The notes beneath the pieces are model-generated. The model ran no database searches, was not told the DNA's origin, and saw nothing but the letters and a program-made list of their open reading frames with translations. A DNA stretch of 64,000 bases from positions 210,213 to 274,212 of the forward strand of contig CBDFHH010000002.1 of assembly GCA_965247665.1 (NCBI GenBank). Direction: 5' to 3'. Of this stretch, positions 1-64,000 are shown one piece after another. Numbering within the stretch: the stretch's first letter is position 1; each line of letters opens with the position of its first letter. Source of the DNA: Alphaproteobacteria bacterium. GTDB lineage: Bacteria; Pseudomonadota; Alphaproteobacteria; SHVV01. A program made the position numbers and the translations under genes.

Positions 1-1
1 G

Positions 2-649
2 CCGCCGCAGGCCGGTGACAAGATGCACAAGCTCGCCGCGCTCCTCGCTACGGCGGACCAGGACGCGCTCTACCGGCGGCTCGTCTCCCAGTGGCAGGAG
101 CCGGGCACACTGGTGCGCGGCGCAGAGGAGCCGCGCGGCATCCTCTGGGACGAGACGCTCCACCGCGACTTCGCGGACTTCACGGACCGCATGCAGTTCC
201 TGGATACAATCACCTATCTCCCCGACGACATCCTCACCAAGGTCGACCGCGCCAGCATGGCGGTCGGGCTCGAGGCGCGGGTGCCTCTGATCGACCATCG
301 CGTGGTCGAGTTCGCGTGGCGCCTGCCGCCCGCCATGAAGGTGCGGGGCGGCCAGGGGAAGTGGTTGCTGCGTCAGGTGCTCCGTCGCTACGTCCCGGAA
401 CGACTCACCGACCGCCCAAAGATGGGTTTTGGGGTGCCGATCGACCGCTGGCTCCGGGGACCGCTCAGGGACTGGGCCGAGAGTCTACTCGCCGAGGACC
501 GCCTGCGGGACGGCGGCTATTTCGAGCCGGCACCGATCCGCCGCGCCTGGGACGATCACCTCTCCGGCAACCGAAACCGTCAGTATCAACTATGGACCGT
601 CCTGATGTTCGAATCGTGGCGCGAGACCTGGGGGATCGGCAGTGCGTGA
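2..649 (+). CDS. asnB: asparagine synthase (glutamine-hydrolysing), C-terminal part; 5' end outside window
   Basis: Frame is open from the window edge to TGA 647-649. Translation ([33 protein letters not shown] ... KMGFGVPI) matches the conserved synthetase-domain C-terminus of AsnB-type enzymes. Confidence 0.85.
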
Positions 650-669
650 GCCCTTCCATCGGCTGACGT

Positions 670-692
670 CGGCGGCAACACGCGTGCCGCCG
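670..692 (+). terminator. hairpin 20 nt after asnB stop (8-bp stem CGGCGGCA/TGCCGCCG, 7-nt loop), no U-tract
   Basis: Perfect inverted repeat read directly. No T-run follows, so it is only terminator-like. Confidence 0.3.
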
Positions 693-942
693 AGGAGTAT
701 GTTCGCCGACGGCGAGAAGACGACGCGGAAGAGCGCGAGACGGCCCGTCGCAGTGGGGGCACCGATATCGTGTTGGCGGGAACGTGGGGAGCGGGCGAGA
801 GTGGGTCCAGAATTATAGCGATACATCAACAGGTTGAAGCGGGTACGGTTTCCCCCTCCCGCGGTGCCAACGATGCGATGGTTGACAGTACCTTGGCTGT
901 GAATAAATGATGCGAGCGATGCACGGCGCTGACGCGCGGCGC

Positions 943-1016
943 TGGGGGATAGTTTAACGGTAGAACTCTCGGCTCTGACCCGAGCAGTACAGGTTCGAAT
1001 CCTGTTCCCCCAGCCA
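943..1016 (+). tRNA. tRNA-Gln (anticodon CUG)
   Basis: Cloverleaf read by hand. Acceptor TGGGGGA/TCCCCCA, anticodon arm CTCGG-CTCTGAC-CCGAG (CTG), T-arm ACAGG-TTCGAAT-CCTGT, discriminator G plus encoded CCA. Confidence 0.9.
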
Positions 1017-1156
1017 GCGTGAGCGCGAGAATGCCGGATCATCGGCCGTGAACCCCCATCGATCGGTAGAGCCAAGCCTAGAGCCGCTAACCGCGCAGAT
1101 CGGCGCCGCAGTCGGCAATCTCGGCCCCCCGGTCGGCGGCGCGGTCGTGCCCGACG

Positions 1157-1200
1157 CCTTGACCCGCGCGATACAGGGTCGAGTCCTGTTCCCCCGGCTA
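1157..1200 (+). pseudogene. decayed tRNA-Gln-like 3' half (anticodon-loop-like CCTTGAC, T-arm ACAGG-GTCGAGT-CCTGT, TCCCCCG-G-CTA)
   Basis: About 26/30 identity to the 3' end of the tRNA-Gln 185 bp upstream. No matching 5' acceptor strand or D-arm. The T-loop is mutated at two conserved positions. Confidence 0.4.
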
Positions 1201-1332
1201 GCCGGATGCGTCTGCTCCCGCTAAACCCCAACATTTCGGAGTCGGCGACGACCGCGATGGCCGTGGCGAACCGGGACGCCGACGAGGCATTTCCATTATC
1301 GCTGCGGCTTGTCTCGTAGAGATCGGATCGGT

Positions 1333-2142
1333 ATGGCGGCAAAACCACGAATCACGGCGCTGACCTCGCATTTCGCCGGGCAGGTCGACGGACTGGCGCT
1401 CGACCATGCGGTCAGCGCCGCCACCGCCGCCAAGCTCCGGGCCGCGCTCGCGCGCCATGGCGTGTTGGTCCTGCGCAAGCAGGAGCTGTCGCCGGATCAG
1501 CTGCTGACCGGCGTTGCCGCGCTCGGCACGCCGGAGCGTCAGAACTACTCCCAGTTCAACCATCCCGACCATCCCGATATCGGCATCATCAACTACGACG
1601 ACGTACAAACGCCGGCCGACACCTGGCACACCGATCACACCAATCGGGAATATCCGCCCAAGGCGACGATCCTCTACGCCATCGAAATCCCCGAACGCGG
1701 CGGCGACACCAGTTTCGCCGATATGCGCGCCGCCTACGCGGCGCTGCCCGAGACGATGAAGCGGCGGATCGAAGGCCTGCGAACGGTCAACACGTTCGAC
1801 GGTCAGTTCGACGTGAGCGACGCGGATCGGCGTGCATTCGGCGCGCCGGTGGTCCATCCGCTCGTGCGGACCCATCCCGACACCGGCGAGAAAGCGCTGT
1901 ATTTCCACATCCTTAAGACGGCTCGGATCGAGGGGATGAGCGCCACAGCCAGCCGCGCGTTGCTCTCCCAACTGCTGGAACAGGCGATCCGACCGGAGTT
2001 CGTCTATCGCCACCGCTGGTCCGCAGGCGACCTGGTCGTGATCGACAACCGCAGCGTCATGCATCGCGTGCACGACGACTATGACCGGTCGGAAAACCGC
2101 CTGCTGCACCGGGTCATTGTCGCCGGCGACCGCCCGATATAG
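1333..2142 (+). CDS. TauD/TfdA-family Fe(II)/2-oxoglutarate dioxygenase
   Basis: 269-aa ORF (ATG 1333; a TTG at 1309 is also possible). Has the WHTDHT (His-x-Asp) motif, distal His in the VMHRV context, and overall TauD-like layout. Confidence 0.85.
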   Translation: MAAKPRITALTSHFAGQVDGLALDHAVSAATAAKLRAALARHGVLVLRKQELSPDQLLTGVAALGTPERQNYSQFNHPDHPDIGIINYDDVQTPADTWHTDHTNREYPPKATILYAIEIPERGGDTSFADMRAAYAALPETMKRRIEGLRTVNTFDGQFDVSDADRRAFGAPVVHPLVRTHPDTGEKALYFHILKTARIEGMSATASRALLSQLLEQAIRPEFVYRHRWSAGDLVVIDNRSVMHRVHDDYDRSENRLLHRVIVAGDRPI

Positions 2143-2504
2143 AGCCCTCCCGTGGTCATTTCGGGTGCGACCGCAGGAGCTGTTTGGTTGGTTCGGCTTT
2201 GGCGTGGTGCGGGTCGCGGGATCCTCCGTTCCAAGCGCACTTGTCGCAATAACGGCGCCTCGCAACGGTGCTGCCCGGACTCTCCGGAAGTGAACCTGAA
2301 CGGATCGAACGGCTTGATTTCGAATCCGGCGTCGATTCGGAGCGAGTGCCGTTTCGTCGAAACGCAGGTCGTGCTCGGCCCGATCGCTCGATTCCGCCCA
2401 GCGACGGCCCGTCCGGCGTTTGGCCGCCCGAGTCGGGGTGCGCGGCACGGTTGCAAGCACTAAGGTAACGGCAGAATAGCGATCACGAACGCGAAGGAAC
2501 TGCC

Positions 2505-2873
2505 ATGCCGTTCTACATGACCCATGCGAGCTTTACCGAGGAATCCCTCAAGGCCATGGTGCACAGACCTTCGAACCGCCCCGAGGCGATGGCCAAGATC
2601 GTCGAGGCGCATGGCGGTAAGATGCGTGAGTTTTTCTGGCAGTTTGGCAAGCATGACGTCGTCACGATCTACGAGGCCCCCAGCAACCAAACCGCTTCTG
2701 CGATTTTCATGGCGTTGATTTCCGCCGGTGCGGTCAAGTCCCATGAGACCACGGTGCTGGTGACCAACGAAGAGGCGATGGCCGCGATGAAGGCGGCCGG
2801 CAGCATCAAGTCCAGTTACACCACGCCGCGCGAGGAGTGGGAGGGCTGGCGGGATGAGGGCGGCGAGGGCTGA
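2505..2873 (+). CDS. GYD-domain protein
   Basis: 122-aa ORF. N-terminus MPFYMTHASFTEESLKAM ... FGKHDVVTIYEAP is typical of the GYD family. Confidence 0.75.
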   Translation: MPFYMTHASFTEESLKAMVHRPSNRPEAMAKIVEAHGGKMREFFWQFGKHDVVTIYEAPSNQTASAIFMALISAGAVKSHETTVLVTNEEAMAAMKAAGSIKSSYTTPREEWEGWRDEGGEG

Positions 2874-2914
2874 ACGCCGCTGGTCGGATCCGCAGCGAAC
2901 AACGAGCCTGAACG

Positions 2915-3328
2915 ATGGAACCCGTCCTCAACAGCTTCCTCGCCGGCTTTCCGGTGTTCATCGCCCATTTCGCGCTCACGGTGGTGCTGCTGGTCGTCGG
3001 CGTCGCCGTCTACCATACGATCACCCCGCACCACGAAATGCGCTTGGTACGCGACGGCAACGTGGCGGCGGCCATCTCGCTCGGCGGCGTGGTCATCGGT
3101 TTGGGACTGCCGCTCGCGGTGAGTCTCGCCAACAGCGTAACGCTGTTCGACATCCTGCTCTGGGGCGCGGTTGCACTCGTGATCCAGCTGCTCACTTATT
3201 TTGCGATCGACCTCCTGCTGCGGGGGCTGTCCGAACGAATCGAGCAGGGCCAGGTCGCGGCCGCCGTCCTGCTGGCGACGGTGAAGGTGTCGGTCGCCGC
3301 CATCAACGCCGCCGCCTTGTCGGGCTAG
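2915..3328 (+). CDS. DUF350-family small membrane protein
   Basis: 137-aa ORF with 4 hydrophobic helices. The pattern (TPHHEMRLVRDGNVAAAI ... ) is typical of DUF350/YjfL-like proteins. Confidence 0.75.
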   Translation: MEPVLNSFLAGFPVFIAHFALTVVLLVVGVAVYHTITPHHEMRLVRDGNVAAAISLGGVVIGLGLPLAVSLANSVTLFDILLWGAVALVIQLLTYFAIDLLLRGLSERIEQGQVAAAVLLATVKVSVAAINAAALSG

Positions 3329-3377
3329 GCAAAGAGACCGACGCAGCTGTCGCTCGCGAAGCGTTGCTCGCCAAGAG

Positions 3378-4232
3378 ATGCGCGGATTCGACTATCTGGT
3401 CATCGTCGTACTGATCGCCGCGATCATTCACGTTGCCCTAAGTGATTTCTCCGAACCGGAGCAGCGCCGGCCAACGCCTCAACGAGCGCCACCGACCGAA
3501 GCCGTGTTGGCGCCGCCGTCTCCCGACGACCCGACCCTGACGGTCGAGTTGGAACGCAAACGCGGCCACGCCGTGGGGACGGCTTTTTCGATCGCGCCGA
3601 ACGGCGTGTGGCTCACCGCGCGGCACGTGATGAGCGGTTGCCGGGAGGTGTGGCTGCAGACTGCGCCACGCCGCGGATTGCCGGCGGTCCGCGTGGTCGA
3701 ACATCCAGGTGCCGACATCGCCGTCATCGTGACTCGACGCGGCGCGCCATCGCTGCCCCTGTCGACGCACCTCGGACATGGCCAAGAGGGATTCCATTTC
3801 GGCTTCCCGGGCGGGAAGCCTGGCGGGGCGCATTCGCAGCTTCTGGGCCGTGCGCGCCTCAAAACGATCGGCGTGCGTCGCACCGTCGAACCGGTAGTGG
3901 CCTGGGCTGAATTGCGGCGACACCCGGAAAGCCTCGACGCCCTCGGCGGCCTAAGCGGCGGTCCGGTGCTCAACCGTAGCGGTGACGCGGTCGGCGTTAC
4001 CATCGCCGAGTCGCGCCGGCGCGGTAGGGTTATCACGGCGGCACCGAGATCGGTCCGCGAGATCCTCCGGCAGGCGGCTGTCAGCGCCGCCGGTCGCGCC
4101 GCCGGGGCCGTATCGGCGTCGCTTCTCAACGGCAACGACTTCCCCCGCTATGGCGACGCGCTGCGAGAGGAACTCACGGTGGCAAAGGTGATCTGTCTGG
4201 TGGCCAACCCGCGACGACGCCCGACGTTTTAA
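3378..4232 (+). CDS. membrane-anchored trypsin-like (S1) serine protease
   Basis: Has an N-terminal TM helix. Catalytic-triad contexts are TARHV (His), GADIAVI (Asp) and GGLSGGPV (Ser). Confidence 0.75.
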   Translation: MRGFDYLVIVVLIAAIIHVALSDFSEPEQRRPTPQRAPPTEAVLAPPSPDDPTLTVELERKRGHAVGTAFSIAPNGVWLTARHVMSGCREVWLQTAPRRGLPAVRVVEHPGADIAVIVTRRGAPSLPLSTHLGHGQEGFHFGFPGGKPGGAHSQLLGRARLKTIGVRRTVEPVVAWAELRRHPESLDALGGLSGGPVLNRSGDAVGVTIAESRRRGRVITAAPRSVREILRQAAVSAAGRAAGAVSASLLNGNDFPRYGDALREELTVAKVICLVANPRRRPTF

Positions 4233-4350
4233 GAAGTCATCGTTCCCAGCCGTTGTTGGCATTGGGGCATCTACCCTCCACGCTGAAGCGGAACCTCTGA
4301 ATCAAGGAGGCGATGCGCCGTCGCGGCCAAGCGTTCAAGGAAACGCTCAA

Positions 4351-5023
4351 TCAGGCTATGCTCAAGGGGCCCGCACGCGGGGCGACGCGCCGTCCGCGCG
4401 GCTGGCGTGGACCCGCTTGTGGGAGGTCCCTGTGGACCCACGGGGTCAAGCGGGGCGCGCGCTTATTCGACGGTCGCCGGTGGCGGAATCGGCTCTGCTT
4501 GAGCCGGCAGCTCTCGCCGTTCATCTCCAGGACATGGACATGGTGGGTGATGCGGTCGAGGGGCGCGCCGGTGAGACGTTCGCTGGCGAAGACCTTGTCC
4601 ATTCCTGGAAGTGCAGGTTGGAGGTGACGACGGTGGCGCCGTTCTCGTAGCCCTGGCTGAAGACGTCGAACAGGCACTCGCTTCCGGTCTGCGACAGGGG
4701 GACGTATCCGAGCTCGTCGACGATGAGCAGGCTGACTTTGACGAGCTGGGCCTGGAGGCGGAGAGCCTCTTTTCGTCGCGCGCCTCGATCAACTCATGGA
4801 CCAGATGGGAGGCGGTGGCGAAGCGGACGGAGAGGCCCTACTGGCAGGCGGCGAGGCGGAGGGCGAGGGCGATGTGCGTCTTACCAACGCCGCTCGGGAC
4901 GAGCAGGATTACATTCTCGCGGCGCGTGATGTACTCGCCGCGGGCGAGTTCGAGGACCAGCATCTTGCTGAGCGCCGGGATGGCCTTGAAGTCCAGGCTG
5001 TCGAGCTGTTTGACGATGCGCAA
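4351..5023 (-). pseudogene. istB: IS21-family IstB helper ATPase, 5'-truncated and frameshifted
   Basis: Walker A VPSGVGKTH, then VRFATASHLVHELIEARDEK, LLIVDELGYVP and DRITHHVHVLEMNGESCRLK lie in three different minus-strand frames. Confidence 0.7.
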
Positions 5024-5040
5024 CTTAGTCTAGCCTGCTT

Positions 5041-5118
5041 GATACGCCGCTCGGCCCGTCAACCCAACCCGCGTCCAACTCTCTCATAAGACGTGGACCA
5101 CCTATTGGGCGCGGGTCA
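5041..5118 (-). mobile_element. IS3-family terminal sequence, copy A (tip TGACCCGCGCCCAATAGGTGGTCCAC at 5118, reading leftwards)
   Basis: Shares a GGTGGTCCAC..TTATGAGAGAGTTGGACGCGGG core with copies at 6704, 7455 and 13251. No transposase follows it. Confidence 0.6.
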
Positions 5119-5181
5119 TAATCCTTCAGGATTTCGAACGATGTTTCCGCAAAAAAGTCGGTCGGAAGGAAACTAATACAG

Positions 5182-6588
5182 ATGAAGACACTCATTAGGG
5201 GAGGCACTGTCGTCGCCTGTGTGGAAGACGGGCATACAGTAATCGAGAAAGGGGTGGTCGTATTCGAGGGCAATGAAATTACGCATGTCGGCGAGACATA
5301 TGCCGGCAATGCAGACTTGACGATCGACGCTCGCGGAAAACTTGTGATTCCAGGCCTGATCAACATGCATATGCATGTTACCGACACGGCGTACACCGGC
5401 GAGCTGTTGGTCGACCACGGCCACCACGACTGGCGTGACGTTCTCTATAAATTCTTACCGGCAGTCCGGAACGTAATCAGCGCTGAGGATGAATTCATTG
5501 CAGCAGAATGTGCTTTCGCCGAATTGATGCTGTCGGGCACCACCACCGCCGTCGAGTTAGGATTTGACTATGAAATGATGGAGGGAGGCGACATAGCCCA
5601 TACCGAGCATATCGCCGGGATCGCTGTCGATATGGGACTGCGTTGCTATATGGGCCCTAGATACCGGTCATTGCACTGGGGTCTCGGAGATGCTGGTGAA
5701 CCTTGGTACAAGCCGTATCCGAATCGTGGTCTTTCGCGGTTTGAGGACTGTTTCCGGTTTTGTCGAGACTTTGACGGTCGTTTTGACGGTCGCCTTCGTA
5801 CGATGCTCGCTCCTGGCCAAGTCGACACGTGTGATCCCGAGATCTTGGAGAGAACTCGTGAGGCGGCAAACGAAATCGGCGTTGTGATCCAACTCCATGC
5901 TGGTCAGTCGTCACAAGAGTTTAGAGAAATAGGCCGCCGTCACAAACAGACGACCGTCGAGTACATTTCGAGTACGGGCCTACTCGGATCGGATTTGATC
6001 ATAGGGCACGGGATGTTTCTTTCTGAGGATGGCGATGTTGATCATTGCACGCCAAGCGACCTCGAAGCATTGAGAGAATCAGGCACCTCGATTGCACACT
6101 TACCCTGGATACAGGTTCGACAGGGGAGATTCATGAGGTCCTTTGCAAAATACCGCCGCGCGGGGATCAATATGTGTCTAGGAACTGACACTTTCCCCTT
6201 CGACATGATCAACGAAATGCGATGGGCGGCCGTTTTGTGCAAGATAGCCGAGCAAGACCCAAAGGCAGGAAGTGCACGCGAAATATTTCACGCTGCAACG
6301 ATAGGCGGCGCGCAAGCACTTAAGCGGGATGATCTCGGTCGGCTGAAGCCGGGGTGTCGGGCCGACATCGTCATAGTCGATCTGAACAAACCACACGCAC
6401 TCCCGCTTCGCGATCCATTCAAGTTCATGGCTTACAGTGCTTCGGGCGCAGATGTCGATACGGTGATTATCGACGGCAGAACTGTGGTAGATCAGGGGAA
6501 GCTCGTGTTCTGTGACTTGCCCACGGCGTTGGACAAATTGCGAGAAGCAATCACGCGAGTGCATGACCGCGTTAGAATCTCCCAATAG
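5182..6588 (+). CDS. amidohydrolase-superfamily enzyme (chlorohydrolase/deaminase-like)
   Basis: 468-aa ORF. N-terminal metal-binding motif PGLINMHMHV (HxH). Length and layout fit the amidohydrolase family. GC is visibly lower than the genome background. Confidence 0.85.
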   Translation: MKTLIRGGTVVACVEDGHTVIEKGVVVFEGNEITHVGETYAGNADLTIDARGKLVIPGLINMHMHVTDTAYTGELLVDHGHHDWRDVLYKFLPAVRNVISAEDEFIAAECAFAELMLSGTTTAVELGFDYEMMEGGDIAHTEHIAGIAVDMGLRCYMGPRYRSLHWGLGDAGEPWYKPYPNRGLSRFEDCFRFCRDFDGRFDGRLRTMLAPGQVDTCDPEILERTREAANEIGVVIQLHAGQSSQEFREIGRRHKQTTVEYISSTGLLGSDLIIGHGMFLSEDGDVDHCTPSDLEALRESGTSIAHLPWIQVRQGRFMRSFAKYRRAGINMCLGTDTFPFDMINEMRWAAVLCKIAEQDPKAGSAREIFHAATIGGAQALKRDDLGRLKPGCRADIVIVDLNKPHALPLRDPFKFMAYSASGADVDTVIIDGRTVVDQGKLVFCDLPTALDKLREAITRVHDRVRISQ

Positions 6589-6703
6589 CCTTCCATCGCA
6601 GCGTTCGCACGCATCGCCGTCTCGTCATGCCAATTATTACCAATTCTGCACTTACTGTTGGGGTCTGACGCCAGGCAAGCGGGTATTCCTTCTCGATCCA
6701 GCG

Positions 6704-6773
6704 TGGCCTGCCTCCATTAAGTGGTCCACGTCTTGTGAGAGAGCTGGACGCGGGTCGAGTGGACGGCCGAGCG
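6704..6773 (+). mobile_element. IS3-family terminal sequence, copy D (tip TGGCCTGCCTCCATTAAGTGGTCCAC at 6704, reading rightwards)
   Basis: Near-identical to copy A over about 70 nt. It abuts the truncated orfB of the next element. Confidence 0.6.
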
Positions 6774-6789
6774 TAGCCCATCCACAGCG

Positions 6790-7066
6790 TAGGTCGGCCC
6801 CAGAGTGATCCCGGCTCTATGTAAAGGGTCTTCACACCGATCCGACCGAGCCGTTCGCGGACGGCATGGGCGGTAAACTCTGCCCCGTTGTCGGAGCGGA
6901 TATGGTCGGATGGGCCGTGCAGAGTGAAGAGGTTGGTGAGGCAATGGAGCACATTGTCCGCGTTCAGCCTGCGCTCCACGACCATGGCGAGACATCGCCG
7001 GGTGAACTCATCGATCAGGCCCGTCGTTCCGATATACCCAGGTCCGCTTGAAGATGATCGATGCAC
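6790..7066 (-). pseudogene. IS3-family transposase orfB remnant (DDE/rve core only)
   Basis: LIDEFTRRCLAMVVERRL ... HIRSDNGAEFTAHAV ... KTLYIEPGSLWG, after which homology breaks off. The N-terminal third of a normal orfB is absent. Confidence 0.65.
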
Positions 7067-7085
7067 TGCCGGCGGCGGGCGGAGC

Positions 7086-7388
7086 TTATGAGTTTCCCTC
7101 GAGCGCCTCTTTGAGGATCAGCTTGTCCAGCGTCAAATCGTAGACCACCTTCCGGAGACGGCCGTTCTCCCTTTCCAGATCCTTCAGGCGCTTGGCCTGA
7201 TCGACGCGGAGACCGCCGTACCCCTTGCGCCAGCGACAGTAGCTCTGTTCGGAGATCCCCAGACCACGACAGACCTCGCCCGTCGTCTGGCTTTGGCAGA
7301 TCAGAACCTCGGCTTGCCGCAGGATATTGATGATTTGCTCAGGTGCGTAGCGCTTACGGCTCATTTTGTCCTCCTGCCGAGGGGTCAA
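7086..7388 (-). CDS. IS3-family transposase orfA (HTH)
   Basis: 100-aa ORF: SRKRYAPEQIINILRQAEVL ... GISEQSYCRWRKGYGGL ... LKDLERENGRLRKVV. This is a classic IS3 orfA with a leucine-zipper tail. Confidence 0.9.
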   Translation of the reverse strand: MTPRQEDKMSRKRYAPEQIINILRQAEVLICQSQTTGEVCRGLGISEQSYCRWRKGYGGLRVDQAKRLKDLERENGRLRKVVYDLTLDKLILKEALEGNS

Positions 7389-7408
7389 AATGCGCCAACT
7401 CTCTCAAT

Positions 7409-7450
7409 AAATCCGGACCACCTAATGGGAAATCCGGACCACCTAATGGG
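7409..7450. repeat. perfect 21-bp tandem duplication (AAATCCGGACCACCTAATGGG x2) inside the IS3 terminal repeat
   Basis: Read directly from the sequence. Confidence 0.95.
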
Positions 7451-7513
7451 GGTCACTCCAGGCGCTGCCGGAGGTAATCAATCACGCGGGAATTTCCTTG
7501 ATAGCTCCTGACC

Positions 7514-8299
7514 CTAGTATGGTCCGATCGCCTTGAACACGTATGCCAGACCGGCAACCACAAGAAGAACAGCGACTGACTGCCCAAGAACACGTGTGGA
7601 GATTCGTTGGGCAAAGATCGCACCTATGCCGGCACCAACCACGACTACCGCGGTCAGGGGGATGGCGACGCCAAAATCCACTCTGCCCAACAACAAGTTT
7701 CCAGCTGTAGCAAAGATACCGATGGGCATCTGTACAACGTGAGCAAGACCTATGGCCTGCTTGTGATGAATGCGTAAGGCCATCAGGCAAGGCATCAGTA
7801 TCAAAGGCCCCCCCGTCCCCGTGAGGGCTGAACCGAAACCGGTAATGACCCCGACAATAAACAATGTCCTGTTGGCGGGCCGATGAAATTGCCCTGCGTC
7901 CGGGTGTTTTGCGCCAAACACTAAGACACGGATACCGGAGGCGACACAGAGTGCGGCTACGATTAACTGAATGGCGGTCGAGGGGAGATAGGCCAGTGCG
8001 AAGGTTCCGGCGAAAGCCCCGACCCCCGATCCCAGCGTTATCTCGATAAGGTCCTCGCGTACGATCGCCCCACCCCTTGCATAGAAAAGCGCTCCAACCC
8101 CTCCCGCAAAAATGAAGGCGAACATGCAACTGGGAATCGCCAAGTGGATTGGCACCTCTCCCACCACGTTCAAAGTGGGGCCCAAGAGCATGCCACCGAT
8201 CGACGTAGCACCGATTAAGAACGCAATTGCGAAACTGCCCCCCACAAGGAACATATTCGACAAGAAATCCATGCCCATAACGGTGACTTTTCCGAACAA
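7514..8299 (-). CDS. TauE/SafE (TSUP, DUF81) family anion/sulfite exporter
   Basis: 261-aa polytopic membrane ORF with the glycine-rich repeat pattern of the TSUP family. Confidence 0.8.
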   Translation of the reverse strand: MFGKVTVMGMDFLSNMFLVGGSFAIAFLIGATSIGGMLLGPTLNVVGEVPIHLAIPSCMFAFIFAGGVGALFYARGGAIVREDLIEITLGSGVGAFAGTFALAYLPSTAIQLIVAALCVASGIRVLVFGAKHPDAGQFHRPANRTLFIVGVITGFGSALTGTGGPLILMPCLMALRIHHKQAIGLAHVVQMPIGIFATAGNLLLGRVDFGVAIPLTAVVVVGAGIGAIFAQRISTRVLGQSVAVLLVVAGLAYVFKAIGPY

Positions 8300-8468
8300 C
8301 GATCAATTAGTCGAGCAACGACTTGCCCATAAGAGCAATGGCTGAATTTTCGCGGGGCCGTAGTAGTTAGCGGTTGGCAGCACCTCTTGTTCAGCCCCGA
8401 GACGGATTGATCGGTCAGTCTACGCGTTGATGCCGGCGATGCGGGCGCCAGCGTTGCGATTTAAACGT

Positions 8469-8580
8469 TTATTTCTCACGGTTGACCTTTTCGATGATGG
8501 CGTTGGCCGACGCGGTCCGGATGAAGGGACGGGGTCGGCATTGTGCTGATCGAGGTAGTTGTTGATGGCGATTTGGAGAT
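8469..8580 (-). pseudogene. IS630-family transposase C-terminal fragment (one frameshift)
   Basis: AINNYLDQHNAD / PRPFIRTASANAIIEKVNREK* lie in two adjacent frames. This is the typical IS630 C-terminus. Confidence 0.5.
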
Positions 8581-8700
8581 CGAGTGGGCGAACCGGGTCT
8601 GGTGTGCCGACATCACTTCCCGGTGCGCTGCGGCTTCCTTTACCTGGTGGCGATCATGGACTGAGCGAGCCGGTATGTCCTGGCCTGGCGGCAGGCGCAA
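8575..8700 (+). pseudogene. IS3-family orfB internal fragment (frameshift plus TGA)
   Basis: NRVWCADIT / FPVRCGFLYLVAIMD*ASRYVLAW. The TGA sits at the position of the conserved Trp. Confidence 0.5.
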
Positions 8701-8789
8701 CAGCAGTCACAGGAAGAACGATTGAAGGGGATTCTGGCGGCCCGATCGACAACCGGCATACACCTTAAACCAGCCGCCAACCTGTCCGA

Positions 8790-9392
8790 AAAGGCGGGGC
8801 CATCTCGTGCTGTGTGCCAAGTTGCGCCGCGCCTTGGCCGATCGCGAGTGCAACCTCTTGTCCGGCTTGGTGGAAATCGACGAAACCACGATGAATTACC
8901 GGACCAAGAACGATCCGCCAGCCGCCGGCTGTGAGCGTAGCCACGTGGGCAAGCTGCTCATCGCCGGCGCCGTCGAGATCAAAGATGGCAAGCCGGCCGC
9001 ATCCGCCTTGCCAACATCAATGATTTCTCCGCCACCAGTTTTCGGGCGTTCATGGCGGCCAACCTCGCCCCCGACAGCACCGCCAAGACCAACGGCTGGG
9101 CCGCCTGCACCAACGCCCCGGATGTCAACCATGAGCGCCACGTCATCGGCCCCATGGCGGCCCATGTCGTGCTGCCATGGGGCCACCGATCTTCTCCAAC
9201 CTCAAATCCTGAGTGCTCGGCATCTACCACGGATTGCGGCCCGATCGCCTAAACTCCTACCTTGAGAAGTTCGTCTTCCGCTGCAACCGACGCCGAACAG
9301 GCGCCGCCGCGTTCCAATCCCTACTCGGCATCGCCACCCACATCCAAACCGTAACCTACAACATATCGATCTCACCGGAAGTATCGGGATAA
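8790..9392 (+). pseudogene. IS1595-family (ISXO2-like) transposase, frameshifted
   Basis: LSGLVEIDETTM ... GKLLIAGAVEI ... TNGWAAC ... LPWGH ... YLEKFVFRCNRRR ... FQSLLGIA is spread over at least three frames. Confidence 0.55.
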
Positions 9393-9480
9393 GCCTTTAC
9401 AATGGTTCGGGTTTGTATAATCAACTCCTAAAAGGAAGAATACAGTTGTTTGGGGGAATTCCACTGCGTCATGACAAGCT

Positions 9481-9497
9481 TTTCACAAGTTGTGAAA
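9481..9497. promoter_or_regulatory. perfect 17-bp palindrome TTTCACAA-G-TTGTGAAA about 55 bp upstream of the ABC permease gene; TATAAT at 9416-9421
   Basis: Read directly. It sits in the AT-rich leader of the operon. The regulator is unknown. Confidence 0.3.
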
Positions 9498-9550
9498 TGG
9501 GCTTTTAACTTTTTGCCGTGACTTTGGATTTCTAAATTCGAACTGGTAAC

Positions 9551-10378
9551 ATGGCTCCCAAGACTCCTCCCATCAAGAAGTTCCTTACCCGAAGGGAACG
9601 CGGCATGTATTCGAATTATCGCTACATAACCTTAGCAGTGGTTTCACCGGTGTTATTGATACTGATTTGGGACATGGTCGTAAGATACGGCATAGCAGAT
9701 TCCCTTCTCTTGCCATCGCCGGTCACGATCAGCCAAGCGTTCTGGGACATTGTTCTCAAGGGGTATAGTGGCTCGGGGATTCTCCTACACGTTGCCATGA
9801 GTCTATACCGCGTCGTCGTTGCATTTTTTGCTGCGACAGTCGTCGGAATAATCTTTGGGCTACTGAGAGGAAAATACCGTGATGTCAATGCGGTATTACT
9901 CGTACCCGCCGAGACGATTCGACCAATTCCCCCCCTCGCGTTTATTCCGTTGTTCATTCTCTGGTTCGGAATTGGAGAGCTTTCCAAGATTCTTTTGATA
10001 TTCTATTACGTTACATTGATCGTAATGTTGAACACGGAAGCGGGTGTCCGCAGCGTTCCTGACGACAAAATACGTGCGGCACAATCGCTTGGCGCAAATT
10101 CCCGTCAAATATTCGCTTACGTAATCGTACCCGCAGCACTTCCACACATAATGGCCGGCCTAAGAGTTGGTGCCGCTGCGGGCTTTTCGATTCTGGTGGC
10201 CTCGGAGTTGTTGGGCGGCGATTTGGGGTTGGGTTTCGTTATCATGGACGCGAGCACCTTCTTCCGCATGCCTGAAGTTTTCGTAGGTATTATCTTGATA
10301 GGAATACTGGGATTTACGTGGGATCGTGGTCTCAATTATGTCTTCCACCGGTTGGTTCATTGGGAGGGGAAAATCTAG
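9551..10378 (+). CDS. ABC transporter permease, NitT/TauT (SsuC/TauC-like) family
   Basis: 275-aa, 6-TM ORF with the BPD-type EAA loop region (IRAAQSLGANSRQIFAYVIVPAALP). Confidence 0.9.
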   Translation: MAPKTPPIKKFLTRRERGMYSNYRYITLAVVSPVLLILIWDMVVRYGIADSLLLPSPVTISQAFWDIVLKGYSGSGILLHVAMSLYRVVVAFFAATVVGIIFGLLRGKYRDVNAVLLVPAETIRPIPPLAFIPLFILWFGIGELSKILLIFYYVTLIVMLNTEAGVRSVPDDKIRAAQSLGANSRQIFAYVIVPAALPHIMAGLRVGAAAGFSILVASELLGGDLGLGFVIMDASTFFRMPEVFVGIILIGILGFTWDRGLNYVFHRLVHWEGKI

Positions 10379-10581
10379 GCTGGAAGATGTGAGGGAACCA
10401 AGAAGGGAGCTGATCGCAGTAAACCAGGAGCACCAGATGGGTCGTTTTCGGACCACCGCTTAACGTGGTAGAGTTCGAGTCAGGACGGTTCAGGAAGTTT
10501 AAACGTCTGAGAACCAAACGGTGGTGAATTTATATCTGTGACAAGGTTTCGGGGATTTCATCAAGCTGAGGAGGAACTGAG

Positions 10582-11631
10582 ATGAACGCGACAAAACGAT
10601 GGCGAGCTCTCCAGGGTGCTTTGGTATCTGTGATCCTGCTGGCTGGGCTCAGCCAAACCGCTTACGGAGAAATGCGTATCGCGTGGCAGAGTGCTGATGT
10701 TCAGACCCTATTAAGCCTAGCGGATAAGACCGGCATTTTTAAGGAAGAAGGTCTCGACTATTCGCTGCGTTCCTTTCCTTCCGGGGGGACAATTCTACCC
10801 GCCATGGCTGCCAGCGAAGTGGACATCGGATGGATGGGAGAATTTGCTGCTCTCACTGGGTTCACGAACGGAATTCCACTCGAAGTCATCATGGTCGAGC
10901 AAGATTGGCCATCATATCTACGAGTTATTGTACAACCAGACTCTGGAATAAAAGATATAACGGATTTGAAGGGGAAGAAGATCGGGATGGCCTTCGGATC
11001 TTCCGGTCATAACCACGCCCTGCTGATGCTGGACAAGGCTGGTTTGACAGCATCCGATGTGACACTGATCAATCTTCAGCCAGCCCAGCTACCTGCGGCA
11101 ATGCTCGCAAAACAGGTGGACGTCGCCGTGATATGGGAGACGAGTGCTGGACTCATCGAACGCCAAGGAGGCATTCCTATTGCGACAACCGAATCCCTCG
11201 GTGCCTGGCTGATAGGTATATGGATCGCTCGAAAGGAGTATGTGCGGGAGAACCCGGAGGAGATACAAAAATTCCTTCGAGCGTGGAGTAAGGCGATGAA
11301 AAGGCTTAATGACCGTTGCCAAGAGAGTCTCCAGTTTGAGGCGGAACGGATAGGTCAGACACCAGATCAGCTCAGTGCACTACTCGTTAGGGCGGGCACG
11401 AAATGGCCAAGCTGGGGAAGCTTGATTTCGGACGATTACATGGGTGCTCCGGGGAAAGTCGAAACGAGCCGCCTATACAAGCACTATCTTAATCTGGCTC
11501 ACTTCATGGTCGGCTTGGATCGACTCAAAGCCGTTCCAGATAACCTTGCCGATGTGATCAATCCCCAACCTGTGGCTACTTATCTTGCGGCACATCCCGA
11601 GGATGCCAATATGAGTCCAGTCTGTCCCTAG
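10582..11631 (+). CDS. ABC transporter periplasmic substrate-binding protein (NMT1/SsuA/TauA-like)
   Basis: 349-aa ORF with a signal peptide (LLAGLSQTAYG) and an NMT1-like fold pattern. The stop TAG 11629-11631 is partly built from the IS insertion junction. Confidence 0.85.
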   Translation: MNATKRWRALQGALVSVILLAGLSQTAYGEMRIAWQSADVQTLLSLADKTGIFKEEGLDYSLRSFPSGGTILPAMAASEVDIGWMGEFAALTGFTNGIPLEVIMVEQDWPSYLRVIVQPDSGIKDITDLKGKKIGMAFGSSGHNHALLMLDKAGLTASDVTLINLQPAQLPAAMLAKQVDVAVIWETSAGLIERQGGIPIATTESLGAWLIGIWIARKEYVRENPEEIQKFLRAWSKAMKRLNDRCQESLQFEAERIGQTPDQLSALLVRAGTKWPSWGSLISDDYMGAPGKVETSRLYKHYLNLAHFMVGLDRLKAVPDNLADVINPQPVATYLAAHPEDANMSPVCP

Positions 11632-12452
11632 GCTCCGGACTCATAATCAGTAGCACACGATAGCGGCGAGGAAGGTTTGGGCGAGGCGGTCGTATCGAGC
11701 GGCGATTCCACGGAGTCCTTGAGGCGGGCGAACACGCGCTCGATAGCATTGCGTTGGAGTTAGAGAAGGGGCGAAACGCAGTTCTTCCAACGCCGGTTGG
11801 TTTTGGATGGAATGTTCGGCGAGGCGCCCTTTCTCTCGATCTTTCGATACACGACATCGCTGTCACAGCCTATGTCGCCATGATGGATGTCGGTTTTCGG
11901 CATGTGCTCCAGCAAGGGCGTCGGCCGCGGTGTAATCGGCCACTTGGCCGTCGGTCAGGAGGAAGGCGATTGGGCGGCATCGAGGGTCGCTCAGGGCATC
12001 GATCTTGGTGGTGCCTCCGCTTCCAGAGCGGCCCATCGCCTGAGCGAGTTTCCCCTTACCGCCCGAGGCGCAGCTGGGGGGCGTGACCGCCGATGAATCG
12101 ATCAGTAGTTCCGTCGGCGGCCGTCAGCCGGCGCCAGCGCGTGAAAGACAATTTTCCAAACCGCTTATGCCGGCCAACGCACGAAGCGATTGTAGAGCGT
12201 CTTGCATGGTCCAAAGATCTCCGGTGCAGCGGCCCAGCGCCCGTCGTTCTACAAGACATGGACGATCCCGCTGATGACCCGCCGATCATCGACGCGAGAA
12301 ACGCCACGCGTATCGCTTGGGAGAAACGGCTCGAGCCGCAAGAATTGCTTCTCGTCGAGCCAGGAACAATCGCCTTCCATCGTTGGCCTTCTTTCGGAAA
12401 CCTTGAACCACAAGTGCATTCGAAAGGAGATCGTTCTTATGAAGCCGGAGCC
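11631..12452 (-). mobile_element. 822-bp IS5-family (IS427/IS1031-like) element with 14/16 terminal inverted repeats and a TA target duplication; transposase decayed
   Basis: IRs are GGCTCCGGACTCATAA (11631) and GGCTCCGGCTTCATAA (rc, 12452), flanked by TA at 11629-30 and 12453-54. Minus-strand translation gives RVDDRRVISGIVHVL*NDGRW ... YNRFVRW, SGGTTKIDAL ... LLTDGQVADY and RNAIERVFARLKD, with in-frame stops and frameshifts. Confidence 0.75.
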
Positions 12453-12458
12453 TAAGCA

Positions 12459-13247
12459 GTGACCACCCCTGCTGGTAGTGGGCCAACGGAACCACTTCTT
12501 TTGGCAGAGAGCTTGTCCTACTCCTACGGGGATTTGCGAGTATTTGACAAACTCTCCTTTACTCTGGAGGAGAAGAAGTTTGTATCACTTCTTGGGCCGT
12601 CTGGATGTGGTAAGACGACGTTGCTCAATCTGATTGCGGGTTTCCTGAGACCGACTGGAGGGGTCCTGAAGTTCAACGGTAGGCCAATAGAGACCCCTGG
12701 TCCGGATCGCGCAGTCGTCTTCCAGAGCGGCGCACTCTTCGAGTGGCTAACGGTCCGGGACAACATCGAATTCAGCCTTCGTTGTCGCGGTGTCGCCGCC
12801 GGCGCACGCCGCAAAGTAAGCGAAGAGATGATCGAGCTTGTTGGGCTTCGCGGGTTTGAGGATCAATATCCCTATCAATTGTCAGGTGGTATGCAACAGC
12901 GGGTTGGCGTTGCGCGTGTTATTGCGGCCAACCCGCGGATAATGCTGATGGATGAACCATTCGCCGCTGTCGATGTGCAGACACGGGAGATGCTGCAGGA
13001 GGAGCTATTGCGAATCCATCAGCGGACTGGTTGTACAATAGTGTTCGTGACTCACAGCATTGACGAGGCCGTGTTTCTTTCCGATCAGATAATTCTCTTA
13101 TCCTCGCGGGGGCAAGCATTCGGAGGAATCCGATCCCAGCTCGAGGTTCAACTCCCAGCGCCACGCTGGGACGGAGCCAATCGTTTACATCCGCAATTTC
13201 TTAAAATCCGAGAACAGCTCTACGTGGCAATGCGGGAAGGAAAATAG
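12459..13247 (+). CDS. ABC transporter ATP-binding protein, NitT/TauT (TauB/SsuB-like) family
   Basis: Walker A GPSGCGKTT, signature LSGGMQQR, Walker B IMLMDEPFAAVD, H-loop VTHS. Confidence 0.9.
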   Translation: MTTPAGSGPTEPLLLAESLSYSYGDLRVFDKLSFTLEEKKFVSLLGPSGCGKTTLLNLIAGFLRPTGGVLKFNGRPIETPGPDRAVVFQSGALFEWLTVRDNIEFSLRCRGVAAGARRKVSEEMIELVGLRGFEDQYPYQLSGGMQQRVGVARVIAANPRIMLMDEPFAAVDVQTREMLQEELLRIHQRTGCTIVFVTHSIDEAVFLSDQIILLSSRGQAFGGIRSQLEVQLPAPRWDGANRLHPQFLKIREQLYVAMREGK

Positions 13248-13250
13248 TTG

Positions 13251-13330
13251 TAGCCTGCCCCACATAGTGGTCCACCGCATAATTAGAGATTGGCGGGGGT
13301 CGGGTTGATTTTCGGGCCAAAGCTTATCAG
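13251..13330 (+). mobile_element. IS3-family terminal sequence, copy C (tip TAGCCTGCCCCACATAGTGGTCCAC at 13251, reading rightwards)
   Basis: Aligns with copies A, D and B. It starts 4 nt after the ABC ATPase stop, and no transposase follows. Confidence 0.55.
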
Positions 13331-13580
13331 CAGCGGTGGGTTGAACATCAACGATGGGCAACGTGGAATACGGAGCCGGAGGCCTCTATCCGAGTGAAAT
13401 CTCGTCGGTATCCGGCATCAATCGCCGGCCACAACCTCGCCGACCGTTTCTTTGCGGTGCTACGTCGTCATAAACTGCTGGGACATTCCATCCGCTACTC
13501 TTCTACGTTCCAAAGTTCTTGGGTAAGCCTCCGGCGTAGGCCGCCTGTTCCGCTGCCGGCCAACCGGCCCGGCTCCGCGA

Positions 13581-14033
13581 TCAGAGACGCTTGCGCATGT
13601 AAACCCGCGGATAACCGCGCTCGACGCGGCGCTCTATTTCCTCATATCCATGACGCACATAGAGCGCGATATTCTCCGTCATCCGCTGGTGGGTGTAGAG
13701 ATCAAGGTGCCCGTAGCCCAGCCGGCGCGCTTCAGCCTCTGCGTGCTCCATAAGCCGGCGGCCGATTCCTTCACCCTGCCTCGACGGCCGCACAGCGATG
13801 TTATCGAGAAGAAGGCCGATCTCCTCTTTGATGAGAACGAGGACGCCAATAATCGCCTCCCCGCCATCGACGACGAACACGCGGTGATCGCGGACGATCT
13901 CGTCGTAGTTTCCCAGCATGGGTCCCGGCGGTTTGCCGATGCGCTTGATGTAGGGCGAGTAAGCCGCTCGCACGCACTCCGCAATGCTGTCCGCATCGCT
14001 AGATGTCGCGGAGCGGAGTACAGGACTGGTCAT
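13581..14033 (-). CDS. GNAT-family N-acetyltransferase
   Basis: Acetyl-CoA-binding motif VRPSRQGEGIGRRLM. The 150-aa core starts at ATG 14033. The ORF stays open upstream to 14264, so a 77-codon extension is possible. Confidence 0.8.
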   Translation of the reverse strand: MTSPVLRSATSSDADSIAECVRAAYSPYIKRIGKPPGPMLGNYDEIVRDHRVFVVDGGEAIIGVLVLIKEEIGLLLDNIAVRPSRQGEGIGRRLMEHAEAEARRLGYGHLDLYTHQRMTENIALYVRHGYEEIERRVERGYPRVYMRKRL

Positions 14034-14275
14034 GGAATCGGGCATGACCTTGATGACGGCGGGTACAGCATCCAAGTGCGGCGTTCCGTTCCTGTGAACC
14101 AACTGCCAACTCTCGTCTTCGTCCATCGCCGCGCGGAGATCATATCGAGGATAGATTTCCCCGTCGCCTTTGGTCCGAGCATCAAGCTCCAGGATAACCA
14201 TTTCCCAGTCGGAACGGTTGATCACATCATGCGCCCCGCCTCCCGCACGGAAGCCAGCGCACATTCCGGGCGCCA

Positions 14276-14482
14276 GTGCAGCGTGAAAACATCGAGCATA
14301 TGGCTGCGCTGGTCGCGCAGCGCAAGCAATCCGGCGGCGGCTTTATCCTGGTCGAGCAGAATCTCGAGCTGGTGGCTGCGGTCGCCGACCGAATCACCGT
14401 CCTCGACCAGGGCCGGTCGGTTCTCGCCGGACGCGCCGGCGAGACTTCGCGCAGTGTCATCCTCGAGCATCTTGGCGTCTAG
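14276..14482 (+). pseudogene. C-terminal relic of a LivF-type branched-chain amino-acid ABC ATPase
   Basis: FILVEQNLELVAAVADRITVLDQGRSVLAG ... ILEHLGV matches only the last ~65 residues of LivF-like proteins. No Walker A region lies upstream. Confidence 0.5.
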
Positions 14483-14572
14483 TCCAGCGTCACGCGGCGC
14501 GGGGCATCGTCGGGCTTGGCGATCGGGCGCCAACCCCCTAGCCTGGAGGTTCGTGCAGACAGGAGGGTTGGC

Positions 14573-15175
14573 ATGACCACGAACTTTGTCGATTGCGAAG
14601 CTCAACTCCGCGAGAGTTACGACGAGCCCAAGGAAATGTTGCTCAAACTCAAGCTCAAGAAACTCGACAAACACACGCGCCGGTTTATCTCGCTGAGTCC
14701 GTTCCTGGTGCTGGCCACCCGTGGTGACGCGTCACCGAAGGGCGATGCCCCGGGCTTCGTTCACGTCGTCGACGACACCACTCTGCTGCTCCCCGATCGC
14801 GCCGGCAACAACAAGCTCGACTCCCTGCGTAACATCCTCGACGACCCCGTCGTCGGCATGATCTTCTTCATCCCCGGGTTCAACGAAACCTTGCGCGTCA
14901 ACGGCACCGCCCGCGCGACGATGGATCAGGCGTTGCTCGAGCCCTTGGCCGTCAACGGCAAAGTGCCCAAATCGGGCATCGTGGTCGATGTCGACGAGGT
15001 CTATTTACACTGCGGTAAAGCGCTGATTCGCGCCAAACTATGGGACATTGAGGCGCGCACCGACCGCGCCGAGATGCCGACCATGGGTCGGATGGTCGCG
15101 GACCAGATCGCCGGGTTCGATGCCGACGAGGTCGAGACCAACTACCAGGACGCGCTTAAGACCCACCTCTATTAG
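14573..15175 (+). CDS. PPOX-class (pyridoxamine 5'-phosphate oxidase-related) FMN-binding protein
   Basis: 200-aa ORF behind the SD AGGAGGG. DRAGNNKLDSLRNILDDPVVGMIFFIPG..ETLRVNG is characteristic of this family. Confidence 0.75.
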   Translation: MTTNFVDCEAQLRESYDEPKEMLLKLKLKKLDKHTRRFISLSPFLVLATRGDASPKGDAPGFVHVVDDTTLLLPDRAGNNKLDSLRNILDDPVVGMIFFIPGFNETLRVNGTARATMDQALLEPLAVNGKVPKSGIVVDVDEVYLHCGKALIRAKLWDIEARTDRAEMPTMGRMVADQIAGFDADEVETNYQDALKTHLY

Positions 15176-15211
15176 CGCGCAAAACGCCAGACGCCGCGCG
15201 TATCGCCGCCC

Positions 15212-15300
15212 ATACCCCAGCGGCGCCAGGGCGTCCAGCACCGCGTTGGTGACCGCCGCGGGCGCGCCGATCGCGCCGGATTCGCGGATTGGCGTCCTGA
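15212..15300 (-). pseudogene. ~30-codon relic of a CoxL/xanthine-dehydrogenase-type molybdopterin subunit C-terminus
   Basis: The minus-strand peptide IRESGAIGAPAAVTNAVLDALAPLGYG matches the conserved C-terminal motif of that family. No ORF surrounds it. Confidence 0.35.
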
Positions 15301-15460
15301 AATCCGCTTATCGACACTCTTTCGGCCGGTGCAATCCGATCGAGTCTTGTCGACCACCGCACGACGACCCATCTACTGGACATCGCGGGTTTACGCATCG
15401 ACGCTTGTCAACTGGTCGAGCTAATCTCTGCCCACAACAACACCAAACCGGAGGAAAATC

Positions 15461-16120
<660 letters not shown>

Positions 16121-16158
16121 GCGCGGCGTCGCTGCGAGGATTGATTTGTTGGCGAATC

Positions 16159-16197
16159 GGCCCGGTTTGGTACCGCTGGTTAGGGGCCAACCGGGCC
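16159..16197. terminator. long hairpin between convergent genes (GGCCCGGTTTGG ... CCAACCGGGCC, one bulge)
   Basis: Inverted repeat read directly. It lies between the peroxiredoxin stop and the DUF1194 stop. Confidence 0.4.
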
Positions 16198-16232
16198 GGG
16201 CACCGCGGCGATGCGGGTGAAGACTTCGGCGA

Positions 16233-16976
16233 TTAGGCGTCATCGGCAACGGCGCGCTTGCGATGCGGCACCAACGCCACCGGAGCGCCACGGACCTCGC
16301 GGATCAGCTTGCGACGGATCGCTTCAGCGAAGTTGTCGTAGTTGTCCGCAATCTCGACGAAGGCTGACGGCCCGGTGACGACCGTGCTTGCGTAGTAATG
16401 CGCCAGGTCCGGTTCCTCGTTAAGGATCGTCAGCCCGTTGATCGTAATGCCGAAAAGCTCGGCCCGCGTCCGCATCTCCTCGACGTCGGTGCCGTCGTTG
16501 GCACGGCCGTCGCCCGAAACGTCGATGATTTGGCGTCGCCCCTCGATGCCGTTGTCTTGGATCAGCTTGACCGCGTGCTCCAGCGCATCGCCGATCGCCG
16601 TACTCCCGCCCCAGACCACGCGCGGGGTGAAGTCGATCGTCTCGGCGAACGCCGTCGACGTCGGACCGTCCCGTATGATCGACCAGTCGATGGCGACGCG
16701 GCTTTGCCCTGGACCGGCCCACACCAGCATGCATACCGCCAGGCCGCCGCTAAGCGCCTCGACCGCCGCGGCGAATTCGGGATCGCGGAAAGCGGCGGCA
16801 TAGCCCGCCATTTGCAGATTGAACTCGCGATAATCAACGCTGGTCGAAGCGTCGACCGCCAGCACCAGCTCCATGTCGACCGCCGCAGCCGGCGCATTCC
16901 AAAGAGTTCCCAGAAGGGCCAACGCAGCCCCCGCACCGCACCAACATCGTCTTGCCCGGCCAGCGACGAGTTTCAT
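16233..16976 (-). CDS. DUF1194 (vWA-like) secreted protein, paralog 1
   Basis: Has a signal peptide. LVLAVDASTSVDYREFNLQMAGYAAAFRDPEF ... ITINGLTILNEEPDLAHYY is typical of DUF1194. Confidence 0.8.
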   Translation of the reverse strand: MKLVAGRARRCWCGAGAALALLGTLWNAPAAAVDMELVLAVDASTSVDYREFNLQMAGYAAAFRDPEFAAAVEALSGGLAVCMLVWAGPGQSRVAIDWSIIRDGPTSTAFAETIDFTPRVVWGGSTAIGDALEHAVKLIQDNGIEGRRQIIDVSGDGRANDGTDVEEMRTRAELFGITINGLTILNEEPDLAHYYASTVVTGPSAFVEIADNYDNFAEAIRRKLIREVRGAPVALVPHRKRAVADDA

Positions 16977-17190
16977 TATTCCACCGCCGGCTCGACTGCA
17001 CGATCGTCGTCCAATCGGACGACCGGCGCCCCGCGAATTTCGCGAATCATCTTACGACGAACGGCGCCCTCGAAATCGTCAAAATCGTCGCCGATCTCGA
17101 CCAACGATTGCGGGTCGCCGACCACATCCCCCAAGTCCTGGAGGTCGACCCCGCCCTCGTTGTCGAGGATAGTCAGGCTGCAGCTTTCGG
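16976..17190 (-). pseudogene. start-less C-terminal relic of a third DUF1194 paralog
   Basis: TILDNEGGVDLQDLGDVVGDPQSLVEIGDDFDDFEGAVRRKMIREIRGAPV aligns with the C-termini of both neighbours. It has no start codon. Its TAA overlaps the ATG of paralog 1 (TAATG). Confidence 0.5.
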
Positions 17191-17193
17191 TGG

Positions 17194-17940
17194 TTATCGC
17201 CGGGCGAACTCTGGCCGCACAGGGTTGTCGCGTGACCCCGGGCGGTAGCGCGATATCGGCAGGCCCATGATCTCACGGATCAGCTTGCGCAGCACGGCAT
17301 CGGGCACTTCGTAGAAATTATCGACGTGTTCGATGAATGAGCCCAAACCGCCTGTCACGTAGCGATTGAAGTAAAGATTGAGGGCGGCGCGACGCATGAT
17401 CACCAGGCCGTTAATGGTCACCCCGGAGGCTACCGCCCGGTCGCGCGCCGGCCCCGGAAACGCGCCCATATTGGATCGCCCATCAGCCGATACGTCGATC
17501 GTCTGTCGTTCGGACTCAAAACCGTTGTCGGCGAACTGCGCCATCGAGAACAAAATGGCATCGCCGATCGCCGTGAGATCGCCACTATAGTAACGCGGCG
17601 TCGCCGCGATGCGGTCGGCGAACAAGCCCGCCGTACGCGCATCGCGCAGCTGCATCCAGTCCACCGCCAGCACCGGCTTGCCGCCGCCGGCCCACTGCAC
17701 CATCGCGACGGCGATACCTTTGTTGCCGGCCTGATGGATGGCCTGATGCACGTCGGGATGGCGGAACGCGGCGGCGTAGCCTTCCATCTGGATGCGAAAT
17801 TCATAGTCGTTGATACTCGCCGAGGTATCGACCGCCAGCACCAGTTGGAGATCGACGGTTACCGCGGCCGCCGTTTGCGGCGCTGCAAAAAGGATCGCCG
17901 CGACCAGCCAGCCGATCTCCGTTTGTCGGATACGCGCCAT
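17194..17940 (-). CDS. DUF1194 (vWA-like) secreted protein, paralog 2
   Basis: LQLVLAVDTSASINDYEFRIQMEGYAAAFRHPDV ... VTINGLVIM is collinear with paralog 1. Confidence 0.8.
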   Translation of the reverse strand: MARIRQTEIGWLVAAILFAAPQTAAAVTVDLQLVLAVDTSASINDYEFRIQMEGYAAAFRHPDVHQAIHQAGNKGIAVAMVQWAGGGKPVLAVDWMQLRDARTAGLFADRIAATPRYYSGDLTAIGDAILFSMAQFADNGFESERQTIDVSADGRSNMGAFPGPARDRAVASGVTINGLVIMRRAALNLYFNRYVTGGLGSFIEHVDNFYEVPDAVLRKLIREIMGLPISRYRPGSRDNPVRPEFARR

Positions 17941-17975
17941 ATCCGCTGCCGGTTCCGCGCCTCCTCCGGTCCCCG

Positions 17976-18767
17976 CTACCAGCTGTTGCGCAACTCGCGC
18001 AGTTTGAGAAACACCTCCTTGGCGCCGGGCGCTTCCGGCAAATCGGGAAACGCCTCGCGCAGGCGCTTAATCACGCTCGGGCTGCGGAGCCGGAAGAAGG
18101 TGTTGATCTCCTTTTCCAGGCCGATCGAGGTTACCCGCGGACTATGCGGATCCTGCCGCTTGATCTCGGGCAGCAGCTCGGCAGCCCGTTCGTTATCGGG
18201 CTCACGGTCCAACGTAAAATTCAGATTGTTCTCGATGTAGTCGTGGCCGGGATAGATCAGCGTGTCGTTCGGTAGTTCCGCGAGCTGGTTGGCGAAGGTC
18301 TGATACAGCTCGGCCGGATGACCGCCGCCGTGGCAATTGCCGGCACCGGCATTAAACAGCGTATCGCCGCACACCAAGGCCCGCTGATCGGCGTGAGCGA
18401 GCAGGCAGATGTGCGACATGGTGTGGCCCGGCGTGTCGAGCGCTTCGAGCTCGACGGTTTTGCCGACCTTGATCGCGTCGCCGGCCCTGAGGCCGACATC
18501 CATGCCCGGAATGCGATCCTTGGCGCCGGCATGGGCGAGCAGCTTTGCGCCGGTGGCGGCGATCATGGCGTCGTTGCCGCCCGTGTGGTCGCCATGTTCG
18601 TGGGTGTTGAGGATCTGAGTCACCTCCCAGCCCCTGTCCTTGGCGACCTTGAGGCACAGTGCCGATTCCAGCGGATCGATCGCCAGAGCCTCGCCGGTTT
18701 CCTCGCAGGCGATGAGATAGTTGAAGTTCCGATAGGCGTTGTCGGTAAATATCTGCTCGACGATCAC
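17976..18767 (-). CDS. MBL-fold hydrolase, hydroxyacylglutathione hydrolase (GloB)-like
   Basis: Metal motif THEHGDHTGG (HxHxDH) and a HAGH_C-like tail (EKEINTFFRL). Confidence 0.8.
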   Translation of the reverse strand: MIVEQIFTDNAYRNFNYLIACEETGEALAIDPLESALCLKVAKDRGWEVTQILNTHEHGDHTGGNDAMIAATGAKLLAHAGAKDRIPGMDVGLRAGDAIKVGKTVELEALDTPGHTMSHICLLAHADQRALVCGDTLFNAGAGNCHGGGHPAELYQTFANQLAELPNDTLIYPGHDYIENNLNFTLDREPDNERAAELLPEIKRQDPHSPRVTSIGLEKEINTFFRLRSPSVIKRLREAFPDLPEAPGAKEVFLKLRELRNSW

Positions 18768-18810
18768 GCTCGCCTCCCTGGTTGGTGCAAGTGGAACCGC
18801 GCTCGGCAGG

Positions 18811-19404
18811 CTAGAACCCGCCTTCGAAAGCGATTTCGGTCACGGCTTTGCGGGTATTGGGGACTTCCATGCTGCGCGGCCCCTCCGGCAAGTCTTCGAT
18901 CTCGCCCGGCCGGCCTACGGCGATCATCGCTTCGACGGCATAGCCGTCGGGCACATTGAGTTCGGTCTTTGCACGGTCGTAGTCGAACCCTTGCATCGCA
19001 TGCGCGACCAGTCCCATCGCTGTCGCCTGCAGAGCGAGATTCTGCCACGCCGTACCGGAATCGAACGAATGCGTGCGGGCCGGATTGCCATTGCCTTCGA
19101 ACGTGGTACGCGACACCAAGACAATCAGCAATCCGGCGTTCCGCGCCCAAGCCCGATTGCCTTCAACCATCAGTCCGAAGAACTTGTCCCAGTGCGCCGA
19201 GTCGCGGGTCGCATAGAGCAGGCGCCAATGCTGCGCGTTATAGGAGGACGGCGCCCAGCGCGCCGCCTCGAACAGCGTCATCACTTCGTCGTCGGACAAC
19301 GCTTCGCCCGACATCGCTCGGGGCGACCAGCGGCGATAGAGCAGCGGTTCAACCGGCCGGTCGGGTTTGCGGTGCTCGTCGATGTCGATATCGGTGGGTT
19401 TCAT
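18811..19404 (-). CDS. nitroreductase-family flavoprotein
   Basis: RRWSPRAMSGE ... FEAARWAPSSYNAQHWR motif. ATG 19404 has an SD (GGAAGG). Confidence 0.85.
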   Translation of the reverse strand: MKPTDIDIDEHRKPDRPVEPLLYRRWSPRAMSGEALSDDEVMTLFEAARWAPSSYNAQHWRLLYATRDSAHWDKFFGLMVEGNRAWARNAGLLIVLVSRTTFEGNGNPARTHSFDSGTAWQNLALQATAMGLVAHAMQGFDYDRAKTELNVPDGYAVEAMIAVGRPGEIEDLPEGPRSMEVPNTRKAVTEIAFEGGF

Positions 19405-19456
19405 GATCCTTCCCCTGCGAGACCGGAGCAAAGCACCGACCGAGCGATCCGTCGCA

Positions 19457-20629
19457 TTATTGTTTCGCGAGCACGCTCTCGGTCAGCTTGGCCCAGTAGC
19501 TCGCACCGACGGCCAACACCTCGTCGTTGAAATCGTAGTGGGAGTTGTGCAGCGTGCAACCGCCCTCGCCGGGTCCGTTACCGATCCAGACATAGGCGCC
19601 GGGACGCTTCTGCAACATGAATGCAAAGTCTTCGGCGCCCATCAGCGGGGTGACGTCGCGGTCGATGTTGTCGGTACCGACGATTTGTTCGGCGGCGTTG
19701 GCCGCCAGCTCGACCTCCCCGGCCGTATTGATCGTCGGCGGATAGCCCGTGTGGTAGTCGAGCTCGACCGAACATCCGGCACCCGCGGCAATACCCTCGG
19801 CGACCCGTAGCATCAACGGCTTGATCGTTTCCTGCACGTCGCCGGTGAAGGCGCGGGTGGTCCCGCGCAGCGTCACTTCGTCGGGGATCACGTTGTAGGT
19901 GTGTCCGGCATCGACCTGGGTCACGCTGACGACGATCGATTCGACGGGGTCGGTCACCCGGCTTGAAATAGTCTGCAGTCCCTGGATGATCTGCGCGGCG
20001 GTCACCACCGGATCGATGCCGAGATGGGGCATCGCGCCGTGTGTGCCCTTGCCCCTGACGATCAGATCGAAGCTGTCGGCCGCCGCCATCATCGTTCCGA
20101 CCTTGGCGCCCATGGTTCCCACCGGCATGCCGGGTATGTTGTGCATGCCGTAGACGGCCTCGAGCGGAAACCGGTCGAACAGCCCCTCCTCCACCATCAC
20201 CTTGCCGCCGCCCTCGTTTTCCTCGGCCGGTTGGAAGATGAAATGCACGGTGCCGGCGAAATTTCGGGTTTCGGCCAGATACTTCGCGGCACCCAGCAGC
20301 ATCGTCGTGTGGCCGTCATGGCCGCAAGCGTGCATCTTGCCGTGGTTCTGCGACCGGTGATCGAACTCGTTCTTTTCGAAGATGTGCAAGGCGTCCATGT
20401 CGGCGCGCAATCCGATCGCGCGATCGCCCTCGACGCTGCCCTTGAGTGTGCCGACCACACCCGTCTTGGCGAGCCCGCGATGCACCTCGAGGCCGAACTC
20501 CTCGAGCTTGGCGGCGACGATGTCGGAGGTGCGATTCTCCTCGAACGCGGTCTCGGGATGGGCGTGAATGTCACGCCGCCAGGCTGTCATCTCCTCGTGA
20601 AAATCGGCAATACGGTTGATAATCGGCAT
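19457..20629 (-). CDS. M20-family amidohydrolase (hippurate hydrolase / N-acyl-amino-acid amidohydrolase-like)
   Basis: 390 aa. Has HACGHDGH and the conserved M20D layout. Confidence 0.9.
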   Translation of the reverse strand: MPIINRIADFHEEMTAWRRDIHAHPETAFEENRTSDIVAAKLEEFGLEVHRGLAKTGVVGTLKGSVEGDRAIGLRADMDALHIFEKNEFDHRSQNHGKMHACGHDGHTTMLLGAAKYLAETRNFAGTVHFIFQPAEENEGGGKVMVEEGLFDRFPLEAVYGMHNIPGMPVGTMGAKVGTMMAAADSFDLIVRGKGTHGAMPHLGIDPVVTAAQIIQGLQTISSRVTDPVESIVVSVTQVDAGHTYNVIPDEVTLRGTTRAFTGDVQETIKPLMLRVAEGIAAGAGCSVELDYHTGYPPTINTAGEVELAANAAEQIVGTDNIDRDVTPLMGAEDFAFMLQKRPGAYVWIGNGPGEGGCTLHNSHYDFNDEVLAVGASYWAKLTESVLAKQ

Positions 20630-20660
20630 ATCCGACCTCCCTATTTCCCCTAGCAGCCGC

Positions 20661-21947
20661 CTACCCCTCCGCCAGGGTAGCCGGTTTCGGCAACAGGCGC
20701 GCCAGTAGAGCGCATAGTCCGGCGATCGTCATCGCGATTGCGACCACGCGAAACATCCATTCGGGGTGGCCGATGGCAATGATCCAACCGAATGCGGCCG
20801 GTGCAATGGCGCCGCCCACGTCGAGTGCCGAGTAGACAAAACCGAACACCCGTCCGGTCGAGCCCTCGGGCGCGACCTTGCGCACGATCATATCGCGAGA
20901 TGGCATCACGATCCCAAACGAAAATCCCGCGGCAAGAAGCACCAACCCGACCACGACGACATCCGGGCGCACGCCCCCCCACCAATTCAGCGTCGCCGTC
21001 GGATCGAACATGACCACCGAAACCGGCACCAGCGAGAAGGCGAGTATGATCGCCCCCCCGCTCATAAAGCCGGCCGCAGTGAGCTTGTCGTGCTCATCGA
21101 TGCGATCCGCAACCCAACCGCCGGGCAGGATACCGGCGACGTAGCCGCCGAGGAACATCGACAACAACCCACTCGCGACCAGGGCTGGCAAGCCGTAATG
21201 GACGGTAAAAACCGTGATCGAGAACGTGGCGAAGGCCAACAGGGTGATCGCGATCATCATGAAGAACACGAAACACGAGAGCACCGCCGGCGACAGCAGG
21301 GAGCGGACGGCCCTGAGGTCGAACACCCGCTCGCCGGCCGCCGCTTTGCGATCAACATCGCTGTCGTCGATTAGGGAATCGCGGAAAATGATGAGCGCCA
21401 CGACCGTCAACAGCCCGGCGCCTCCGGCGACGATGATCGCGACCTGCCAGTCGAACGCGGCCGCCAATCCACCCATCGCGACCGGTGCGGCCATGTAACC
21501 GATGTTGCCGCAGAAGCCATGCCAACTGTAGGCGCGCCCGACAACGCTGGTTCGGACGGACGCCCGGAAGATCGCGAAATCTGCCGGGTGAAAGACGCTG
21601 TTACCCAACCCGGCGATGAACATCAGCCCCATCGCCAGCCAATAGTTGGGAAAGAAAGCAAGCAGGAAGAAAGACCCCGACAGCATCGCCGCGCCGATGA
21701 TCAGCAGGTTGCGAGCACCGAAACGATCGACCACGAACCCCGCCGCGATTTGGGCGATTCCCGAAGCTGCGAACAGCACCGATACCAGCAATCCGAGTTC
21801 GCCGATGCTTACGTCATAAACCTCGACGAGGATTGGGAACAGCGGCGGCAACGCAAACTGGTAGAAATGGCTGAAGAAATGCGCCGCCGAGACGACGGCC
21901 ACGACGTTAACTTCGTTGTCAGAGGTTGTGTTTGCGGGAGCGGCCAC
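20661..21947 (-). CDS. MFS transporter
   Basis: 12 predicted TM segments. Start set at GTG 21947 (VAAPANTT...), because the upstream part of the ORF is Arg-rich and not membrane-like. Confidence 0.75.
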   Translation of the reverse strand: MAAPANTTSDNEVNVVAVVSAAHFFSHFYQFALPPLFPILVEVYDVSIGELGLLVSVLFAASGIAQIAAGFVVDRFGARNLLIIGAAMLSGSFFLLAFFPNYWLAMGLMFIAGLGNSVFHPADFAIFRASVRTSVVGRAYSWHGFCGNIGYMAAPVAMGGLAAAFDWQVAIIVAGGAGLLTVVALIIFRDSLIDDSDVDRKAAAGERVFDLRAVRSLLSPAVLSCFVFFMMIAITLLAFATFSITVFTVHYGLPALVASGLLSMFLGGYVAGILPGGWVADRIDEHDKLTAAGFMSGGAIILAFSLVPVSVVMFDPTATLNWWGGVRPDVVVVGLVLLAAGFSFGIVMPSRDMIVRKVAPEGSTGRVFGFVYSALDVGGAIAPAAFGWIIAIGHPEWMFRVVAIAMTIAGLCALLARLLPKPATLAEG

Positions 21948-22063
21948 GTTCGGAAAATACGCCGGAATAGACACGCGAAGCGTTAGTCTAGCACCCCGCC
22001 AACAAGCCGGCGCGGATCGATTGAGCGCGCGATTGCGCCCGGCGTCGACCAAGGAGCGTTGCG

Positions 22064-22690
22064 ATGCCCACGCCACCCCCAATCACCGGCACCATCGTCG
22101 AAGACTCGATTATCCCCGCCCGCGAACATTGGAGCGGAACTCTGACCTCCGGTCAGATGGTGCGCATCGTCGATCTCGAGGGCGAACAGGGTGTCGATTT
22201 CCTGGTCTACAACGCGCACGATCATCTCGACCGCTATGCCGCCGCCGACACGATGAAGATCAACGGCAAGTTCTTCATCGAGCAGGGCTGCATGCTCTAC
22301 TCGATCAACTGCACCCCGCTGATGACCGTAGTGACCGACACCTGCGGCAAGCACGACACCATCGGCGGTTGCTGTTCGGATGCCATCAACCGCACGCGTT
22401 ACAGCGCGCCCGGGCAACGAAATTGCCGCGACAACTTCTTGTCGGAGTTGGCCAAGCACGGTATGGACGAGCGCGACATGGTCGCGAACCTCAATTTCTT
22501 CGCCTATGTGCCGATCGGTCCCGGCGGAGAGATGGACTTCCGGCCGCCGATCTCCAAGCCCGGCGACCACGTCGATCTGCGCGCCGAAACCGACGTCCTG
22601 ACGATCATCTCCAACTGTCCGCAGATCAACAACCCGGCCGCCGGCTTCAACCCGACTCCGATCCAGGTCACGATCTGGGATCCGTCCTAG
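22064..22690 (+). CDS. DUF1989 (urea-carboxylase-associated family) protein
   Basis: VRIVDLEGEQGVDFLVYNAHD ... GKHDTIGGCCS is typical of DUF1989. Confidence 0.8.
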   Translation: MPTPPPITGTIVEDSIIPAREHWSGTLTSGQMVRIVDLEGEQGVDFLVYNAHDHLDRYAAADTMKINGKFFIEQGCMLYSINCTPLMTVVTDTCGKHDTIGGCCSDAINRTRYSAPGQRNCRDNFLSELAKHGMDERDMVANLNFFAYVPIGPGGEMDFRPPISKPGDHVDLRAETDVLTIISNCPQINNPAAGFNPTPIQVTIWDPS

Positions 22691-23032
22691 CGGCGGGCCA
22701 TGATCCACGACCTGTTTCCGCGCGAAAACGCCATCGCATCGGTGATCGGCTCGTCACCCGGCTCGGGCCGGGCCGGGCAATGACCCGTGCACCGGCGAGC
22801 GCGGGTGCACACGTCGTATGCGACGCCCGCCATTCCGCGCGCCTCTATGGCGCCGCTTCTCGGCCCGGCAGATAATCCCGAGATCGATTCGCGGATATGC
22901 TACCGCACCCCGCCGCTGCAATCAGACATTCACCGGATAAATCCCGGCAACATTGGCGCGATAGGCTGCGTACAAGCGAGCTGCCCAGGGCTCGCTTACG
23001 ATCTTGAATTTTCGATTGTAATATCCATTTTC

Positions 23033-23055
23033 AATATATATTAGTTATATATATT
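23033..23055. promoter_or_regulatory. candidate operator: 8-bp inverted repeat AATATATA-N7-TATATATT in an AT-rich tract 30 bp upstream of padR
   Basis: Read directly. It lies in the only strongly AT-rich stretch (about 23004-23070) of this region. PadR regulators commonly autoregulate through palindromes. Confidence 0.3.
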
Positions 23056-23084
23056 ACGGATAATTTGGATCTTGGGAGCGGCCA

Positions 23085-23672
23085 ATGAACGTCAAGACGC
23101 TGTGCCTCGGAATCCTGTCGCAGGGAGATGCGACCGGTTATGCAATCAAGAAACAGTTCGAAAACGGCTACACCCATTTCTACGAAGCGAGCTTCGGCTC
23201 GATCTACCCGGCTCTTGCCCGACTCACCGAGGAGGGGCTGGTTTCCTGTGTTCAGCAGGCGCAAGAGAAGCGGCCCGACAAGAAGATCTACTCCATCACC
23301 GCAGCCGGGCGCCTCGCCTTCCTCGACCAGCTCGGCAAGATGCCCGGGCGCGACCGCATCCGCTCCGAGTTCCTGGCGACGATGCTGTTTGGCGATCTCC
23401 TGTCGCCGTCTCAGCTCGACAACCTGATTGAGACCAAGCTCACCGAGTACCGCGCCGAGCTCGCACAGATGGAAGCCCGTGACATGTCGGGCGCCAGCGC
23501 GGGCCACGCTTTCGTCCATGGCTTCGGTATCGCGTTTTGTCGCGCCGCGATCGCCTATATCGAAGAGCACGGCCATATGGTGGTGGGCGGCGCTTTACTC
23601 TTGACCCGGTCGACGACCGGCGCTACCGACCGCGACGAACCGCCCTCGGCGCCACGGGAGGCAGCCGAATGA
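23085..23672 (+). CDS. PadR-family transcriptional regulator
   Basis: Winged-helix N-terminus LSQGDATGYAIKKQF ... GSIYPALARLTEEGLV. The stop overlaps the next start (ATGA). Confidence 0.9.
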   Translation: MNVKTLCLGILSQGDATGYAIKKQFENGYTHFYEASFGSIYPALARLTEEGLVSCVQQAQEKRPDKKIYSITAAGRLAFLDQLGKMPGRDRIRSEFLATMLFGDLLSPSQLDNLIETKLTEYRAELAQMEARDMSGASAGHAFVHGFGIAFCRAAIAYIEEHGHMVVGGALLLTRSTTGATDRDEPPSAPREAAE

Positions 23673-24814
23673 ACCGTTCCGTAATCCTCGCGATCCTTGT
23701 CGTCGCCGCCGTCGGGGTTTGGCTGGCGTCCGGCAAAATCACCGGAAGCACCCGCTTCACCGACGCCGCCACGCCGAGCGAGGGCAACGCCGAGACCCAA
23801 GCGGCTGCCCCGGCGCCGAAGGAGCGAGCGGCGGCCGCGGCGGAAAAGCCCCGCCCGAACGGCCTCTTCGCGGTGCGCGTCAAGCGCCTCCAGGCGGCTC
23901 CGCACAGCCGCGCCATCGTCGCCCGCGGTCGCACCGACATCAACCGCATGGTCGACGTCAAAGCCGAGGTCATAGGCCGTGTCGCCGAGGTCGTCGCGGT
24001 CGAAGGCCGCTTCGTGAAGAAGGGTGACGTGCTCGCCAAGCTCGACCTGCGCGACCGCATGGAGCGCCTCGCCGAGGCCAAAGCTCTGGTGGCTCAGCGC
24101 GAGATCGAATACGAAGCCGCCAAGCGGTTGCGGGCTAAAGGATTCCGCGCCGAAACCAAGACCGCAGAGGCCGCCGCGCTGCTCGAATCCGCAAAGGCCA
24201 CCCTCGCCTCAAGGGAACTCACCCTCGACCGCACCGTGATCCGCGCGCCGTTCAGCGGCGTAGTCGAGCGCCGCCATATCGAACTCGGCGATTTCGTCGA
24301 CGTTGGCGATCCTGTCGCCCGCATCGTCGATCGTTCGCCGATCCTGGTGATCGCCGACGTTTCGGAACGCGATGTCGGCTACCTCAACAGCAAAACCAAA
24401 GCCCGAGTCACGCTGGCAACCGGCGAAGAGCTCGTGGGCAGCCTCGAATACGTCGCGAGCGTGGCCGAGGAAGCGACCCGCACGTTCCGTGTCGAATTCC
24501 GCGCCCCCAACCCGCAGCTCAAGATACGCGCCGGCGTCACCGCGGAGTTACGCATTGCGGTCGATCCCGTACCTGCCCATTTCGCGTCGCCGGCCATGTT
24601 GACGCTGAACGACGAGGGCGAGCTCGGGGTCAAGCTGGTCAACAGCCGGAATCTGGTCGAGTTCCACCGCGCCGACATCATCAGCGATGAGCCAAATGGC
24701 GTCTGGCTCGGCGGCCTGCCCGAGATCATTCGCGTCATCACTATCGGCCAGGAGTTCGTCCGCGACGGCGATACCGTGGTCCCGGTCGTCGACACCACGG
24801 CTGATGCCTCATGA
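23669..24814 (+). CDS. RND efflux periplasmic adaptor (MFP/HlyD family)
   Basis: N-terminal anchor, lipoyl-like and beta-barrel motifs (VKKGDVLAKLD ... IRAPFSGVV). Confidence 0.9.
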   Translation: MNRSVILAILVVAAVGVWLASGKITGSTRFTDAATPSEGNAETQAAAPAPKERAAAAAEKPRPNGLFAVRVKRLQAAPHSRAIVARGRTDINRMVDVKAEVIGRVAEVVAVEGRFVKKGDVLAKLDLRDRMERLAEAKALVAQREIEYEAAKRLRAKGFRAETKTAEAAALLESAKATLASRELTLDRTVIRAPFSGVVERRHIELGDFVDVGDPVARIVDRSPILVIADVSERDVGYLNSKTKARVTLATGEELVGSLEYVASVAEEATRTFRVEFRAPNPQLKIRAGVTAELRIAVDPVPAHFASPAMLTLNDEGELGVKLVNSRNLVEFHRADIISDEPNGVWLGGLPEIIRVITIGQEFVRDGDTVVPVVDTTADAS

Positions 24815-27800
24815 AAGCCGTTATCGACGCGGCCATCGATCGCAGCCGCACCGTCTTGATGGCGCTGGCATTGATCCTCATCGCCGGAACCGTTGCCTAC
24901 ATCTCGATCCCCAAGGAATCCGATCCCGACGTCAACATCCCGATTATCTATGTCGGGATGAAACATGACGGCATCTCGCCGGAGGACGGCGAGCGCCTGT
25001 TGGTGTGGCCGATGGAACAGGAACTGCGCTCGATCGAGGGCATCAAGGAGATGCGTTCAACTGCCACCGAGGGCTACGCCAGCGTGCTGTTGGAGTTCGA
25101 CGCGGGGTTCGATGCCGACCTGGCGCTGGCCGACGTGCGTGAGAAGGTCGATGTCGTCAAGGCCGAGCTGCCTCAAGAGACCGACGAGCCCACCGTCAAC
25201 GAGGTCAATGTCAGCCTGTTCCCGGTTATCGTCATCATGCTGTCGGGCGAGATGCCGGAACGTACGCTGCTCCGCCTCGCCCACGACCTGCAAGACGTGC
25301 TCGAAGGGCTGCCCGGCGTATTGGCAGCCAACATCGTCGGCAACCGAGAGGAACTGCTGGAAGTAGTGGTCGATCCGGTACGGCTCGAGAGCTACCGCAT
25401 TAACCAGGAAGAGCTGATCCGCGCGATCGATTTCAACAATCGCCTTGTCGCCGCCGGTGCGCTCGATACAGGCGCAGGGCGCTTTTCCGTGAAGGTGCCG
25501 GGGCTGTTCGAGTCGGCGAAGGACGTGCTCGAAATCCCCGTCAAAACCGACGGCGACGCGGTCGTGACCCTAGCCGACGTCACCGAGGTGCGGCGTACCT
25601 TCTGGGATGCCACCAGCTTCGCCCGACTCAACGGCCGACCGACGGTGGCGCTGGAGATTCAAAAGCGCATTGGCTTCAACGTCATCGACACTATCGACGA
25701 CGTCCGTGCCGCCGTGGCAGACGAGCAGACGCACTGGCCCTCGGCAGTCGAGGTCACCTTCATTCAGGACCAGTCCGAGTTCATCGATACCCTGCTGACC
25801 GATTTACAGAACAACGTCATCAGCGCGGTATTGCTGGTGATGATTGTCGTGCTGGTTGCGCTGGGCATGCGCTCGTCAGCCCTGGTCGGCATGGCGATCC
25901 CGAGCTCGTTCCTGATCGGCATTCTCTACCTCTACCTGTTCGGCATGACCATCAACATCGTCGTGCTGTTTAGCTTGATCCTGGCGGTCGGCATGCTTGT
26001 CGACGGTGCGATCGTGGTGACCGAATTCGCCGACCGCAAGATGGCGGAGGGTAGTCACAAGCGCGAGGCTTACGCGACCGCGGCCAAACGCATGGCCTGG
26101 CCGATCACCGCATCGACGCTGACGACGTTGGCAGCGTTCATGCCGCTGCTGTTCTGGCCCGGCGTGGTCGGCGAGTTCATGAAGTTCCTGCCGATCACCT
26201 TGATCGTCACCCTTTCCGGCTCGCTGCTGATGGCGCTGATCTTCCTACCCACCCTCGGCAGCATTTTCGGCAAGGTCGGCACCTCCAACGAGCGCACGCT
26301 GAAGCGGCTTGCCGCCACCGAGATCGGCGCGATCGAAGACATCGACGGTTTCACCGGCGGCTACGCTCGCACGCTGCACGTCCTGATACGGCGTGGCTGG
26401 GGTGCATCCGCCGTCGTCGCGACGGCGGTGGTGCTGCTGGTCGGGGTCCAGATCGCCTACGGCAAGTTCGGGGCCGGTATGGAGTTCTTCCCCGATGTCG
26501 ATCAGGACAGCGCCTTCGTACTGGTCCATGCGCGCGGCAATCTGTCGAGCGAAGAGAAGGACGTTTTGATGTCCGAGGTCGAGCAACGCGTGATGCTGCT
26601 CGACGAGTTCGACGCGGTCTACACCCAAACCGGCTTCTCGGGCGAGGGTCAGGATCAAGCTGAGGACGTGATCGGGCGCGTCATGCTCGAGTTCAAACCT
26701 TGGCGCGAGCGTCGCCGCGGCGATGCCATCCTCGCCGACCTGCGCGAACGCACCGCCGACATTCCCGGTATTGTCGTCGAGATGCGCAAGCCCGATAGCG
26801 GTCCGCCGACGGGCAAGGACATTCGCATCGAACTGGCGTCACGCAATCCCGAGCTGCTGCCGCCAACCGTGCAGCTCCTTCGCGACCACCTCGAACAAAA
26901 CGTCGCCGGCCTGATCGATCTCGAAGACAGCCGGCCGATCCCCGGTATCGAATGGCAGCTCGAGGTCGACCGTGCCCAGGCCGGGCGCTACGCCTCCAAT
27001 GTCTTCGATGTCGGCAATCTGGTTCAGTTCGTCACCAACGGCGTCAAGGTCGGCGAGTACCGGCCCAGCGATACCGACGACGAGATCGAAATCCGCGTAC
27101 GCTTTCCCGATGCCGACCGGTCGATCACCCAGCTCGATACGCTGCGCGTGCAAACGCCGAAGGGTCTGGTTCCGATCAGCAATTTCGTCAAACGCGTTCC
27201 CAAGCCCAAGGTTGGCCAGATCAACCGCATCGACGGTTTCCGTGTGCTGACGGTTCAAGCCAACGTTGCCGACGGCGTTCTGGTTGACGACAAGGTCAAA
27301 GAGATCGGCGCCTGGCTCGAAACCGGGCCTGTTCCGGCTGGCGTCGACTGGCGCTTCAAGGGTCAGGACGAAGAGCAGCGCAAGGCCCAGGACTTCCTGT
27401 CCAAAGCGTTCGGCGTGGCTTTGTTCATCATGGCGATCATCCTGGTGACGCAATTCAACAGCTTCTACCACGCGTTCCTGATCCTTACCGCCGTGATCAT
27501 GTCGACCATCGGCGTGATGATCGGATTGTTGGTTACCGGCCAGCCTTTCGGCATCGTTATGACGGGGGTCGGCATCATCACCCTGGCCGGCGTGGTGGTG
27601 AACAACAACATTGTCCTGATCGATACGTTCGTGCGCCTGAGGAATACCGGTATGGACGGAATCGAGGCCGTGGTTAGAACCGGTGCCCAACGCTTGCGAC
27701 CGGTGCTTCTCACCGCGATCACGACGATCTTCGGACTGTTGCCAATGGTGCTCAGCATGAACGTCGACTTCCTGGCCCCGGAGATCGCGTTTGGCGCGCC

Positions 27801-27993
27801 GTCGACCCAGTTCTGGGTGCAACTCTCGACCGCGGTCGTGAGCGGTCTCACCTTCGCCACGATACTGACCCTGGTGGTCACGCCGTCATTGCTGGCGCTG
27901 CAGATCCACGGTCGCCGATCGATCGACAATTTCGGCATGCGCTGGCGCAAGCGTTTCCGCCCGTCCACGGTGGACGCCTACCCCGCCGAGTAA
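24811..27993 (+). CDS. RND efflux permease (AcrB/AcrD/AcrF family)
   Basis: 1060-aa, 12-TM protein with two large periplasmic loops. Its start overlaps the adaptor stop. Confidence 0.95.
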   Translation: MKAVIDAAIDRSRTVLMALALILIAGTVAYISIPKESDPDVNIPIIYVGMKHDGISPEDGERLLVWPMEQELRSIEGIKEMRSTATEGYASVLLEFDAGFDADLALADVREKVDVVKAELPQETDEPTVNEVNVSLFPVIVIMLSGEMPERTLLRLAHDLQDVLEGLPGVLAANIVGNREELLEVVVDPVRLESYRINQEELIRAIDFNNRLVAAGALDTGAGRFSVKVPGLFESAKDVLEIPVKTDGDAVVTLADVTEVRRTFWDATSFARLNGRPTVALEIQKRIGFNVIDTIDDVRAAVADEQTHWPSAVEVTFIQDQSEFIDTLLTDLQNNVISAVLLVMIVVLVALGMRSSALVGMAIPSSFLIGILYLYLFGMTINIVVLFSLILAVGMLVDGAIVVTEFADRKMAEGSHKREAYATAAKRMAWPITASTLTTLAAFMPLLFWPGVVGEFMKFLPITLIVTLSGSLLMALIFLPTLGSIFGKVGTSNERTLKRLAATEIGAIEDIDGFTGGYARTLHVLIRRGWGASAVVATAVVLLVGVQIAYGKFGAGMEFFPDVDQDSAFVLVHARGNLSSEEKDVLMSEVEQRVMLLDEFDAVYTQTGFSGEGQDQAEDVIGRVMLEFKPWRERRRGDAILADLRERTADIPGIVVEMRKPDSGPPTGKDIRIELASRNPELLPPTVQLLRDHLEQNVAGLIDLEDSRPIPGIEWQLEVDRAQAGRYASNVFDVGNLVQFVTNGVKVGEYRPSDTDDEIEIRVRFPDADRSITQLDTLRVQTPKGLVPISNFVKRVPKPKVGQINRIDGFRVLTVQANVADGVLVDDKVKEIGAWLETGPVPAGVDWRFKGQDEEQRKAQDFLSKAFGVALFIMAIILVTQFNSFYHAFLILTAVIMSTIGVMIGLLVTGQPFGIVMTGVGIITLAGVVVNNNIVLIDTFVRLRNTGMDGIEAVVRTGAQRLRPVLLTAITTIFGLLPMVLSMNVDFLAPEIAFGAPSTQFWVQLSTAVVSGLTFATILTLVVTPSLLALQIHGRRSIDNFGMRWRKRFRPSTVDAYPAE

Positions 27994-28289
27994 ACGCGAA
28001 ACAAGCCCGCCGTTCAGCGCCCTGGCCGCCCCCGACCGTCGTGCGTATTCTCACGGGTCGCAAAACACCAGGAGGGAGAATGTTCCGCGTCGTGATTGTC
28101 GGGGCCGGCTCGGCCGGCGCCGTGCTGCGGCGGCGGCCGCGTTCAACGGCAGCGGTTGGATCGTCGATGCCACCGTTATGGCGCTCGAATCCAACATCGA
28201 AGAACGCTCGGCGGGTCTCGACAGGTTGGTTACCGCGGACCGGGTCTCGCCGCGGCCATCGCGGCGGCACCGACTTGGCGGGTTGAGCC

Positions 28290-29696
28290 GTGCCGCGCAG
28301 CGCGCTCCCCTCGATCGATCGCCTGCTGCGGCACAACCGCAGCGAAGCGCTCATCACCAGGTTCGGGCGCGCCGCGACCACCACCGCGCTCAGAACCGCG
28401 GTTGCCGAAATGCGGAGCGCCCTGGCCGACGAGGACTCGATCGCGGTGTCCGAAACCGGTCTCGTAAAACGCGCCGCTGCGTTGCTCGCTGCCCAGCGGC
28501 GACCTCACCTGCGACCGGTGTTCAACCTCACCGGCACGGTACTGCACACCAATTTGGGCCGCGCCCTGCTACCTCGGGAAGCGGTCGCGGCAATGACGGA
28601 AGCGGCGACGTGTGCGACCAATCTTGAGTTCGACCTCGATCGTATGCGCCGCGGCGACCGCGACGACCATATCGAGGACGAGTTGCGCGAACTCACCGGT
28701 GCCGATGCGGCAACGGTGGTCAATAACAACGCCGCGGCGGTGCTGCTGGTGCTCAACAGTCTGGCGCAACGCAAGCAAGTGCCGATATCGCGCGGCGAGC
28801 TGATCGAGATCGGCGGTGCGTTCCGTATCCCCGAGGTCATGGCCCGCGCCGGCGCCAAGCTGCGCGAAGTCGGCACGACCAACCGCACGCATCTCGAAGA
28901 CTACGCCGAGGCGATCAGCTCCTCGACAGGGCTGGTGATGAAGGTTCATCCGAGCAACTTCGAGGTGCAAGGGTTCACCGCCGCCGTCGCGGAGACCGAT
29001 CTCGCGGCGCTGTGCCGCGAGCGCGGGGTGCCGTTTGTCGTCGACCTCGGCAGCGGCGCCCTCACCGATCTCAGCCGCTTCGGCCTGCCCCATGAACCGA
29101 CGCCGGCGGAAACGCTGGCGGCGGGGGCCGACATCGTCACCTTCAGCGGCGACAAGCTGCTCGGAGGGCCCCAGGCCGGTATCATCGTCGGTCGCGGCGA
29201 TCTCGTCGCCCGGATCAAGCGCAACCCCATGAAGCGGGCGCTGCGCTGCGACAAGGTCACGCTGGCCGCGCTGTCGGCGGTGCTGCGGCTATACCGCGAT
29301 CCCGACCGCCTCGCTGAACGCATCCCGACGCTTCGCCTGCTGTCACGCTCCGCCGAGGAACTCGCCGCCCTCGCCGAGAGGATCGCAAAGGCACTGGCGC
29401 CTGCCCTCTCCGAAGTTGCGGCGATCGAGATCGTCGATTGCCGGAGCCAGATCGGCAGCGGCGCGTTGCCGACCAAAACCGTCCCCAGCAAGGGACTGGC
29501 CTTGCGGCCCATCACCGGCAAACCCGGCAGCGGCACCGTGCTCAAGCGCCTGCTCGCGGGTTTTCGCGACCTGCCGGTTCCGGTTCTCGGTCACGTGCAT
29601 GACGGTGCACTGGTATTCGATCTGCGTTGTCTCGAAGACGAGGCCCGATTCACCGGCCAGCTCGCGCAGCTTTCGTTCGCGCGGAGTCGGTCATGA
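28290..29696 (+). CDS. selA: L-seryl-tRNA(Sec) selenium transferase
   Basis: N-terminus LPSIDRLLR and PLP-lysine motif [13 protein letters not shown]. 468 aa. Confidence 0.9.
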
Positions 29697-31690
29697 TTAT
29701 CGCCACCGCCGGTCACGTCGATCACGGCAAGACCTTGTTGATTCGGGCGCTCACCGGTATCGATACCGACCGCCTGCCCGAGGAAAAGCAGCGCGAGATG
29801 ACCATCGATCTCGGCTTCGCCTACCTGCCGCTGCAGGCGGACCGGTCGATCGCGTTCATCGACGTGCCCGGGCACGAGCGTTTCATTCGCAACATGCTGT
29901 GCGGCGTTGCCGGCATCGATTTCGTCGTGTTGGTGGTCGCCGCCGACGACGGCATCATGCCGCAGACCCGTGAACATTTGGCGATCCTCGACCTGCTCGG
30001 GGTCACCGACGGCGTCGTCGCTTTGACCAAGATCGACCGCGTCCACAACGACCGCGTCGAGACCGTGACGGGCGAAGTCGGGAACCTGTTGGCCCCGACC
30101 ACCTTGGCCAATGCCCGAATATACCCGGTTTCGGCCGCGACCGGCGCAGGCATCGACGAGCTTCAGTCGCACATCGTCGCGGCAGGCCGCGCGTGGTCGC
30201 CGGCCCCGATGCGCGGTGCATTCCGCCTCGCCGTCGATCGCTGCTTCCATGTCATCGGCGCCGGGGTCGTGGTCACCGGCACCGTGTTCGCCGGCACCGC
30301 CGCCGTTGGCGACGAATTGTTGGTGCAGTCCAAAGATCTGCCGCTGCGCGTGCGCGGCCTTCACGCCAACAACCGCGCCGCGCCCCAAACTCGGTCAGGC
30401 CAGCGCTGTGCTCTCAACATCGCCGGTCAAGGGGTTACCCGCCGGACTGTTACACGCGGCGACTGGATCGTCGCTCCGCCGTGCGCCGCGCCGGTGCGCC
30501 GCCTCGATACGCGTTTGCGCGTGCTCACCTCCGAGCACCGCCCGTTCGCGCATTGGACGCCGGTTCACGTTCACCTCGGTGCCGCCGAAACCACCGGCCG
30601 CGTCGCTGTGCTCGAGGGCAAGGAGCTAGCGCCGGGCTCGGACGCCCTCGCCCAGCTCTACCTCGATCATCCCGTCGGTGCCTGCCATGGCGACTGTTTC
30701 ATCGTGCGCGACCAATCGGCGCGGCGGACGATCGGCGGCGGACATGTCATCGATATCCACCCGCCCGCGCGCGGTCGCGCCAGGCCGGAGCGGCTCGCCG
30801 CCCTCGCCGCCATGGACGTGGCCGATCCCGCGGCAGCGCTGTCGGCCCTGCTTGCGGCCACGCCGAACGGGATCGAGCTCACCGCGTTTCGCAACGCGCG
30901 CAATCTGACCGGTCGTGAAGCCGAGGCGGTTTTCGAGGCCGTTCCGCACCGCCGTGTCGCCCGCCGAGGCGGCGCGCGCGCTTTCTCCGCCAGCCACTGG
31001 CAGCATTGGCGCGAAACGGCGCTCGCTAACCTCGCCGCCTGGCACCGATCCTCGCCTGCCAACCCCGGCCTACCGGAAAAGCAGCTGCTCGCCGGGTCGG
31101 GCCTGCGGACACCGGCCGAAGTCAGCGCGACCCTGGCGCGCGAACTAGCCGACCGGGGCACCGTGGTGCGCGAGGGGGCCGTGGTGCGATTGCCGACTCA
31201 CGACGCCGCGCCGGCGTCCGGCGAGAGGGTACTGGGGCAACGTATCGATGCCATGCTGGACGAAACCGGCCGGGTTCCTCCAACTTTGCACGAGCTGGCC
31301 GAGGCGCTGCAAACCAGCGTGCGCAAGATCGAGAAACTTCTGCTTTCCTCGGCTCGCCGCCGCGGCCTCGCACGGGTCGGAGCGAACCGGTTCTTCAAAC
31401 GCGCCACGCTGCGCGATCTCGGAACCGTCGCCGAACAGCTCGCTGCCGGGTCGGCGGACGGCCGTTTCAGCGTCAAGGAGTTTCGCGATCACGCCGGCAT
31501 CGGACGCAATCTCGCCATCGACGTGCTGGAGCATTTCGACGCGGTGAAATTCACGCGACGGGTTGGTGATGGGCGCGAGATCGTGCGGCCGCTTGCCCAG
31601 GTATTCGCTTCCGATCAAGATGGCCGGGACGGCACGGACCAGGGAAAAGAATCGCACCCCGGTGGGGCGCCCGGACTTCAAATCCGGTGA
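29693..31690 (+). CDS. selB: selenocysteine-specific elongation factor
   Basis: G-domain motifs [15 protein letters not shown] and TKID, plus winged-helix C-terminal repeats. ATG 29693 overlaps the selA stop (ATGA). The last 48 nt overlap tRNA-Sec. Confidence 0.9.
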
Positions 31691-31738
31691 GGGGCGTTCG
31701 ACGTCCCTGGTGGGTTCGACTCCCACTCTTTTCCGCCA
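31643..31738 (+). tRNA. selC: tRNA-Sec (anticodon UCA)
   Basis: 96 nt. 8-bp acceptor GGAAAAGA/TCTTTTCC, anticodon loop CTTCAAA, long variable arm, 4-bp T-stem TGGG-TTCGACT-CCCA, G-CCA end. Collinear with E. coli selC. Confidence 0.9.
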
Positions 31739-31982
31739 TGCCGCGCTCCAAATGCCGATAACGACCACCACCTGATCGACCCGCCGCATGCCGCCGTCAT
31801 CCTCGAACGGCGGTTCATGGACGAGTGGGCGCCATGGTACGGAACGCAGGGCGAAGCGGGACGCGCCGGCTTGTCTCGCCGCGTGCAACCAACGCGATCG
31901 CCTGCCGATCTCCCTGATCGCGCCGAATCCGGCAGGTGAGGTCGGCTTGACCGCTACAGGGGCGGCGCGCTACGAGGACGGC

Positions 31983-32462
31983 ATGGCCGAGAAACTTGGC
32001 GTTGGCGCGACCTTCCCGACCTTCCCTTTGGCCCTCGTTGACGGACGCACGATCACGCTGGCCGGGCAGCTCGAGGGCCGTTATCGCGTCATCCTGTTTT
32101 ATCGCGGTCATTGGTGACCGCATTGTCGCCGGCAGTTAGCCGGCTTCGAGGGACGCAAACAGGAGCTCGATGATCTCGACATCAGCGTGATCGCGGGCAG
32201 CATCGATCCCATCGACCAAGCCCGCGAGGTCGCCGACGAGGTTTCGTTTCCCATCGCCTACGAAGTACCGCGCGAGGTCGCCGATGCGCTGGGCTCGTGG
32301 TGGGAAGACCGGCGCGGAATTATCCAGCCGTCGGAATTTCTAATTGGCAGCCACGGCAAGGTGGTGTGCTCGAGCTACAGCGACGGACCTATCGGCCGCT
32401 TCGACGCCAAAGCGCTGATCGGCTTGGTGAGGTTCTACGAATCCCAGGCGGCCAAGTCCTAG
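31983..32462 (+). CDS. Prx-like/AhpC-TSA-family thiol:disulfide oxidoreductase selenoprotein (in-frame UGA at 32115-32117, redox motif U-P-H-C)
   Basis: ORFs 31788..32117 and 32187..32462 are in the same frame and joined by an open frame across one TGA. The joined product reads ...RVILFYRGHW-U-PHCRRQLAGF..., the F-x-R-G-x-W-C-P-x-C context of redoxin-type proteins. A hairpin lies 11 nt downstream of the UGA. The gene sits directly after selC. Confidence 0.75.
32128..32144 (+). promoter_or_regulatory. SECIS-like hairpin (GCCGGC-AGUUA-GCCGGC)
   Basis: 6-bp GC stem with a 5-nt loop containing GU. The loop G is at about +21 from the U of UGA, close to the fdhF SECIS spacing. Confidence 0.55.
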
Positions 32463-32510
32463 ACCGGAACCAGATTAGATCCACGGCAACGGTCGTCGCC
32501 GCCGAGCCGA

Positions 32511-34757
32511 TCAGAGCTTCACCGCTACCGGCCGCGCGCTGCCGTTACCCGGCCCGACCGATCCGATCACCGCGCTGTCGCTATAGCCCAGCGCGCGCAG
32601 CTCGGCGAGGCATGCGTCGCCCCGGTGGTCGGGTACGCCGGCCAACAGGCCGCCGGCGGTCTGCGGGTCGAACAGGAGCCGGATGCGTCGATCGTTGGTG
32701 TCGAAACCATCAAGGTTGGTGGTGGCTTCGCCTTGGGCGGCATTGCTGGCCTGGAGCGAAGATTCGATCCCGGCGGCCAGACTCTCCGCAGCGCCTTCCA
32801 GCGCCGGCACCGCGTCCGCATCCAGCACGACGCTCACCTCCCCCGGCTTGACCATCTCGGCGAGATGGCCGGCGAGGCCAAAGCCGGTGACGTCGGTGCA
32901 GGCGGTCGCGCCGTGGCGCATGAGGCAGGCGGCGGCCTCGCGGTTCGACTTGAGCATCGAGGCGACCGCCCCGGCGATCCAGCTCCCTTTGGCCTTGCCT
33001 CGCATTTCGGCGGCGAACAGCGTACCGGTGCCGATGCCCTTGGTCAGGATTAGGCGCTGGCCCGGGCGCAGGTCGCTCTTGCGCAGCAAACGGGTTTCTT
33101 CAGCCAGGCCGTTGACCGAGAATCCCAAGGCCAGCTCAGCGCCTTCGCCGCTGTGGCCGCCGATCAGCTGGGCGCCGGCTTCGCATAGAACTTCGCCCGC
33201 ACCGGTCAGCAGCTGGGTCAGCGTGTCCTCGATTCTGAGTTCGAGGCCGAAGGGGATCGTCACGATGGCAAGCGCGGTCTGCGGCTCAGCCCCCATCGCG
33301 TAGATATCGTTGAGGCAGTGGTGAGCGGTGATCTTGCCGAACAGATAGGGGTCGTCGACCATCGACCGGAAGGAATCGACGGTTTGCACCAGCACCATCC
33401 CCGGCGGCACAGTCACCACCGCGGCGTCGTCGGGGCAGTCGAGGCCGATCAGGACGTCGTTACGGTGGATCCCGTTGATCTTGGCAATAACCCTTGCGAG
33501 GACCGGCGCCGGGATCTTCGCGCCGCAGCCACCGCAGCGCATAGCTGACGCCCGCACCGCGGCCCTGACCTGGACCGTGTCGAGTCCCGCCGGCAGCTGT
33601 AGCGGTGTCGGTTCCGGCATTGCCGGCAGATCGTTGAACCTGCGCATGAACCGGCGGTCAATCCAATCCTTCCAACGCCACGCCCAGCGGCCTTCGAGCG
33701 ACCAATTGGCGCGGGAGGCGATGGCGTGTTGGGGTCCAGTCGATATCAGGCTGAGGAAGCGTCGTTGCGGCGCGAACGGCCGCGGCGTTCGGCCAAGCAC
33801 GGCGCGGCGCAGGTTGCGGACGAGCGGCCGTCCCTGCCGCACCGCAAACACCCCCGATTTCGGCCGTGGGTGATTGACCGCGACGGCCGCATCGCCGGCG
33901 CCGAACACGTTATCGTGCGACGTCGAGCGCAGACAGTCGTCGATTTGGAGAAACCCCCGCTGGTCGACCGCAAGACCGGATTCCCGCAACCAGGGCGGTG
34001 CCGCCGCCTGCGTCACCCACAGGATCTCGTCGAGCGCGATTGTTCCGCCGCTGCCATCGTGCAGCTCCCCCGGCCTCACCTCGGTGACGTGAAAACGGGT
34101 GTGGATCTGCACGCCGATCCGTTCGAGGTGGCGGCGCACACGTCGGGCGGCGTCACGGCCGTGGCCGATCAGCAGATCGGGTTCTTCGGTTACCAGGCAA
34201 AACGCGTGATTGGCCTCGTTTCGGAGCCGATGCGCGACGGCCAACATCAGCTCGACGCCGCCGGCGCCGCCGCCGACCACGCCGATACGGAGACCATCCT
34301 CGTGGGGTCGCACGCGCTCCTGCAATCGCGCCCAATGCGATGCGAAACGGCTGATCGGCTTGACCGGCACGGTGTGTTCGGCGGCGCCAGGGATATCGGC
34401 AGTGTTGGGCGTTGATCCCGCGTTGATCGAGACCAGGTCGTAGGGAATGGCGGGGCGGTTGGCGCAGTTCACCAGCTTCGCGTCAAGAACGATGCCGGTG
34501 ACCTCGTCAACGAACAGGCGCGCCCCTGCAAACCGCGCCAGCACCGCCAGGTCGATATGGATGTCGTCGAAGCTATAGTGCCCGGCGATGAAGCCCGGCA
34601 GCATTCCCGAATAGGGCGTGTACGGGTCGGGCGAGACCAAGGTCAGGCGGACGCCGGGGATCGGCTTCATGCCAAAGCGCCGCAGCACGGCGACGTGGGT
34701 GTGGCCGCCGCCGATCAGCACGATGTCCTTGACGATGGGGATGTTGGACCCGTTCAC
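32511..34757 (-). CDS. selD: fusion protein: N-terminal FAD/NAD(P)-binding pyridine-nucleotide-disulfide oxidoreductase (NDH-2-like) + C-terminal selenide, water dikinase
   Basis: 748 aa. N-terminus IVLIGGGHTHV and a second Rossmann motif GVVGGGAGGVE. The C-terminal half starts with MRCGGCGAKIP (Cys-type SelD active site) and continues with an AIR-synthase-like fold. Confidence 0.9.
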   Translation of the reverse strand: MNGSNIPIVKDIVLIGGGHTHVAVLRRFGMKPIPGVRLTLVSPDPYTPYSGMLPGFIAGHYSFDDIHIDLAVLARFAGARLFVDEVTGIVLDAKLVNCANRPAIPYDLVSINAGSTPNTADIPGAAEHTVPVKPISRFASHWARLQERVRPHEDGLRIGVVGGGAGGVELMLAVAHRLRNEANHAFCLVTEEPDLLIGHGRDAARRVRRHLERIGVQIHTRFHVTEVRPGELHDGSGGTIALDEILWVTQAAAPPWLRESGLAVDQRGFLQIDDCLRSTSHDNVFGAGDAAVAVNHPRPKSGVFAVRQGRPLVRNLRRAVLGRTPRPFAPQRRFLSLISTGPQHAIASRANWSLEGRWAWRWKDWIDRRFMRRFNDLPAMPEPTPLQLPAGLDTVQVRAAVRASAMRCGGCGAKIPAPVLARVIAKINGIHRNDVLIGLDCPDDAAVVTVPPGMVLVQTVDSFRSMVDDPYLFGKITAHHCLNDIYAMGAEPQTALAIVTIPFGLELRIEDTLTQLLTGAGEVLCEAGAQLIGGHSGEGAELALGFSVNGLAEETRLLRKSDLRPGQRLILTKGIGTGTLFAAEMRGKAKGSWIAGAVASMLKSNREAAACLMRHGATACTDVTGFGLAGHLAEMVKPGEVSVVLDADAVPALEGAAESLAAGIESSLQASNAAQGEATTNLDGFDTNDRRIRLLFDPQTAGGLLAGVPDHRGDACLAELRALGYSDSAVIGSVGPGNGSARPVAVKL

Positions 34758-35350
34758 CCGTATGGCCGCCCAATTGAGGTCGCTCTCGCAAAGCAGGTTC
34801 TAATGTAGGCCTCCCGCTGGTTGTCCGGGGCATGGAGGGCAACGCGGGTCATCTCTTATCGGGTCTCCCGATCCTCGCCGGCGTCCGGCCGCATCGTCGT
34901 TGACGGCATTCAGCCGCTCGAACGCCTCGCGGGCGATCTGCCGACTGATGAGCCGGGCGATTGTCAGCACGGCGGACTCTACCCCGGATTCCGCCGTCCT
35001 ATTATCGTTCGCAGCTCCGCCGCGCTTGAGGGCAATGGTACGCGCCTAGTCCCCGATCATTCTCGACCCTATTCCAGGAAAACCTCGATAACGGTCCAGA
35101 ATTGATCTGAGCGGGCAGCGGCGTCAACATACTTAAGTCAATAATTTCGTGCAGTTAGGTCATATATTGGCACACTCGAGCTCTTGTCGGTGAAGCCCAA
35201 GATACGCCAGCCAATGTGAAGCGATACATGAAGAGTTAGGAGTGTCCTGTCGCTATCCTACCACGGGTATTGATTGGAATCTGATCTGGTCAGGCAGCCG
35301 ATATTTTGTTCATCAACGACCATCTGTGCATCCAAAAAAGCACTTAAGGA

Positions 35351-35872
35351 TCAAACCCGGCATATCGGGTAATTCGGCTGCTTTTCATTCCATGCCTCTA
35401 TTTCATTCCATGCCTCTATATTGAACACCAAGCACTGCTCCACAAACGACCGAACCCAATTTCCAGATTGTGGCCCCTTTATCGGTAACTGTCTTTTCAA
35501 TGCATCAGTTCGTGTGAGCATGTCCGCAGGAGTTAGACTTTCGATGGCGACAAGAACGAAATAGTGGATAGGTTTTTCAGCGTTCCTCGATGCCCATTCA
35601 TAAATAAACGAATCTCGATATTTGTATTTCAGATCTTTGTCCAATTTTCCACTAAGGAAATCACTAATAAACTTCTCGCTATTGGCGGGTTGTGCTCCCG
35701 GCTGTTCCGGGTCTTTAAATTCAATGAAGAGAAGCTTATCGTCCAGTTCAACCACGAAATCTACTGCCTTCATGCAATGCGATAACCCATGGGTGTTTTG
35801 GTTATCAAATTTCTTGGCCTGCGTTCCGCGTGGAAAGGTGATTTGAAGGTTCCCTTCGATAAGCGTGGTCAC
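35351..35872 (-). CDS. 173-aa PD-(D/E)xK-like (restriction-endonuclease-fold) protein, partner of the upstream ATPase
   Basis: GTG start lies 2 nt after the ATPase stop. Motif AVDFVVELDDKLLFIEFKD (D-x12-E-F-K). Low GC. No family assignment is possible by eye. Confidence 0.6.
   Translation of the reverse strand: MTTLIEGNLQITFPRGTQAKKFDNQNTHGLSHCMKAVDFVVELDDKLLFIEFKDPEQPGAQPANSEKFISDFLSGKLDKDLKYKYRDSFIYEWASRNAEKPIHYFVLVAIESLTPADMLTRTDALKRQLPIKGPQSGNWVRSFVEQCLVFNIEAWNEIEAWNEKQPNYPICRV
35384..35419. repeat. perfect 18-bp tandem duplication (TTCATTCCATGCCTCTAT x2) inside the 3' end of the 173-aa ORF
   Basis: Read directly. It encodes a duplicated IEAWNE hexapeptide. Confidence 0.95.
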
Positions 35873-35874
35873 TC

Positions 35875-36891
35875 CTAAATTCCTCTCAAGCTGCGTTTAA
35901 CCTCACGGTCGTACAGATCGGCAAAGGCTTCGGCGATTGTATTTGGATGTATGTCCAGATAGCTATGCCCGGTATGACAAGCTATCTCTTTGCTTTCTGG
36001 ATCTCTGTAAAGAGAATGAAAGGAAACTTTATCACCGTCCTTCGTTCTTAGATCAAATTCCTTTAGAATCACATAGTCGTGCGTTGCCAGAAAGATTTGC
36101 ACCCCTGCTCGCTGTAATGTAAGGAAAATTTCTATCAAAGAACCGAATAACTTTGGATTTAAGTTAGTTTCAGGTTCATCCCAAAACAACACAGATCCTT
36201 TGAGAAGGGCGCCATTCTGGATTAGAAGCCACAACAAACCAAGTTTACGCATACCCTCCGCAAGCAAGGAAAACTCAAGATTACCCTGCCGATTCCTGAG
36301 GAAAAATTCTTCTTCTTTTGTCGTGACCTTCCCTTCCATAATATCCTGCAAGATCGAGAGTAATTTTTTCCGATCTCTATCCACCGGGCCTCTTAATGGT
36401 GGCCGGTATGCGCGGGTAAGGATGTCTGCATACACCGCTTCAAAATGTATTTCGCGTTGTGAATAGAGAGAGCGGAATCCGGGCGCATTTGCGAGCATTT
36501 CTTTTACAGGGATGTAAACGCTTTCAATGGGGGCCTCGGCCCAATTTTTCGCACCAATGACCCTGGCAGAATCAGGAACGGTTCCGTGATTGGAGAACGA
36601 AACCCTAAGTTTTTTATTGTCTCGGAATACTTCGAGGGCACATCGCGAGCTGGTTTTATGGCGCTTTACTAATCGTCCAATGGCTCTTCCTGACGGTAAG
36701 AATATCTGAATGAGCTTTTCGGCGATGGCGACCTTTGTTTTGCTGACGTCACAGGCTGTATACGCAACCTTCATAATGTGCGTCTTACCGGTTCCGTTGG
36801 CACCAACAAGAACGTTGATTCCCGGTGACGCCATAAAATCAAGTTTCTCGAATGCTGTGAAACGCTCAAACTTCACTCTCGTGATTGTCAT
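35875..36891 (-). CDS. stand-alone ABC-type (AAA_15/AAA_21-like) ATPase, 338 aa
   Basis: Walker A GANGTGKT, signature-like LLAEGMRKLG, Walker B VLFWDEPETNLNP, H-loop LATHD. ATG 36891 follows AGGGG (a TTG at 36915 is also open). No additional domain. Confidence 0.8.
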   Translation of the reverse strand: MTITRVKFERFTAFEKLDFMASPGINVLVGANGTGKTHIMKVAYTACDVSKTKVAIAEKLIQIFLPSGRAIGRLVKRHKTSSRCALEVFRDNKKLRVSFSNHGTVPDSARVIGAKNWAEAPIESVYIPVKEMLANAPGFRSLYSQREIHFEAVYADILTRAYRPPLRGPVDRDRKKLLSILQDIMEGKVTTKEEEFFLRNRQGNLEFSLLAEGMRKLGLLWLLIQNGALLKGSVLFWDEPETNLNPKLFGSLIEIFLTLQRAGVQIFLATHDYVILKEFDLRTKDGDKVSFHSLYRDPESKEIACHTGHSYLDIHPNTIAEAFADLYDREVKRSLRGI

Positions 36892-37702
36892 GCACTTCCC
36901 CTGGCCAGTGCTCAAGGAGCTCCCCGTTCGACATGCTAATTCATGAATTGCGCGGCTTCTATCAATCTGACAAGCGAAAAGGATTCAGTGTTGCTTCGAG
37001 GCATTCGATCTACGCTCCAAGACTTTGCACGTAGGGGCGATTGACGAGGCGGGAATTGGGAGTGCTTTTGCGATATCTCCTGGACCAGACACGGTTCGAC
37101 GCCGCGCTGGCGGAGCCATCTCGATACCTGCACGCGGTACAACTGGGCGGATTATCTAAGAACATTCGCAGCAGCCTACGGGGTCGAAGCGTGAGCCGAC
37201 CAAGTTGGGTTACCATACGGCCCGCGTTCGTGTGTCGCTCGGGAGAGAACTGCGTGGCGAAATCTTGGTCTCGAAAGCTATAGCGCCACTCATCCTGGCG
37301 CCCGCCAAGGCCTGCCGTGCGCTCAATCGCCGGGCAGACTCCGAATAACTTTCCTCGTCGTACCCGGATTATCGTGTCGCTCTTCCTTTCAGCGGGCGCC
37401 ATCTAGACATTCCTTCGGAATGTTGAAACAGGGACACGACAGCCGCGCGCTACACCATGACTACTGACCGGAAGCAGACCGGAACTGGCGCCGATCGCTT
37501 TAGATTCTAGCCGGACGCGGACGGACTTAATGCCCGATCCCGTCATGATTTCCCCGTGTTCGAATCGAATTCGTTTCGAAAACGCGACGGCGCAACGGCG
37601 CGACGACAAGTAGTCGGATAGCGTGGTAACGTTGGAGCCGCATTTGGAGTGCGATCAGAGAAGGCTAAAGGAGCCAAGATGACCGTCCCTCCGAACATGT
37701 GA

Positions 37703-38299
37703 ATGGCCATTCTGGACCACATCCAGAATTACCGCTGGCCCAAGAAGGGTGATCGACTCCTGCGGGAGTGCCCGGACGGGGAACGCGGTGCAGAATTTTC
37801 GAACGACGCCATTTCCCGGCATGTCCATGTCTGGGACGGTAACATGAAGGCCGGGGCAATTCTCATTAGTGCATGCGAGGAAGGCAGTCACGAACGCCAC
37901 GATCTGATTTACCCGATTCTGCTCAACTATCGCCACGCCATTGAATTGGCGATGAAATGGGTCATTTCACGGTATGGCCGCTATTCGACTGTTCAAATGG
38001 GTGACTTCCAGCATCATGATCTCTGGATGCTCTGGTGCTTGTGCAAACAGATCATTATTGAGGTTGGATCAGAGAGTGAGAGGATCCCCGTAGTCGAACA
38101 GGTGATCAAGGACCTCCACGACTTGGATAAATCGGGACAGACTTTTCGCTATTCCAGTTCCAAAGCGGGTGTCCCGATACAGCTGCCGGAGTACACGATC
38201 GATCTGCCAAACATCCGGGATGTGATGGAGGGTATAGCCCATTTCTTTGATGGCGTGGATGGCCAGCTAGATGCCCACTCATCCGCAGCAGATTGGTAA
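37703..38299 (+). CDS. 198-aa uncharacterised, predicted all-helical protein
   Basis: Low-GC ORF, divergent from the ATPase pair. Motifs are LIYPILLNYRHAIELAMKWV, HHDLWMLW and GQTFRYSS. Not assignable to a family by eye. Confidence 0.55.
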   Translation: MAILDHIQNYRWPKKGDRLLRECPDGERGAEFSNDAISRHVHVWDGNMKAGAILISACEEGSHERHDLIYPILLNYRHAIELAMKWVISRYGRYSTVQMGDFQHHDLWMLWCLCKQIIIEVGSESERIPVVEQVIKDLHDLDKSGQTFRYSSSKAGVPIQLPEYTIDLPNIRDVMEGIAHFFDGVDGQLDAHSSAADW

Positions 38300-38394
38300 G
38301 TGTAAGGCTTCCCCAGTGGGTTACTTCTCGTGGTACCGCCCGATCAGATCGGAGTCACAAGAAAATGTCGATCTCGGCGACGGCGGCGGTGCGG

Positions 38395-39090
38395 TTATCG
38401 GACTTCGCCCCTGCGCTGAGCCTCGCGCGAACGCTCATCGACGAGAACGGTCTCGCCAGCGACGGTGCGCTGGCCGACGACGACCTGGGGACGCATGCCG
38501 TCCGCGAGATAGACATCGACCCTGCTGCCGAAGCGGATCAAGCCGTAGCGCTCGCCCGCCCGCACCTCTTGACCTTCAGTCGCGTTGCAGACGATGCGGC
38601 GCGCAAAGCGGCCGGCGACCTGCACCACCGCGATCTCCTTGCCGCTGATCGTCTTAAGCAACACGGATTCGCGTTCATTGTCTTCACTATCCATCGCTTG
38701 CGGGTGCGACGCGGCGAACGCGCCGGCCCGATGCACGACCCGCGTAACCGTACCGCTCGCCGGCATGCGCTGAATATGGACGTCCTTCAGGCTGATATAG
38801 ATGGCGATTCGTGTCAGCGGGTCGTCGCCCATATCGAGCTCTTCCGGCGGCACGGCCGGACCGATCTGCGCCACCAAACCATCGGCAGGGGCGATGATCA
38901 GCTTGACGCGGATGGGCGTGACTCGGTCGGGATCGCGGAAAAAGAAAGCGCAGGCCAGCGTCAGCGCCAGGATCAGCCAGCCCAGAGGATCCCAGATATA
39001 GAAAAAGAACAGCGTCAGCACGAGGCCGACAGCGATGAACCTGTAGCCCTCGCGATTGATGGGCACGAGGATGTTTTCGAGCCAGTTCAC
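38395..39090 (-). CDS. psd: phosphatidylserine decarboxylase (short alphaproteobacterial type)
   Basis: 231 aa with two N-terminal TM helices. Self-cleavage region is IRFGSRVDVYL. Confidence 0.9.
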   Translation of the reverse strand: MNWLENILVPINREGYRFIAVGLVLTLFFFYIWDPLGWLILALTLACAFFFRDPDRVTPIRVKLIIAPADGLVAQIGPAVPPEELDMGDDPLTRIAIYISLKDVHIQRMPASGTVTRVVHRAGAFAASHPQAMDSEDNERESVLLKTISGKEIAVVQVAGRFARRIVCNATEGQEVRAGERYGLIRFGSRVDVYLADGMRPQVVVGQRTVAGETVLVDERSREAQRRGEVR

Positions 39091-39243
39091 GTTTTACTCG
39101 CACCGGAAAAATGACTTTCGTCCAAGACCTTAGCATGAAGATCGCGCGCTATATATAAACCTGCGCCAAGCCAAACCGAGCACAGGGCGCAGCTCTACCC
39201 GCTGGTCGGCGCGCGACACGCCCGGCACCCAATAACCGGCTCC

Positions 39244-41130
39244 CTACCCGCCGGTCGCCAGCGCCTCGAGCTCGCGTTGGCGCCGCGCCGCTTCCTGCTG
39301 CTTGGCCCACATCGCCGCATACCGGCCACCCTTAGCGAGCAACGCCGAATGCGTACCGCGTTCGGCGATCTCGCCATCGTCGAGCACCAGAATCTCATCG
39401 GCATCGATGACCGTTGACAAGCGGTGGGCAATCACCAGCGTCGTGCGGTTTTGCGAGACCTCCGCGAGATTCGCTTGAATTTCCTTTTCCGTGTGAGAGT
39501 CGAGCGCCGAGGTCGCTTCGTCGAAGATCAGGATCTTGGGGTCCTTGAGGATGGTGCGCGCGATCGCCACGCGTTGCTTCTCGCCGCCGGACAGTTTCAG
39601 GCCGCGTTCTCCGACCACGGTGGCAAGCCCATCGGGCAATACGTCGATGAAATCGGCGATGTGAGCCATGCGCGCGGCGTGACGAATCTCATCATCGCCG
39701 GCGCCGGGGTGGCCGTAGCGGATGTTGTAGGCGATCGAAGCGTTAAACAGCACCGTGTCCTGCGGCACGATACCGATCGATTGGCGCAAGGACCCTTGCG
39801 CGACGTCTAGCAGATCCTGCCCGTCGATCCGGATTGCGCCGTCGGTCACGTCGTAGAAGCGGTATAGCAGCCGCGCGATGGTCGACTTGCCGGCACCGGT
39901 GGGACCGACGATCGCCAGCGACCTGCCCGGGGCGACCCGGAACGATACGTCCTTGAGGATCGTCCGCCGCCGGTCGTAACCGAAGGAAACGTGATCGAAC
40001 ACGACCTCGCCGTCATCGACCGCGATCGGTCTGGCATTGGCGGCGTCCTTGACCTCGGGCTCAATCAGGGTCAGCTCGAACATCTTCTCCATGTCCACCA
40101 GGGATTGCTTGATCTCGCGATACACGAAACCGAGGAAATTGAGCGGCAGGTAGAGTTGGATCAGGAAGGTGTTCACCAGCACGAAATCGCCGAGCGTCAT
40201 GGTGCCGTTGGCGACCCCGCGCCCGGCCAGCAGCATCACCACAATCAGACCTGCCGAGACGATCGCGCCCTGGCCGATATTGAGCAGCGACAGCGAGACC
40301 TTGCTACGCACGGCGGCGGTCTGATAGCGCTCGAGCGCGCTGTCGTAACGCGAGGCTTCGTGCCGCTCGTTGTTGAAATACTTGACCGTCTCGTAGTTGA
40401 TCAGACTGTCGATCGCCTTGGTGTTGGCTTCGCTGTCGGTGCGGTTCATCTCGCGCCGGTACTTGATACGCCACTCGGTGACGCTGACGGTCCAGGCGAT
40501 GAAACCGGCGATCGTAACGAAGGTCACCAAGCCCAGCCAGAAGTCGTAGCGCACCAGTAGAATGCCGCAGACCAGGAAGATCTCGAGCAGCGTCGGCAAA
40601 ATGTTGAACAATGTGAAGTTGAGAATGAATTCGATCGCCTTGGTGCCGCGTTCGATGACCCGCGACAGCCCACCGGTTTGACGATCGAGGTGGAAGCGCA
40701 AGGACAGGGCGTGCAGGTGGTTGAACGTCGCCAGCGCGACCGTGCGGATGGCATGCTGTCCAACCCGTGCAAATGCCGCATCGCGTAGTTCGCCGAACGC
40801 CTGAACGAACAGGCGCGCGACGCCGTAGCCAACGACGAACGCAATCGGTACGGCAATCACCGCGGCCTCGGTGTCGAGCGCGTCGATCGCGCCCTTATAG
40901 AGAAACGGCACATAGACGTTGGTGACCTTGGCCGCGACCAGGAACGACACGGCCAAAGCGACGCGCACTTTCAGGTTCCAGTATCCGCGCGGCCACAGGA
41001 ACGGTACCAACGACCGGATCGTGTCGAAATGCGTGCGTCCCACGCCGTCGGCGTGGGCGTCGAATTGGGTTGATCGGCTCACCGCGATCTCCAGCCCGCT
41101 AGTGTTGCCAACCTCGCTTGATCCAACCAA
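39244..41130 (-). CDS. ABC transporter, fused permease/ATPase, Atm1/HMT-type exporter
   Basis: 6-TM N-domain. Walker A GPTGAGKST, signature LSGGEKQR, Walker B ILIFDEATSALD. Confidence 0.9.
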   Translation of the reverse strand: MVGSSEVGNTSGLEIAVSRSTQFDAHADGVGRTHFDTIRSLVPFLWPRGYWNLKVRVALAVSFLVAAKVTNVYVPFLYKGAIDALDTEAAVIAVPIAFVVGYGVARLFVQAFGELRDAAFARVGQHAIRTVALATFNHLHALSLRFHLDRQTGGLSRVIERGTKAIEFILNFTLFNILPTLLEIFLVCGILLVRYDFWLGLVTFVTIAGFIAWTVSVTEWRIKYRREMNRTDSEANTKAIDSLINYETVKYFNNERHEASRYDSALERYQTAAVRSKVSLSLLNIGQGAIVSAGLIVVMLLAGRGVANGTMTLGDFVLVNTFLIQLYLPLNFLGFVYREIKQSLVDMEKMFELTLIEPEVKDAANARPIAVDDGEVVFDHVSFGYDRRRTILKDVSFRVAPGRSLAIVGPTGAGKSTIARLLYRFYDVTDGAIRIDGQDLLDVAQGSLRQSIGIVPQDTVLFNASIAYNIRYGHPGAGDDEIRHAARMAHIADFIDVLPDGLATVVGERGLKLSGGEKQRVAIARTILKDPKILIFDEATSALDSHTEKEIQANLAEVSQNRTTLVIAHRLSTVIDADEILVLDDGEIAERGTHSALLAKGGRYAAMWAKQQEAARRQRELEALATGG

Positions 41131-41361
41131 GCGCGTTTGGCAACCGGTTTCGCTTCATTTCCAAACATTTGCCCGACCAATGTTCCCTGAGTTTGGGCCA
41201 CGGGGCCGACGCGGCAGCGGCGATCCAAACAATCGCATCCCATGCCATTGCCGGCGCGCCTGCATCAGGCGGCGGTACTCGTCGACGGCCTGGCTTGCGC
41301 CTGCCCCCCGCTCGAGGATTGCGGAGCGTTCGGCGGGGCCTATCGACCCCGACAGCTCGAG

Positions 41362-43705
41362 TTAGTTGGAAGCGGGATCGGGCGGAACCACGAAGATCTG
41401 GTCAGGATAGATCAGGTGGGGATCGCTGATCTGCTCGGCGTTGGCCGCGAATATCAGAGTGTATTTGATGCCCATCCCGTAAGTCGCACGGGCGATGCGC
41501 CACAGACTGTTGCCGGGCTTAATCACGACCGTGCCAGGTGCCAGCGCGCCGGGTTTGATCGTCGCGCGACTGAACGCCAGGTTGAGCTTAGCCAACACGA
41601 CGCCGCCCTCGTCGACCTCCTCGATCCGAATCGCGTGTTGGCCGGATATCACGGGCTCGGATGGCGAGATCTGCCAGTCGCCGGCGGCGTCGGTCTCCCC
41701 CGTGCCCACGGTCTGATCGTCAAACTTGGCGTGGACCTCGCTGCCCGGCGTTGCCTTACCCGACAGCACCACCCGGCCTTCGTCGTCATAGTCGATGACT
41801 TTAAGGCTGAGATCCTCTCCGGTCTTTTCCTCCTCCGGTTTCGCCAACTCGGCCCCCTCCGCAGCCGTGGGCGGCGCGTCGGTCGTGGCTGGGGAGGAGT
41901 CCTGCGATGCGCCGGGTTTCGCTTGCGGATCGGGGTCCTTGACGGTCTCGGCCGGTTTGGGTGGTGGCGGCGCCTGCAGCAACTTACTGCCGCCGCCCTC
42001 GCGCGGCGTCAACACCACGACGGGAGCGCGCTGCTCGCCCTCGCCCTTGGGCGTCTTCCCCGGTACGAACAGCACCACCACGTCCTTGGACGATTTCCGC
42101 TCGCCCGCCACGGTCTTCTGTTCCAGGCTCAACTGACGGGCGCCGCTCGGTAACGGTTTTTCCGGCACCAATACCCACTCGCCACGCTCGTCCGCGGTCA
42201 CCTTGCCGACCACGTTGCCGGCATCCTTGACGGTCACCTCGGCGCCGGGATCGGCCCGCCCGGCGATGACCGCATCGCCTTGGGGGTTGACCCGGACAAC
42301 ATCAAAGCTGGGCGGCTTGGCCTCGCTCTCCTGCCGTGCCGTGGGTTCGGCTGCTTCCGTCTTCGCGGTTTCGGGCGGCGACGGCTCGGCCGCCGGCGAC
42401 ACCGCTTCGGCAACCACCGTCTCTTGCCGCGCCGTGGGTTCGGTCGCCTCCGTCTTTGCGGTCTCGGTTGTCGGCGATGCCGCCTCGGTTGTAGCCGGCG
42501 CTTGGTCGGCCATCGCCGTCTCTTGCCGCGCCGCGGGTTCGGCTGCCTTCGTCTTCGCGGTTTCGGTCGTCGGCGGTGCCGCGTCGGCCATCGCCGTCTC
42601 TTGCGGCGCCGCAGGCTCGGCTGCCTCCGTCTTCGCGATTTCGGTCGTCGTCGGCGCCGCGTCGGCCACCGCCGTCTCTTGCGGCGCCGCAGTGTCGGCC
42701 GCCTTCATCTCCGCGGTCTCGGTTGTCGGCGGCGCCGCGTCGGCCATCGCCGTCTCTTGCTGCGCCGTAGGCTCGGCTGCCTTCATCTTCGCGATTTCGG
42801 TCGTCGTCGGCGCCGCGTCGGCCACCGCCGTCTCTTGCGGCGCCGCAGTGTCGGCCGCCTTCATCTCCGCGGTCTCGGTTGTCGGCGGCGCCGCGTCGGC
42901 CCGCGTCGGCCACCGCCGTCTCTTGCGGCGCCGTAGGCTCGGCTGCCTTCATCTTCGCGATTTCGGTCGTCGTCGGCGCTGCGCCGGCCACCGCCGTCTC
43001 TTGCTGCACCGCAGGCTCGGCTGCCTCCGTCTTCGCGATTTCGGTCGTCGTCGGCGCCGCGTCGGCCACCGCCGTCTCTTGCGGCGCCGCAGTGTCAGCC
43101 GCCTTCATCTCCGCGGTCTCGGTTGTCGGCGGCGCCGCGTCGGCCATCGCCGTCTCTTGCGGCGCCGCAGGCTCGGCTGCCTTTGTCTTCGTGGGGTCGG
43201 TTGTCGGTGACACCGCGTCGGCCATCGCCGTCTCTTGCTGCGCCGTAGGCTCGGCTGCCTTCATCTCTGCGGTCTCGGTCGCCGGCGACACCGCGTCGGC
43301 AACCACCGTTTCTTGCGGCGCCGCAGGCTCGGCTGCCTCCGTCTTCGCGGTTTCGGTTGTCGGCGGCGCCGCGTCGGCCATCGCCGTCTCTTGCGACGCC
43401 GCAGTGTCAGCCGCCTTCATCTCCGCGGTCTCGGTTGTCGGCGGCACCGCGTCGGCCATCGCCGTCTCTTGCGGCGCCGCAGTGTCAGCCGCCTTCATCT
43501 CCGCGGTCTCGGTTGTCGGCGGCGCCGCGTCGGCCATCGCCGTCTCTTGCGGCGCCGCAGGCTCGGCTGCCTTCGTCTTCGCGGTCTCGGTTGACGCCGG
43601 TGCCGTGTCACCCGCTCCCGGTCCAAACCGGAACGCATCTAAATAGATGGCGGCAACGACCGCAACGATCACCACGACCAGACTGGCGATGAGGGTTCCG
43701 CGCAA
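41362..43705 (-). pseudogene. membrane-anchored, repeat-rich LysM-domain protein, interrupted by a +1 frameshift (10-bp tandem duplication at 42891-42910)
   Basis: ORF 42302..43705 holds the TM anchor plus 26-aa repeats. ORF 41362..42864 holds more repeats, two Ig-like segments and a C-terminal LysM (VIKPGNSLWRIARATYGMGIKYTLIFAANAEQISDPHLIYPDQIF). The two join if one copy of CCGCGTCGGC is removed. Confidence 0.75.
42325..43588. repeat. about sixteen tandem 78-bp (26-codon) coding repeats, consensus peptide ETA(K/E)(T/M)KAAEPAAPQETAMADAAPPTT
   Basis: Periodicity read from the translation of both ORF halves. Confidence 0.9.
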
Positions 43706-43819
43706 GATTATTACTCCTAATTCGTGGAGCGGTATTACCGCCCGGTGACTTTAGTATGCGCCCGCGTTGGCGACAATCCGTATGGCTCGCGCCGGCCGCA
43801 TTTGCGCTCGATTACGCCC

Positions 43820-44743
43820 CTATCCGCCCTGTTTGGGCTTGATCGGATTGCGAATGGGCGGCAACGCGCGCAGATAGACGGCGATCGCCTTGAGGTCGGC
43901 ATCGGTCAAGTATTTGAGGCCATCCTCGACAGCTTCGCCCATCGTACCCTGAACGTCGTCGAAATTCGGTTTGAAGCCGGTCTTGAGCAATTGCACGATG
44001 TCGCCTTCGCTCCAGTCGCCGATGCCGGTTTCCTTATCCGGGGTGATATTGGGCACGAACACGCCGTCGGGGCCGTCGACATTGCCGGCCAACCACATGT
44101 CGCGGTCGAGAGCGCCGAACGCGTTGCGGCGCGTGTGGCACTCGCCGCAGTGGCTCAGCGCTTCGACCAGATAGGCGCCGCGGTTCCATTCCGTGGATTG
44201 CGCCGGATCCGGCACGTACTCGCCCGCATCGAAGAACAACAGCTTCCAACCGGCCTGAAGCAGGCGCCAGTTGAACGGGAAGCCGACATCGTGGTCCCGG
44301 TTGGGACGCACGACCGGCGCCAGCAAAAACAGATAGGCCTTGATGGCCAGGGCGTCGGCGCGGGTCATCCGCGTGTAGGTGGTGTAGGGAAAGACGGGAA
44401 AATAGTGCGCGCTGTCGGGACGCACCCCGTCACGCAGAGCACGGACGAATTTGTCGTCGGTCCAAGCGCCGATCCCGGTCTCGCGATCAGGGGTGATATT
44501 GGGGCTTAAGAAAGTCCCGAACGGCGTCTTGAGCGGGCGGCCGCCGGCGAACGTCTCTCCGTCCTTGGCGGTATGGCAGGTCACGCAGCCGCCGGCCCGC
44601 ACCAGGTAGGCGCCCCGCTCGGTCGCGCCGGCTTCGTCGGCAGCGAACGAAGCCGGCGTACCAGCCGCCAAACCCACGAACATGAGCCCTGCCCACATGG
44701 CCGGCAGAGCGGTGAATCGACGCGCTTTGATCCCCAGGTTCAT
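43820..44743 (-). CDS. dihaem c-type cytochrome
   Basis: Has a signal peptide and two CxxCH motifs (CVTCH, CGECH) in duplicated class-I cytochrome c domains. Confidence 0.85.
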   Translation of the reverse strand: MNLGIKARRFTALPAMWAGLMFVGLAAGTPASFAADEAGATERGAYLVRAGGCVTCHTAKDGETFAGGRPLKTPFGTFLSPNITPDRETGIGAWTDDKFVRALRDGVRPDSAHYFPVFPYTTYTRMTRADALAIKAYLFLLAPVVRPNRDHDVGFPFNWRLLQAGWKLLFFDAGEYVPDPAQSTEWNRGAYLVEALSHCGECHTRRNAFGALDRDMWLAGNVDGPDGVFVPNITPDKETGIGDWSEGDIVQLLKTGFKPNFDDVQGTMGEAVEDGLKYLTDADLKAIAVYLRALPPIRNPIKPKQGG

Positions 44744-44787
44744 GTGTTCTCAACGTTGCGCCGCTTCGCGGCGCCGGCAAGGCGAGC

Positions 44788-44827
44788 CGGAAAAGAAAGG
44801 AGCGGCCGCACAATCGTTGTGGGCCGC
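44788..44827 (-). terminator. Rho-independent terminator after the cytochrome c' gene
   Basis: On the minus strand: GCGGCCCACAA-CGA-TTGTGCGGCCGC (11-bp stem, one bulge) followed by TCCTTTCTTTTCC. Confidence 0.55.
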
Positions 44828-44862
44828 CCCAATCGGAATACGCCGTGTCGCGCGACGTTCGA

Positions 44863-45324
44863 TTATCTCTTCGCGGCGCGATAAGGCTTGTGGCAGCTGC
44901 CGCAGGCCTTGCCGACAGCGCCGGCAGCCGCGCCGATCTTGCCCATATCACCGCTATCGGCAAGCGCGGCGAGGGCGTTTGCCGCCGACACCAGGTCGGC
45001 CGCGGCCTTTTCGAAGCCGGCGCGATCCGACCAAATTTCCGGCTTGGTACGGCCGCCGTCGGATCCCGACGGGAACATGGCCACCACCGAGGCGGCGATG
45101 GGCGCCAACGCCTTGGCGTGGTGCGGGATGTTGGCCTTGGCGTTCACCTCGCCCTTCATGTTCTGGAAAATGCCGCCGAGATGCGCTGCGAGCGACCACA
45201 TCACGCCGTTACGGTATTTCAACATCTTTTCGTCGGCAGCCGCGTCGGGCGTGGTCGGCATTACCAGCGCCGTTAGCGCCGCGCACACGGCGGCGAGCAC
45301 GATGATTCTAAAGGTGTTCTTCAT
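44863..45324 (-). CDS. cytochrome c' (class II cytochrome c)
   Basis: 153 aa with a signal peptide, four-helix pattern and a C-terminal CGSCHKPYR haem site. ATG 45324 has the SD GGAGGA. Confidence 0.85.
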   Translation of the reverse strand: MKNTFRIIVLAAVCAALTALVMPTTPDAAADEKMLKYRNGVMWSLAAHLGGIFQNMKGEVNAKANIPHHAKALAPIAASVVAMFPSGSDGGRTKPEIWSDRAGFEKAAADLVSAANALAALADSGDMGKIGAAAGAVGKACGSCHKPYRAAKR

Positions 45325-45548
45325 GAGTTCGGGTCCTCCTTCATACCGGTCACTCCCCCCTCGGGTATTTTGGGTTTGATAGATTAACACCCTCTCCCAG
45401 CGGTTCATTCCAGGCTATTCACGCTTTCGTGAGCACAGCGGCACGCCAATCCTTCGTCGGCAAGGTCGCGGTTGCGCACCGTGACGCGAACGGCTAACGC
45501 TATCCGCTCTCCGTTGGTGCCGAAATATGGCTGAATTTGTGCCGAAGC

Positions 45549-46133
45549 ATGGCTGAGCTTTCTTCCCTGTGCGTCTATTGCGGTTCGCGGGTCGGCACGG
45601 ATCCGTCCTTCCGGGCGGTTGCCGAACAGCTCGGCCAACGTTTGGCGAAAGACGGGATTCGTCTGGTTTTTGGAGGCGGTCGCATCGGAATGATGGGTGC
45701 CGTCGCCGATGCCGTGATGGCGGCTGGCGGCATAGCGATTGGCGTTATCCCCGAGCACCTATCGGGGGTCAAGATCGCCCACGCCGGCCTCACGGAAATC
45801 CATGTCGTCAATAGCATGCACGCGCGTAAGCAAAAAATGTTCGAACTGGCGGACGCATTCGCGGTCCTACCCGGCGGTCTCGGCACGCTCGACGAAGCTA
45901 TCGAGGTGCTGACTTGGCGCCAACTCGGCTTGCACGACAAACCGATCGTCGTCGTCGACCATGGCGGCTACTGGCAACCGCTCGAGACGCTGATCCGCCA
46001 TACCATTGCCCGCGGCTTCGCTGGTTCCGAGGCCGTCGATCTCTACGCCGTCGTCAATACGATCGACGATCTGTTCGCGGCGATCGCCATAGCACCGCAC
46101 CCCTCCCTCCACACCGCCCCCCGGCGTTTGTAA
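45549..46133 (+). CDS. LOG-family (TIGR00730) nucleotide phosphoribohydrolase
   Basis: VYCGS ... VFGGGRIGMMG ... PGGLGTLDE motifs. Confidence 0.85.
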   Translation: MAELSSLCVYCGSRVGTDPSFRAVAEQLGQRLAKDGIRLVFGGGRIGMMGAVADAVMAAGGIAIGVIPEHLSGVKIAHAGLTEIHVVNSMHARKQKMFELADAFAVLPGGLGTLDEAIEVLTWRQLGLHDKPIVVVDHGGYWQPLETLIRHTIARGFAGSEAVDLYAVVNTIDDLFAAIAIAPHPSLHTAPRRL

Positions 46134-46330
46134 ACCCGAGCAGATCTTGCGCTCGGAAATGACGATGATAATGTGCGCGCGCCGTCGTCGGAGCCCAGGG
46201 TTCGCGATTGCCAAACCGTTTCACGGAGCCCCTGCGCGACATCCGTGTATTGGTCGCGCGGTGACCGCTCTACGGTTTTCCGGCAAACCGGCCGTGGTGG
46301 CGGCCGCCGCAGGTCGGAAGAAGGACGCTC

Positions 46331-47545
46331 ATGGCCAAAATCAAAGTTAAAAACCCAATCGTAGAAGTCGATGGCGACGAGATGACCCGCATTATCTGGG
46401 CGTTCATCAAAGAGAAGCTGATCCTCCCCTACCTCGACGTCGAGCTCAAATATTTCGACCTCGGCATCGAGAAGCGCGACGAAACCGACGATCACATCAC
46501 CATCGATGCGGCCAACGCAATCAAGGAGCACGGCGTTGGCGTCAAATGCGCGACCATCACCCCCGACGAGGCACGGGTCGAGGAGTTCAATCTCAAACAG
46601 ATGTGGCGCTCGCCCAACGGGACCATCCGCAACATCCTCGGCGGCACGGTTTTCCGCGAGCCCATCATATGCGGCAATATCCCGCGCCTGGTGCCGGGGT
46701 GGACCAAGCCGATCGTCATTGGCCGTCACGCTTTCGGCGACCAGTACCGCGCCACCGACATGGTCATTCCAGGTTCCGGTAGGCTGAAGATCACGTTCGA
46801 GCCGGACAATGGCGGCGACACCATCGAGCGGGAGATCTTCCACTTTCCGGGCGGCGGCGTTGCCCTCGGCATGTACAACCTCGATGAGTCGATCCGCGAT
46901 TTCGCGCGCGCCTGCATGAACTATGCGCTGGACCGCAAATGGGAACTCTACATGTCGACCAAGAACACGATCCTCAAGGTCTATGACGGGCGCTTCAAGG
47001 ATCTGTTTCAGGAAGTGTATGAAAGCGAGTTCAAGGACAGGTTCGAGGCGGCCGGCTCGCACTACGAGCATCGCCTGATCGACGACATGGTGGCGTGCGC
47101 GCTCAAATGGGAAGGCGGCTTCGTGTGGGCGTGCAAGAATTACGACGGCGACGTGCAGTCCGATACGGTGGCCCAGGGATTCGGCTCGCTGGGTCTTATG
47201 ACGTCGGTGCTGATGACGCCGGACGGCAAGACGGTCGAAGCCGAAGCGGCCCATGGCACGGTCACCCGCCACTACCGCGCGCACCAGCGCGGCGAGGAGA
47301 CCTCGACCAATCCGATCGCATCGATCTTCGCCTGGACCCGCGGCTTGATATATCGCGGCCGGATGGACGACACGCCGGACGTGGTGGGATTCGCCGACAC
47401 GCTGGAAAAAGTCTGCGTCGGTACGGTCGAATCGGGTTCGATGACGAAGGATCTGGCGATTCTGGTCGGTCCCGACCAGAAGTGGCTGACCACCAACCAG
47501 TTCCTCGACGCCCTCGACGCGGGCCTGCAAAGGGCCGTGGGTTAG
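46331..47545 (+). CDS. icd: NADP-dependent isocitrate dehydrogenase (404-aa type)
   Basis: Full-length match to the conserved IDH sequence ([23 protein letters not shown] ... NYDGDVQSD ...). Confidence 0.95.
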
Positions 47546-47742
47546 TTCCGCCGGCCGGTGGCGCTCGGCGCGTCCCTGCGCACGTTGTCGTTGCTCGCGA
47601 CCGGTACCTTGGGACGGCCGATCGCGTCGGCGGCGACCGGTCCGACGTTGCCGCGGCGGCTGCCGATATCCCGCAACAGGCGATCTTCGAGACCGTGCAG
47701 GGTGGTAATCGTCTGAGTTAGGCGTCGAGCGCCGCTATCACG
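47542..47742 (-). pseudogene. DUF1127-like small ORF without a canonical start codon
   Basis: Minus-strand frame reads ...TLHGLEDRLLRDIGSRRGNV..., the L-x-x-L-x-D-R-x-L-x-D-I-G motif of DUF1127. No ATG/GTG lies upstream of the motif. It overlaps the 3' ends of icd and the DUF2161 gene. Confidence 0.3.
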
Positions 47743-48428
47743 TCAGCGTAGGTCTCCAGCGCCCGCTCGCCCTTCGGCGTCAGCGCGTAAACCCCGCGTT
47801 CGGTGCGCTGAAACCAACCATAGACGTCGCGCCGCATCATCTGCGCGGTGTTTTCGATACCCGTGGTCCGGCGCAGCTCGGCCACCCGCGTTGGCCCGTT
47901 GGTCCTGAGCAGAGCGGCGCAGCGCAGAGCGTCCTGGCGGTAGGCCGTGACGATGGGCCGCTTGTTCGACCCGCCGACATTGGGATCGCCTACGCGGCGC
48001 TGGAACTCCTGCAGCAGCATGGACCGGCGCCACTTGGCCTTGCGCGGCCGATACGGCGCCGGGTCGAGCTGTATTTCTACCACCGCATCGCTTGGTGCAT
48101 CGTCTCGTCCCATCCGTACCACCAGGAGGCCGAGACCCAGCCGGCGGCATAGCTTGAGGATATCGCGCCGCTGTCGGCGCCACACGCTGGTCTTGACCGG
48201 CGACGCGGCAAACGCCAGATACACCGCGTCGCTGATGGCCTGACGGCGCACGCCCTGAAGTACCAGCGGTAGGTTGAAGCTGGTCTTGAGTTCGACCAGC
48301 ACGGGTTCCTCGCCGTCCCGCACTGCGACAACGTCGCAGTCCCCGACCTCGCTCTTTACTTCGTAGCCCTGACCTTCGAGAAATCGCTTGATTGGCGGGT
48401 AGAGTTCGGTTTCACGCCTCCTGGCCAT
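47718..48428 (-). CDS. DUF2161-family (putative PD-(D/E)xK-type) protein
   Basis: N-terminus ETELYPPIKRFLEGQGYEVKSEVGDCDVVAV..EPVLVELKTSFNL and a C-terminal winged-helix-like part. Confidence 0.7.
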   Translation of the reverse strand: MARRRETELYPPIKRFLEGQGYEVKSEVGDCDVVAVRDGEEPVLVELKTSFNLPLVLQGVRRQAISDAVYLAFAASPVKTSVWRRQRRDILKLCRRLGLGLLVVRMGRDDAPSDAVVEIQLDPAPYRPRKAKWRRSMLLQEFQRRVGDPNVGGSNKRPIVTAYRQDALRCAALLRTNGPTRVAELRRTTGIENTAQMMRRDVYGWFQRTERGVYALTPKGERALETYADVIAALDA

Positions 48429-48677
48429 TCCCGGCCTCTTATCACGATTCGGCTGCCGACCCGACCGGCAGGTAGGTTGCGTCGTTGCTGGTCACGCCAA
48501 AAACGAATCAGAATCCGGTCGGGTTTCGATCACCGATGCTCAGATCGCGCAACACGCCCGCACCCCCGCCGTGCCGCCAGCGCCAGGGGTGTCGGCGCCC
48601 GGAGACGCACGAGCGACAGCGAGTGCAGCCGCCAACACCGACAACCCTGCGAGGTCTATCCGCGCCTTCCACGGAGT

Positions 48678-50096
48678 TCAGCCGATGGCGTTGGGCCACT
48701 TGTCAGCCCAAGACGCCACCTGCTCGAACGTCTTACAAGCACGCATCAGGGTGCGGTCGTCGTAGCGCCGACCGACCAGTTGCAGGCCGACGGGCAGGCC
48801 GGCGCGGGTGAATCCGGCCGGCACCGACGCGGCGGGTTGGCCCGTGGCGTTGAACGCGGCCGTGAGCCCGAACCAGCGCGTCGCTCCCTCCGGTACCGTG
48901 AGCCAGCGCGCTGGCGCGTTCTGACCCACCGGGAAGGCAACCGTCGGCGTCGTCGGCAGCGCCAGCACGTCGATTTTGGCGAAATGCCGACGCAGACCGT
49001 CCCAGATACGGCCGATACCGAGCGCCGCGTCGGCCAACGCGAACGGCGACAGATTTTTCTCCGCCGCTGCGATCACTTCGCCGAGCTCGGGATCGATATG
49101 CTTCTGCCAATCCGGAAAGCGCGTAACGACGCGGCCGATGCCCGCGCGGATGGCGATACCGATCGTGGATTCCAGGGGATCTTCAATGCTGATCTCGAGC
49201 GGCACGATCGTGCACCGCGCGTCTTCCAGGCGCCGCACCGCGCGCTCGCAAATCCGCACCACCTCGCGGTCGGCCTTGAGAAAACCCAAATCCGGCGCCC
49301 ATCCCACCTTGAGCCCCTCGACCGGCGCCGGCAGGCCTTCGACGAGGGTCTCTCGCGGTAGCGAATAGGGGTCGCGTTCGTCGGGCCCGGCGAGCACCTG
49401 GTAGAGCAGCGCCGCGTCGTCGACGGTGCGGGTTTGCGGCCCAAGATGGCCGATGCGCCCGTTGGGCGCCACCGGCGTATTGGGGATGCGGCCGTAGGAT
49501 GCCTTGAAGCCGAACGTCCCGGTGAATGCTGCCGGAATGCGGATCGAGCCGCCGCCGTCGGAGCCGATGTGCAACGGTCCGAACCCGGCGGCGACGGCGG
49601 CGGTGGCTCCGCCGCTCGAGCCGCCCGGCGTGCGCTCGAGGTTCCACGGGTTGCGGGTTTCCGGAAACAGCACGTTGGAACTGGCGCCCTTCCAGCCCAG
49701 CTCCGGCGTATTGGTTTTGCCGATGATGATCGCGCCGGCCTTACGCAGTCGCTCGACCGCCGGCGGATCCTGCCTGGGCACCGCCTGGCGGAAAAACCAC
49801 GAACCGCGCGTCCATGGCATGCCCTTGACCATGATCAGATCCTTGACCGAAATCGGCAGACCGTGCAGTGCTCCCAGGCGCTCGCCGGCCATCACCGCCT
49901 TCTCGGCGCGGCGCGCGGCCGCCTTGGCGCCGCGTCGGTCGAGATGCACGAAAGCGTGGAGCTTGGGATCGAGGCGGTCGATCCGCGCGAGCACGTGGTC
50001 GAGCAACTCGACCGGCGACAACTCACGCCGTGCGATCAGTCGCCGCAGCTCGACCGCCGACAGTTTGTGAAGCTCGCTCTTCTTCGGTCGCGCCAT
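48678..50096 (-). CDS. amidase-signature (AS) family amidase
   Basis: GGSSGG and the Ser-cisSer-Lys context (KDLIMVKG ... TPGGSSGGATAAV). ATG 50096 has the SD AGGGGAGGA. Confidence 0.85.
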   Translation of the reverse strand: MARPKKSELHKLSAVELRRLIARRELSPVELLDHVLARIDRLDPKLHAFVHLDRRGAKAAARRAEKAVMAGERLGALHGLPISVKDLIMVKGMPWTRGSWFFRQAVPRQDPPAVERLRKAGAIIIGKTNTPELGWKGASSNVLFPETRNPWNLERTPGGSSGGATAAVAAGFGPLHIGSDGGGSIRIPAAFTGTFGFKASYGRIPNTPVAPNGRIGHLGPQTRTVDDAALLYQVLAGPDERDPYSLPRETLVEGLPAPVEGLKVGWAPDLGFLKADREVVRICERAVRRLEDARCTIVPLEISIEDPLESTIGIAIRAGIGRVVTRFPDWQKHIDPELGEVIAAAEKNLSPFALADAALGIGRIWDGLRRHFAKIDVLALPTTPTVAFPVGQNAPARWLTVPEGATRWFGLTAAFNATGQPAASVPAGFTRAGLPVGLQLVGRRYDDRTLMRACKTFEQVASWADKWPNAIG

Positions 50097-50352
50097 CGGT
50101 ATCCTCCCCTGCTGCCGGTTGATGCGCCGACTCAATCCAATTGGCGGCGCCAAATCAATCTTCAAACGCCAAGCTCGAGAAAGCGACGTCATACGGAAAC
50201 CGCCGGCCGGATTCGTAACCCGAATTGGATATCCCCGAATCGGACATCCTATCGAGCTGGGCACGGACTACCCGCGGCATGTTGCCGCGTAAATGCGTGA
50301 CTCGCGACTCGTACCCGCCGCATCCCGGTTACCGCGTGTGCGATCGCGTGGA

Positions 50353-51867
50353 CTACGAGCCCATCAACGCCCTCTTGCGCTCCTCGAGCTCTTCAGCCGT
50401 CGGCACATCGTAGGTAGCAAGCAGCCGGTCGACGACGGCGTCGAACTCGGCCCAGGGCGCCTCGCGATAATTGTGGTTGCGGATGATGAACGACGCACCG
50501 GCGTAGAACTTTTCGTATTGCTGGTGGCGGCCGGCGAACTCGGAACCGACCATGTCCCAAGCCAGCTTGAACAGCTTCATGCGATCGAGCGCGCCGAGCT
50601 GCGGCGTCTGCCAGTATTGCTCGAACCGTTGGCGCAGTTCCGGCTCGAGCATGACGTCGACCGACGCCGGCATCTGAAACACGCCGCCACCGCACAGCTC
50701 CCGCAACGTATCGACGAACTTGGAATAGTTCTGGGTGCAGAAATTGAGTGCCGCGTACATATAGCGGCGGTTGAAGCAGACATAGCCCTCGTCGCCGCCC
50801 GGCCAAGTCTCGTAGTCGTGGAGCTGACCCGCGATCATGCCCGCGAGGCACGCCTCTTGCGCCGCCATGTCGCCCAACAGCTCGCGTATGGCCGGAATCT
50901 GGTCGGCGCCGGTGGCCTGGGTGATACGACTGCACAGCCCGACCAGCAATCGCAGCTTGGCGAGGTAGCGCACGTTGGACTGATGGTTGCCGAAACAATG
51001 GCTCGGTGTGCGGATGTAGATCGCGCGCGCCAGCATCGGATCGTCGAGCACGAACACCTTCTCCCACGGCACCTTGACGTTGTCGCACATCACCATCGAA
51101 TCGGTTTCGTCGTAGCGATAGGTGAGGGGCGCGTCGAACTCGTTGGCCGCGTTCTTCTCGATCGGCTGGCGCGACCACAGCGTCACCCCGGGATCGCCGA
51201 CCCGAATCGCGCAGGTGATGGCTTCCTTGGTTTGGCTCGGCGCCAGTGGGATCAAATTGCCGATCCAGATTTCGTCGCAAAAAACGCCGCTCGTCGCGAG
51301 CATCTTCATCCCGGAGATCACGACGCCATCGTCCTTTTCGTCGACGATCCGTAACGTCGGGATCGGCTGGTTAAGACGCTCATAGTACTCGGGGTCGCGA
51401 GCGGCTTGCGGGGGCAGCACGGCGTAGGTCGCGTAAACGTCGTTCTTCCGCATGTGCTCGTAGTAGTCGAGCAGGTTCTGCGCGAAACCGCGATTGCCGG
51501 TGTCGCCTTCGTCGAGCACGTCGGCTTTCATCGCCATACCGGCCACGAAGCTCGATACATGGTCGTAGGAACGACCGATCATGCCGTAGCTCAAATCGGC
51601 GATCTTGCGATGCGCGTCCGACCGTTTTTGGAGATCCGCCTGCGAGGTCGCCCGCAGGTAGTAGGCCGAGTACCACTCGCCATCTTCCTGGTAGGCCATG
51701 ACGTCGCGGTTTGCCGCGTCTGCTTTCATGTCATAGAGCGCCGCCATCGTGTGGGCCGCGTTCGTGAAGGCCGGATGCGTGGCAATGTCGGCGACCCTTT
51801 CCCGGCCGATATAGACGGTGCGCCCGTCGCGAATCGCTTCCAGGTGCTCCTTGCCGGTCTTCAACAT
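50353..51867 (-). CDS. HpaB-family (4-hydroxyphenylacetate 3-hydroxylase-like) flavin-dependent monooxygenase, oxygenase component
   Basis: 504 aa from ATG 51867. N-terminus MLKTGKEHLEAIRDGRTVYIGRERV..DIATHPAF is typical of HpaB. Confidence 0.85.
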   Translation of the reverse strand: MLKTGKEHLEAIRDGRTVYIGRERVADIATHPAFTNAAHTMAALYDMKADAANRDVMAYQEDGEWYSAYYLRATSQADLQKRSDAHRKIADLSYGMIGRSYDHVSSFVAGMAMKADVLDEGDTGNRGFAQNLLDYYEHMRKNDVYATYAVLPPQAARDPEYYERLNQPIPTLRIVDEKDDGVVISGMKMLATSGVFCDEIWIGNLIPLAPSQTKEAITCAIRVGDPGVTLWSRQPIEKNAANEFDAPLTYRYDETDSMVMCDNVKVPWEKVFVLDDPMLARAIYIRTPSHCFGNHQSNVRYLAKLRLLVGLCSRITQATGADQIPAIRELLGDMAAQEACLAGMIAGQLHDYETWPGGDEGYVCFNRRYMYAALNFCTQNYSKFVDTLRELCGGGVFQMPASVDVMLEPELRQRFEQYWQTPQLGALDRMKLFKLAWDMVGSEFAGRHQQYEKFYAGASFIIRNHNYREAPWAEFDAVVDRLLATYDVPTAEELEERKRALMGS

Positions 51868-52084
51868 GAACCCGTTCTCCCGGTTGCCGCGACTGCGTTG
51901 ACCGAGCCTAGCGCGTCCGCACGGCAGGCAACAGCGACGCAGCCCTGCAGACGGAGAACGACGAACGCCTCGTCGCGACCGTGGCAGCGCTCGATCGTTT
52001 TGCCGGTACGGATACGGGTCGATTGGCCGATCTGCCGGTGGCGTAAACTGTGCTATCAGTAGGTGCCGGCTCCAGGAGACGAAC

Positions 52085-53239
52085 ATGAGCACCGCCGCAA
52101 CGGACGACACCTTCAGCCTCGATCCCGACGTAGCCTACGGGCTGCCGCGCAACTACTACCTCGACGAGGCCATCTTCCAGCGCGAGATGCAAGAGATCTT
52201 CTTCAAGACTTGGCAGTTCGTCGGTGCGGTGCAGGACATACCCGAGCCCGGCAGCTACTTCAGCGCCACGATTGTCGACCAACCGGTGTTCATTATTCGC
52301 GGCAAGGACGGCAACATCCGCGCGTTTCATAACGCCTGCCCGCATCGCGGACACGAGCTCGTGACCGGCACCGGCCAAAAGATGATCATTACCTGCCCGT
52401 ATCACGCTTGGTCGTTCGATACGCGGGGCACACTCAAGGCGGCCGGCAACAGCGAAAACGTGCGCCGCTTCGATCCTGCCGATTTCGCGTTGAGAGAGAT
52501 TCGAACCGAGGTGTTCGCCAATCTGGTCTACGTCAATTTCGACGACGGAGCGGCACCGATCGGCGATGTGATGAAGGGGCTCGACGAGGAGCTCCGCAGC
52601 GTCATTCCCGGCTTCGACGACCTCGTGCTGTTTCGTCGTGATCCCGTCGATATTCGGGCCAACTGGAAGATCGTCGTCGAGAATTTCGTCGAATGCTACC
52701 ACTGCCCGCATGTCCACCCCGGCATCATGGGCCCGGAAAACGCCAATATGGACCTGTCGTTCGAGTCGACCGACGAACCCTTCTGGTCGCGCCACATCAT
52801 CCGAAGCCACAGCCAGGAAACGCAGGCAGCGAGCGACCGTGAGCTGCCCTACGACTACCGCAAGAACCCGCCGATCAAGGACGCCTGGCTGTGGTCGAGC
52901 TGGCCCAACACCTGCTTCATTGCGCGTCCGGGCGCCTCGAATTTCCAGGTGTTCCATGCGATGCCGGTGTCACCGGGAGTGACTCACGAAACCCTGGTCA
53001 ATTTCGCCGTCAGCGACCCGCCCGAAGAGCCGGAGCTGAAGGTATTCGATGTATTTCGCGACCACCTCAACTGGCAGGACATCGGCGTGGTCGAGAGCGT
53101 GCAGCGCGGTATGCGCTCGCGCGGCTACCGTCCCGGGCGGCTCATGGTCGACTCCGAACGCTCATGGCGCAGCGAAGCCTCGGTGCATCATTTCGACGGC
53201 CTGGTGTGGCAGGCTCTGAACGGGAGCCCCGGTAGCTAG
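52085..53239 (+). CDS. Rieske [2Fe-2S] non-haem-iron oxygenase, alpha subunit
   Basis: CPHRGHEL-x17-CPYHAWSF Rieske motif. Mononuclear-iron region is ENFVECYHCPHVHP. Confidence 0.85.
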   Translation: MSTAATDDTFSLDPDVAYGLPRNYYLDEAIFQREMQEIFFKTWQFVGAVQDIPEPGSYFSATIVDQPVFIIRGKDGNIRAFHNACPHRGHELVTGTGQKMIITCPYHAWSFDTRGTLKAAGNSENVRRFDPADFALREIRTEVFANLVYVNFDDGAAPIGDVMKGLDEELRSVIPGFDDLVLFRRDPVDIRANWKIVVENFVECYHCPHVHPGIMGPENANMDLSFESTDEPFWSRHIIRSHSQETQAASDRELPYDYRKNPPIKDAWLWSSWPNTCFIARPGASNFQVFHAMPVSPGVTHETLVNFAVSDPPEEPELKVFDVFRDHLNWQDIGVVESVQRGMRSRGYRPGRLMVDSERSWRSEASVHHFDGLVWQALNGSPGS

Positions 53240-53557
53240 CGGGCCAGGCGGGAAGATGTCGGCGTGAATATCACGTCAATTTTCGCCGCCCTGCGCAGCG
53301 TTCCATTCTTCGTGGTGTCGCGCAACCTCGTACTCGGCTCGAGGTGTGATGAGCCGGCCGGCGCGGCCGGATATCTCCCTCCGTTTCCGTTGCAAAGTCC
53401 TCGCCGTCCCTGCCAAGGTTTCGAAGGTCGAGGGAGCCGTGCTTGACGCGGCTCTCCGTTGTCATTTTGCCGCGATTTCGGCACCATAGCGCCACAGCAT
53501 GGTCCTAATTGTCGGGCGTTCTCCCGGATAACGCGGCGCACGAAGTCGGAACCACCG

Positions 53558-54298
53558 ATGACCTTGGGGCTTCTCGAGACCAGGCAGTATGCCAAACGGC
53601 AGAAGCGTGGGCGTTTTTATCGCGGCGCGTTCCTGGTCGTGGTGCTGGTAGGACTCGGCGCCGTGGCCTATGTCGGTGGCACCGAGCTCGCTCGGCAGGA
53701 GGTCACCGTCTTGCGCGATGCAAACCGGCAACTCCGCGAACGCACCGGCGAACTCAGCCGGCAGGTCGAACGCTTGCAAACCCTGGCCGAGACGGCGCGG
53801 CAACGCGAACTCGAGTGGCGAACGCGTCACGAGCGCGAGGTGCCCCGCGCCACGCCCCGGGAGCTGTTGAGCCTGATTGAATCGCACCTCGCGGCCGGCG
53901 CCGATCCGAAACGCATCGAGCTCTACGTCGATGCTGCCGCGCGTCCGGCGCGCTGCGACAACGAACCGCGCAGCAAGCGCTTCCTGGTGCGCACCCCGCT
54001 CTACAGCGGCGCCAACGACTCGGTGAGCTTTGTCAACAGCGCGCTCACCGCGACCGCGAGCGGTCAGCCGGCGACCGACGCCGACGGCAATCCCGAAGCC
54101 TGGTTCGACCCGGCTAAGGAGATCACCTTTGCTGTCATCGCCATCGACGGCGAGCGCAGCGAATCTGTCGGCCCTCTGCCGCTGCACCATTCTGTAATCT
54201 GGGCCGGGGCCGAATACCGCTTCACCGTCGTCAACGGCGCGAGCCGCGGCTTCGTCACCGTCACCGCCGATCGTTGCGCGATTGCCGCGACGGAGTAG
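53558..54298 (+). CDS. hypothetical membrane-anchored coiled-coil protein
   Basis: ORF with one TM helix (FLVVVLVGLGAVAYVGG), then a heptad-like Arg/Glu-rich segment. No recognisable family. Confidence 0.45.
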   Translation: MTLGLLETRQYAKRQKRGRFYRGAFLVVVLVGLGAVAYVGGTELARQEVTVLRDANRQLRERTGELSRQVERLQTLAETARQRELEWRTRHEREVPRATPRELLSLIESHLAAGADPKRIELYVDAAARPARCDNEPRSKRFLVRTPLYSGANDSVSFVNSALTATASGQPATDADGNPEAWFDPAKEITFAVIAIDGERSESVGPLPLHHSVIWAGAEYRFTVVNGASRGFVTVTADRCAIAATE

Positions 54299-54325
54299 CT
54301 CGAATTAGAGGCGCCTTCGACCGCC

Positions 54326-55978
54326 TTACTCCGCCTGCGTTTCGCTGTTGGCCACTTCGCGCAACTCGACGCGGCGGATCTTGCCGGAGATCGTTTTCGG
54401 CAGAGCTTCGAGATAGGCGATCTCGCGCGGGTATTTGTAGGGCGCCGTTTGCTTCTTGACGAACTCCTGGATGTCCGTCGTGAGCTCGTTCGACGGCTCG
54501 TGGCCGTCGGCCAGCACGACATAGGCCTTGACGATCTGCCCGCGCATCGGGTCGTCCTTGCCGATTACCGCCGACTCGACGATCGCGGGATGCTCGGCCA
54601 GCGCGCTTTCCACCTCAAACGGGCTGATGCGATAGCCCGCCGACAGGATCAGATCGTCGGAACGGCCGACGAACCAGATATAGTCATCCTCGTCGCGCAT
54701 ACCGGTGTCGCCGGTATAGTAGAAACCGTTGCGGAAGCTCTCGGCGTTGGCATCATCGTCGTCGTCGTAATAGCCCTTGAACAAACCGGGCGGCCACGCG
54801 TCGCCCATGCGTACGGCGATGTGGCCGACCTCATGCTCAGCCAGCACATTACCGTCATCGTCGACGATCTGGATGTCGAAGCCCGGCACCGCCTTGCCCA
54901 TCGATCCCGGCCGAATCGGCACCGCGGGGAAATTCGACACCAGGTTGACGCTCTCGGTCTGGCCGTAGCCGTCATGCGGGTCGTGGCCGGTGGCGGCGCG
55001 CCAGGCACGCATTGCCTCGGGGTTGAGCGGCTCGCCCGCGCCCAGCGTATGGCGGATCGAGCTAAGATCGTATTTCGACAGATCGAGCTGGGCGAACAGG
55101 CGGAACACCGTCGGCGGCGCGCAGAATGTCGTCACCCCAAGTCGCTCGATGACGCGGAGATGGGCGTCGGCGTCGAATCCGGGGCCGGCGTCGTAAAGCA
55201 CGATCGCGGCGCCCAATTGCCATTGCGGGAACATACCCCACGCCGCCTTGGCCCAGCCGGTGTCCGACAGCGTCCAATGTACGTCGCTTTCTTCGAGGTC
55301 CATCCAGTAGCGCCCGGTGATGGTGTGGGCCAGGGGGTAGGCGTGATCGCGCGGCACCATCTTGGGATAAGCGGTGGTGCCGGACGTGAAATAGATCAAC
55401 ATGTCCTCGTCGGCGCGGGTGGCTTCGACGTCGTCGCGGCGGAGCGCGGTGGAAGCGTCGGCGCACGCCGCTTCGTAATCGGTCCAACTATCGCGCGACG
55501 CGCCGATGATGATGAAATGCTCCAGCGACGGGCACCGGTCCTTGATCTCCTCGATGCGGCCGGCGTGCTCCTCGGTCACGATCACCAGCTTCGCCCCGGC
55601 TCGATTGATGCGGTACTCCAGATCCTTGGCCGTCAGCAGCATGGTGCCGGGTATGGCAATGACCCCGGTCTTGATGGTGCCGACGATCACCTCGTAGAAA
55701 GCCGGGATGCGCGGCAGCACGACGATAGCGCGGTCTCCCTTAGCCGCGCCGAGCCCGTGCAGCATGTTGCCGACGCGGTTGGCGGCACGGTCAAGATCCG
55801 AGAATTTGTAGGTTTCGACCGTGTCGCCGTCGCGGGCGACGTAGTAGAACGCAGCCTTGTCGTTTTCGTTGGCGCGCTTTTCGACGATGTCGAAGCCGAA
55901 ATTGTAGAACTCGGGGACTTCGTATTTGAACGTCCGCCGCGTCTCCGCGTAGTCCGTCATTTTGGGCAAGTCGAGCAT
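54326..55978 (-). CDS. AMP-forming acyl-CoA synthetase (medium-chain/aryl type)
   Basis: AMP-binding motif YFTSGTTAYPKMV and YYTGD ... GRSDD ... ISGKIRR. ATG 55978 has the SD AAGGAGG. Confidence 0.9.
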   Translation of the reverse strand: MLDLPKMTDYAETRRTFKYEVPEFYNFGFDIVEKRANENDKAAFYYVARDGDTVETYKFSDLDRAANRVGNMLHGLGAAKGDRAIVVLPRIPAFYEVIVGTIKTGVIAIPGTMLLTAKDLEYRINRAGAKLVIVTEEHAGRIEEIKDRCPSLEHFIIIGASRDSWTDYEAACADASTALRRDDVEATRADEDMLIYFTSGTTAYPKMVPRDHAYPLAHTITGRYWMDLEESDVHWTLSDTGWAKAAWGMFPQWQLGAAIVLYDAGPGFDADAHLRVIERLGVTTFCAPPTVFRLFAQLDLSKYDLSSIRHTLGAGEPLNPEAMRAWRAATGHDPHDGYGQTESVNLVSNFPAVPIRPGSMGKAVPGFDIQIVDDDGNVLAEHEVGHIAVRMGDAWPPGLFKGYYDDDDDANAESFRNGFYYTGDTGMRDEDDYIWFVGRSDDLILSAGYRISPFEVESALAEHPAIVESAVIGKDDPMRGQIVKAYVVLADGHEPSNELTTDIQEFVKKQTAPYKYPREIAYLEALPKTISGKIRRVELREVANSETQAE

Positions 55979-56177
55979 TAACGCCTCCTTTCGCCGCCGC
56001 CCTGCGATTGTCGCCAAAGCGGCGGCGGTGGGCAAACTCCGCCGGATCACATCCGGCGTGACGATCGAGGGATGGCACGCCAATGTCCGCCCAACGTCAA
56101 CGCGTGCGGCAGCGCCGATGCCGCCGCAGCGTTCGCCGGCAACCCCACCGGGCCCCTCTCCCAGTCGGACGCGAACG

Positions 56178-56945
56178 TCAGCTCATCAGTCGCCGGCGCA
56201 CGCTGCGCCGCGCCCACACCAGCAGCGCGGTCGAGACCACCAGGATGTAACCCACATCCCAGACGGCGATCCAGCTCCACTCGCCGCCGTAAGCCATGTG
56301 CGATAGCCGCACGGGGTGCAGAAGCGGCAGCGCCTCCGCGACCGGCAGCAGCCAGTCGGGGAAGCGTTCCTCGATCGGGAAGAACACGCCCGCGAACAGG
56401 AACATCGGCGTCAGGAACAGCGTGAAGTAGAAGCTGAACAGATCGATCGACGGCATTTTCAGGGTGAAGGCGATGCCGATAGCGGCGAACAGGAGGCCCG
56501 CCAGCGGAATCACCAGCAGCGCAGCCAGCCCCGCTGGCATCGTCACCAGGCCGAACAGGATGGCGACGACGTAAAAGCCGCCGCCGTAAAGAAACGAGCG
56601 GGTCAGCCCCCACAGCACCTCGCCGACCAGGATGTCGTCGGTGTTGACCGGAGTCGTCAGCACACCGTCATAGGTCTTCTCGTAGACCATGCGGATGAAC
56701 ACGTTGAAGGTGACCTCGAAACTGGCCCCGTTCATGGTCGAGACGCACATCAGCCCGGGCGCCAGGAACTCGATATAGGGCACGCCGGCCATCTCGGTGA
56801 TGTAGGCGCCCACGCCGATGCCGATCGCGGTGAGGAAGAACACCGGTTCGAAGAAATTCGGCAGTAGCGTGGTTTTCCAGGTGCGCTGGTAGAGGGCGGC
56901 GTTGCGGCGCCATACCGACAGCGCGTGCGGCAGAGACAGGCTCAT
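56178..56945 (-). CDS. ABC-2-type exporter permease (NodJ-like)
   Basis: 255-aa, 6-TM protein located directly after the cognate ATPase gene. Confidence 0.85.
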   Translation of the reverse strand: MSLSLPHALSVWRRNAALYQRTWKTTLLPNFFEPVFFLTAIGIGVGAYITEMAGVPYIEFLAPGLMCVSTMNGASFEVTFNVFIRMVYEKTYDGVLTTPVNTDDILVGEVLWGLTRSFLYGGGFYVVAILFGLVTMPAGLAALLVIPLAGLLFAAIGIAFTLKMPSIDLFSFYFTLFLTPMFLFAGVFFPIEERFPDWLLPVAEALPLLHPVRLSHMAYGGEWSWIAVWDVGYILVVSTALLVWARRSVRRRLMS

Positions 56946-56946
56946 A

Positions 56947-57915
56947 TCATGCCCCCTCGCGCAGCGCCGTCCCGGTGATCGACAAGAACACGTCCTCGAG
57001 GTTGGCGGGCCGCACCACGAACGGACGCCGCGCGCCGCCGTCGGCCTGATGGATGCGTTCGATCAGGGCCGTCGAATCGTCGGTATACAGCATCACCCGA
57101 TTTCCCGCGCGCAGCCGCTTGAGCCCGTTGCTGCCGCTATCGACCATTTCCCCGAACAGCGCCGCTTCCTCGGCTTCGTTGCAATCGACCTCGACCGCCT
57201 CGCGCGCCAGGTGCCGTTCGATCAATTCGCGCGGCGCGCCTTGGCTCATCGCCCTGCCCTGATCGATGATGACGACGCGATCGCACAGCCGCTCCGCTTC
57301 ATCCATGTAGTGCGTGGTCAGCAGCACCGTCGTGCCCCGAGCGCGCAATTCTCGGATCCGCGACCACAGCGTATGGCGCACCGCCGGGTCGAGCCCGGTC
57401 GTCGGTTCGTCGAGGATCAACAGCTCCGGCCGGTTGATTAGTGACATCGCGACCGAGAGGCGCCGCTTATAGCCGCCCGAGAGGGTCCTCACCAGAGCGT
57501 CGGCGTGGGAGCGCAGTTCGAGGAAATCGAGCAGTTCCTCGATGCGAGCCGTCAGCTCGGCCTCGCCGAGCAGATAGTAGCGGCCGAAGATCCGCATATT
57601 GTCGCGCGTCGACGCGCTGTCGATCAGCACGTTCTCCTGCAAGGTGACGCCGAGCCGCTGGCGCACCGCCCGCGTGTCCTGGGCGACGTCGATGCCAAAC
57701 ACCTTGACCGTGCCGCCCGTCGGCCGGGCAACGCCGTAGATCATCTTAAGCATCGTCGTCTTGCCGGCACCGTTCGGCCCGAGCAATCCGAAGCAGCCGC
57801 CGCGCGGCACCGCCAAATCGAGTCCGTCCACCGCCACGCGTTCACGGTAGCGCTTCGATACCTTGTCAGCGGCAACGATGATGGCCGATGAGCCGTCGGC
57901 GTAGGATTGGGACAT
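56947..57915 (-). CDS. ABC-2-type exporter ATP-binding protein (NodI-like)
   Basis: Walker A GPNGAGKTT, signature LSGGYKRR, Walker B LLILDEPTTGLD. ATG 57915. Confidence 0.9.
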   Translation of the reverse strand: MSQSYADGSSAIIVAADKVSKRYRERVAVDGLDLAVPRGGCFGLLGPNGAGKTTMLKMIYGVARPTGGTVKVFGIDVAQDTRAVRQRLGVTLQENVLIDSASTRDNMRIFGRYYLLGEAELTARIEELLDFLELRSHADALVRTLSGGYKRRLSVAMSLINRPELLILDEPTTGLDPAVRHTLWSRIRELRARGTTVLLTTHYMDEAERLCDRVVIIDQGRAMSQGAPRELIERHLAREAVEVDCNEAEEAALFGEMVDSGSNGLKRLRAGNRVMLYTDDSTALIERIHQADGGARRPFVVRPANLEDVFLSITGTALREGA

Positions 57916-57965
57916 GAAAATACCCGGCGCGGGATAGAGCAAACGTAGGCCGCGTTTCGCCGCGG

Positions 57966-58442
57966 TCAATGGCGATCGATGTTGCAATGCTGGACGTCGA
58001 ACGACAAAACGACGACCTCCGGGTTGCACCGCCACGAGCGCGCACCGTGGATCGAGATCCAGATATTCTCGAAATCGGCGATCCCCACCGCGCCCTCGCG
58101 CCGGGCATCGGCGTCGCTGATGTCTTGTAGACGCTCGACGGCTATGCCGGTCACCGCCAACGTCAGCCGCGAGGCGGCGCGCGGCAGGTGGATCGACGGA
58201 TTCCAGGGTCCCGACCCGACGTCATCATCGGCGCGAAAGACGATGCCGTTACCGGTACGGCGAAATGCCTCCCGTACCCACAGGCGGTGATCCCACTCGC
58301 CGCGGGCCCAGTCGTCGGCCAAACGCCGCCACACCGTCGGATTACCACGCCGGTCGAGAGTCGAACGCCGAGACTGGGTCTTTCGTCCATCCACCAGCGC
58401 CCGCACCATCAGCGTGGAAAACAAGATCGGACGATCACCCAT
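57966..58442 (-). CDS. ASCH-like small protein (family frequent in phage/alphaproteobacterial accessory DNA)
   Basis: PILFSTLMVRALVDGRKTQSRR ... LWVREAF ... PSIHLPRAASRLTLAVTGIAVERLQDIS pattern. Confidence 0.55.
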   Translation of the reverse strand: MGDRPILFSTLMVRALVDGRKTQSRRSTLDRRGNPTVWRRLADDWARGEWDHRLWVREAFRRTGNGIVFRADDDVGSGPWNPSIHLPRAASRLTLAVTGIAVERLQDISDADARREGAVGIADFENIWISIHGARSWRCNPEVVVLSFDVQHCNIDRH

Positions 58443-58447
58443 CGGAC

Positions 58448-58870
58448 TCAGTACTCCTGCTCCTGATCCCCGCTCCTATTGACGAACGCGAGCACGGCAA
58501 TCGATCGTTGATCGGCCGGCCGCAGTAGCGCGCGGGCGGAGCAATGTTCCGGATTTGGTGCATGCCGAGGCCGTCGAGCGGGATGTCGCGCCGATCGCGC
58601 GCCGGGTCGCGCGCGCTGCGTGAAATGTAGATCCCGCCGGGTTCGGCGGGTTTGCCGCAGCCGTGCGACGGTGGTGGCGGCGATACGAAAGCCGATCTGA
58701 CGATCCTCGGACACCTCGATATTGCGGGGCGGCGGTCCCCGCCCGCAGGTCGACCCCATCATCTACCGCTGCGATGAGCTGGGAATTCGATCAGGAAACA
58801 TCATCCGCAGTTTTGACGATGCGGCCGTCATGCTCGGCGATCTTGGAGCCCGTCAGCTCGCTGCGGTGAG
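58448..58870 (-). pseudogene. heavily frameshifted relic of a class III adenylate/guanylate cyclase-type protein
   Basis: Minus-strand pieces lie in different frames: KIAEHDGRIVKTADD, FLIEFP, QIGFRIAATTV, AEPGGIYISRSARDPARDRRDIPLDGLGMHQIRNIAPPARY, SIAVLAFVNRSGDQEQEY*. Confidence 0.45.
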
Positions 58871-59124
58871 CCTTCGCGTGTGGCCGGCGTGCCGGCCTCA
58901 TCCGCCCCCATCAGGCGGCGGCTGCAACCGACCCTGTCGGCGCTCAAGACCGCCGCCAGCCCGCGTTTGACCGCCCGATCACTGGTCACGGTTCGCCAAT
59001 TGCGCAGCGGACGGAGCGTCGTCCGGGCACCCCGGAATCGTCAAATCTGGTGTCGTCGGATGCGCGTGAGACAAGTTCATCCGCGTTTCCTGTCGGACCG
59101 GCCGCACAGGGGGCCACCGAACCG

Positions 59125-60702
59125 CTATCGGCGCGCGACCCTGCGGTCGCTCCGCCGCTTGGGGCGGCGAGCCGGATCGACCGAGATCCCGGTCCAGTCG
59201 ACGCCCTGCTCAAAGGCATGCGCGGCTCGGTAGAGCGTCGGCTCGTCGTAATGGCGGCCGATCAGCATCATGCCGATCGGGCACCCGTCGACGATGCCGG
59301 CCGGGATCGTGATCGCCGGATGGTGAGTCAGGTTGAACGGACAGGTGTTCTCGATATTCTCCAGCGCCATCGAGATGGTGTCCTCCACCGAAAAAGGCTG
59401 ATCCGGATAGGGCCGCGATTTCTGCGGTGCGGTCGGCATGATCATCGCGTCATAGTCCTGCAACAGCCGGTTGTAGGCCTCGGCTGCCTGGCGCGCGAGG
59501 TTGTGGGCCTTGCAGTAATAATGGCCCTGATGCTTACGCTTCATGTATTCCCCGGACAACATACCGAAGCGCAGATTGTACGGAATCTCGTTGGCCCGCT
59601 GACGCCACCCCGCGAGCTTGTCGTTGAGGCTGGTGACGTAGAGCCCGCCATGGTTGGTGCCGAAGCCGTTGCCGACGAGCAGGTTGGTGTAATAGCCGTC
59701 GAGCGCGAAACCCATCCAGGCGATGAAGGCATCGCGGTGCCAGGGGAATGACACCACATCTACCTCGGCGCCGAGCTTGCTGAAGCGCTCGGCCGCGACG
59801 CGCACCGTGGCATCGACCTCCGGCATCGACGCCGGCCAGCCGAAGCCCTCCTCGATGATCGCCAGCCTCATGCCCTTGACCCCCTTGCCCAGCGCTTTGG
59901 TATATGGGTGTATCTTGGGTTTCGGTGTCGACATGCGGGTGTCGATTCCGTCGGGCCCGGCCAGCACCTCGAGCAGCAGTGCGTTGTCCTCGACCGTGCG
60001 GGTCATCGGACCGGTATGGTCGATATTGAACTCCGACGAAATGATGCCGGTGTAGGGGATCAGCCCCCAGGTCGGCTTGAGGCCGACCAGACCGCAGCAC
60101 GCCGAGGGGATGCGGATCGATCCGGCCTGGTCGCCTCCCAGCGCCATGTCCACTTCCTCGGCCGCGACCAGCACGGCGCTGCCGGTTGACGAGCCGCCCG
60201 GCGTGTAGCCCGGCTTGAGCGGGCTTTCGACAATACCGGTGACGCTGGTGTGGCCGCTCGACGAAAACGAAAAATACTCGCACACCGCCTTGCCGACGAT
60301 GGTTCCCGCGGCGTCGAGGATGCGGGTCACGACTGTGGCGTCGGTGTCGGGCACATAACCCTCGAGCACCGAGGCGCCGTCCATCATCGGTACGCCGGCG
60401 AGACAGATCGTGTCCTTGAGCACCACCCGCCTGCCCGTGAGCTTGCCGCGCGATGCACCCTTCACCTCGGTCTTCACGTACCAGGCGCCGTAGGGATTCT
60501 CCTCGCCGCTCGGCCGGTAGCCCGGCGTGCGCGGATATTTCACGGGCGGCAGGTAGTCGGGCAGCTGGTCGAGACGGTTGTAGATGAAACGCACGCCCGC
60601 GAATTCACGCTGGTAAACTTCGACCTCTTCCTCGGTCATGTCGAAACCGAGATCGTCGCCGATCTCGCGCAACTGTCCCTTGGTCGGCGTCTGAACGGAC
60701 AT
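59125..60702 (-). CDS. amidase-signature (AS) family amidase, 525 aa
   Basis: KDTICLAGVPMMDG ... TPGGSSTGSAVLVAA ... GGDQAGSIRIPSACCG motifs. Confidence 0.9.
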   Translation of the reverse strand: MSVQTPTKGQLREIGDDLGFDMTEEEVEVYQREFAGVRFIYNRLDQLPDYLPPVKYPRTPGYRPSGEENPYGAWYVKTEVKGASRGKLTGRRVVLKDTICLAGVPMMDGASVLEGYVPDTDATVVTRILDAAGTIVGKAVCEYFSFSSSGHTSVTGIVESPLKPGYTPGGSSTGSAVLVAAEEVDMALGGDQAGSIRIPSACCGLVGLKPTWGLIPYTGIISSEFNIDHTGPMTRTVEDNALLLEVLAGPDGIDTRMSTPKPKIHPYTKALGKGVKGMRLAIIEEGFGWPASMPEVDATVRVAAERFSKLGAEVDVVSFPWHRDAFIAWMGFALDGYYTNLLVGNGFGTNHGGLYVTSLNDKLAGWRQRANEIPYNLRFGMLSGEYMKRKHQGHYYCKAHNLARQAAEAYNRLLQDYDAMIMPTAPQKSRPYPDQPFSVEDTISMALENIENTCPFNLTHHPAITIPAGIVDGCPIGMMLIGRHYDEPTLYRAAHAFEQGVDWTGISVDPARRPKRRSDRRVARR

Positions 60703-61412
60703 GGAATCCCCCTTGTTACCTCGTGTACAAGTCTAGCTCACACAACGCTTGCGAAGCACGGCTTGACGCCTGCTCGTACCGGCAGGTCGACGAGCGCGGC
60801 ATGGCCGCCGACGATTGTCTTCGCCACCCGGCTCCTCCCTCGCTGCAGCGCCCGCCGTTTAAACGTCCGTTTGCCGGTCCCATTGCCGTAGCCTCCGTGG
60901 GGCTCGATCGGCCGTCACCCGGGGCGGCGCGTACTGTAGCGTACGGCAATCATGCATCCGCGCGTTCGCTCGGTCGTGCCGATAATGGCATCTATCTCAT
61001 CCTCGTCGAGGAGCGTATTCAGCGGGACTTTGTCGGAATCGTTTTTCCCAATCCGGGTCCGGCGACGGGTCGGCCAGCAGGCTCGAATTGGGGTTTGCGC
61101 CGGACTGGTTGATGCCGCCCTCGACGCGGTTGATGGCCGACCGGTCTACGTCGCGCGCCGGAACGGCGTTCGTCCAGATCCTCGGGCTCGCGGATAGGGC
61201 CGTTGCTGTCGATCTGATCACGCCGTGGTGGAACACCCGAGACGGGAACGCAACGTCACCATTGCGTCGTCACCGGCGCTGCGCCGCCGCATGTACTCCG
61301 AGTCCGACATCTCGGCCAGGTCGAGATTGGAGAGCCCGCAGGCGAACGTTAAAAGAGCGGTTTGTCATGATGGTGCTCGGATAAACTCCGTAGATCCATT
61401 CAGGACGGTTTC

Positions 61413-62225
61413 ATGGCACAACGCATCCACGGACCACTCTATACCGAGCGCATGGGCCGAACCGGACCGGTCGCGGCATTCGTCCACCCCAACCCGCTGG
61501 ATCAGTCGTGTTGGCTGTACCAGATGGCGCATCTTTCGACCTGGTATCGCTGCGTCGCCATCGACCTCCCGGGCTACGGCCGCTCGCCAACTGCGGATCC
61601 GGGGCTGACCCTGCGCGATCTGGCACAAGCGTGCTAGGAAGCGGTTGAAGCGATTGCACCGGACGAAAAAGCAATTCTCGCCGGCTGTTCGATCGGCTCA
61701 TCGATTGTGCCGTACATGTACCATTTCGACCCCGACCGTACCCTGGCGATGGTCCTGACCGGCACCGGCTACGTCCCCGGCCGCGAATTCGCACCACGCC
61801 GTATCACCGCCTTCCGCGAGCAGGGCATCGACTATCGCCGGGCGTACACTCTCGAGGATTTCAGCCCGGATTTTGGTGACACCGACTACGCGGCCTATTT
61901 CGTGAACCTGTTCACCGAACGCAACGCCTATGCCGACGTTGATACCATCATCCGCCTGTTCGAGGCCTATCTCACGCCCGACGCCGACGATCACTTCGCG
62001 AGCATCGACTGTCCCACCCTGATCCTGACCGGCAGCGCCGACACCGCCCACGCCAGCGCCTTCGCGCTGCGCAAGCAGATTCCGGACTGCGACCTCCAAG
62101 TGCTTCCCGGCGCCGGCCACGCCTGCCAAATGGAACAACCCTGGCTGTTCGATCGGCTGATGCTCGCGTTTCTAGAACGACACGGGCTGCATCCCGGCGC
62201 CGGGGCTGCAAACGCGTTAAAATAG
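61413..62225 (+). pseudogene. alpha/beta-fold hydrolase interrupted by one in-frame TAG (61635-61637)
   Basis: ORFs 61413..61637 and 61707..62225 are in the same frame and open across the TAG. Nucleophile elbow is GCSIGS; the C-terminal PGAGHACQMEQP carries the His. Confidence 0.7.
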
Positions 62226-62278
62226 TGTTCTTTAATTGGACGACCGGCGTCGCCCCTCGTTGCGAAACCGAGAGGTGA

Positions 62279-62650
62279 TTGGTGGCGAAACGATCGATCG
62301 ATTGGCGGGGCTTGAAAGCACTCGCACTTGGACTCGAGCTGCCCGGCGTCGAGGAGACGACCTCCTGGGGTCAGCCGACCCTGAAGGCGCACGGCAAGCT
62401 ATGGGTATGGTGGAGCCCGAAGGAGAACGCGCCGGTGTTCAAGGTTCCGTTCGAGGAGCGCGAGTTCCTTGTGGAAGCCGCTCCCGACACGTTCTTTTTC
62501 ACCCCACACTACAAGAACCACCCGCTGATCCTGGTGCGACCCGACAAGCTCGACCGCAAGTGGGCAATCACCAATTTGATGCGAGTGTGGCGCGACCAGG
62601 CGCCGAAGCGGGCGTTGAAGGCTTACGACGAAGCTCGGCGATCGAAGTGA
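62279..62650 (+). CDS. MmcQ/YjbR-family protein
   Basis: 123 aa. LPGVEETTSWGQPTLKAHGKLWVWW ... FFFTPHYKNHPLILVR is typical of the YjbR family. Confidence 0.75.
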   Translation: MVAKRSIDWRGLKALALGLELPGVEETTSWGQPTLKAHGKLWVWWSPKENAPVFKVPFEEREFLVEAAPDTFFFTPHYKNHPLILVRPDKLDRKWAITNLMRVWRDQAPKRALKAYDEARRSK

Positions 62651-62850
62651 TTGAACGGCGCGGCCGCACGCCGAGGCGATCGAGGAATTTTGGCTGAGCT
62701 ATGCCCGGGCCTGTTCAACGCCCGGGAGAGTTCCCGATCTTGTTGGTCAGGTGTGAAGCTATTTAGAACTATGTTGCAAAACTATTACAAAAATGTTTGA
62801 TATTCATACATAGACATCAACCCTTACCCCCCAGCGAGGAGCAACCGCAA

Positions 62851-64000
62851 GTGAGTGGGCTGAGCGAACGTCTGCGACGGCACCGGATCGCATCAGGGCT
62901 GAGCCAAGCCAAGCTGGCCGAGCAAGTGGGGTTGTCCCGGACTGCGGTGACGCAGATCGAGGCGGGCAATCGTGAGATCACGGCTGACGAGCTCTCCAGG
63001 TTCGCCTCCGTATTGCGGCAAAGTCCGTCTTCTCTACTCGCCAGGTCGGACAAAGCCGCGAGCGCGTCGAAGCCGACGCAGGATGCACTTCTCGACGAGC
63101 TGGCAGACGCATACCCGGCGTTCGGAGACATCACGAGTTTCCACGACGAACTCAAGCAGCTCCTGAAGCTGGCAAGCTTGCTTACCGAGGTAGAGGCCGC
63201 TCTTGGTGCAGATGTGTTTGGGCCCGACGCCTTCGTGTTCCGGGGAAGTGATCCGCGAACTTCCTGGGAGGCGGCGCACCAGGGCTACTCGGCAGCCGAG
63301 GACGAGCGCCGTCGCCTCGACCTGGGGTCGGCGCCCATACGGGACATGCCGGAAACCCTGGCCACACTTCGCATCCGCGCGACGCGACTTCAGCTTCCCG
63401 CGGCGACCTCTTGTGTATCGATCAACACGCCTGACACCGGGCCGGTGATCATCGTTAGTCAGGCGGCGAGCCTCGAAGAACGGCGGTTCTGGTTGGCGCA
63501 TGGCCTTGCTCACGTGCTCTTCGACTCGGAGCAGAGGTGGATCGGTTGCGGTCAGAACGATCGTGGCCACCATCGCGAAGTACGAGCCAACACGTTTGCC
63601 GGCCATTTTCTGATGCCCGCGAAAGGCGTCGAGCGTTATCTACAATCCATCGGCTGCGACACGATGGCCCGGAGCCTGGGTGCGGGCCTCGATCTGCTGT
63701 CCGACGATTCGGCCGTCCCCGCCGACAAATCCCGGATCCACCTAAGCGCTCGCTCGCGGCGAGGGGCGTGGCAACTTAGTTCCCAGGAACTGTCCCTGGT
63801 CGCCCGCTACTTCGGCGTGAGCCATTCGATGGTCGCCCACTCGCTCAAAAACCTGCGCTTCCTATCTGGGGAGCAACGCGACCGCTTGACCGACGACTGC
63901 GACGCGAGCGGGGAGAACCGCGCGCGAGAGGCAATAGGGCTGCCGTCGGGCGCGCTCGAGCCCCGGTACGACCCGTTTCTGTCCCGGCTCCTGGCGTCGG
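62851..64000 (+). CDS. XRE-family HTH fused to an ImmA/IrrE (COG2856)-like metallopeptidase domain with HGxxH instead of HExxH; 3' end outside window
   Basis: I translated the frame codon by codon and it is open from GTG 62851 (SD GAGGA) to the window end. It is absent from the ORF track because it has no stop. HTH is LSQAKLAEQVGLSRTAVTQIEAGNREITADEL. Peptidase region is RRFWLAHGLAHVLFD ... REVRANTFAGHFLMP. Confidence 0.8.
   Translation, partial: MSGLSERLRRHRIASGLSQAKLAEQVGLSRTAVTQIEAGNREITADELSRFASVLRQSPSSLLARSDKAASASKPTQDALLDELADAYPAFGDITSFHDELKQLLKLASLLTEVEAALGADVFGPDAFVFRGSDPRTSWEAAHQGYSAAEDERRRLDLGSAPIRDMPETLATLRIRATRLQLPAATSCVSINTPDTGPVIIVSQAASLEERRFWLAHGLAHVLFDSEQRWIGCGQNDRGHHREVRANTFAGHFLMPAKGVERYLQSIGCDTMARSLGAGLDLLSDDSAVPADKSRIHLSARSRRGAWQLSSQELSLVARYFGVSHSMVAHSLKNLRFLSGEQRDRLTDDCDASGENRAREAIGLPSGALEPRYDPFLSRLLAS

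Follow-up and report, generated by a model that had tools for sequence, protein, structure and literature searches.

The gene at 31983-32462 of the window (the whole stretch of DNA analysed, 64,000 nt) very probably encodes a selenoprotein. In this gene, which we label prxL for this analysis, an in-frame UGA at codon 45 would be read as selenocysteine (Sec) with the help of a functional SECIS hairpin. With equally high confidence, we assign its product to the Prx-like 1 (UxxC) thiol:disulfide oxidoreductases, as a cytoplasmic selenoprotein of 159 residues. Judged by its sequence, prxL is one more orthologue of a known family of computationally predicted Prx-like selenoproteins. Little of this is surprising to selenoprotein specialists. 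The features are listed in Table 1.

Table 1. Features of the prxL locus and of the adjacent Sec machinery (window coordinates)
Feature	Position	Strand	Basis
prxL, full selenoprotein CDS, Prx-like/AhpC-TSA-fold thiol:disulfide oxidoreductase (predicted), 159 codons	31983-32462	+	Translation, Pfam, orthologues
Shine-Dalgarno-like GAGGA (putative), 4 nt before the prxL ATG	31974-31978	+	Sequence reading
In-frame UGA, residue 45, predicted to be read as Sec	32115-32117	+	TGA in 80 of 80 orthologous loci kept
U-P-H-C redox motif, Sec45 as first residue	32115-32126	+	Translation
Bacterial SECIS hairpin (predicted), GCCGGC-AGUUA-GCCGGC, 17 nt	32128-32144	+	Fold, covariation, synonymous sites
6-bp stem of the hairpin	32128-32133 with 32139-32144	+	
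5-nt loop of the hairpin, AGUUA	32134-32138	+	
selA, selenocysteine synthase	28290-29696	+	Pfam SelA (E 1e-155), Se-cys_synth_N
selB, Sec-specific elongation factor	29627-31690	+	Pfam GTP_EFTU, Beta-barrel_SelB, SelB-wing_3
selC, tRNA-Sec, anticodon UCA	31643-31738	+	ARAGORN; Rfam RF01852, 76.3 bits (gathering score 47)
NADH-oxidoreductase-SelD fusion, selenophosphate synthetase, Cys form	32511-34757	-	Pfam Pyr_redox_2, AIRS, AIRS_C

Translation of prxL gives a single internal stop, the TGA of codon 45, before the terminal TAG (32460-32462). The ORF list splits the gene into two entries in the same frame (31788-32117 and 32187-32462), and the second of these starts at an in-frame GTG located 204 nt from the prxL ATG. 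The first-pass annotation had joined the two halves into one frame with nothing but this TGA between them, and the translation confirms this. An in-frame ATG at 31788 was ruled out as the start codon: the orthologues have a common start, M-x-x-K-L, and in several of them a stop codon lies immediately upstream. When the TGA was translated as Cys, the product matched the Pfam families AhpC-TSA (PF00578, E 5e-21, residues 7-128) and Redoxin (E 2.5e-12). The AhpC-TSA domain thus spans codon 45. The alignment of orthologues is conserved both before and after the UGA. The domain match and the existence of full-length Cys homologues bear out the earlier expectation that homologues cover both halves and that conservation continues past the TGA.

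Orthologous loci were taken from a scan of GTDB representatives with one genome per species, and the best 80 of 290 relatives were kept. Their sources were Alphaproteobacteria (Rhodospirillaceae, Hyphomicrobiaceae, Defluviicoccus and marine clades) and MAGs of Betaproteobacteria/Burkholderiales. Together with the window, 81 of 81 sequences had TGA at codon 45. In all 80 loci kept, the UGA sits inside the motif FYRGHW-U-P-[YFH]-C-RRQL.

A protein search against a collection of 5.8 billion proteins found 544 relatives, 120 of which were listed. Among the 120 matches listed, 105 had a length of 98-109 aa and covered only approximately the C-terminal two-thirds of the query. Every one of these short sequences that was read begins just after the Sec codon. 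The other residues seen at the Sec site among the listed matches were Cys (seven full-length sequences), 'W' (seven) and 'R' (one). The seven Cys sequences (P0001, P0003, P0004, P0019, P0022, P0023 and P0026) read GHW-C-PxC, and their Cys is aligned to the UGA. In the four Cys homologues that were fetched as DNA (L081, L082, L084 and L085), the codon was TGC or TGT. Alignment of Cys with the UGA had been proposed as a check on the Sec reading, and the result is in its favour. Homologues with TGC or TGT at this site were rarer than TGA forms. One 'W' entry was checked in DNA (L086) and turned out to be a TGA translated under another genetic code. The 'R' entry (L087) has CGA in the DNA, and its C-terminal part does not resemble the family, which is what a frameshift would produce.

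The short homologues correspond to the way in which the gene is called. In the public gene calls of L083, a relative with 98% nucleotide identity, the locus appears as separate genes of 44 and 108 aa. This and the 105 short matches agree with the earlier prediction that gene callers split or truncate prxL. Mis-calling is systematic and takes three forms: split 44-aa and 108-aa genes, N-terminal truncation and read-through as 'Trp'. As no NCBIfam model reaches its cut-off for the product, automatic annotation will probably keep missing the family. The practical stake is that the missed selenoprotein carries the active site and is widespread in alpha- and betaproteobacterial MAGs.

The predicted SECIS hairpin follows closely on the UGA: its stem begins after a spacer of 10 nt, and its loop after 16 nt. 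Folded in isolation, it had an energy of -11.6 kcal/mol (z = -3.9 vs. shuffles). A 51-nt segment 3' of the UGA around the hairpin was indistinguishable from shuffles (z = -0.9), so single-sequence folding alone is weak evidence. Among the folding results, only those for the isolated hairpin and from the sequence comparison are informative.

The comparative data consist of 76 distinct sequences, aligned without gaps around the site, in which columns 23-28 pair with columns 34-39. Standard pairs occupied 97.1% of the cells of this helix, compared with 5-54% when the 3' partner was slid by one to three columns. Compensatory double changes were found in three of the six stem pairs, and the covariation score was reached by none of 500 shuffles. 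RNAalifold independently returned the same helix. A 5' mini-helix in the RNAalifold output (GGNCAYUGGUGACC) was rejected as evidence; it never varies because its sequence is fixed by the residues G-H-W-U-P.

The pair of columns 27 and 35 connects the third base of the Arg50 codon to the second base of codon 53. Residue 53 was Val with the pairs G-U (36 sequences) and A-U (10), Ala with G-C (14), Asp with U-A (3) and Gly with U-G (2). A U-U mismatch was present at this fifth stem pair in 10 of the 76 orthologues, with Val as residue 53, and a U-C mismatch in one sequence, where residue 53 was out of register in the alignment. The base pair and the identity of residue 53 thus covary. It appears that the hairpin RNA dictates the protein sequence here, with V, A, D or G following the third base of the Arg50 codon. 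Of the outer pairs, 24/38 was CG or GC and 23/39 was GC, GU or UA. The loop was AGUUR in every sequence. Much of the stem is invariant, which is neutral on pairing and speaks neither for nor against it.

Synonymous sites gave a consistent picture. In a codon-level analysis of 81 full CDSs, the four lowest synonymous entropies of the whole gene belonged to hairpin codons (within codons 49-54): Gln51 was always CAG, Arg49 was CGC in 77 of 80, Gly54 was mostly GGC and Leu52 was always TTR, never CTN. Val53 was always GTC, while the spacer codons 46-48 varied freely. Hence, the RNA-level constraint is confined to the 17-nt hairpin, where synonymous sites are frozen.

Constraints for bacterial SECIS elements are given in a published description (PMC13188914): a loop of 3-9 nt with G in the first two loop positions, a stem of 4-16 bp, 16-37 nt from the UGA to the loop and a minimum free energy no higher than -7.5 kcal/mol. 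The window hairpin lies within all of these limits (5 nt, 6 bp, 16 nt and -11.6 kcal/mol), and its loop has G at position 2, followed by U. The GC hairpin just 3' of the UGA had been called SECIS-like in the first-pass annotation. Its agreement with the published constraints, the covariation and the frozen synonymous sites all support this description.

The hairpin was also inspected in the Cys forms. It was missing in one distant form (L085, 0 kcal/mol) and altered in another (L084). The two closest Cys forms (L081 with TGT and L082 with TGC) keep it, so the hairpin alone does not tell Sec from Cys forms. Most likely, these two hairpins are fossil SECIS elements left after a recent change from Sec to Cys. 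In Rfam scans, both permissive and at gathering thresholds, the matches were limited to tRNA-Sec and tRNA-Gln; none was to a SECIS family, and the hairpin thus has no curated model behind it. Other selenoprotein sites in the window were sought with a permissive motif scan, whose roughly 500 hits were uninformative. A stricter scan for UGA, hairpin and read-through left eight sites in the window, with a plausible protein context only at 32115, which is a weak negative for other selenoproteins in the window.

The genes selA, selB, selC and selD are all within 4 kb of prxL. The selB coordinate in Table 1 is a mechanical ORF start, and the actual start is probably near 29693, going by the 665-aa call in the close relative L083. 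The final 48 nt of the selB ORF lie within selC, which ends 244 nt before the prxL ATG. Between 31600 and 32700, a single terminator-like site was seen, within selC on the minus strand, which does not exceed chance. The SelD fusion and prxL are convergent genes whose stop codons are separated by 48 nt. The fusion scored 489 bits with NCBIfam TIGR03169 (cut-off 310) and 294 bits with the selD model TIGR00476 (cut-off 125), and it contains the motif C-G-G-C (read as C-G-G-C-G-A-K). The fusion and its CxxC motif were already described in two papers (PMC2398784 and PMC2432076). The position of prxL after selA-selB and tRNA-Sec and convergent with selD, as first annotated, was reproduced by ARAGORN, Rfam, Pfam and NCBIfam. 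Neither a promoter-like site nor a terminator between selC and prxL was detected in a promoter and terminator scan of 31600-32700. Co-transcription of prxL with selAB-selC is possible.

The linkage recurs in other species. At least one of selA, selB, selC and ndh-selD was found within the 6-kb flanks in 38 of the 80 orthologous loci. When both flanks were required to reach 3 kb, a sel gene was nearby in 31 of 59 loci. In 13 of the 80 loci, tRNA-Sec precedes the gene on its strand by 39-240 nt (244 nt in the window). selD is next to the prxL orthologue in 12 loci with both genes on one strand and in three with the genes on opposite strands. Conserved neighbours in orthologous loci, namely a 260-aa CAFC protein, a 116-aa protein and a cupin, were absent from the window. 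A direct selC-prxL-selD linkage was not found mentioned in the keyword-searched passages of the literature on Prx-like selenoproteomes. The selenoprotein gene fdhA, too, is known to cluster with the Sec machinery, and there the arrangement is usually read as co-inheritance (PMC5029168). By analogy, the linkage of prxL to the sel genes is most simply seen as co-inheritance of machinery and client. It is plausible that prxL is the client of the adjacent Sec machinery.

Other explanations were considered for the stop codon, for the function of the protein and for the linkage. It is extremely unlikely that the TGA is a genuine stop, in a pseudogene or between two small ORFs, or that it is suppressed by Trp or Cys without selenium. 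The 44-aa and 108-aa products of the gene callers would suit a stop, and the database entries with W would suit suppression, but the TGA is at the identical codon in all sequences, with purifying selection on both sides of it, and a truncated product would lose the active-site nucleophile. The W of the one such entry checked came from the genetic code applied. Elsewhere in the window, TGA is an ordinary stop that ends selA, selB, the SelD fusion and 25 of 65 long ORFs; accordingly, UGA is not reassigned genome-wide. The product could also be a true peroxidase, in which Sec45 or Cys48 attacks hydroperoxides and thioredoxin recycles the enzyme. AhpC-TSA is its top Pfam family, and the predicted fold points in the same direction. 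In the AlphaFold model of the Cys homologue P0003 (61% identical; pLDDT 90.5, pTM 0.87), the Sec/Cys position is immediately before helix 46-57, and the best PDB matches of this model in Foldseek were the peroxiredoxins Prx1, Bcp and AhpC (TM 0.76-0.82). Moreover, Cys48 is aligned to the peroxidatic Cys of Aeropyrum Bcp (2cx3). The same alignment, however, puts Arg41 at the motif Pro, Sec45 at the Thr/Ser and Pro116, invariant in the family, at the catalytic Arg, so that the canonical signature P-x-x-x-T/S-x-x-C with its conserved Arg is absent. In the alignment with ResA, a CxxC oxidoreductase, W-C-P-H-C and the loop of Pro116 match residue for residue. This Q-P-S loop lines up with the LPTTF loop of ResA, and Pro116 falls on its conserved proline, the cis-Pro of ResA. 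The NCBIfam equivalogs for peroxiredoxins gave 32 bits or less against cut-offs of 140-374 (PrxU: 18.9 vs. 270), the best NCBIfam score being 31.9 bits at a cut-off of 140. A peroxidase is rather unlikely on this balance.

A role in selenium metabolism instead of that of a downstream client, for example an exchange of reduced selenium or of redox equivalents with Ndh-SelD, has a small probability in our view. It would fit the sel linkage in 38 of 80 species loci, the adjacency of selD in either orientation and the published proposal that the Ndh domain reduces a selenium compound for SelD (PMC2432076). On the other side, 28 of the 59 loci with two flanks of 3 kb or more show no sel gene nearby, fdhA clusters with the Sec machinery in the same manner, and the two Cys-form loci with usable flanks had no sel neighbours. 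We regard as unlikely, too, the stronger proposal that selA-selB-selC-prxL-(ndh-selD) is a compact co-inherited module in which prxL is the sole selenoprotein that sustains the Sec trait or the working partner of Ndh-SelD. If true, the former role would hold in many aerobic Alpha- and Betaproteobacteria, and the latter would be one in selenium redox handling.

We read the prxL product, on motif and fold, as a UxxC thiol:disulfide oxidoreductase that is built on a Prx scaffold and located in the cytoplasm. Its N-terminus (MAEKLGVGATFPTFPLALVDGR) had no hydrophobic anchor or signal peptide by inspection, and for this reason the protein is presumably cytoplasmic. Following the established bacterial Sec pathway, the hairpin would recruit SelB-GTP with Sec-tRNA(Sec) when the UGA reaches the ribosome. 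The tRNA would come from the adjacent selC and be charged by SelA with selenophosphate from the adjacent Ndh-SelD, and Sec would be inserted at 32115-32117 in place of termination. In the protein, which would have a thioredoxin fold of the peroxiredoxin type, Sec45 would act as the attacking nucleophile from the N-terminal end of helix alpha-1. Together with Cys48 of the W-U-P-x-C motif, the predicted resolving residue, it may form a transient selenenylsulfide. The Sec45/Cys48 pair would face the invariant Q-P-S loop.

The family itself is not new. The Global Ocean Sampling (GOS) paper has the entry 'Prx-like 1, pfam00578, UxxC, 225 selenoproteins' (PMC2398784), and prxL shows both defining features, the PF00578 match and a UxxC motif (U-P-H-C). 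In the GOS supplement, the sequence JCVI_READ_1091142149754, listed under '#Prx-like 1', was 63% identical to the prxL product (126 residues, E 1e-63). The string 'FYRGHWU' occurred 23 times in the 2008 GOS supplementary file, for example in JCVI_READ_286511, which is directly beneath the '#Prx-like 1' heading, and in JCVI_READ_1161201. It occurred three times in the 2005 Sargasso Sea supplementary file, whose 'Prx-like' sequences AACY01221093 and AACY01538129 are similar to the prxL product and have the same motifs. Recent reviews take WP_010940744.1 from Geobacter as the reference of the Prx-like thiol:disulfide oxidoreductase family. Reviews of 2022 and 2026 list 'Prx-like thiol:disulfide oxidoreductase (PF00578; UxxC, UxxU)' among the selenoproteins that are predicted and not experimentally characterised, with the wording 'predicted' or 'predicted with high confidence'. 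The description of prxL as unannotated, made in the first-pass annotation, thus holds for this record only. For the literature it does not, because the family, including this clade, was already published as predicted selenoproteins in the 2005 Sargasso Sea and 2008 GOS sets.

The present data add one well-supported instance to a family that is still only predicted. They also provide a clean set of 81 sequences for a minimal 17-nt bacterial SECIS with covariation, and they document the recurrent linkage of prxL to the Sec machinery.

Compared with the published Prx-like members, the prxL product shares the blocks FYRGHW-U-P-Y-C-RRQL ... SWWEDRR-IIQPSEF ... SSYSDGPLGR and has UxxC at the same position. 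It differs in having His instead of Tyr or Phe at the x of U-P-x-C, and nothing essential is different. With canonical peroxiredoxins (Bcp/PrxQ, AhpC and Prx1), it shares the overall fold in the model (TM ~0.8), the Pfam family and a Cys48 at the position of the peroxidatic Cys. Unlike these, and unlike the TxxU selenoprotein peroxiredoxins, it has Sec three residues further upstream, at the Thr/Ser position, which results in UxxC. The Pro and Arg of the catalytic site are replaced, and the peroxiredoxin models score far below cut-off. The W-C-P-x-C motif, the proline at the LPTTF position and a predicted nucleophile at the N-terminus of helix alpha-1 are shared with CxxC oxidoreductases of the ResA/TlpA/DsbE type. 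In contrast to these, the product has no signal peptide or anchor, is below the cut-off of the ResA subfamily model (28.7 bits vs. 170) and is predicted to use Sec instead of Cys. The hairpin resembles the SECIS of the E. coli fdhF type and the bSECISearch consensus in its location within the CDS immediately 3' of the UGA, its small apical loop with G-U at positions 2-3, its 16-nt spacing from UGA to loop and its 6-bp upper stem. Compared with the fdhF-type SECIS, the window element is minimal, with its 17 nt and neither a conserved lower stem nor a bulged U.

In the two closest homologues with cysteine at the Sec position, L081 (site 5615, TGT) and L082 (site 2195, TGC), the SECIS hairpin was still intact. 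The hairpins of these two loci are apparently fossil SECIS elements.

Two further residues were found at this position. One metagenomic copy, L087 (site 1367), carries CGA (arginine). The C-terminal part of its protein has no match to the Prx-like family, which makes a pseudogene or an assembly error the probable explanation. Tryptophan appears in full-length versions of the selenoprotein in public protein collections (P0005–P0007, P0015–P0017 and P0020). L086 (site 651), the sole 'Trp' entry examined at the DNA level, reads TGA, and the 'Trp' entries therefore probably stem from short contigs whose genes were called with a genetic code that reads TGA as Trp.

Ahead of the selenoprotein gene, the start of selC (tRNA-Sec) falls within the 3' end of selB, 48 nt before the selB stop codon, so that the two genes overlap. 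An overlap of ~45 nt was also present in the orthologous loci L001, L011, L014, L031, L037, L058, L063 and L068, judged from tblastn ends versus ARAGORN starts.

In 18 of the 80 orthologous loci (the best 80 of 290 relatives), the selenoprotein gene has upstream of it a gene for a conserved hypothetical protein (~260 aa, C-A-F-C motif), in 17 of them on the same strand. In L005 (4666–5448), this gene lies between selC and the selenoprotein gene. The protein has no Pfam match and was not found in the window.

The coordinates of the window features are collected in the table below.

Window features around and beyond the selenoprotein gene
Feature	Position	Strand	PADLOC HEC-02 E value
selC/selB overlap	31643–31690		
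ndh-selD fusion gene	32511–34757	-	
Segment absent from L083	34812–38370		
HEC-02B	35351–35872	-	6e-60
HEC-02A ATPase	35875–36915	-	2e-128
Tandem repeat array	42484–43609		

Just past the start of ndh-selD lies a segment of ~3.56 kb with a GC content of 53%, compared with 62% for the window. The relative L083, otherwise 95–98% identical, lacks the segment and has 44 bp there instead. The segment carries the gene pair HEC-02A and HEC-02B, a match to the PADLOC candidate defence system HEC-02, and has the appearance of a small defence island that was inserted at this point. Further along, a 78-nt unit is repeated in 14.3 tandem copies (84% matches) within a long ORF, probably encoding a 26-residue protein repeat. 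The counterpart gene in L083 (804 aa) has no Pfam match.

In the convergent ndh-selD gene, an N-terminal pyridine-nucleotide-disulfide oxidoreductase domain is joined to SelD. This SelD is the Cys rather than the Sec form, and its motif reads C-G-G-C-G-A-K. The fusion protein does not pass the 'fusion_not_SelD' model; it scores above the cut-offs of TIGR03169 and TIGR00476. This type of oxidoreductase-SelD fusion is already known.

Follow-up and report, generated by a model that had tools for sequence, protein, structure and literature searches.

A predicted HEC-02-type anti-phage gene pair on a small cassette that separates psd from a selD-fusion gene in an alphaproteobacterium

Introduction

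Several described bacterial defence systems follow a compact plan of a stand-alone ATPase and a small nuclease. In Septu, including the retron-associated PtuAB, the ABC ATPase PtuA is paired with the HNH nuclease PtuB, and in PARIS a sensor ATPase of the ABC type, AriA, stands beside a separate nuclease effector, the Toprim protein AriB. The described system closest to the locus reported here is HEC-02 (Hma-embedded candidate 02), which is contained in PADLOC-DB v2 and was described by Payne, Hughes, Fineran & Jackson (bioRxiv 2024, 10.1101/2024.01.29.577857) as an ABC ATPase together with a NERD-like PD-(D/E)xK protein. HEC-02 was discovered through its recurrent embedding in Hma/BREX-type defence loci, and the system from Dickeya dianthicola protects E. 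coli from phages, for which both genes are needed (10.1101/2024.01.29.577857, including the legend of its Fig. S3).

Here, we analyze a 64,000-nucleotide stretch of an alphaproteobacterial contig (CBDFHH010000002.1; henceforth termed the window). A preliminary description of its sequence had singled out two minus-strand genes as a horizontally acquired ATPase-effector pair with the architecture of Septu and PARIS, which it could not place in a named family and which might have represented an undescribed variant. We find that the pair is very probably a HEC-02-type two-gene anti-phage module, residing on a horizontally acquired small cassette inserted between psd and the selD-fusion gene.

Results

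The two genes and their junction occupy the following positions of the window:

35351–35872, minus strand: small-partner gene, 173 aa, GTG start
35875–36891, minus strand: ATPase gene, 338 aa from an internal ATG at 36891
35873–35877, minus strand: gene junction; ATPase stop TAG at 35877–35875, 2 nt, then the partner's GTG at 35872

In the open reading frame listing, the longest ATPase frame spans 35875–36915 on the minus strand and encodes 346 aa from a TTG start. We place the start at ATG 36891 because three observations agree on it: the HEC-02 ATPase profile aligns residues 1–335 to profile positions 1–334 of 337, the database gene call (P0391) comprises 338 aa, and homologues begin at the same residue. 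The junction reads ...AGA GGA ATT TAG GA GTG ACC... on the minus strand, and a Shine-Dalgarno-like GAGAGGA lies within the ATPase gene at its 3' end. Among 80 homologous loci, a 4-nt overlap prevails (58/80), while a spacing of +2 nt occurs in 7. Coordinates and junction reproduce the arrangement first described, two minus-strand frames separated by 2 nt, and support a single expression unit whose genes appear, from the sequence of the junction, to be translationally coupled. That such a pair of frames with its motifs arose by chance is contradicted by the number of relatives in the database, 5,290 for the ATPase and 991 for the small protein, and by the invariance or near-invariance of residues D38, E51 and K53 of the latter.

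Both proteins match HEC-02 models of PADLOC-DB over their full length. The ATPase matches PDLC04213 at 1.7e-128, with further HEC-02 matches to PDLC04146 (4.5e-65) and PDLC04214 (3.6e-56), and the small protein matches PDLC04229 at 6.1e-60 (residues 1–157 to profile positions 1–158 of 171) in addition to nine other HEC-02 small-protein models. The next named systems follow at 1e-22 or weaker and with partial matches only. Because HEC-02 was already described and tested by Payne et al., the pair is not undescribed, and this confident match to a named system takes away the novelty suggested for it; the broader assignment to an ATPase-plus-nuclease defence class agrees with the match.

Septu and PARIS were considered as alternative identities and rejected. 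When the ATPase model is compared by fold, PtuA structures (8EEA, 8EE4, 8SUX and 9N69) score among the best (E ~1e-10, TM ~0.5), but PtuA HMMs of PADLOC-DB match the protein only partially at 1e-8 to 1e-9 (best 7.8e-9), the NCBIfam PtuA model reaches 21.9 bits where the cut-off is 500, and PtuA, with about 400–550 aa, is longer than the 338-aa window protein. PtuB, moreover, is an HNH nuclease, whereas the window partner has a PD-(D/E)xK-type motif and no HNH domain. For PARIS, the match to the AriA model PDLC02980 is limited to residues 170–276 in the C-terminal third of the ATPase (1.1e-22), and the partner is without the Toprim/DUF4435 domain of AriB; the locus gives no sign of Ocr-type triggering or of tRNA cleavage. 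The comparison with the two systems drawn in the preliminary description is therefore retained as an analogy of architecture, but not of identity, since the effectors differ in fold and the PtuA and AriA models are weak, partial matches.

The 338-aa protein belongs to the ABC-type ATPases of the Rad50/SMC/PtuA-like kind. All motifs quoted at first inspection were found in the translation, namely GANGTGKT, LLAEGMRKLG, VLFWDEPETNLNP and LATHD. They correspond to a Walker A (G30-x4-G35-K36-T37), a degenerate, signature-like segment (S-L-L-A211-E212-G213), a Walker B (D238-E239) and an H-loop (H271), and the motif residues are invariant in 74/74 homologues. Pfam assigns AAA_21 (2.5e-22) and AAA_15 and nothing else, in line with the initial statement that transmembrane, Toprim, HNH and helicase domains are absent. 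An AlphaFold model (pLDDT 74, pTM 0.78) shows an ABC fold nearest to Rad50, Septu PtuA and retron PtuA. Foldseek matches comprise Rad50, SMC, Septu PtuA and OLD proteins (E 1e-11 to 1e-9, TM ~0.5), among them Rad50 4NCK (1.1e-11) and PtuA 8EEA (4.5e-11), each at a probability of 1.00.

The 173-aa partner carries AVDFVVELDDKLLFIEFKD, which contains the PD-(D/E)xK-type motif D38...E51-x-K53 pointed out in the preliminary description. D38 and E51 are present in 81/81 sequences and K53 in 78/81; further invariant residues, D23, K35, K84, R86, D87 and W161, are specific to the family. In the structural model (pLDDT 84, pTM 0.83), D38 opens a strand of residues 39–42 while E51 and K53 lie on a strand of residues 47–53, together forming a beta-hairpin with helices and another strand after it. 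In this model, the hairpin with its D...ExK residues resembles that of PD-(D/E)xK nucleases such as NERD (PF08378), archaeal Hjc, XisH and RecU; the small protein differs from these by an additional N-terminal three-stranded sheet (residues 2–21) and by its own invariant residues, and none of them matches it significantly in sequence or structure. About 45 of the top 50 Foldseek matches in the PDB are PD-(D/E)xK nucleases, with archaeal Hjc resolvases in the lead, each match being non-significant (E 0.1–0.8, TM 0.2–0.34). The picture against BFVD is similar, with nothing at E 1e-3 or better. Since no Foldseek match reached E 1e-3, we treat the fold comparison as a qualitative enrichment for nucleases only, and the assignment of the modelled structure to the PD-(D/E)xK fold is not statistically secure. 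The structural search proposed earlier thus returned D38 and ExK on a hairpin and mostly PD-(D/E)xK neighbors, but no significant match.

Neither the small protein nor 35 aligned family members match Pfam or NCBIfam, and the 35 members give no Pfam match to NERD (PF08378) even at E up to 10. A profile of the family yields only chance-level matches among PDB sequences (ferritin, La protein). Against 1.84 billion representatives, the 150 matches listed are all stand-alone proteins of ~170 aa from the same family, and among these there is no link to NERD. The family comprises 832 clusters at 50% identity. We consider the 173-aa protein most likely to be a putative metal-dependent PD-(D/E)xK nuclease with D38, E51 and K53 as predicted catalytic residues.

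Comparison with the tested Dickeya pair (WP_024108366.1 and WP_024108365.1) shows how far the window copy resembles its characterized relative. Both consist of an ABC ATPase followed by a ~170-aa (D/E)xK protein, the genes overlap or abut with the ATPase first, and the (D/E/Q)xK signature of HEC-02 is found in the window protein. The ATPases are 35% identical (E 3e-59), while the small proteins share about 30–31% identity over 59 aa; hhalign relates the latter at a probability of 94.9%, aligning KAVDF...IEFKD to KAMDV...IEVKD. The best models of the Dickeya pair are PDLC04146 and PDLC04145, and those of the window pair PDLC04213 and PDLC04229. By sequence, the window copy belongs to a divergent HEC-02 subfamily, in which the small protein is only remotely similar to the tested one and the NERD likeness reported for the Dickeya protein is not reproduced.

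The PDLC04213/PDLC04229 subfamily could consequently differ in mechanism from the Dickeya system, acting on another substrate (RNA/tRNA, or modified or structured DNA) or responding to another trigger. We regard this as unlikely. The family-specific D23, K35, K84, R86, D87 and W161 together with the N-terminal beta-sheet might then recognize the other substrate. The best identities are 83% for the ATPase and 63% for the effector; if the subfamily were a distinct system, this stronger conservation of the ATPase would mean diversifying selection on the effector and not on the sensor, contrary to what is usually expected of sensor-effector pairs.

The HEC-02 homologue resides on an islet that is delimited by comparison with a metagenome contig (L005):

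34812–38370, no strand: window-specific insert, 3,559 bp between the selD-fusion start and the psd end, from blastn against L005
37703–38299, plus strand: orphan ORF of 198 aa within the islet, divergently transcribed
36892–37702, no strand: spacer of 811 bp upstream of the ATPase gene

By blastn, L005 matches the window at 98.1% identity over 24873–34811 and at 95.8% over 38371–43546. In place of the insert it has 43 bp that are absent from the window. Because this 96–98% identical contig carries psd and the selD-fusion gene only 121 bp apart, with an empty site between them, the cassette of the pair was recently acquired, and the proposed horizontal acquisition is borne out. Composition differs across the insert: GC content is 0.453 in the ATPase gene, 0.444 in the small-partner gene and 0.508 in the whole insert versus 0.655 and 0.643 in the flanks, and GC3 is 0.46 (ATPase) and 0.48 (small protein) versus 0.82 (selD-fusion) and 0.79 (psd). 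The pair is thus low in GC relative to its surroundings, as noted initially, but the AT-rich region given as roughly 35.06–38.31 kb needs adjustment, since the insert extends over 34812–38370 and strong AT-richness is confined to 35.0–36.9 kb, the remainder of the islet having a GC content of 0.53–0.57.

The islet borders show no target-site duplication, terminal inverted repeats, integrase or transposase, and there is no tRNA at the insertion site; a tRNA-SeC lies 3 kb away. A metagenome scan with psd for recurrent use of the psd/selD-fusion site recovered nothing beyond one relative of 35% identity, and no record exists of the exact selD-fusion protein. Plasmid and phage records contain no match to the islet DNA or to the small protein, and no recognized defence system adjoins the window pair. 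The 198-aa ORF has 208 homologues, with integrase, transposase, HEPN and RM genes in their surroundings, and shares 81% nucleotide identity with another locus (L006); Pfam, PADLOC and NCBIfam give no match. It was rejected as a third HEC-02 component, as its homologues never adjoin HEC-02, and is separate cargo outside the system. The 811-bp spacer presumably holds the promoter of the pair. It contains no conserved ORF and no Pfam or Rfam match, and is without homology to the loci and plasmids with which it was compared. Across the islet, no RNA family was found, and a promoter/terminator consensus scan gave nothing useful.

Elsewhere, the two genes remain together. In 80/80 loci examined from diverse phyla, the ATPase gene lies immediately upstream of the small-partner gene on the same strand, and BREX-type neighbors (BrxC/PglY, N6_N4 methylase, SNF2 helicase and PglZ were counted) occur in 30/80, on both sides in 24 (e.g., L001 and L002). 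The proposed check for pairing and defence-island location of homologues in other genomes thus found pairing throughout and, in a part of the loci, a defence-type context. A copy in Kyrpidia sits among type I RM, HicAB, PIN and HNH genes, and the environmental subfamily is widespread; in IMG/VR, one contig only carries the pair, in a BREX-like context. HEC-02 is frequently embedded in defence loci of the BREX/Hma type, whereas the window copy is solitary between psd and the selD-fusion gene.

A feature that distinguishes the window copy from all compared relatives is located near the 3' end of the small-partner gene:

35383–35418, minus strand: exact 18-bp tandem duplication, 2 x TTTCATTCCATGCCTCTA on the plus strand, 100% identity, repeat family D2

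The duplication extends the C-terminal helix of the small protein by six residues (IEAWNE, aa 152–157) and adjoins the invariant W161. The insertion is found in 0/34 and 0/80 homologues of two comparison sets, which makes it unique among 81 sequences including the window copy. This raises the question whether the cassette, although a HEC-02 homologue, is inactive here and carried as a decaying passenger, disabled by the duplication or by missing expression signals. The upstream region provides a second argument for decay, as a scan of the minus strand found no consensus promoter ahead of the ATPase gene, and a close relative (L092) in which a transposase splits the small-partner gene demonstrates that such cassettes do become inactivated. 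The duplication is, however, in frame and is modelled within the helix at a pLDDT of ~80, both reading frames are intact, and all predicted catalytic residues are kept. Apart from the six inserted residues, the two proteins depart from the consensus of at least 85% by six conservative substitutions only, and the promoter scan covered the sigma-70 consensus alone. We therefore judge decay of the window copy distinctly unlikely.

Discussion

As a working model for this predicted HEC-02-type module, the 338-aa ATPase would most likely act as infection sensor and regulator and the 173-aa putative nuclease as effector. By analogy with what is generally known of Septu PtuAB and PARIS AriAB, the ATPase may bind the nuclease and keep it in check, until it is licensed by a cue from the phage or by a shift in nucleotide state. 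Once licensed, the nuclease would cleave nucleic acid and halt the infection, perhaps at the expense of the cell.

The same components could in principle constitute a primarily selfish, toxin-antitoxin-like addiction module, in which the nuclease is the toxin, the ATPase the antidote, and maintenance is achieved by post-segregational killing. The pair is a tightly coupled cassette that moves alone, with DNA homology to its closest relatives limited to the two coding sequences, and its spread across phyla is patchy. It also often occurs among TA genes, and Pfam refers to AAA_21 as 'putative AbiEii toxin, Type IV TA system'. Yet the tested homologue protects from phage and needs both genes to do so, and the pair is recurrently found inside BREX-type defence operons, which makes addiction as the primary role very unlikely; as abortive infection and TA-like behavior are compatible, this reading is in any case a nuance more than an alternative.

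A housekeeping role in DNA repair or recombination, with a Rad50/RecF-like ATPase and a Holliday-junction-resolvase-like nuclease acting on host DNA, would be in keeping with the best fit of the ATPase model to Rad50 and SMC heads, its weak N-terminal RecF and Rad50 matches in NCBIfam and the prominence of Hjc resolvases among the fold matches of the small protein, but is highly improbable given the 96–98% identical relative without the pair, the foreign composition, the mere 331 loci in ~185,579 species representatives scattered over unrelated phyla, the embedding in BREX-type systems, the lack of a coiled-coil insertion in the ATPase and of an Mre11-type partner, and NCBIfam scores that all lie far below the cut-offs.

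With HEC-02 as the preferred identity, the pair opens no new category of system, and the practical value of the analysis is correct annotation, from a pair of 'hypothetical proteins' to a HEC-02 defence cassette. To the published description it makes modest additions: the strict pairing of ATPase and nuclease in all loci examined across many phyla, the mobility of the cassette as a bare two-gene unit that is either BREX-embedded or solitary among housekeeping genes, and the clean filled-site/empty-site pair formed by the window and L005. With its 331 loci and 832 clusters at 50% identity, the subfamily represents a reasonable target for mechanistic work. In public records, the small partner is mis-annotated; the Dickeya protein, for instance, is labelled 'cysteinyl-tRNA synthetase'.

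An HEC-02-type gene pair

Two adjoining minus-strand genes of the window likely constitute an ATPase-nuclease defence module of the HEC-02 type, a catalogued two-gene anti-phage system. They are part of a composite islet, inserted between a selD-fusion gene and psd, with the following parts:

34812-35350: 539 bp, GC 0.557, content not recognisable
35351-36891, minus strand: HEC-02 pair, GC about 0.45
35351-35872, minus strand: HEC-02 small protein, 173 aa, GTG start
35875-36891, minus strand: ATPase, preferred start, 338 aa from the ATG at 36891
35875-36915, minus strand: ATPase ORF as called mechanically, 346 aa from a TTG
36892-37702: spacer, 811 bp, GC 0.568
37703-38299, plus strand: 198-aa ORF, oriented divergently from the pair

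The ATG start of the ATPase is backed by the HEC-02 ATPase profile alignment, which begins at residue 1, by the public gene call P0391 (338 aa) and by homologues beginning at the identical residue. On the minus strand the junction reads ...AGA GGA ATT TAG GA GTG ACC ACG..., i.e., the ATPase stop (TAG, 35877-35875) is followed by two bases and then by the small-protein GTG at 35872, and a Shine-Dalgarno-like GAGAGGA lies within the last ATPase codons. The two genes are translationally coupled. The preliminary description had both ORFs right, including lengths and the 2-nt gap, and all motifs it quoted occur in the translations. It had also seen the low GC of the pair, which measures 0.453 for the ATPase gene and 0.444 for its partner, whereas the 10-kb flanks reach 0.655 and 0.643. 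GC3 follows suit, with 0.46 and 0.48 in the pair, 0.82 in the selD-fusion and 0.79 in psd.

Searches against PADLOC-DB v2 matched the ATPase over its full length to the HEC-02 model PDLC04213 (1.7e-128) and the small protein to PDLC04229, likewise HEC-02 (6.1e-60). The best matches to other named systems were partial and far weaker (AriA 1e-22, residues 170-276 only; AbiLi 2e-13; PtuA and GajA 1e-8 to 1e-9). Pfam returned AAA_21 (2.5e-22) and the N-terminus of AAA_15 for the ATPase and no other domain; for the small protein the Pfam search was empty, and NCBIfam has no model for either protein. The functional class suggested earlier thus agrees with HEC-02 in both PADLOC models, and the accompanying suggestion of an undescribed variant falls, since PADLOC labels the pair with an existing name.

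According to the preprint by Payne, Hughes, Fineran and Jackson (bioRxiv 10.1101/2024.01.29.577857), which introduced HEC-02 ('Hma-embedded candidate 02'), the system comprises an ABC ATPase and a NERD-like PD-(D/E)xK protein; one representative lowered plaquing of several phages in E. coli, and protection needs both genes. Legends of its Figs S3 and S6 note a (D/E/Q)xK signature in the small protein. A literature search returned no later mechanistic studies of HEC-02.

The tested pair, from Dickeya dianthicola NCPPB 3534, consists of WP_024108366.1 (342 aa) and WP_024108365.1 (169 aa), whose genes overlap by 4 nt. The ATPase of the window is 35% identical to its Dickeya counterpart over 301 residues (E 3e-59), whereas BLASTP aligned only the N-terminal 59 residues of the small proteins (31%, E 5e-5); profile comparison extended this to 85 columns at 94.9% probability. 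The profile alignment pairs KAVDFVVE...LFIEFKD of the window with KAMDVVYI...WLIEVKD of Dickeya, placing D38, E51 and K53 opposite the D, E and K of the Dickeya protein. Unlike those of the window, the Dickeya proteins have PDLC04146 and PDLC04145 as best models. Given this low identity and the different best models, the window pair belongs to a different HEC-02 subfamily from the tested one, and adds a member of it to a system already catalogued. Two labelling matters concern the Dickeya branch: PADLOC-DB v2 gives PDLC04145/PDLC04146 the opposite A/B labels to those used in the paper and in its other HEC-02 models (HEC-02B for the 344-position ATPase model, HEC-02A for the 170-position small-protein model), and RefSeq calls the Dickeya small protein 'cysteinyl-tRNA synthetase', as listed in Table S2 of the preprint (bioRxiv 10.1101/2024.01.29.577857).

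Predicted structures

The small protein was modelled confidently (pLDDT 84, pTM 0.83), with a three-stranded N-terminal sheet (residues 2-21), a hairpin, two long helices, a strand (102-108), a helix, a further strand (144-151) and a C-terminal helix. In the hairpin, D38 lies just before strand 39-42, and E51 and K53 lie on strand 47-53; D and ExK on consecutive strands are the arrangement needed for a PD-(D/E)xK site. Foldseek against the PDB gave no individually significant neighbour (best E about 0.1, TM at most 0.34), yet about 45 of the top 50 matches are nucleases of this fold, among them Hjc, XisH, AF1548, R.BspD6I/Nt.BspD6I, HincII, PspGI, Bse634I, RecU, MUS81, the R2 endonuclease domain and Hachiman HamA; a viral structure library gave the same pattern. 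The PD-(D/E)xK assignment proposed from the sequence therefore stands as a probable fold rather than a proven one: residue placement and the nuclease-rich list favour it, but no single fold match is significant. The Pfam NERD link was not reproduced by sequence for the subfamily of the window.

For the ATPase model (pLDDT 74, pTM 0.78), Foldseek retrieved Rad50/SMC heads, Septu PtuA, retron-associated PtuA and OLD (E 1e-11 to 1e-9, TM about 0.5). These matches identify an ABC-type ATPase, as the initial reading had it, and not an AAA+ one; the HEC-02 preprint argues for the same distinction (bioRxiv 10.1101/2024.01.29.577857).

Pairing, conservation and integrity

For the small protein, a 90%-clustered database contains 991 relatives, and searching 1.84 billion representatives with its profile yielded 832 clusters at 50% identity, of which virtually all are stand-alone proteins about 165-175 aa long; database relatives of the ATPase number 5,290. 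Among species-representative genomes the small protein is encoded at 331 loci scattered over Thermodesulfobacteriota, Binatia, Gamma- and Alphaproteobacteria, Planctomycetota, Chloroflexota (Dehalococcoidia, Caldilineaceae), Nitrospirota and others. Pairing is obligate: all 80 loci fetched carry an ATPase homologue (50-75% identical) directly upstream on the same strand, a co-occurrence that the preliminary description had proposed to check. The genes overlap by 4 nt in 58 of the 80 and show the 2-nt spacing of the window in seven.

Invariant ATPase residues (74/74) comprise Walker A G30, G35, K36 and T37, Walker B D238 and E239, and H-loop H271, while the signature-like motif keeps A211 and E212 in 73/74. 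In the small protein, D23, K35, D38, E51, K84, R86, D87 and W161 are invariant (81/81) and K53 is kept in 78. At positions conserved to at least 85%, the window proteins show six conservative substitutions and one insertion, nothing else. Judged by these residues, the ATPase and the D...ExK site are intact.

In the small-protein gene an 18-bp stretch is duplicated exactly and in tandem (35383-35400 and 35401-35418). This duplication extends the C-terminal helix at its beginning by IEAWNE (residues 152-157) and is absent from all 80 genomic and 34 database homologues. Being in frame and perfectly identical, it is recent; it may be functional, polymorphic or an assembly artefact. That the copy of the window has been inactivated appears improbable to us, and its activity is considerably less certain than its HEC-02 identity.

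Conservation is higher in the ATPase, with a best database identity of 83% compared with 63% for the small protein, so the presumed effector evolves faster than the presumed sensor. One 125,331-bp contig provides an 80% ATPase match together with a 61% small-protein match.

Acquisition and genomic context

A near-identical metagenome contig lacking the islet (L005) encodes an identical psd protein 121 bp from the selD-fusion. Its alignment with the window runs to 34811 at 98.1% identity and resumes at 38371 with 95.8%; these breakpoints delimit a window-specific segment of 3,559 bp (34812-38370), which stands in place of 43 bp of L005. No target-site duplication, terminal inverted repeat, integrase/transposase or tRNA was found at the junctions. 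The HEC-02 pair has been acquired horizontally and recently. No conserved ORF was found in 34812-35350 and no ORF family in 36892-37702, and neither gave an Rfam match or homology to fetched loci, plasmid or phage records; both may be left over from previous cargo or be a regulatory region of the cassette.

The 198-aa ORF belongs to a conserved family of 208 proteins without a Pfam, PADLOC or NCBIfam match, whose neighbourhoods are rich in integrase, transposase, HEPN and RM genes. We rejected it as an HEC-02 component, its homologues never lying beside HEC-02 in the neighbourhoods examined, and regard it as separate cargo. It shares 81% nucleotide identity with a 5.78-Mb contig (L006) from the metagenome of L005.

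Elsewhere, the HEC-02 pair is recurrently embedded in defence operons. In Methylococcus (L001, L002) it is flanked by an N6_N4 methylase and an SNF2 helicase within a BrxC/PglY ... PglZ operon, which we take to resemble type 3 BREX. With Methylococcus proteins as probes, BREX-type neighbours occur in 30 of 80 loci, on both sides in 24; the single IMG/VR match shares this gene layout. The Kyrpidia tusciae copy is surrounded by type I RM, HicAB, PIN and HNH genes. The closest ATPase relatives (L091 and L092, 80% and 79% identical) have the pair alone among metabolic genes, and at the DNA level they resemble the window only within the coding sequences of the pair (35462-36894, about 70% identity). 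At L092 (9020-10846), a 1.2-kb DDE transposase insertion splits the small-protein gene between residues 1-61 and 86-173 and leaves the ATPase gene intact, so that the putative effector is naturally knocked out.

Septu PtuAB and PARIS AriAB are models for nucleases restrained by an ATPase. By analogy, we infer that the HEC-02 ATPase would act as an infection sensor that binds the nuclease and holds it in check; a phage cue or a change of nucleotide state would release or activate the nuclease, which would then cut nucleic acid. That the pair is primarily a selfish addiction module strikes us as very unlikely, and a housekeeping repair module is the least probable reading, with the empty site in L005, the foreign composition of the pair and its patchy distribution all strongly against it.

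Neighbouring features

A tRNA-SeC gene (31643-31738) adjoins the 748-aa fusion gene (32511-34757), which joins a pyridine-nucleotide-disulfide oxidoreductase domain to a selD-type AIRS/AIRS_C domain, and in L005 selA and selB are close to this region; the islet was thus inserted at the border of a selenocysteine gene cluster. A large ORF without a Pfam domain (804 aa in L005), flanked by cytochrome c genes and an ATM1-like ABC transporter, contains a 78-bp tandem repeat (42484-43609; 14.3 copies, 84% matches) encoding 26-aa repeats, which accounts for the many off-diagonal blastn matches between the window and L005.
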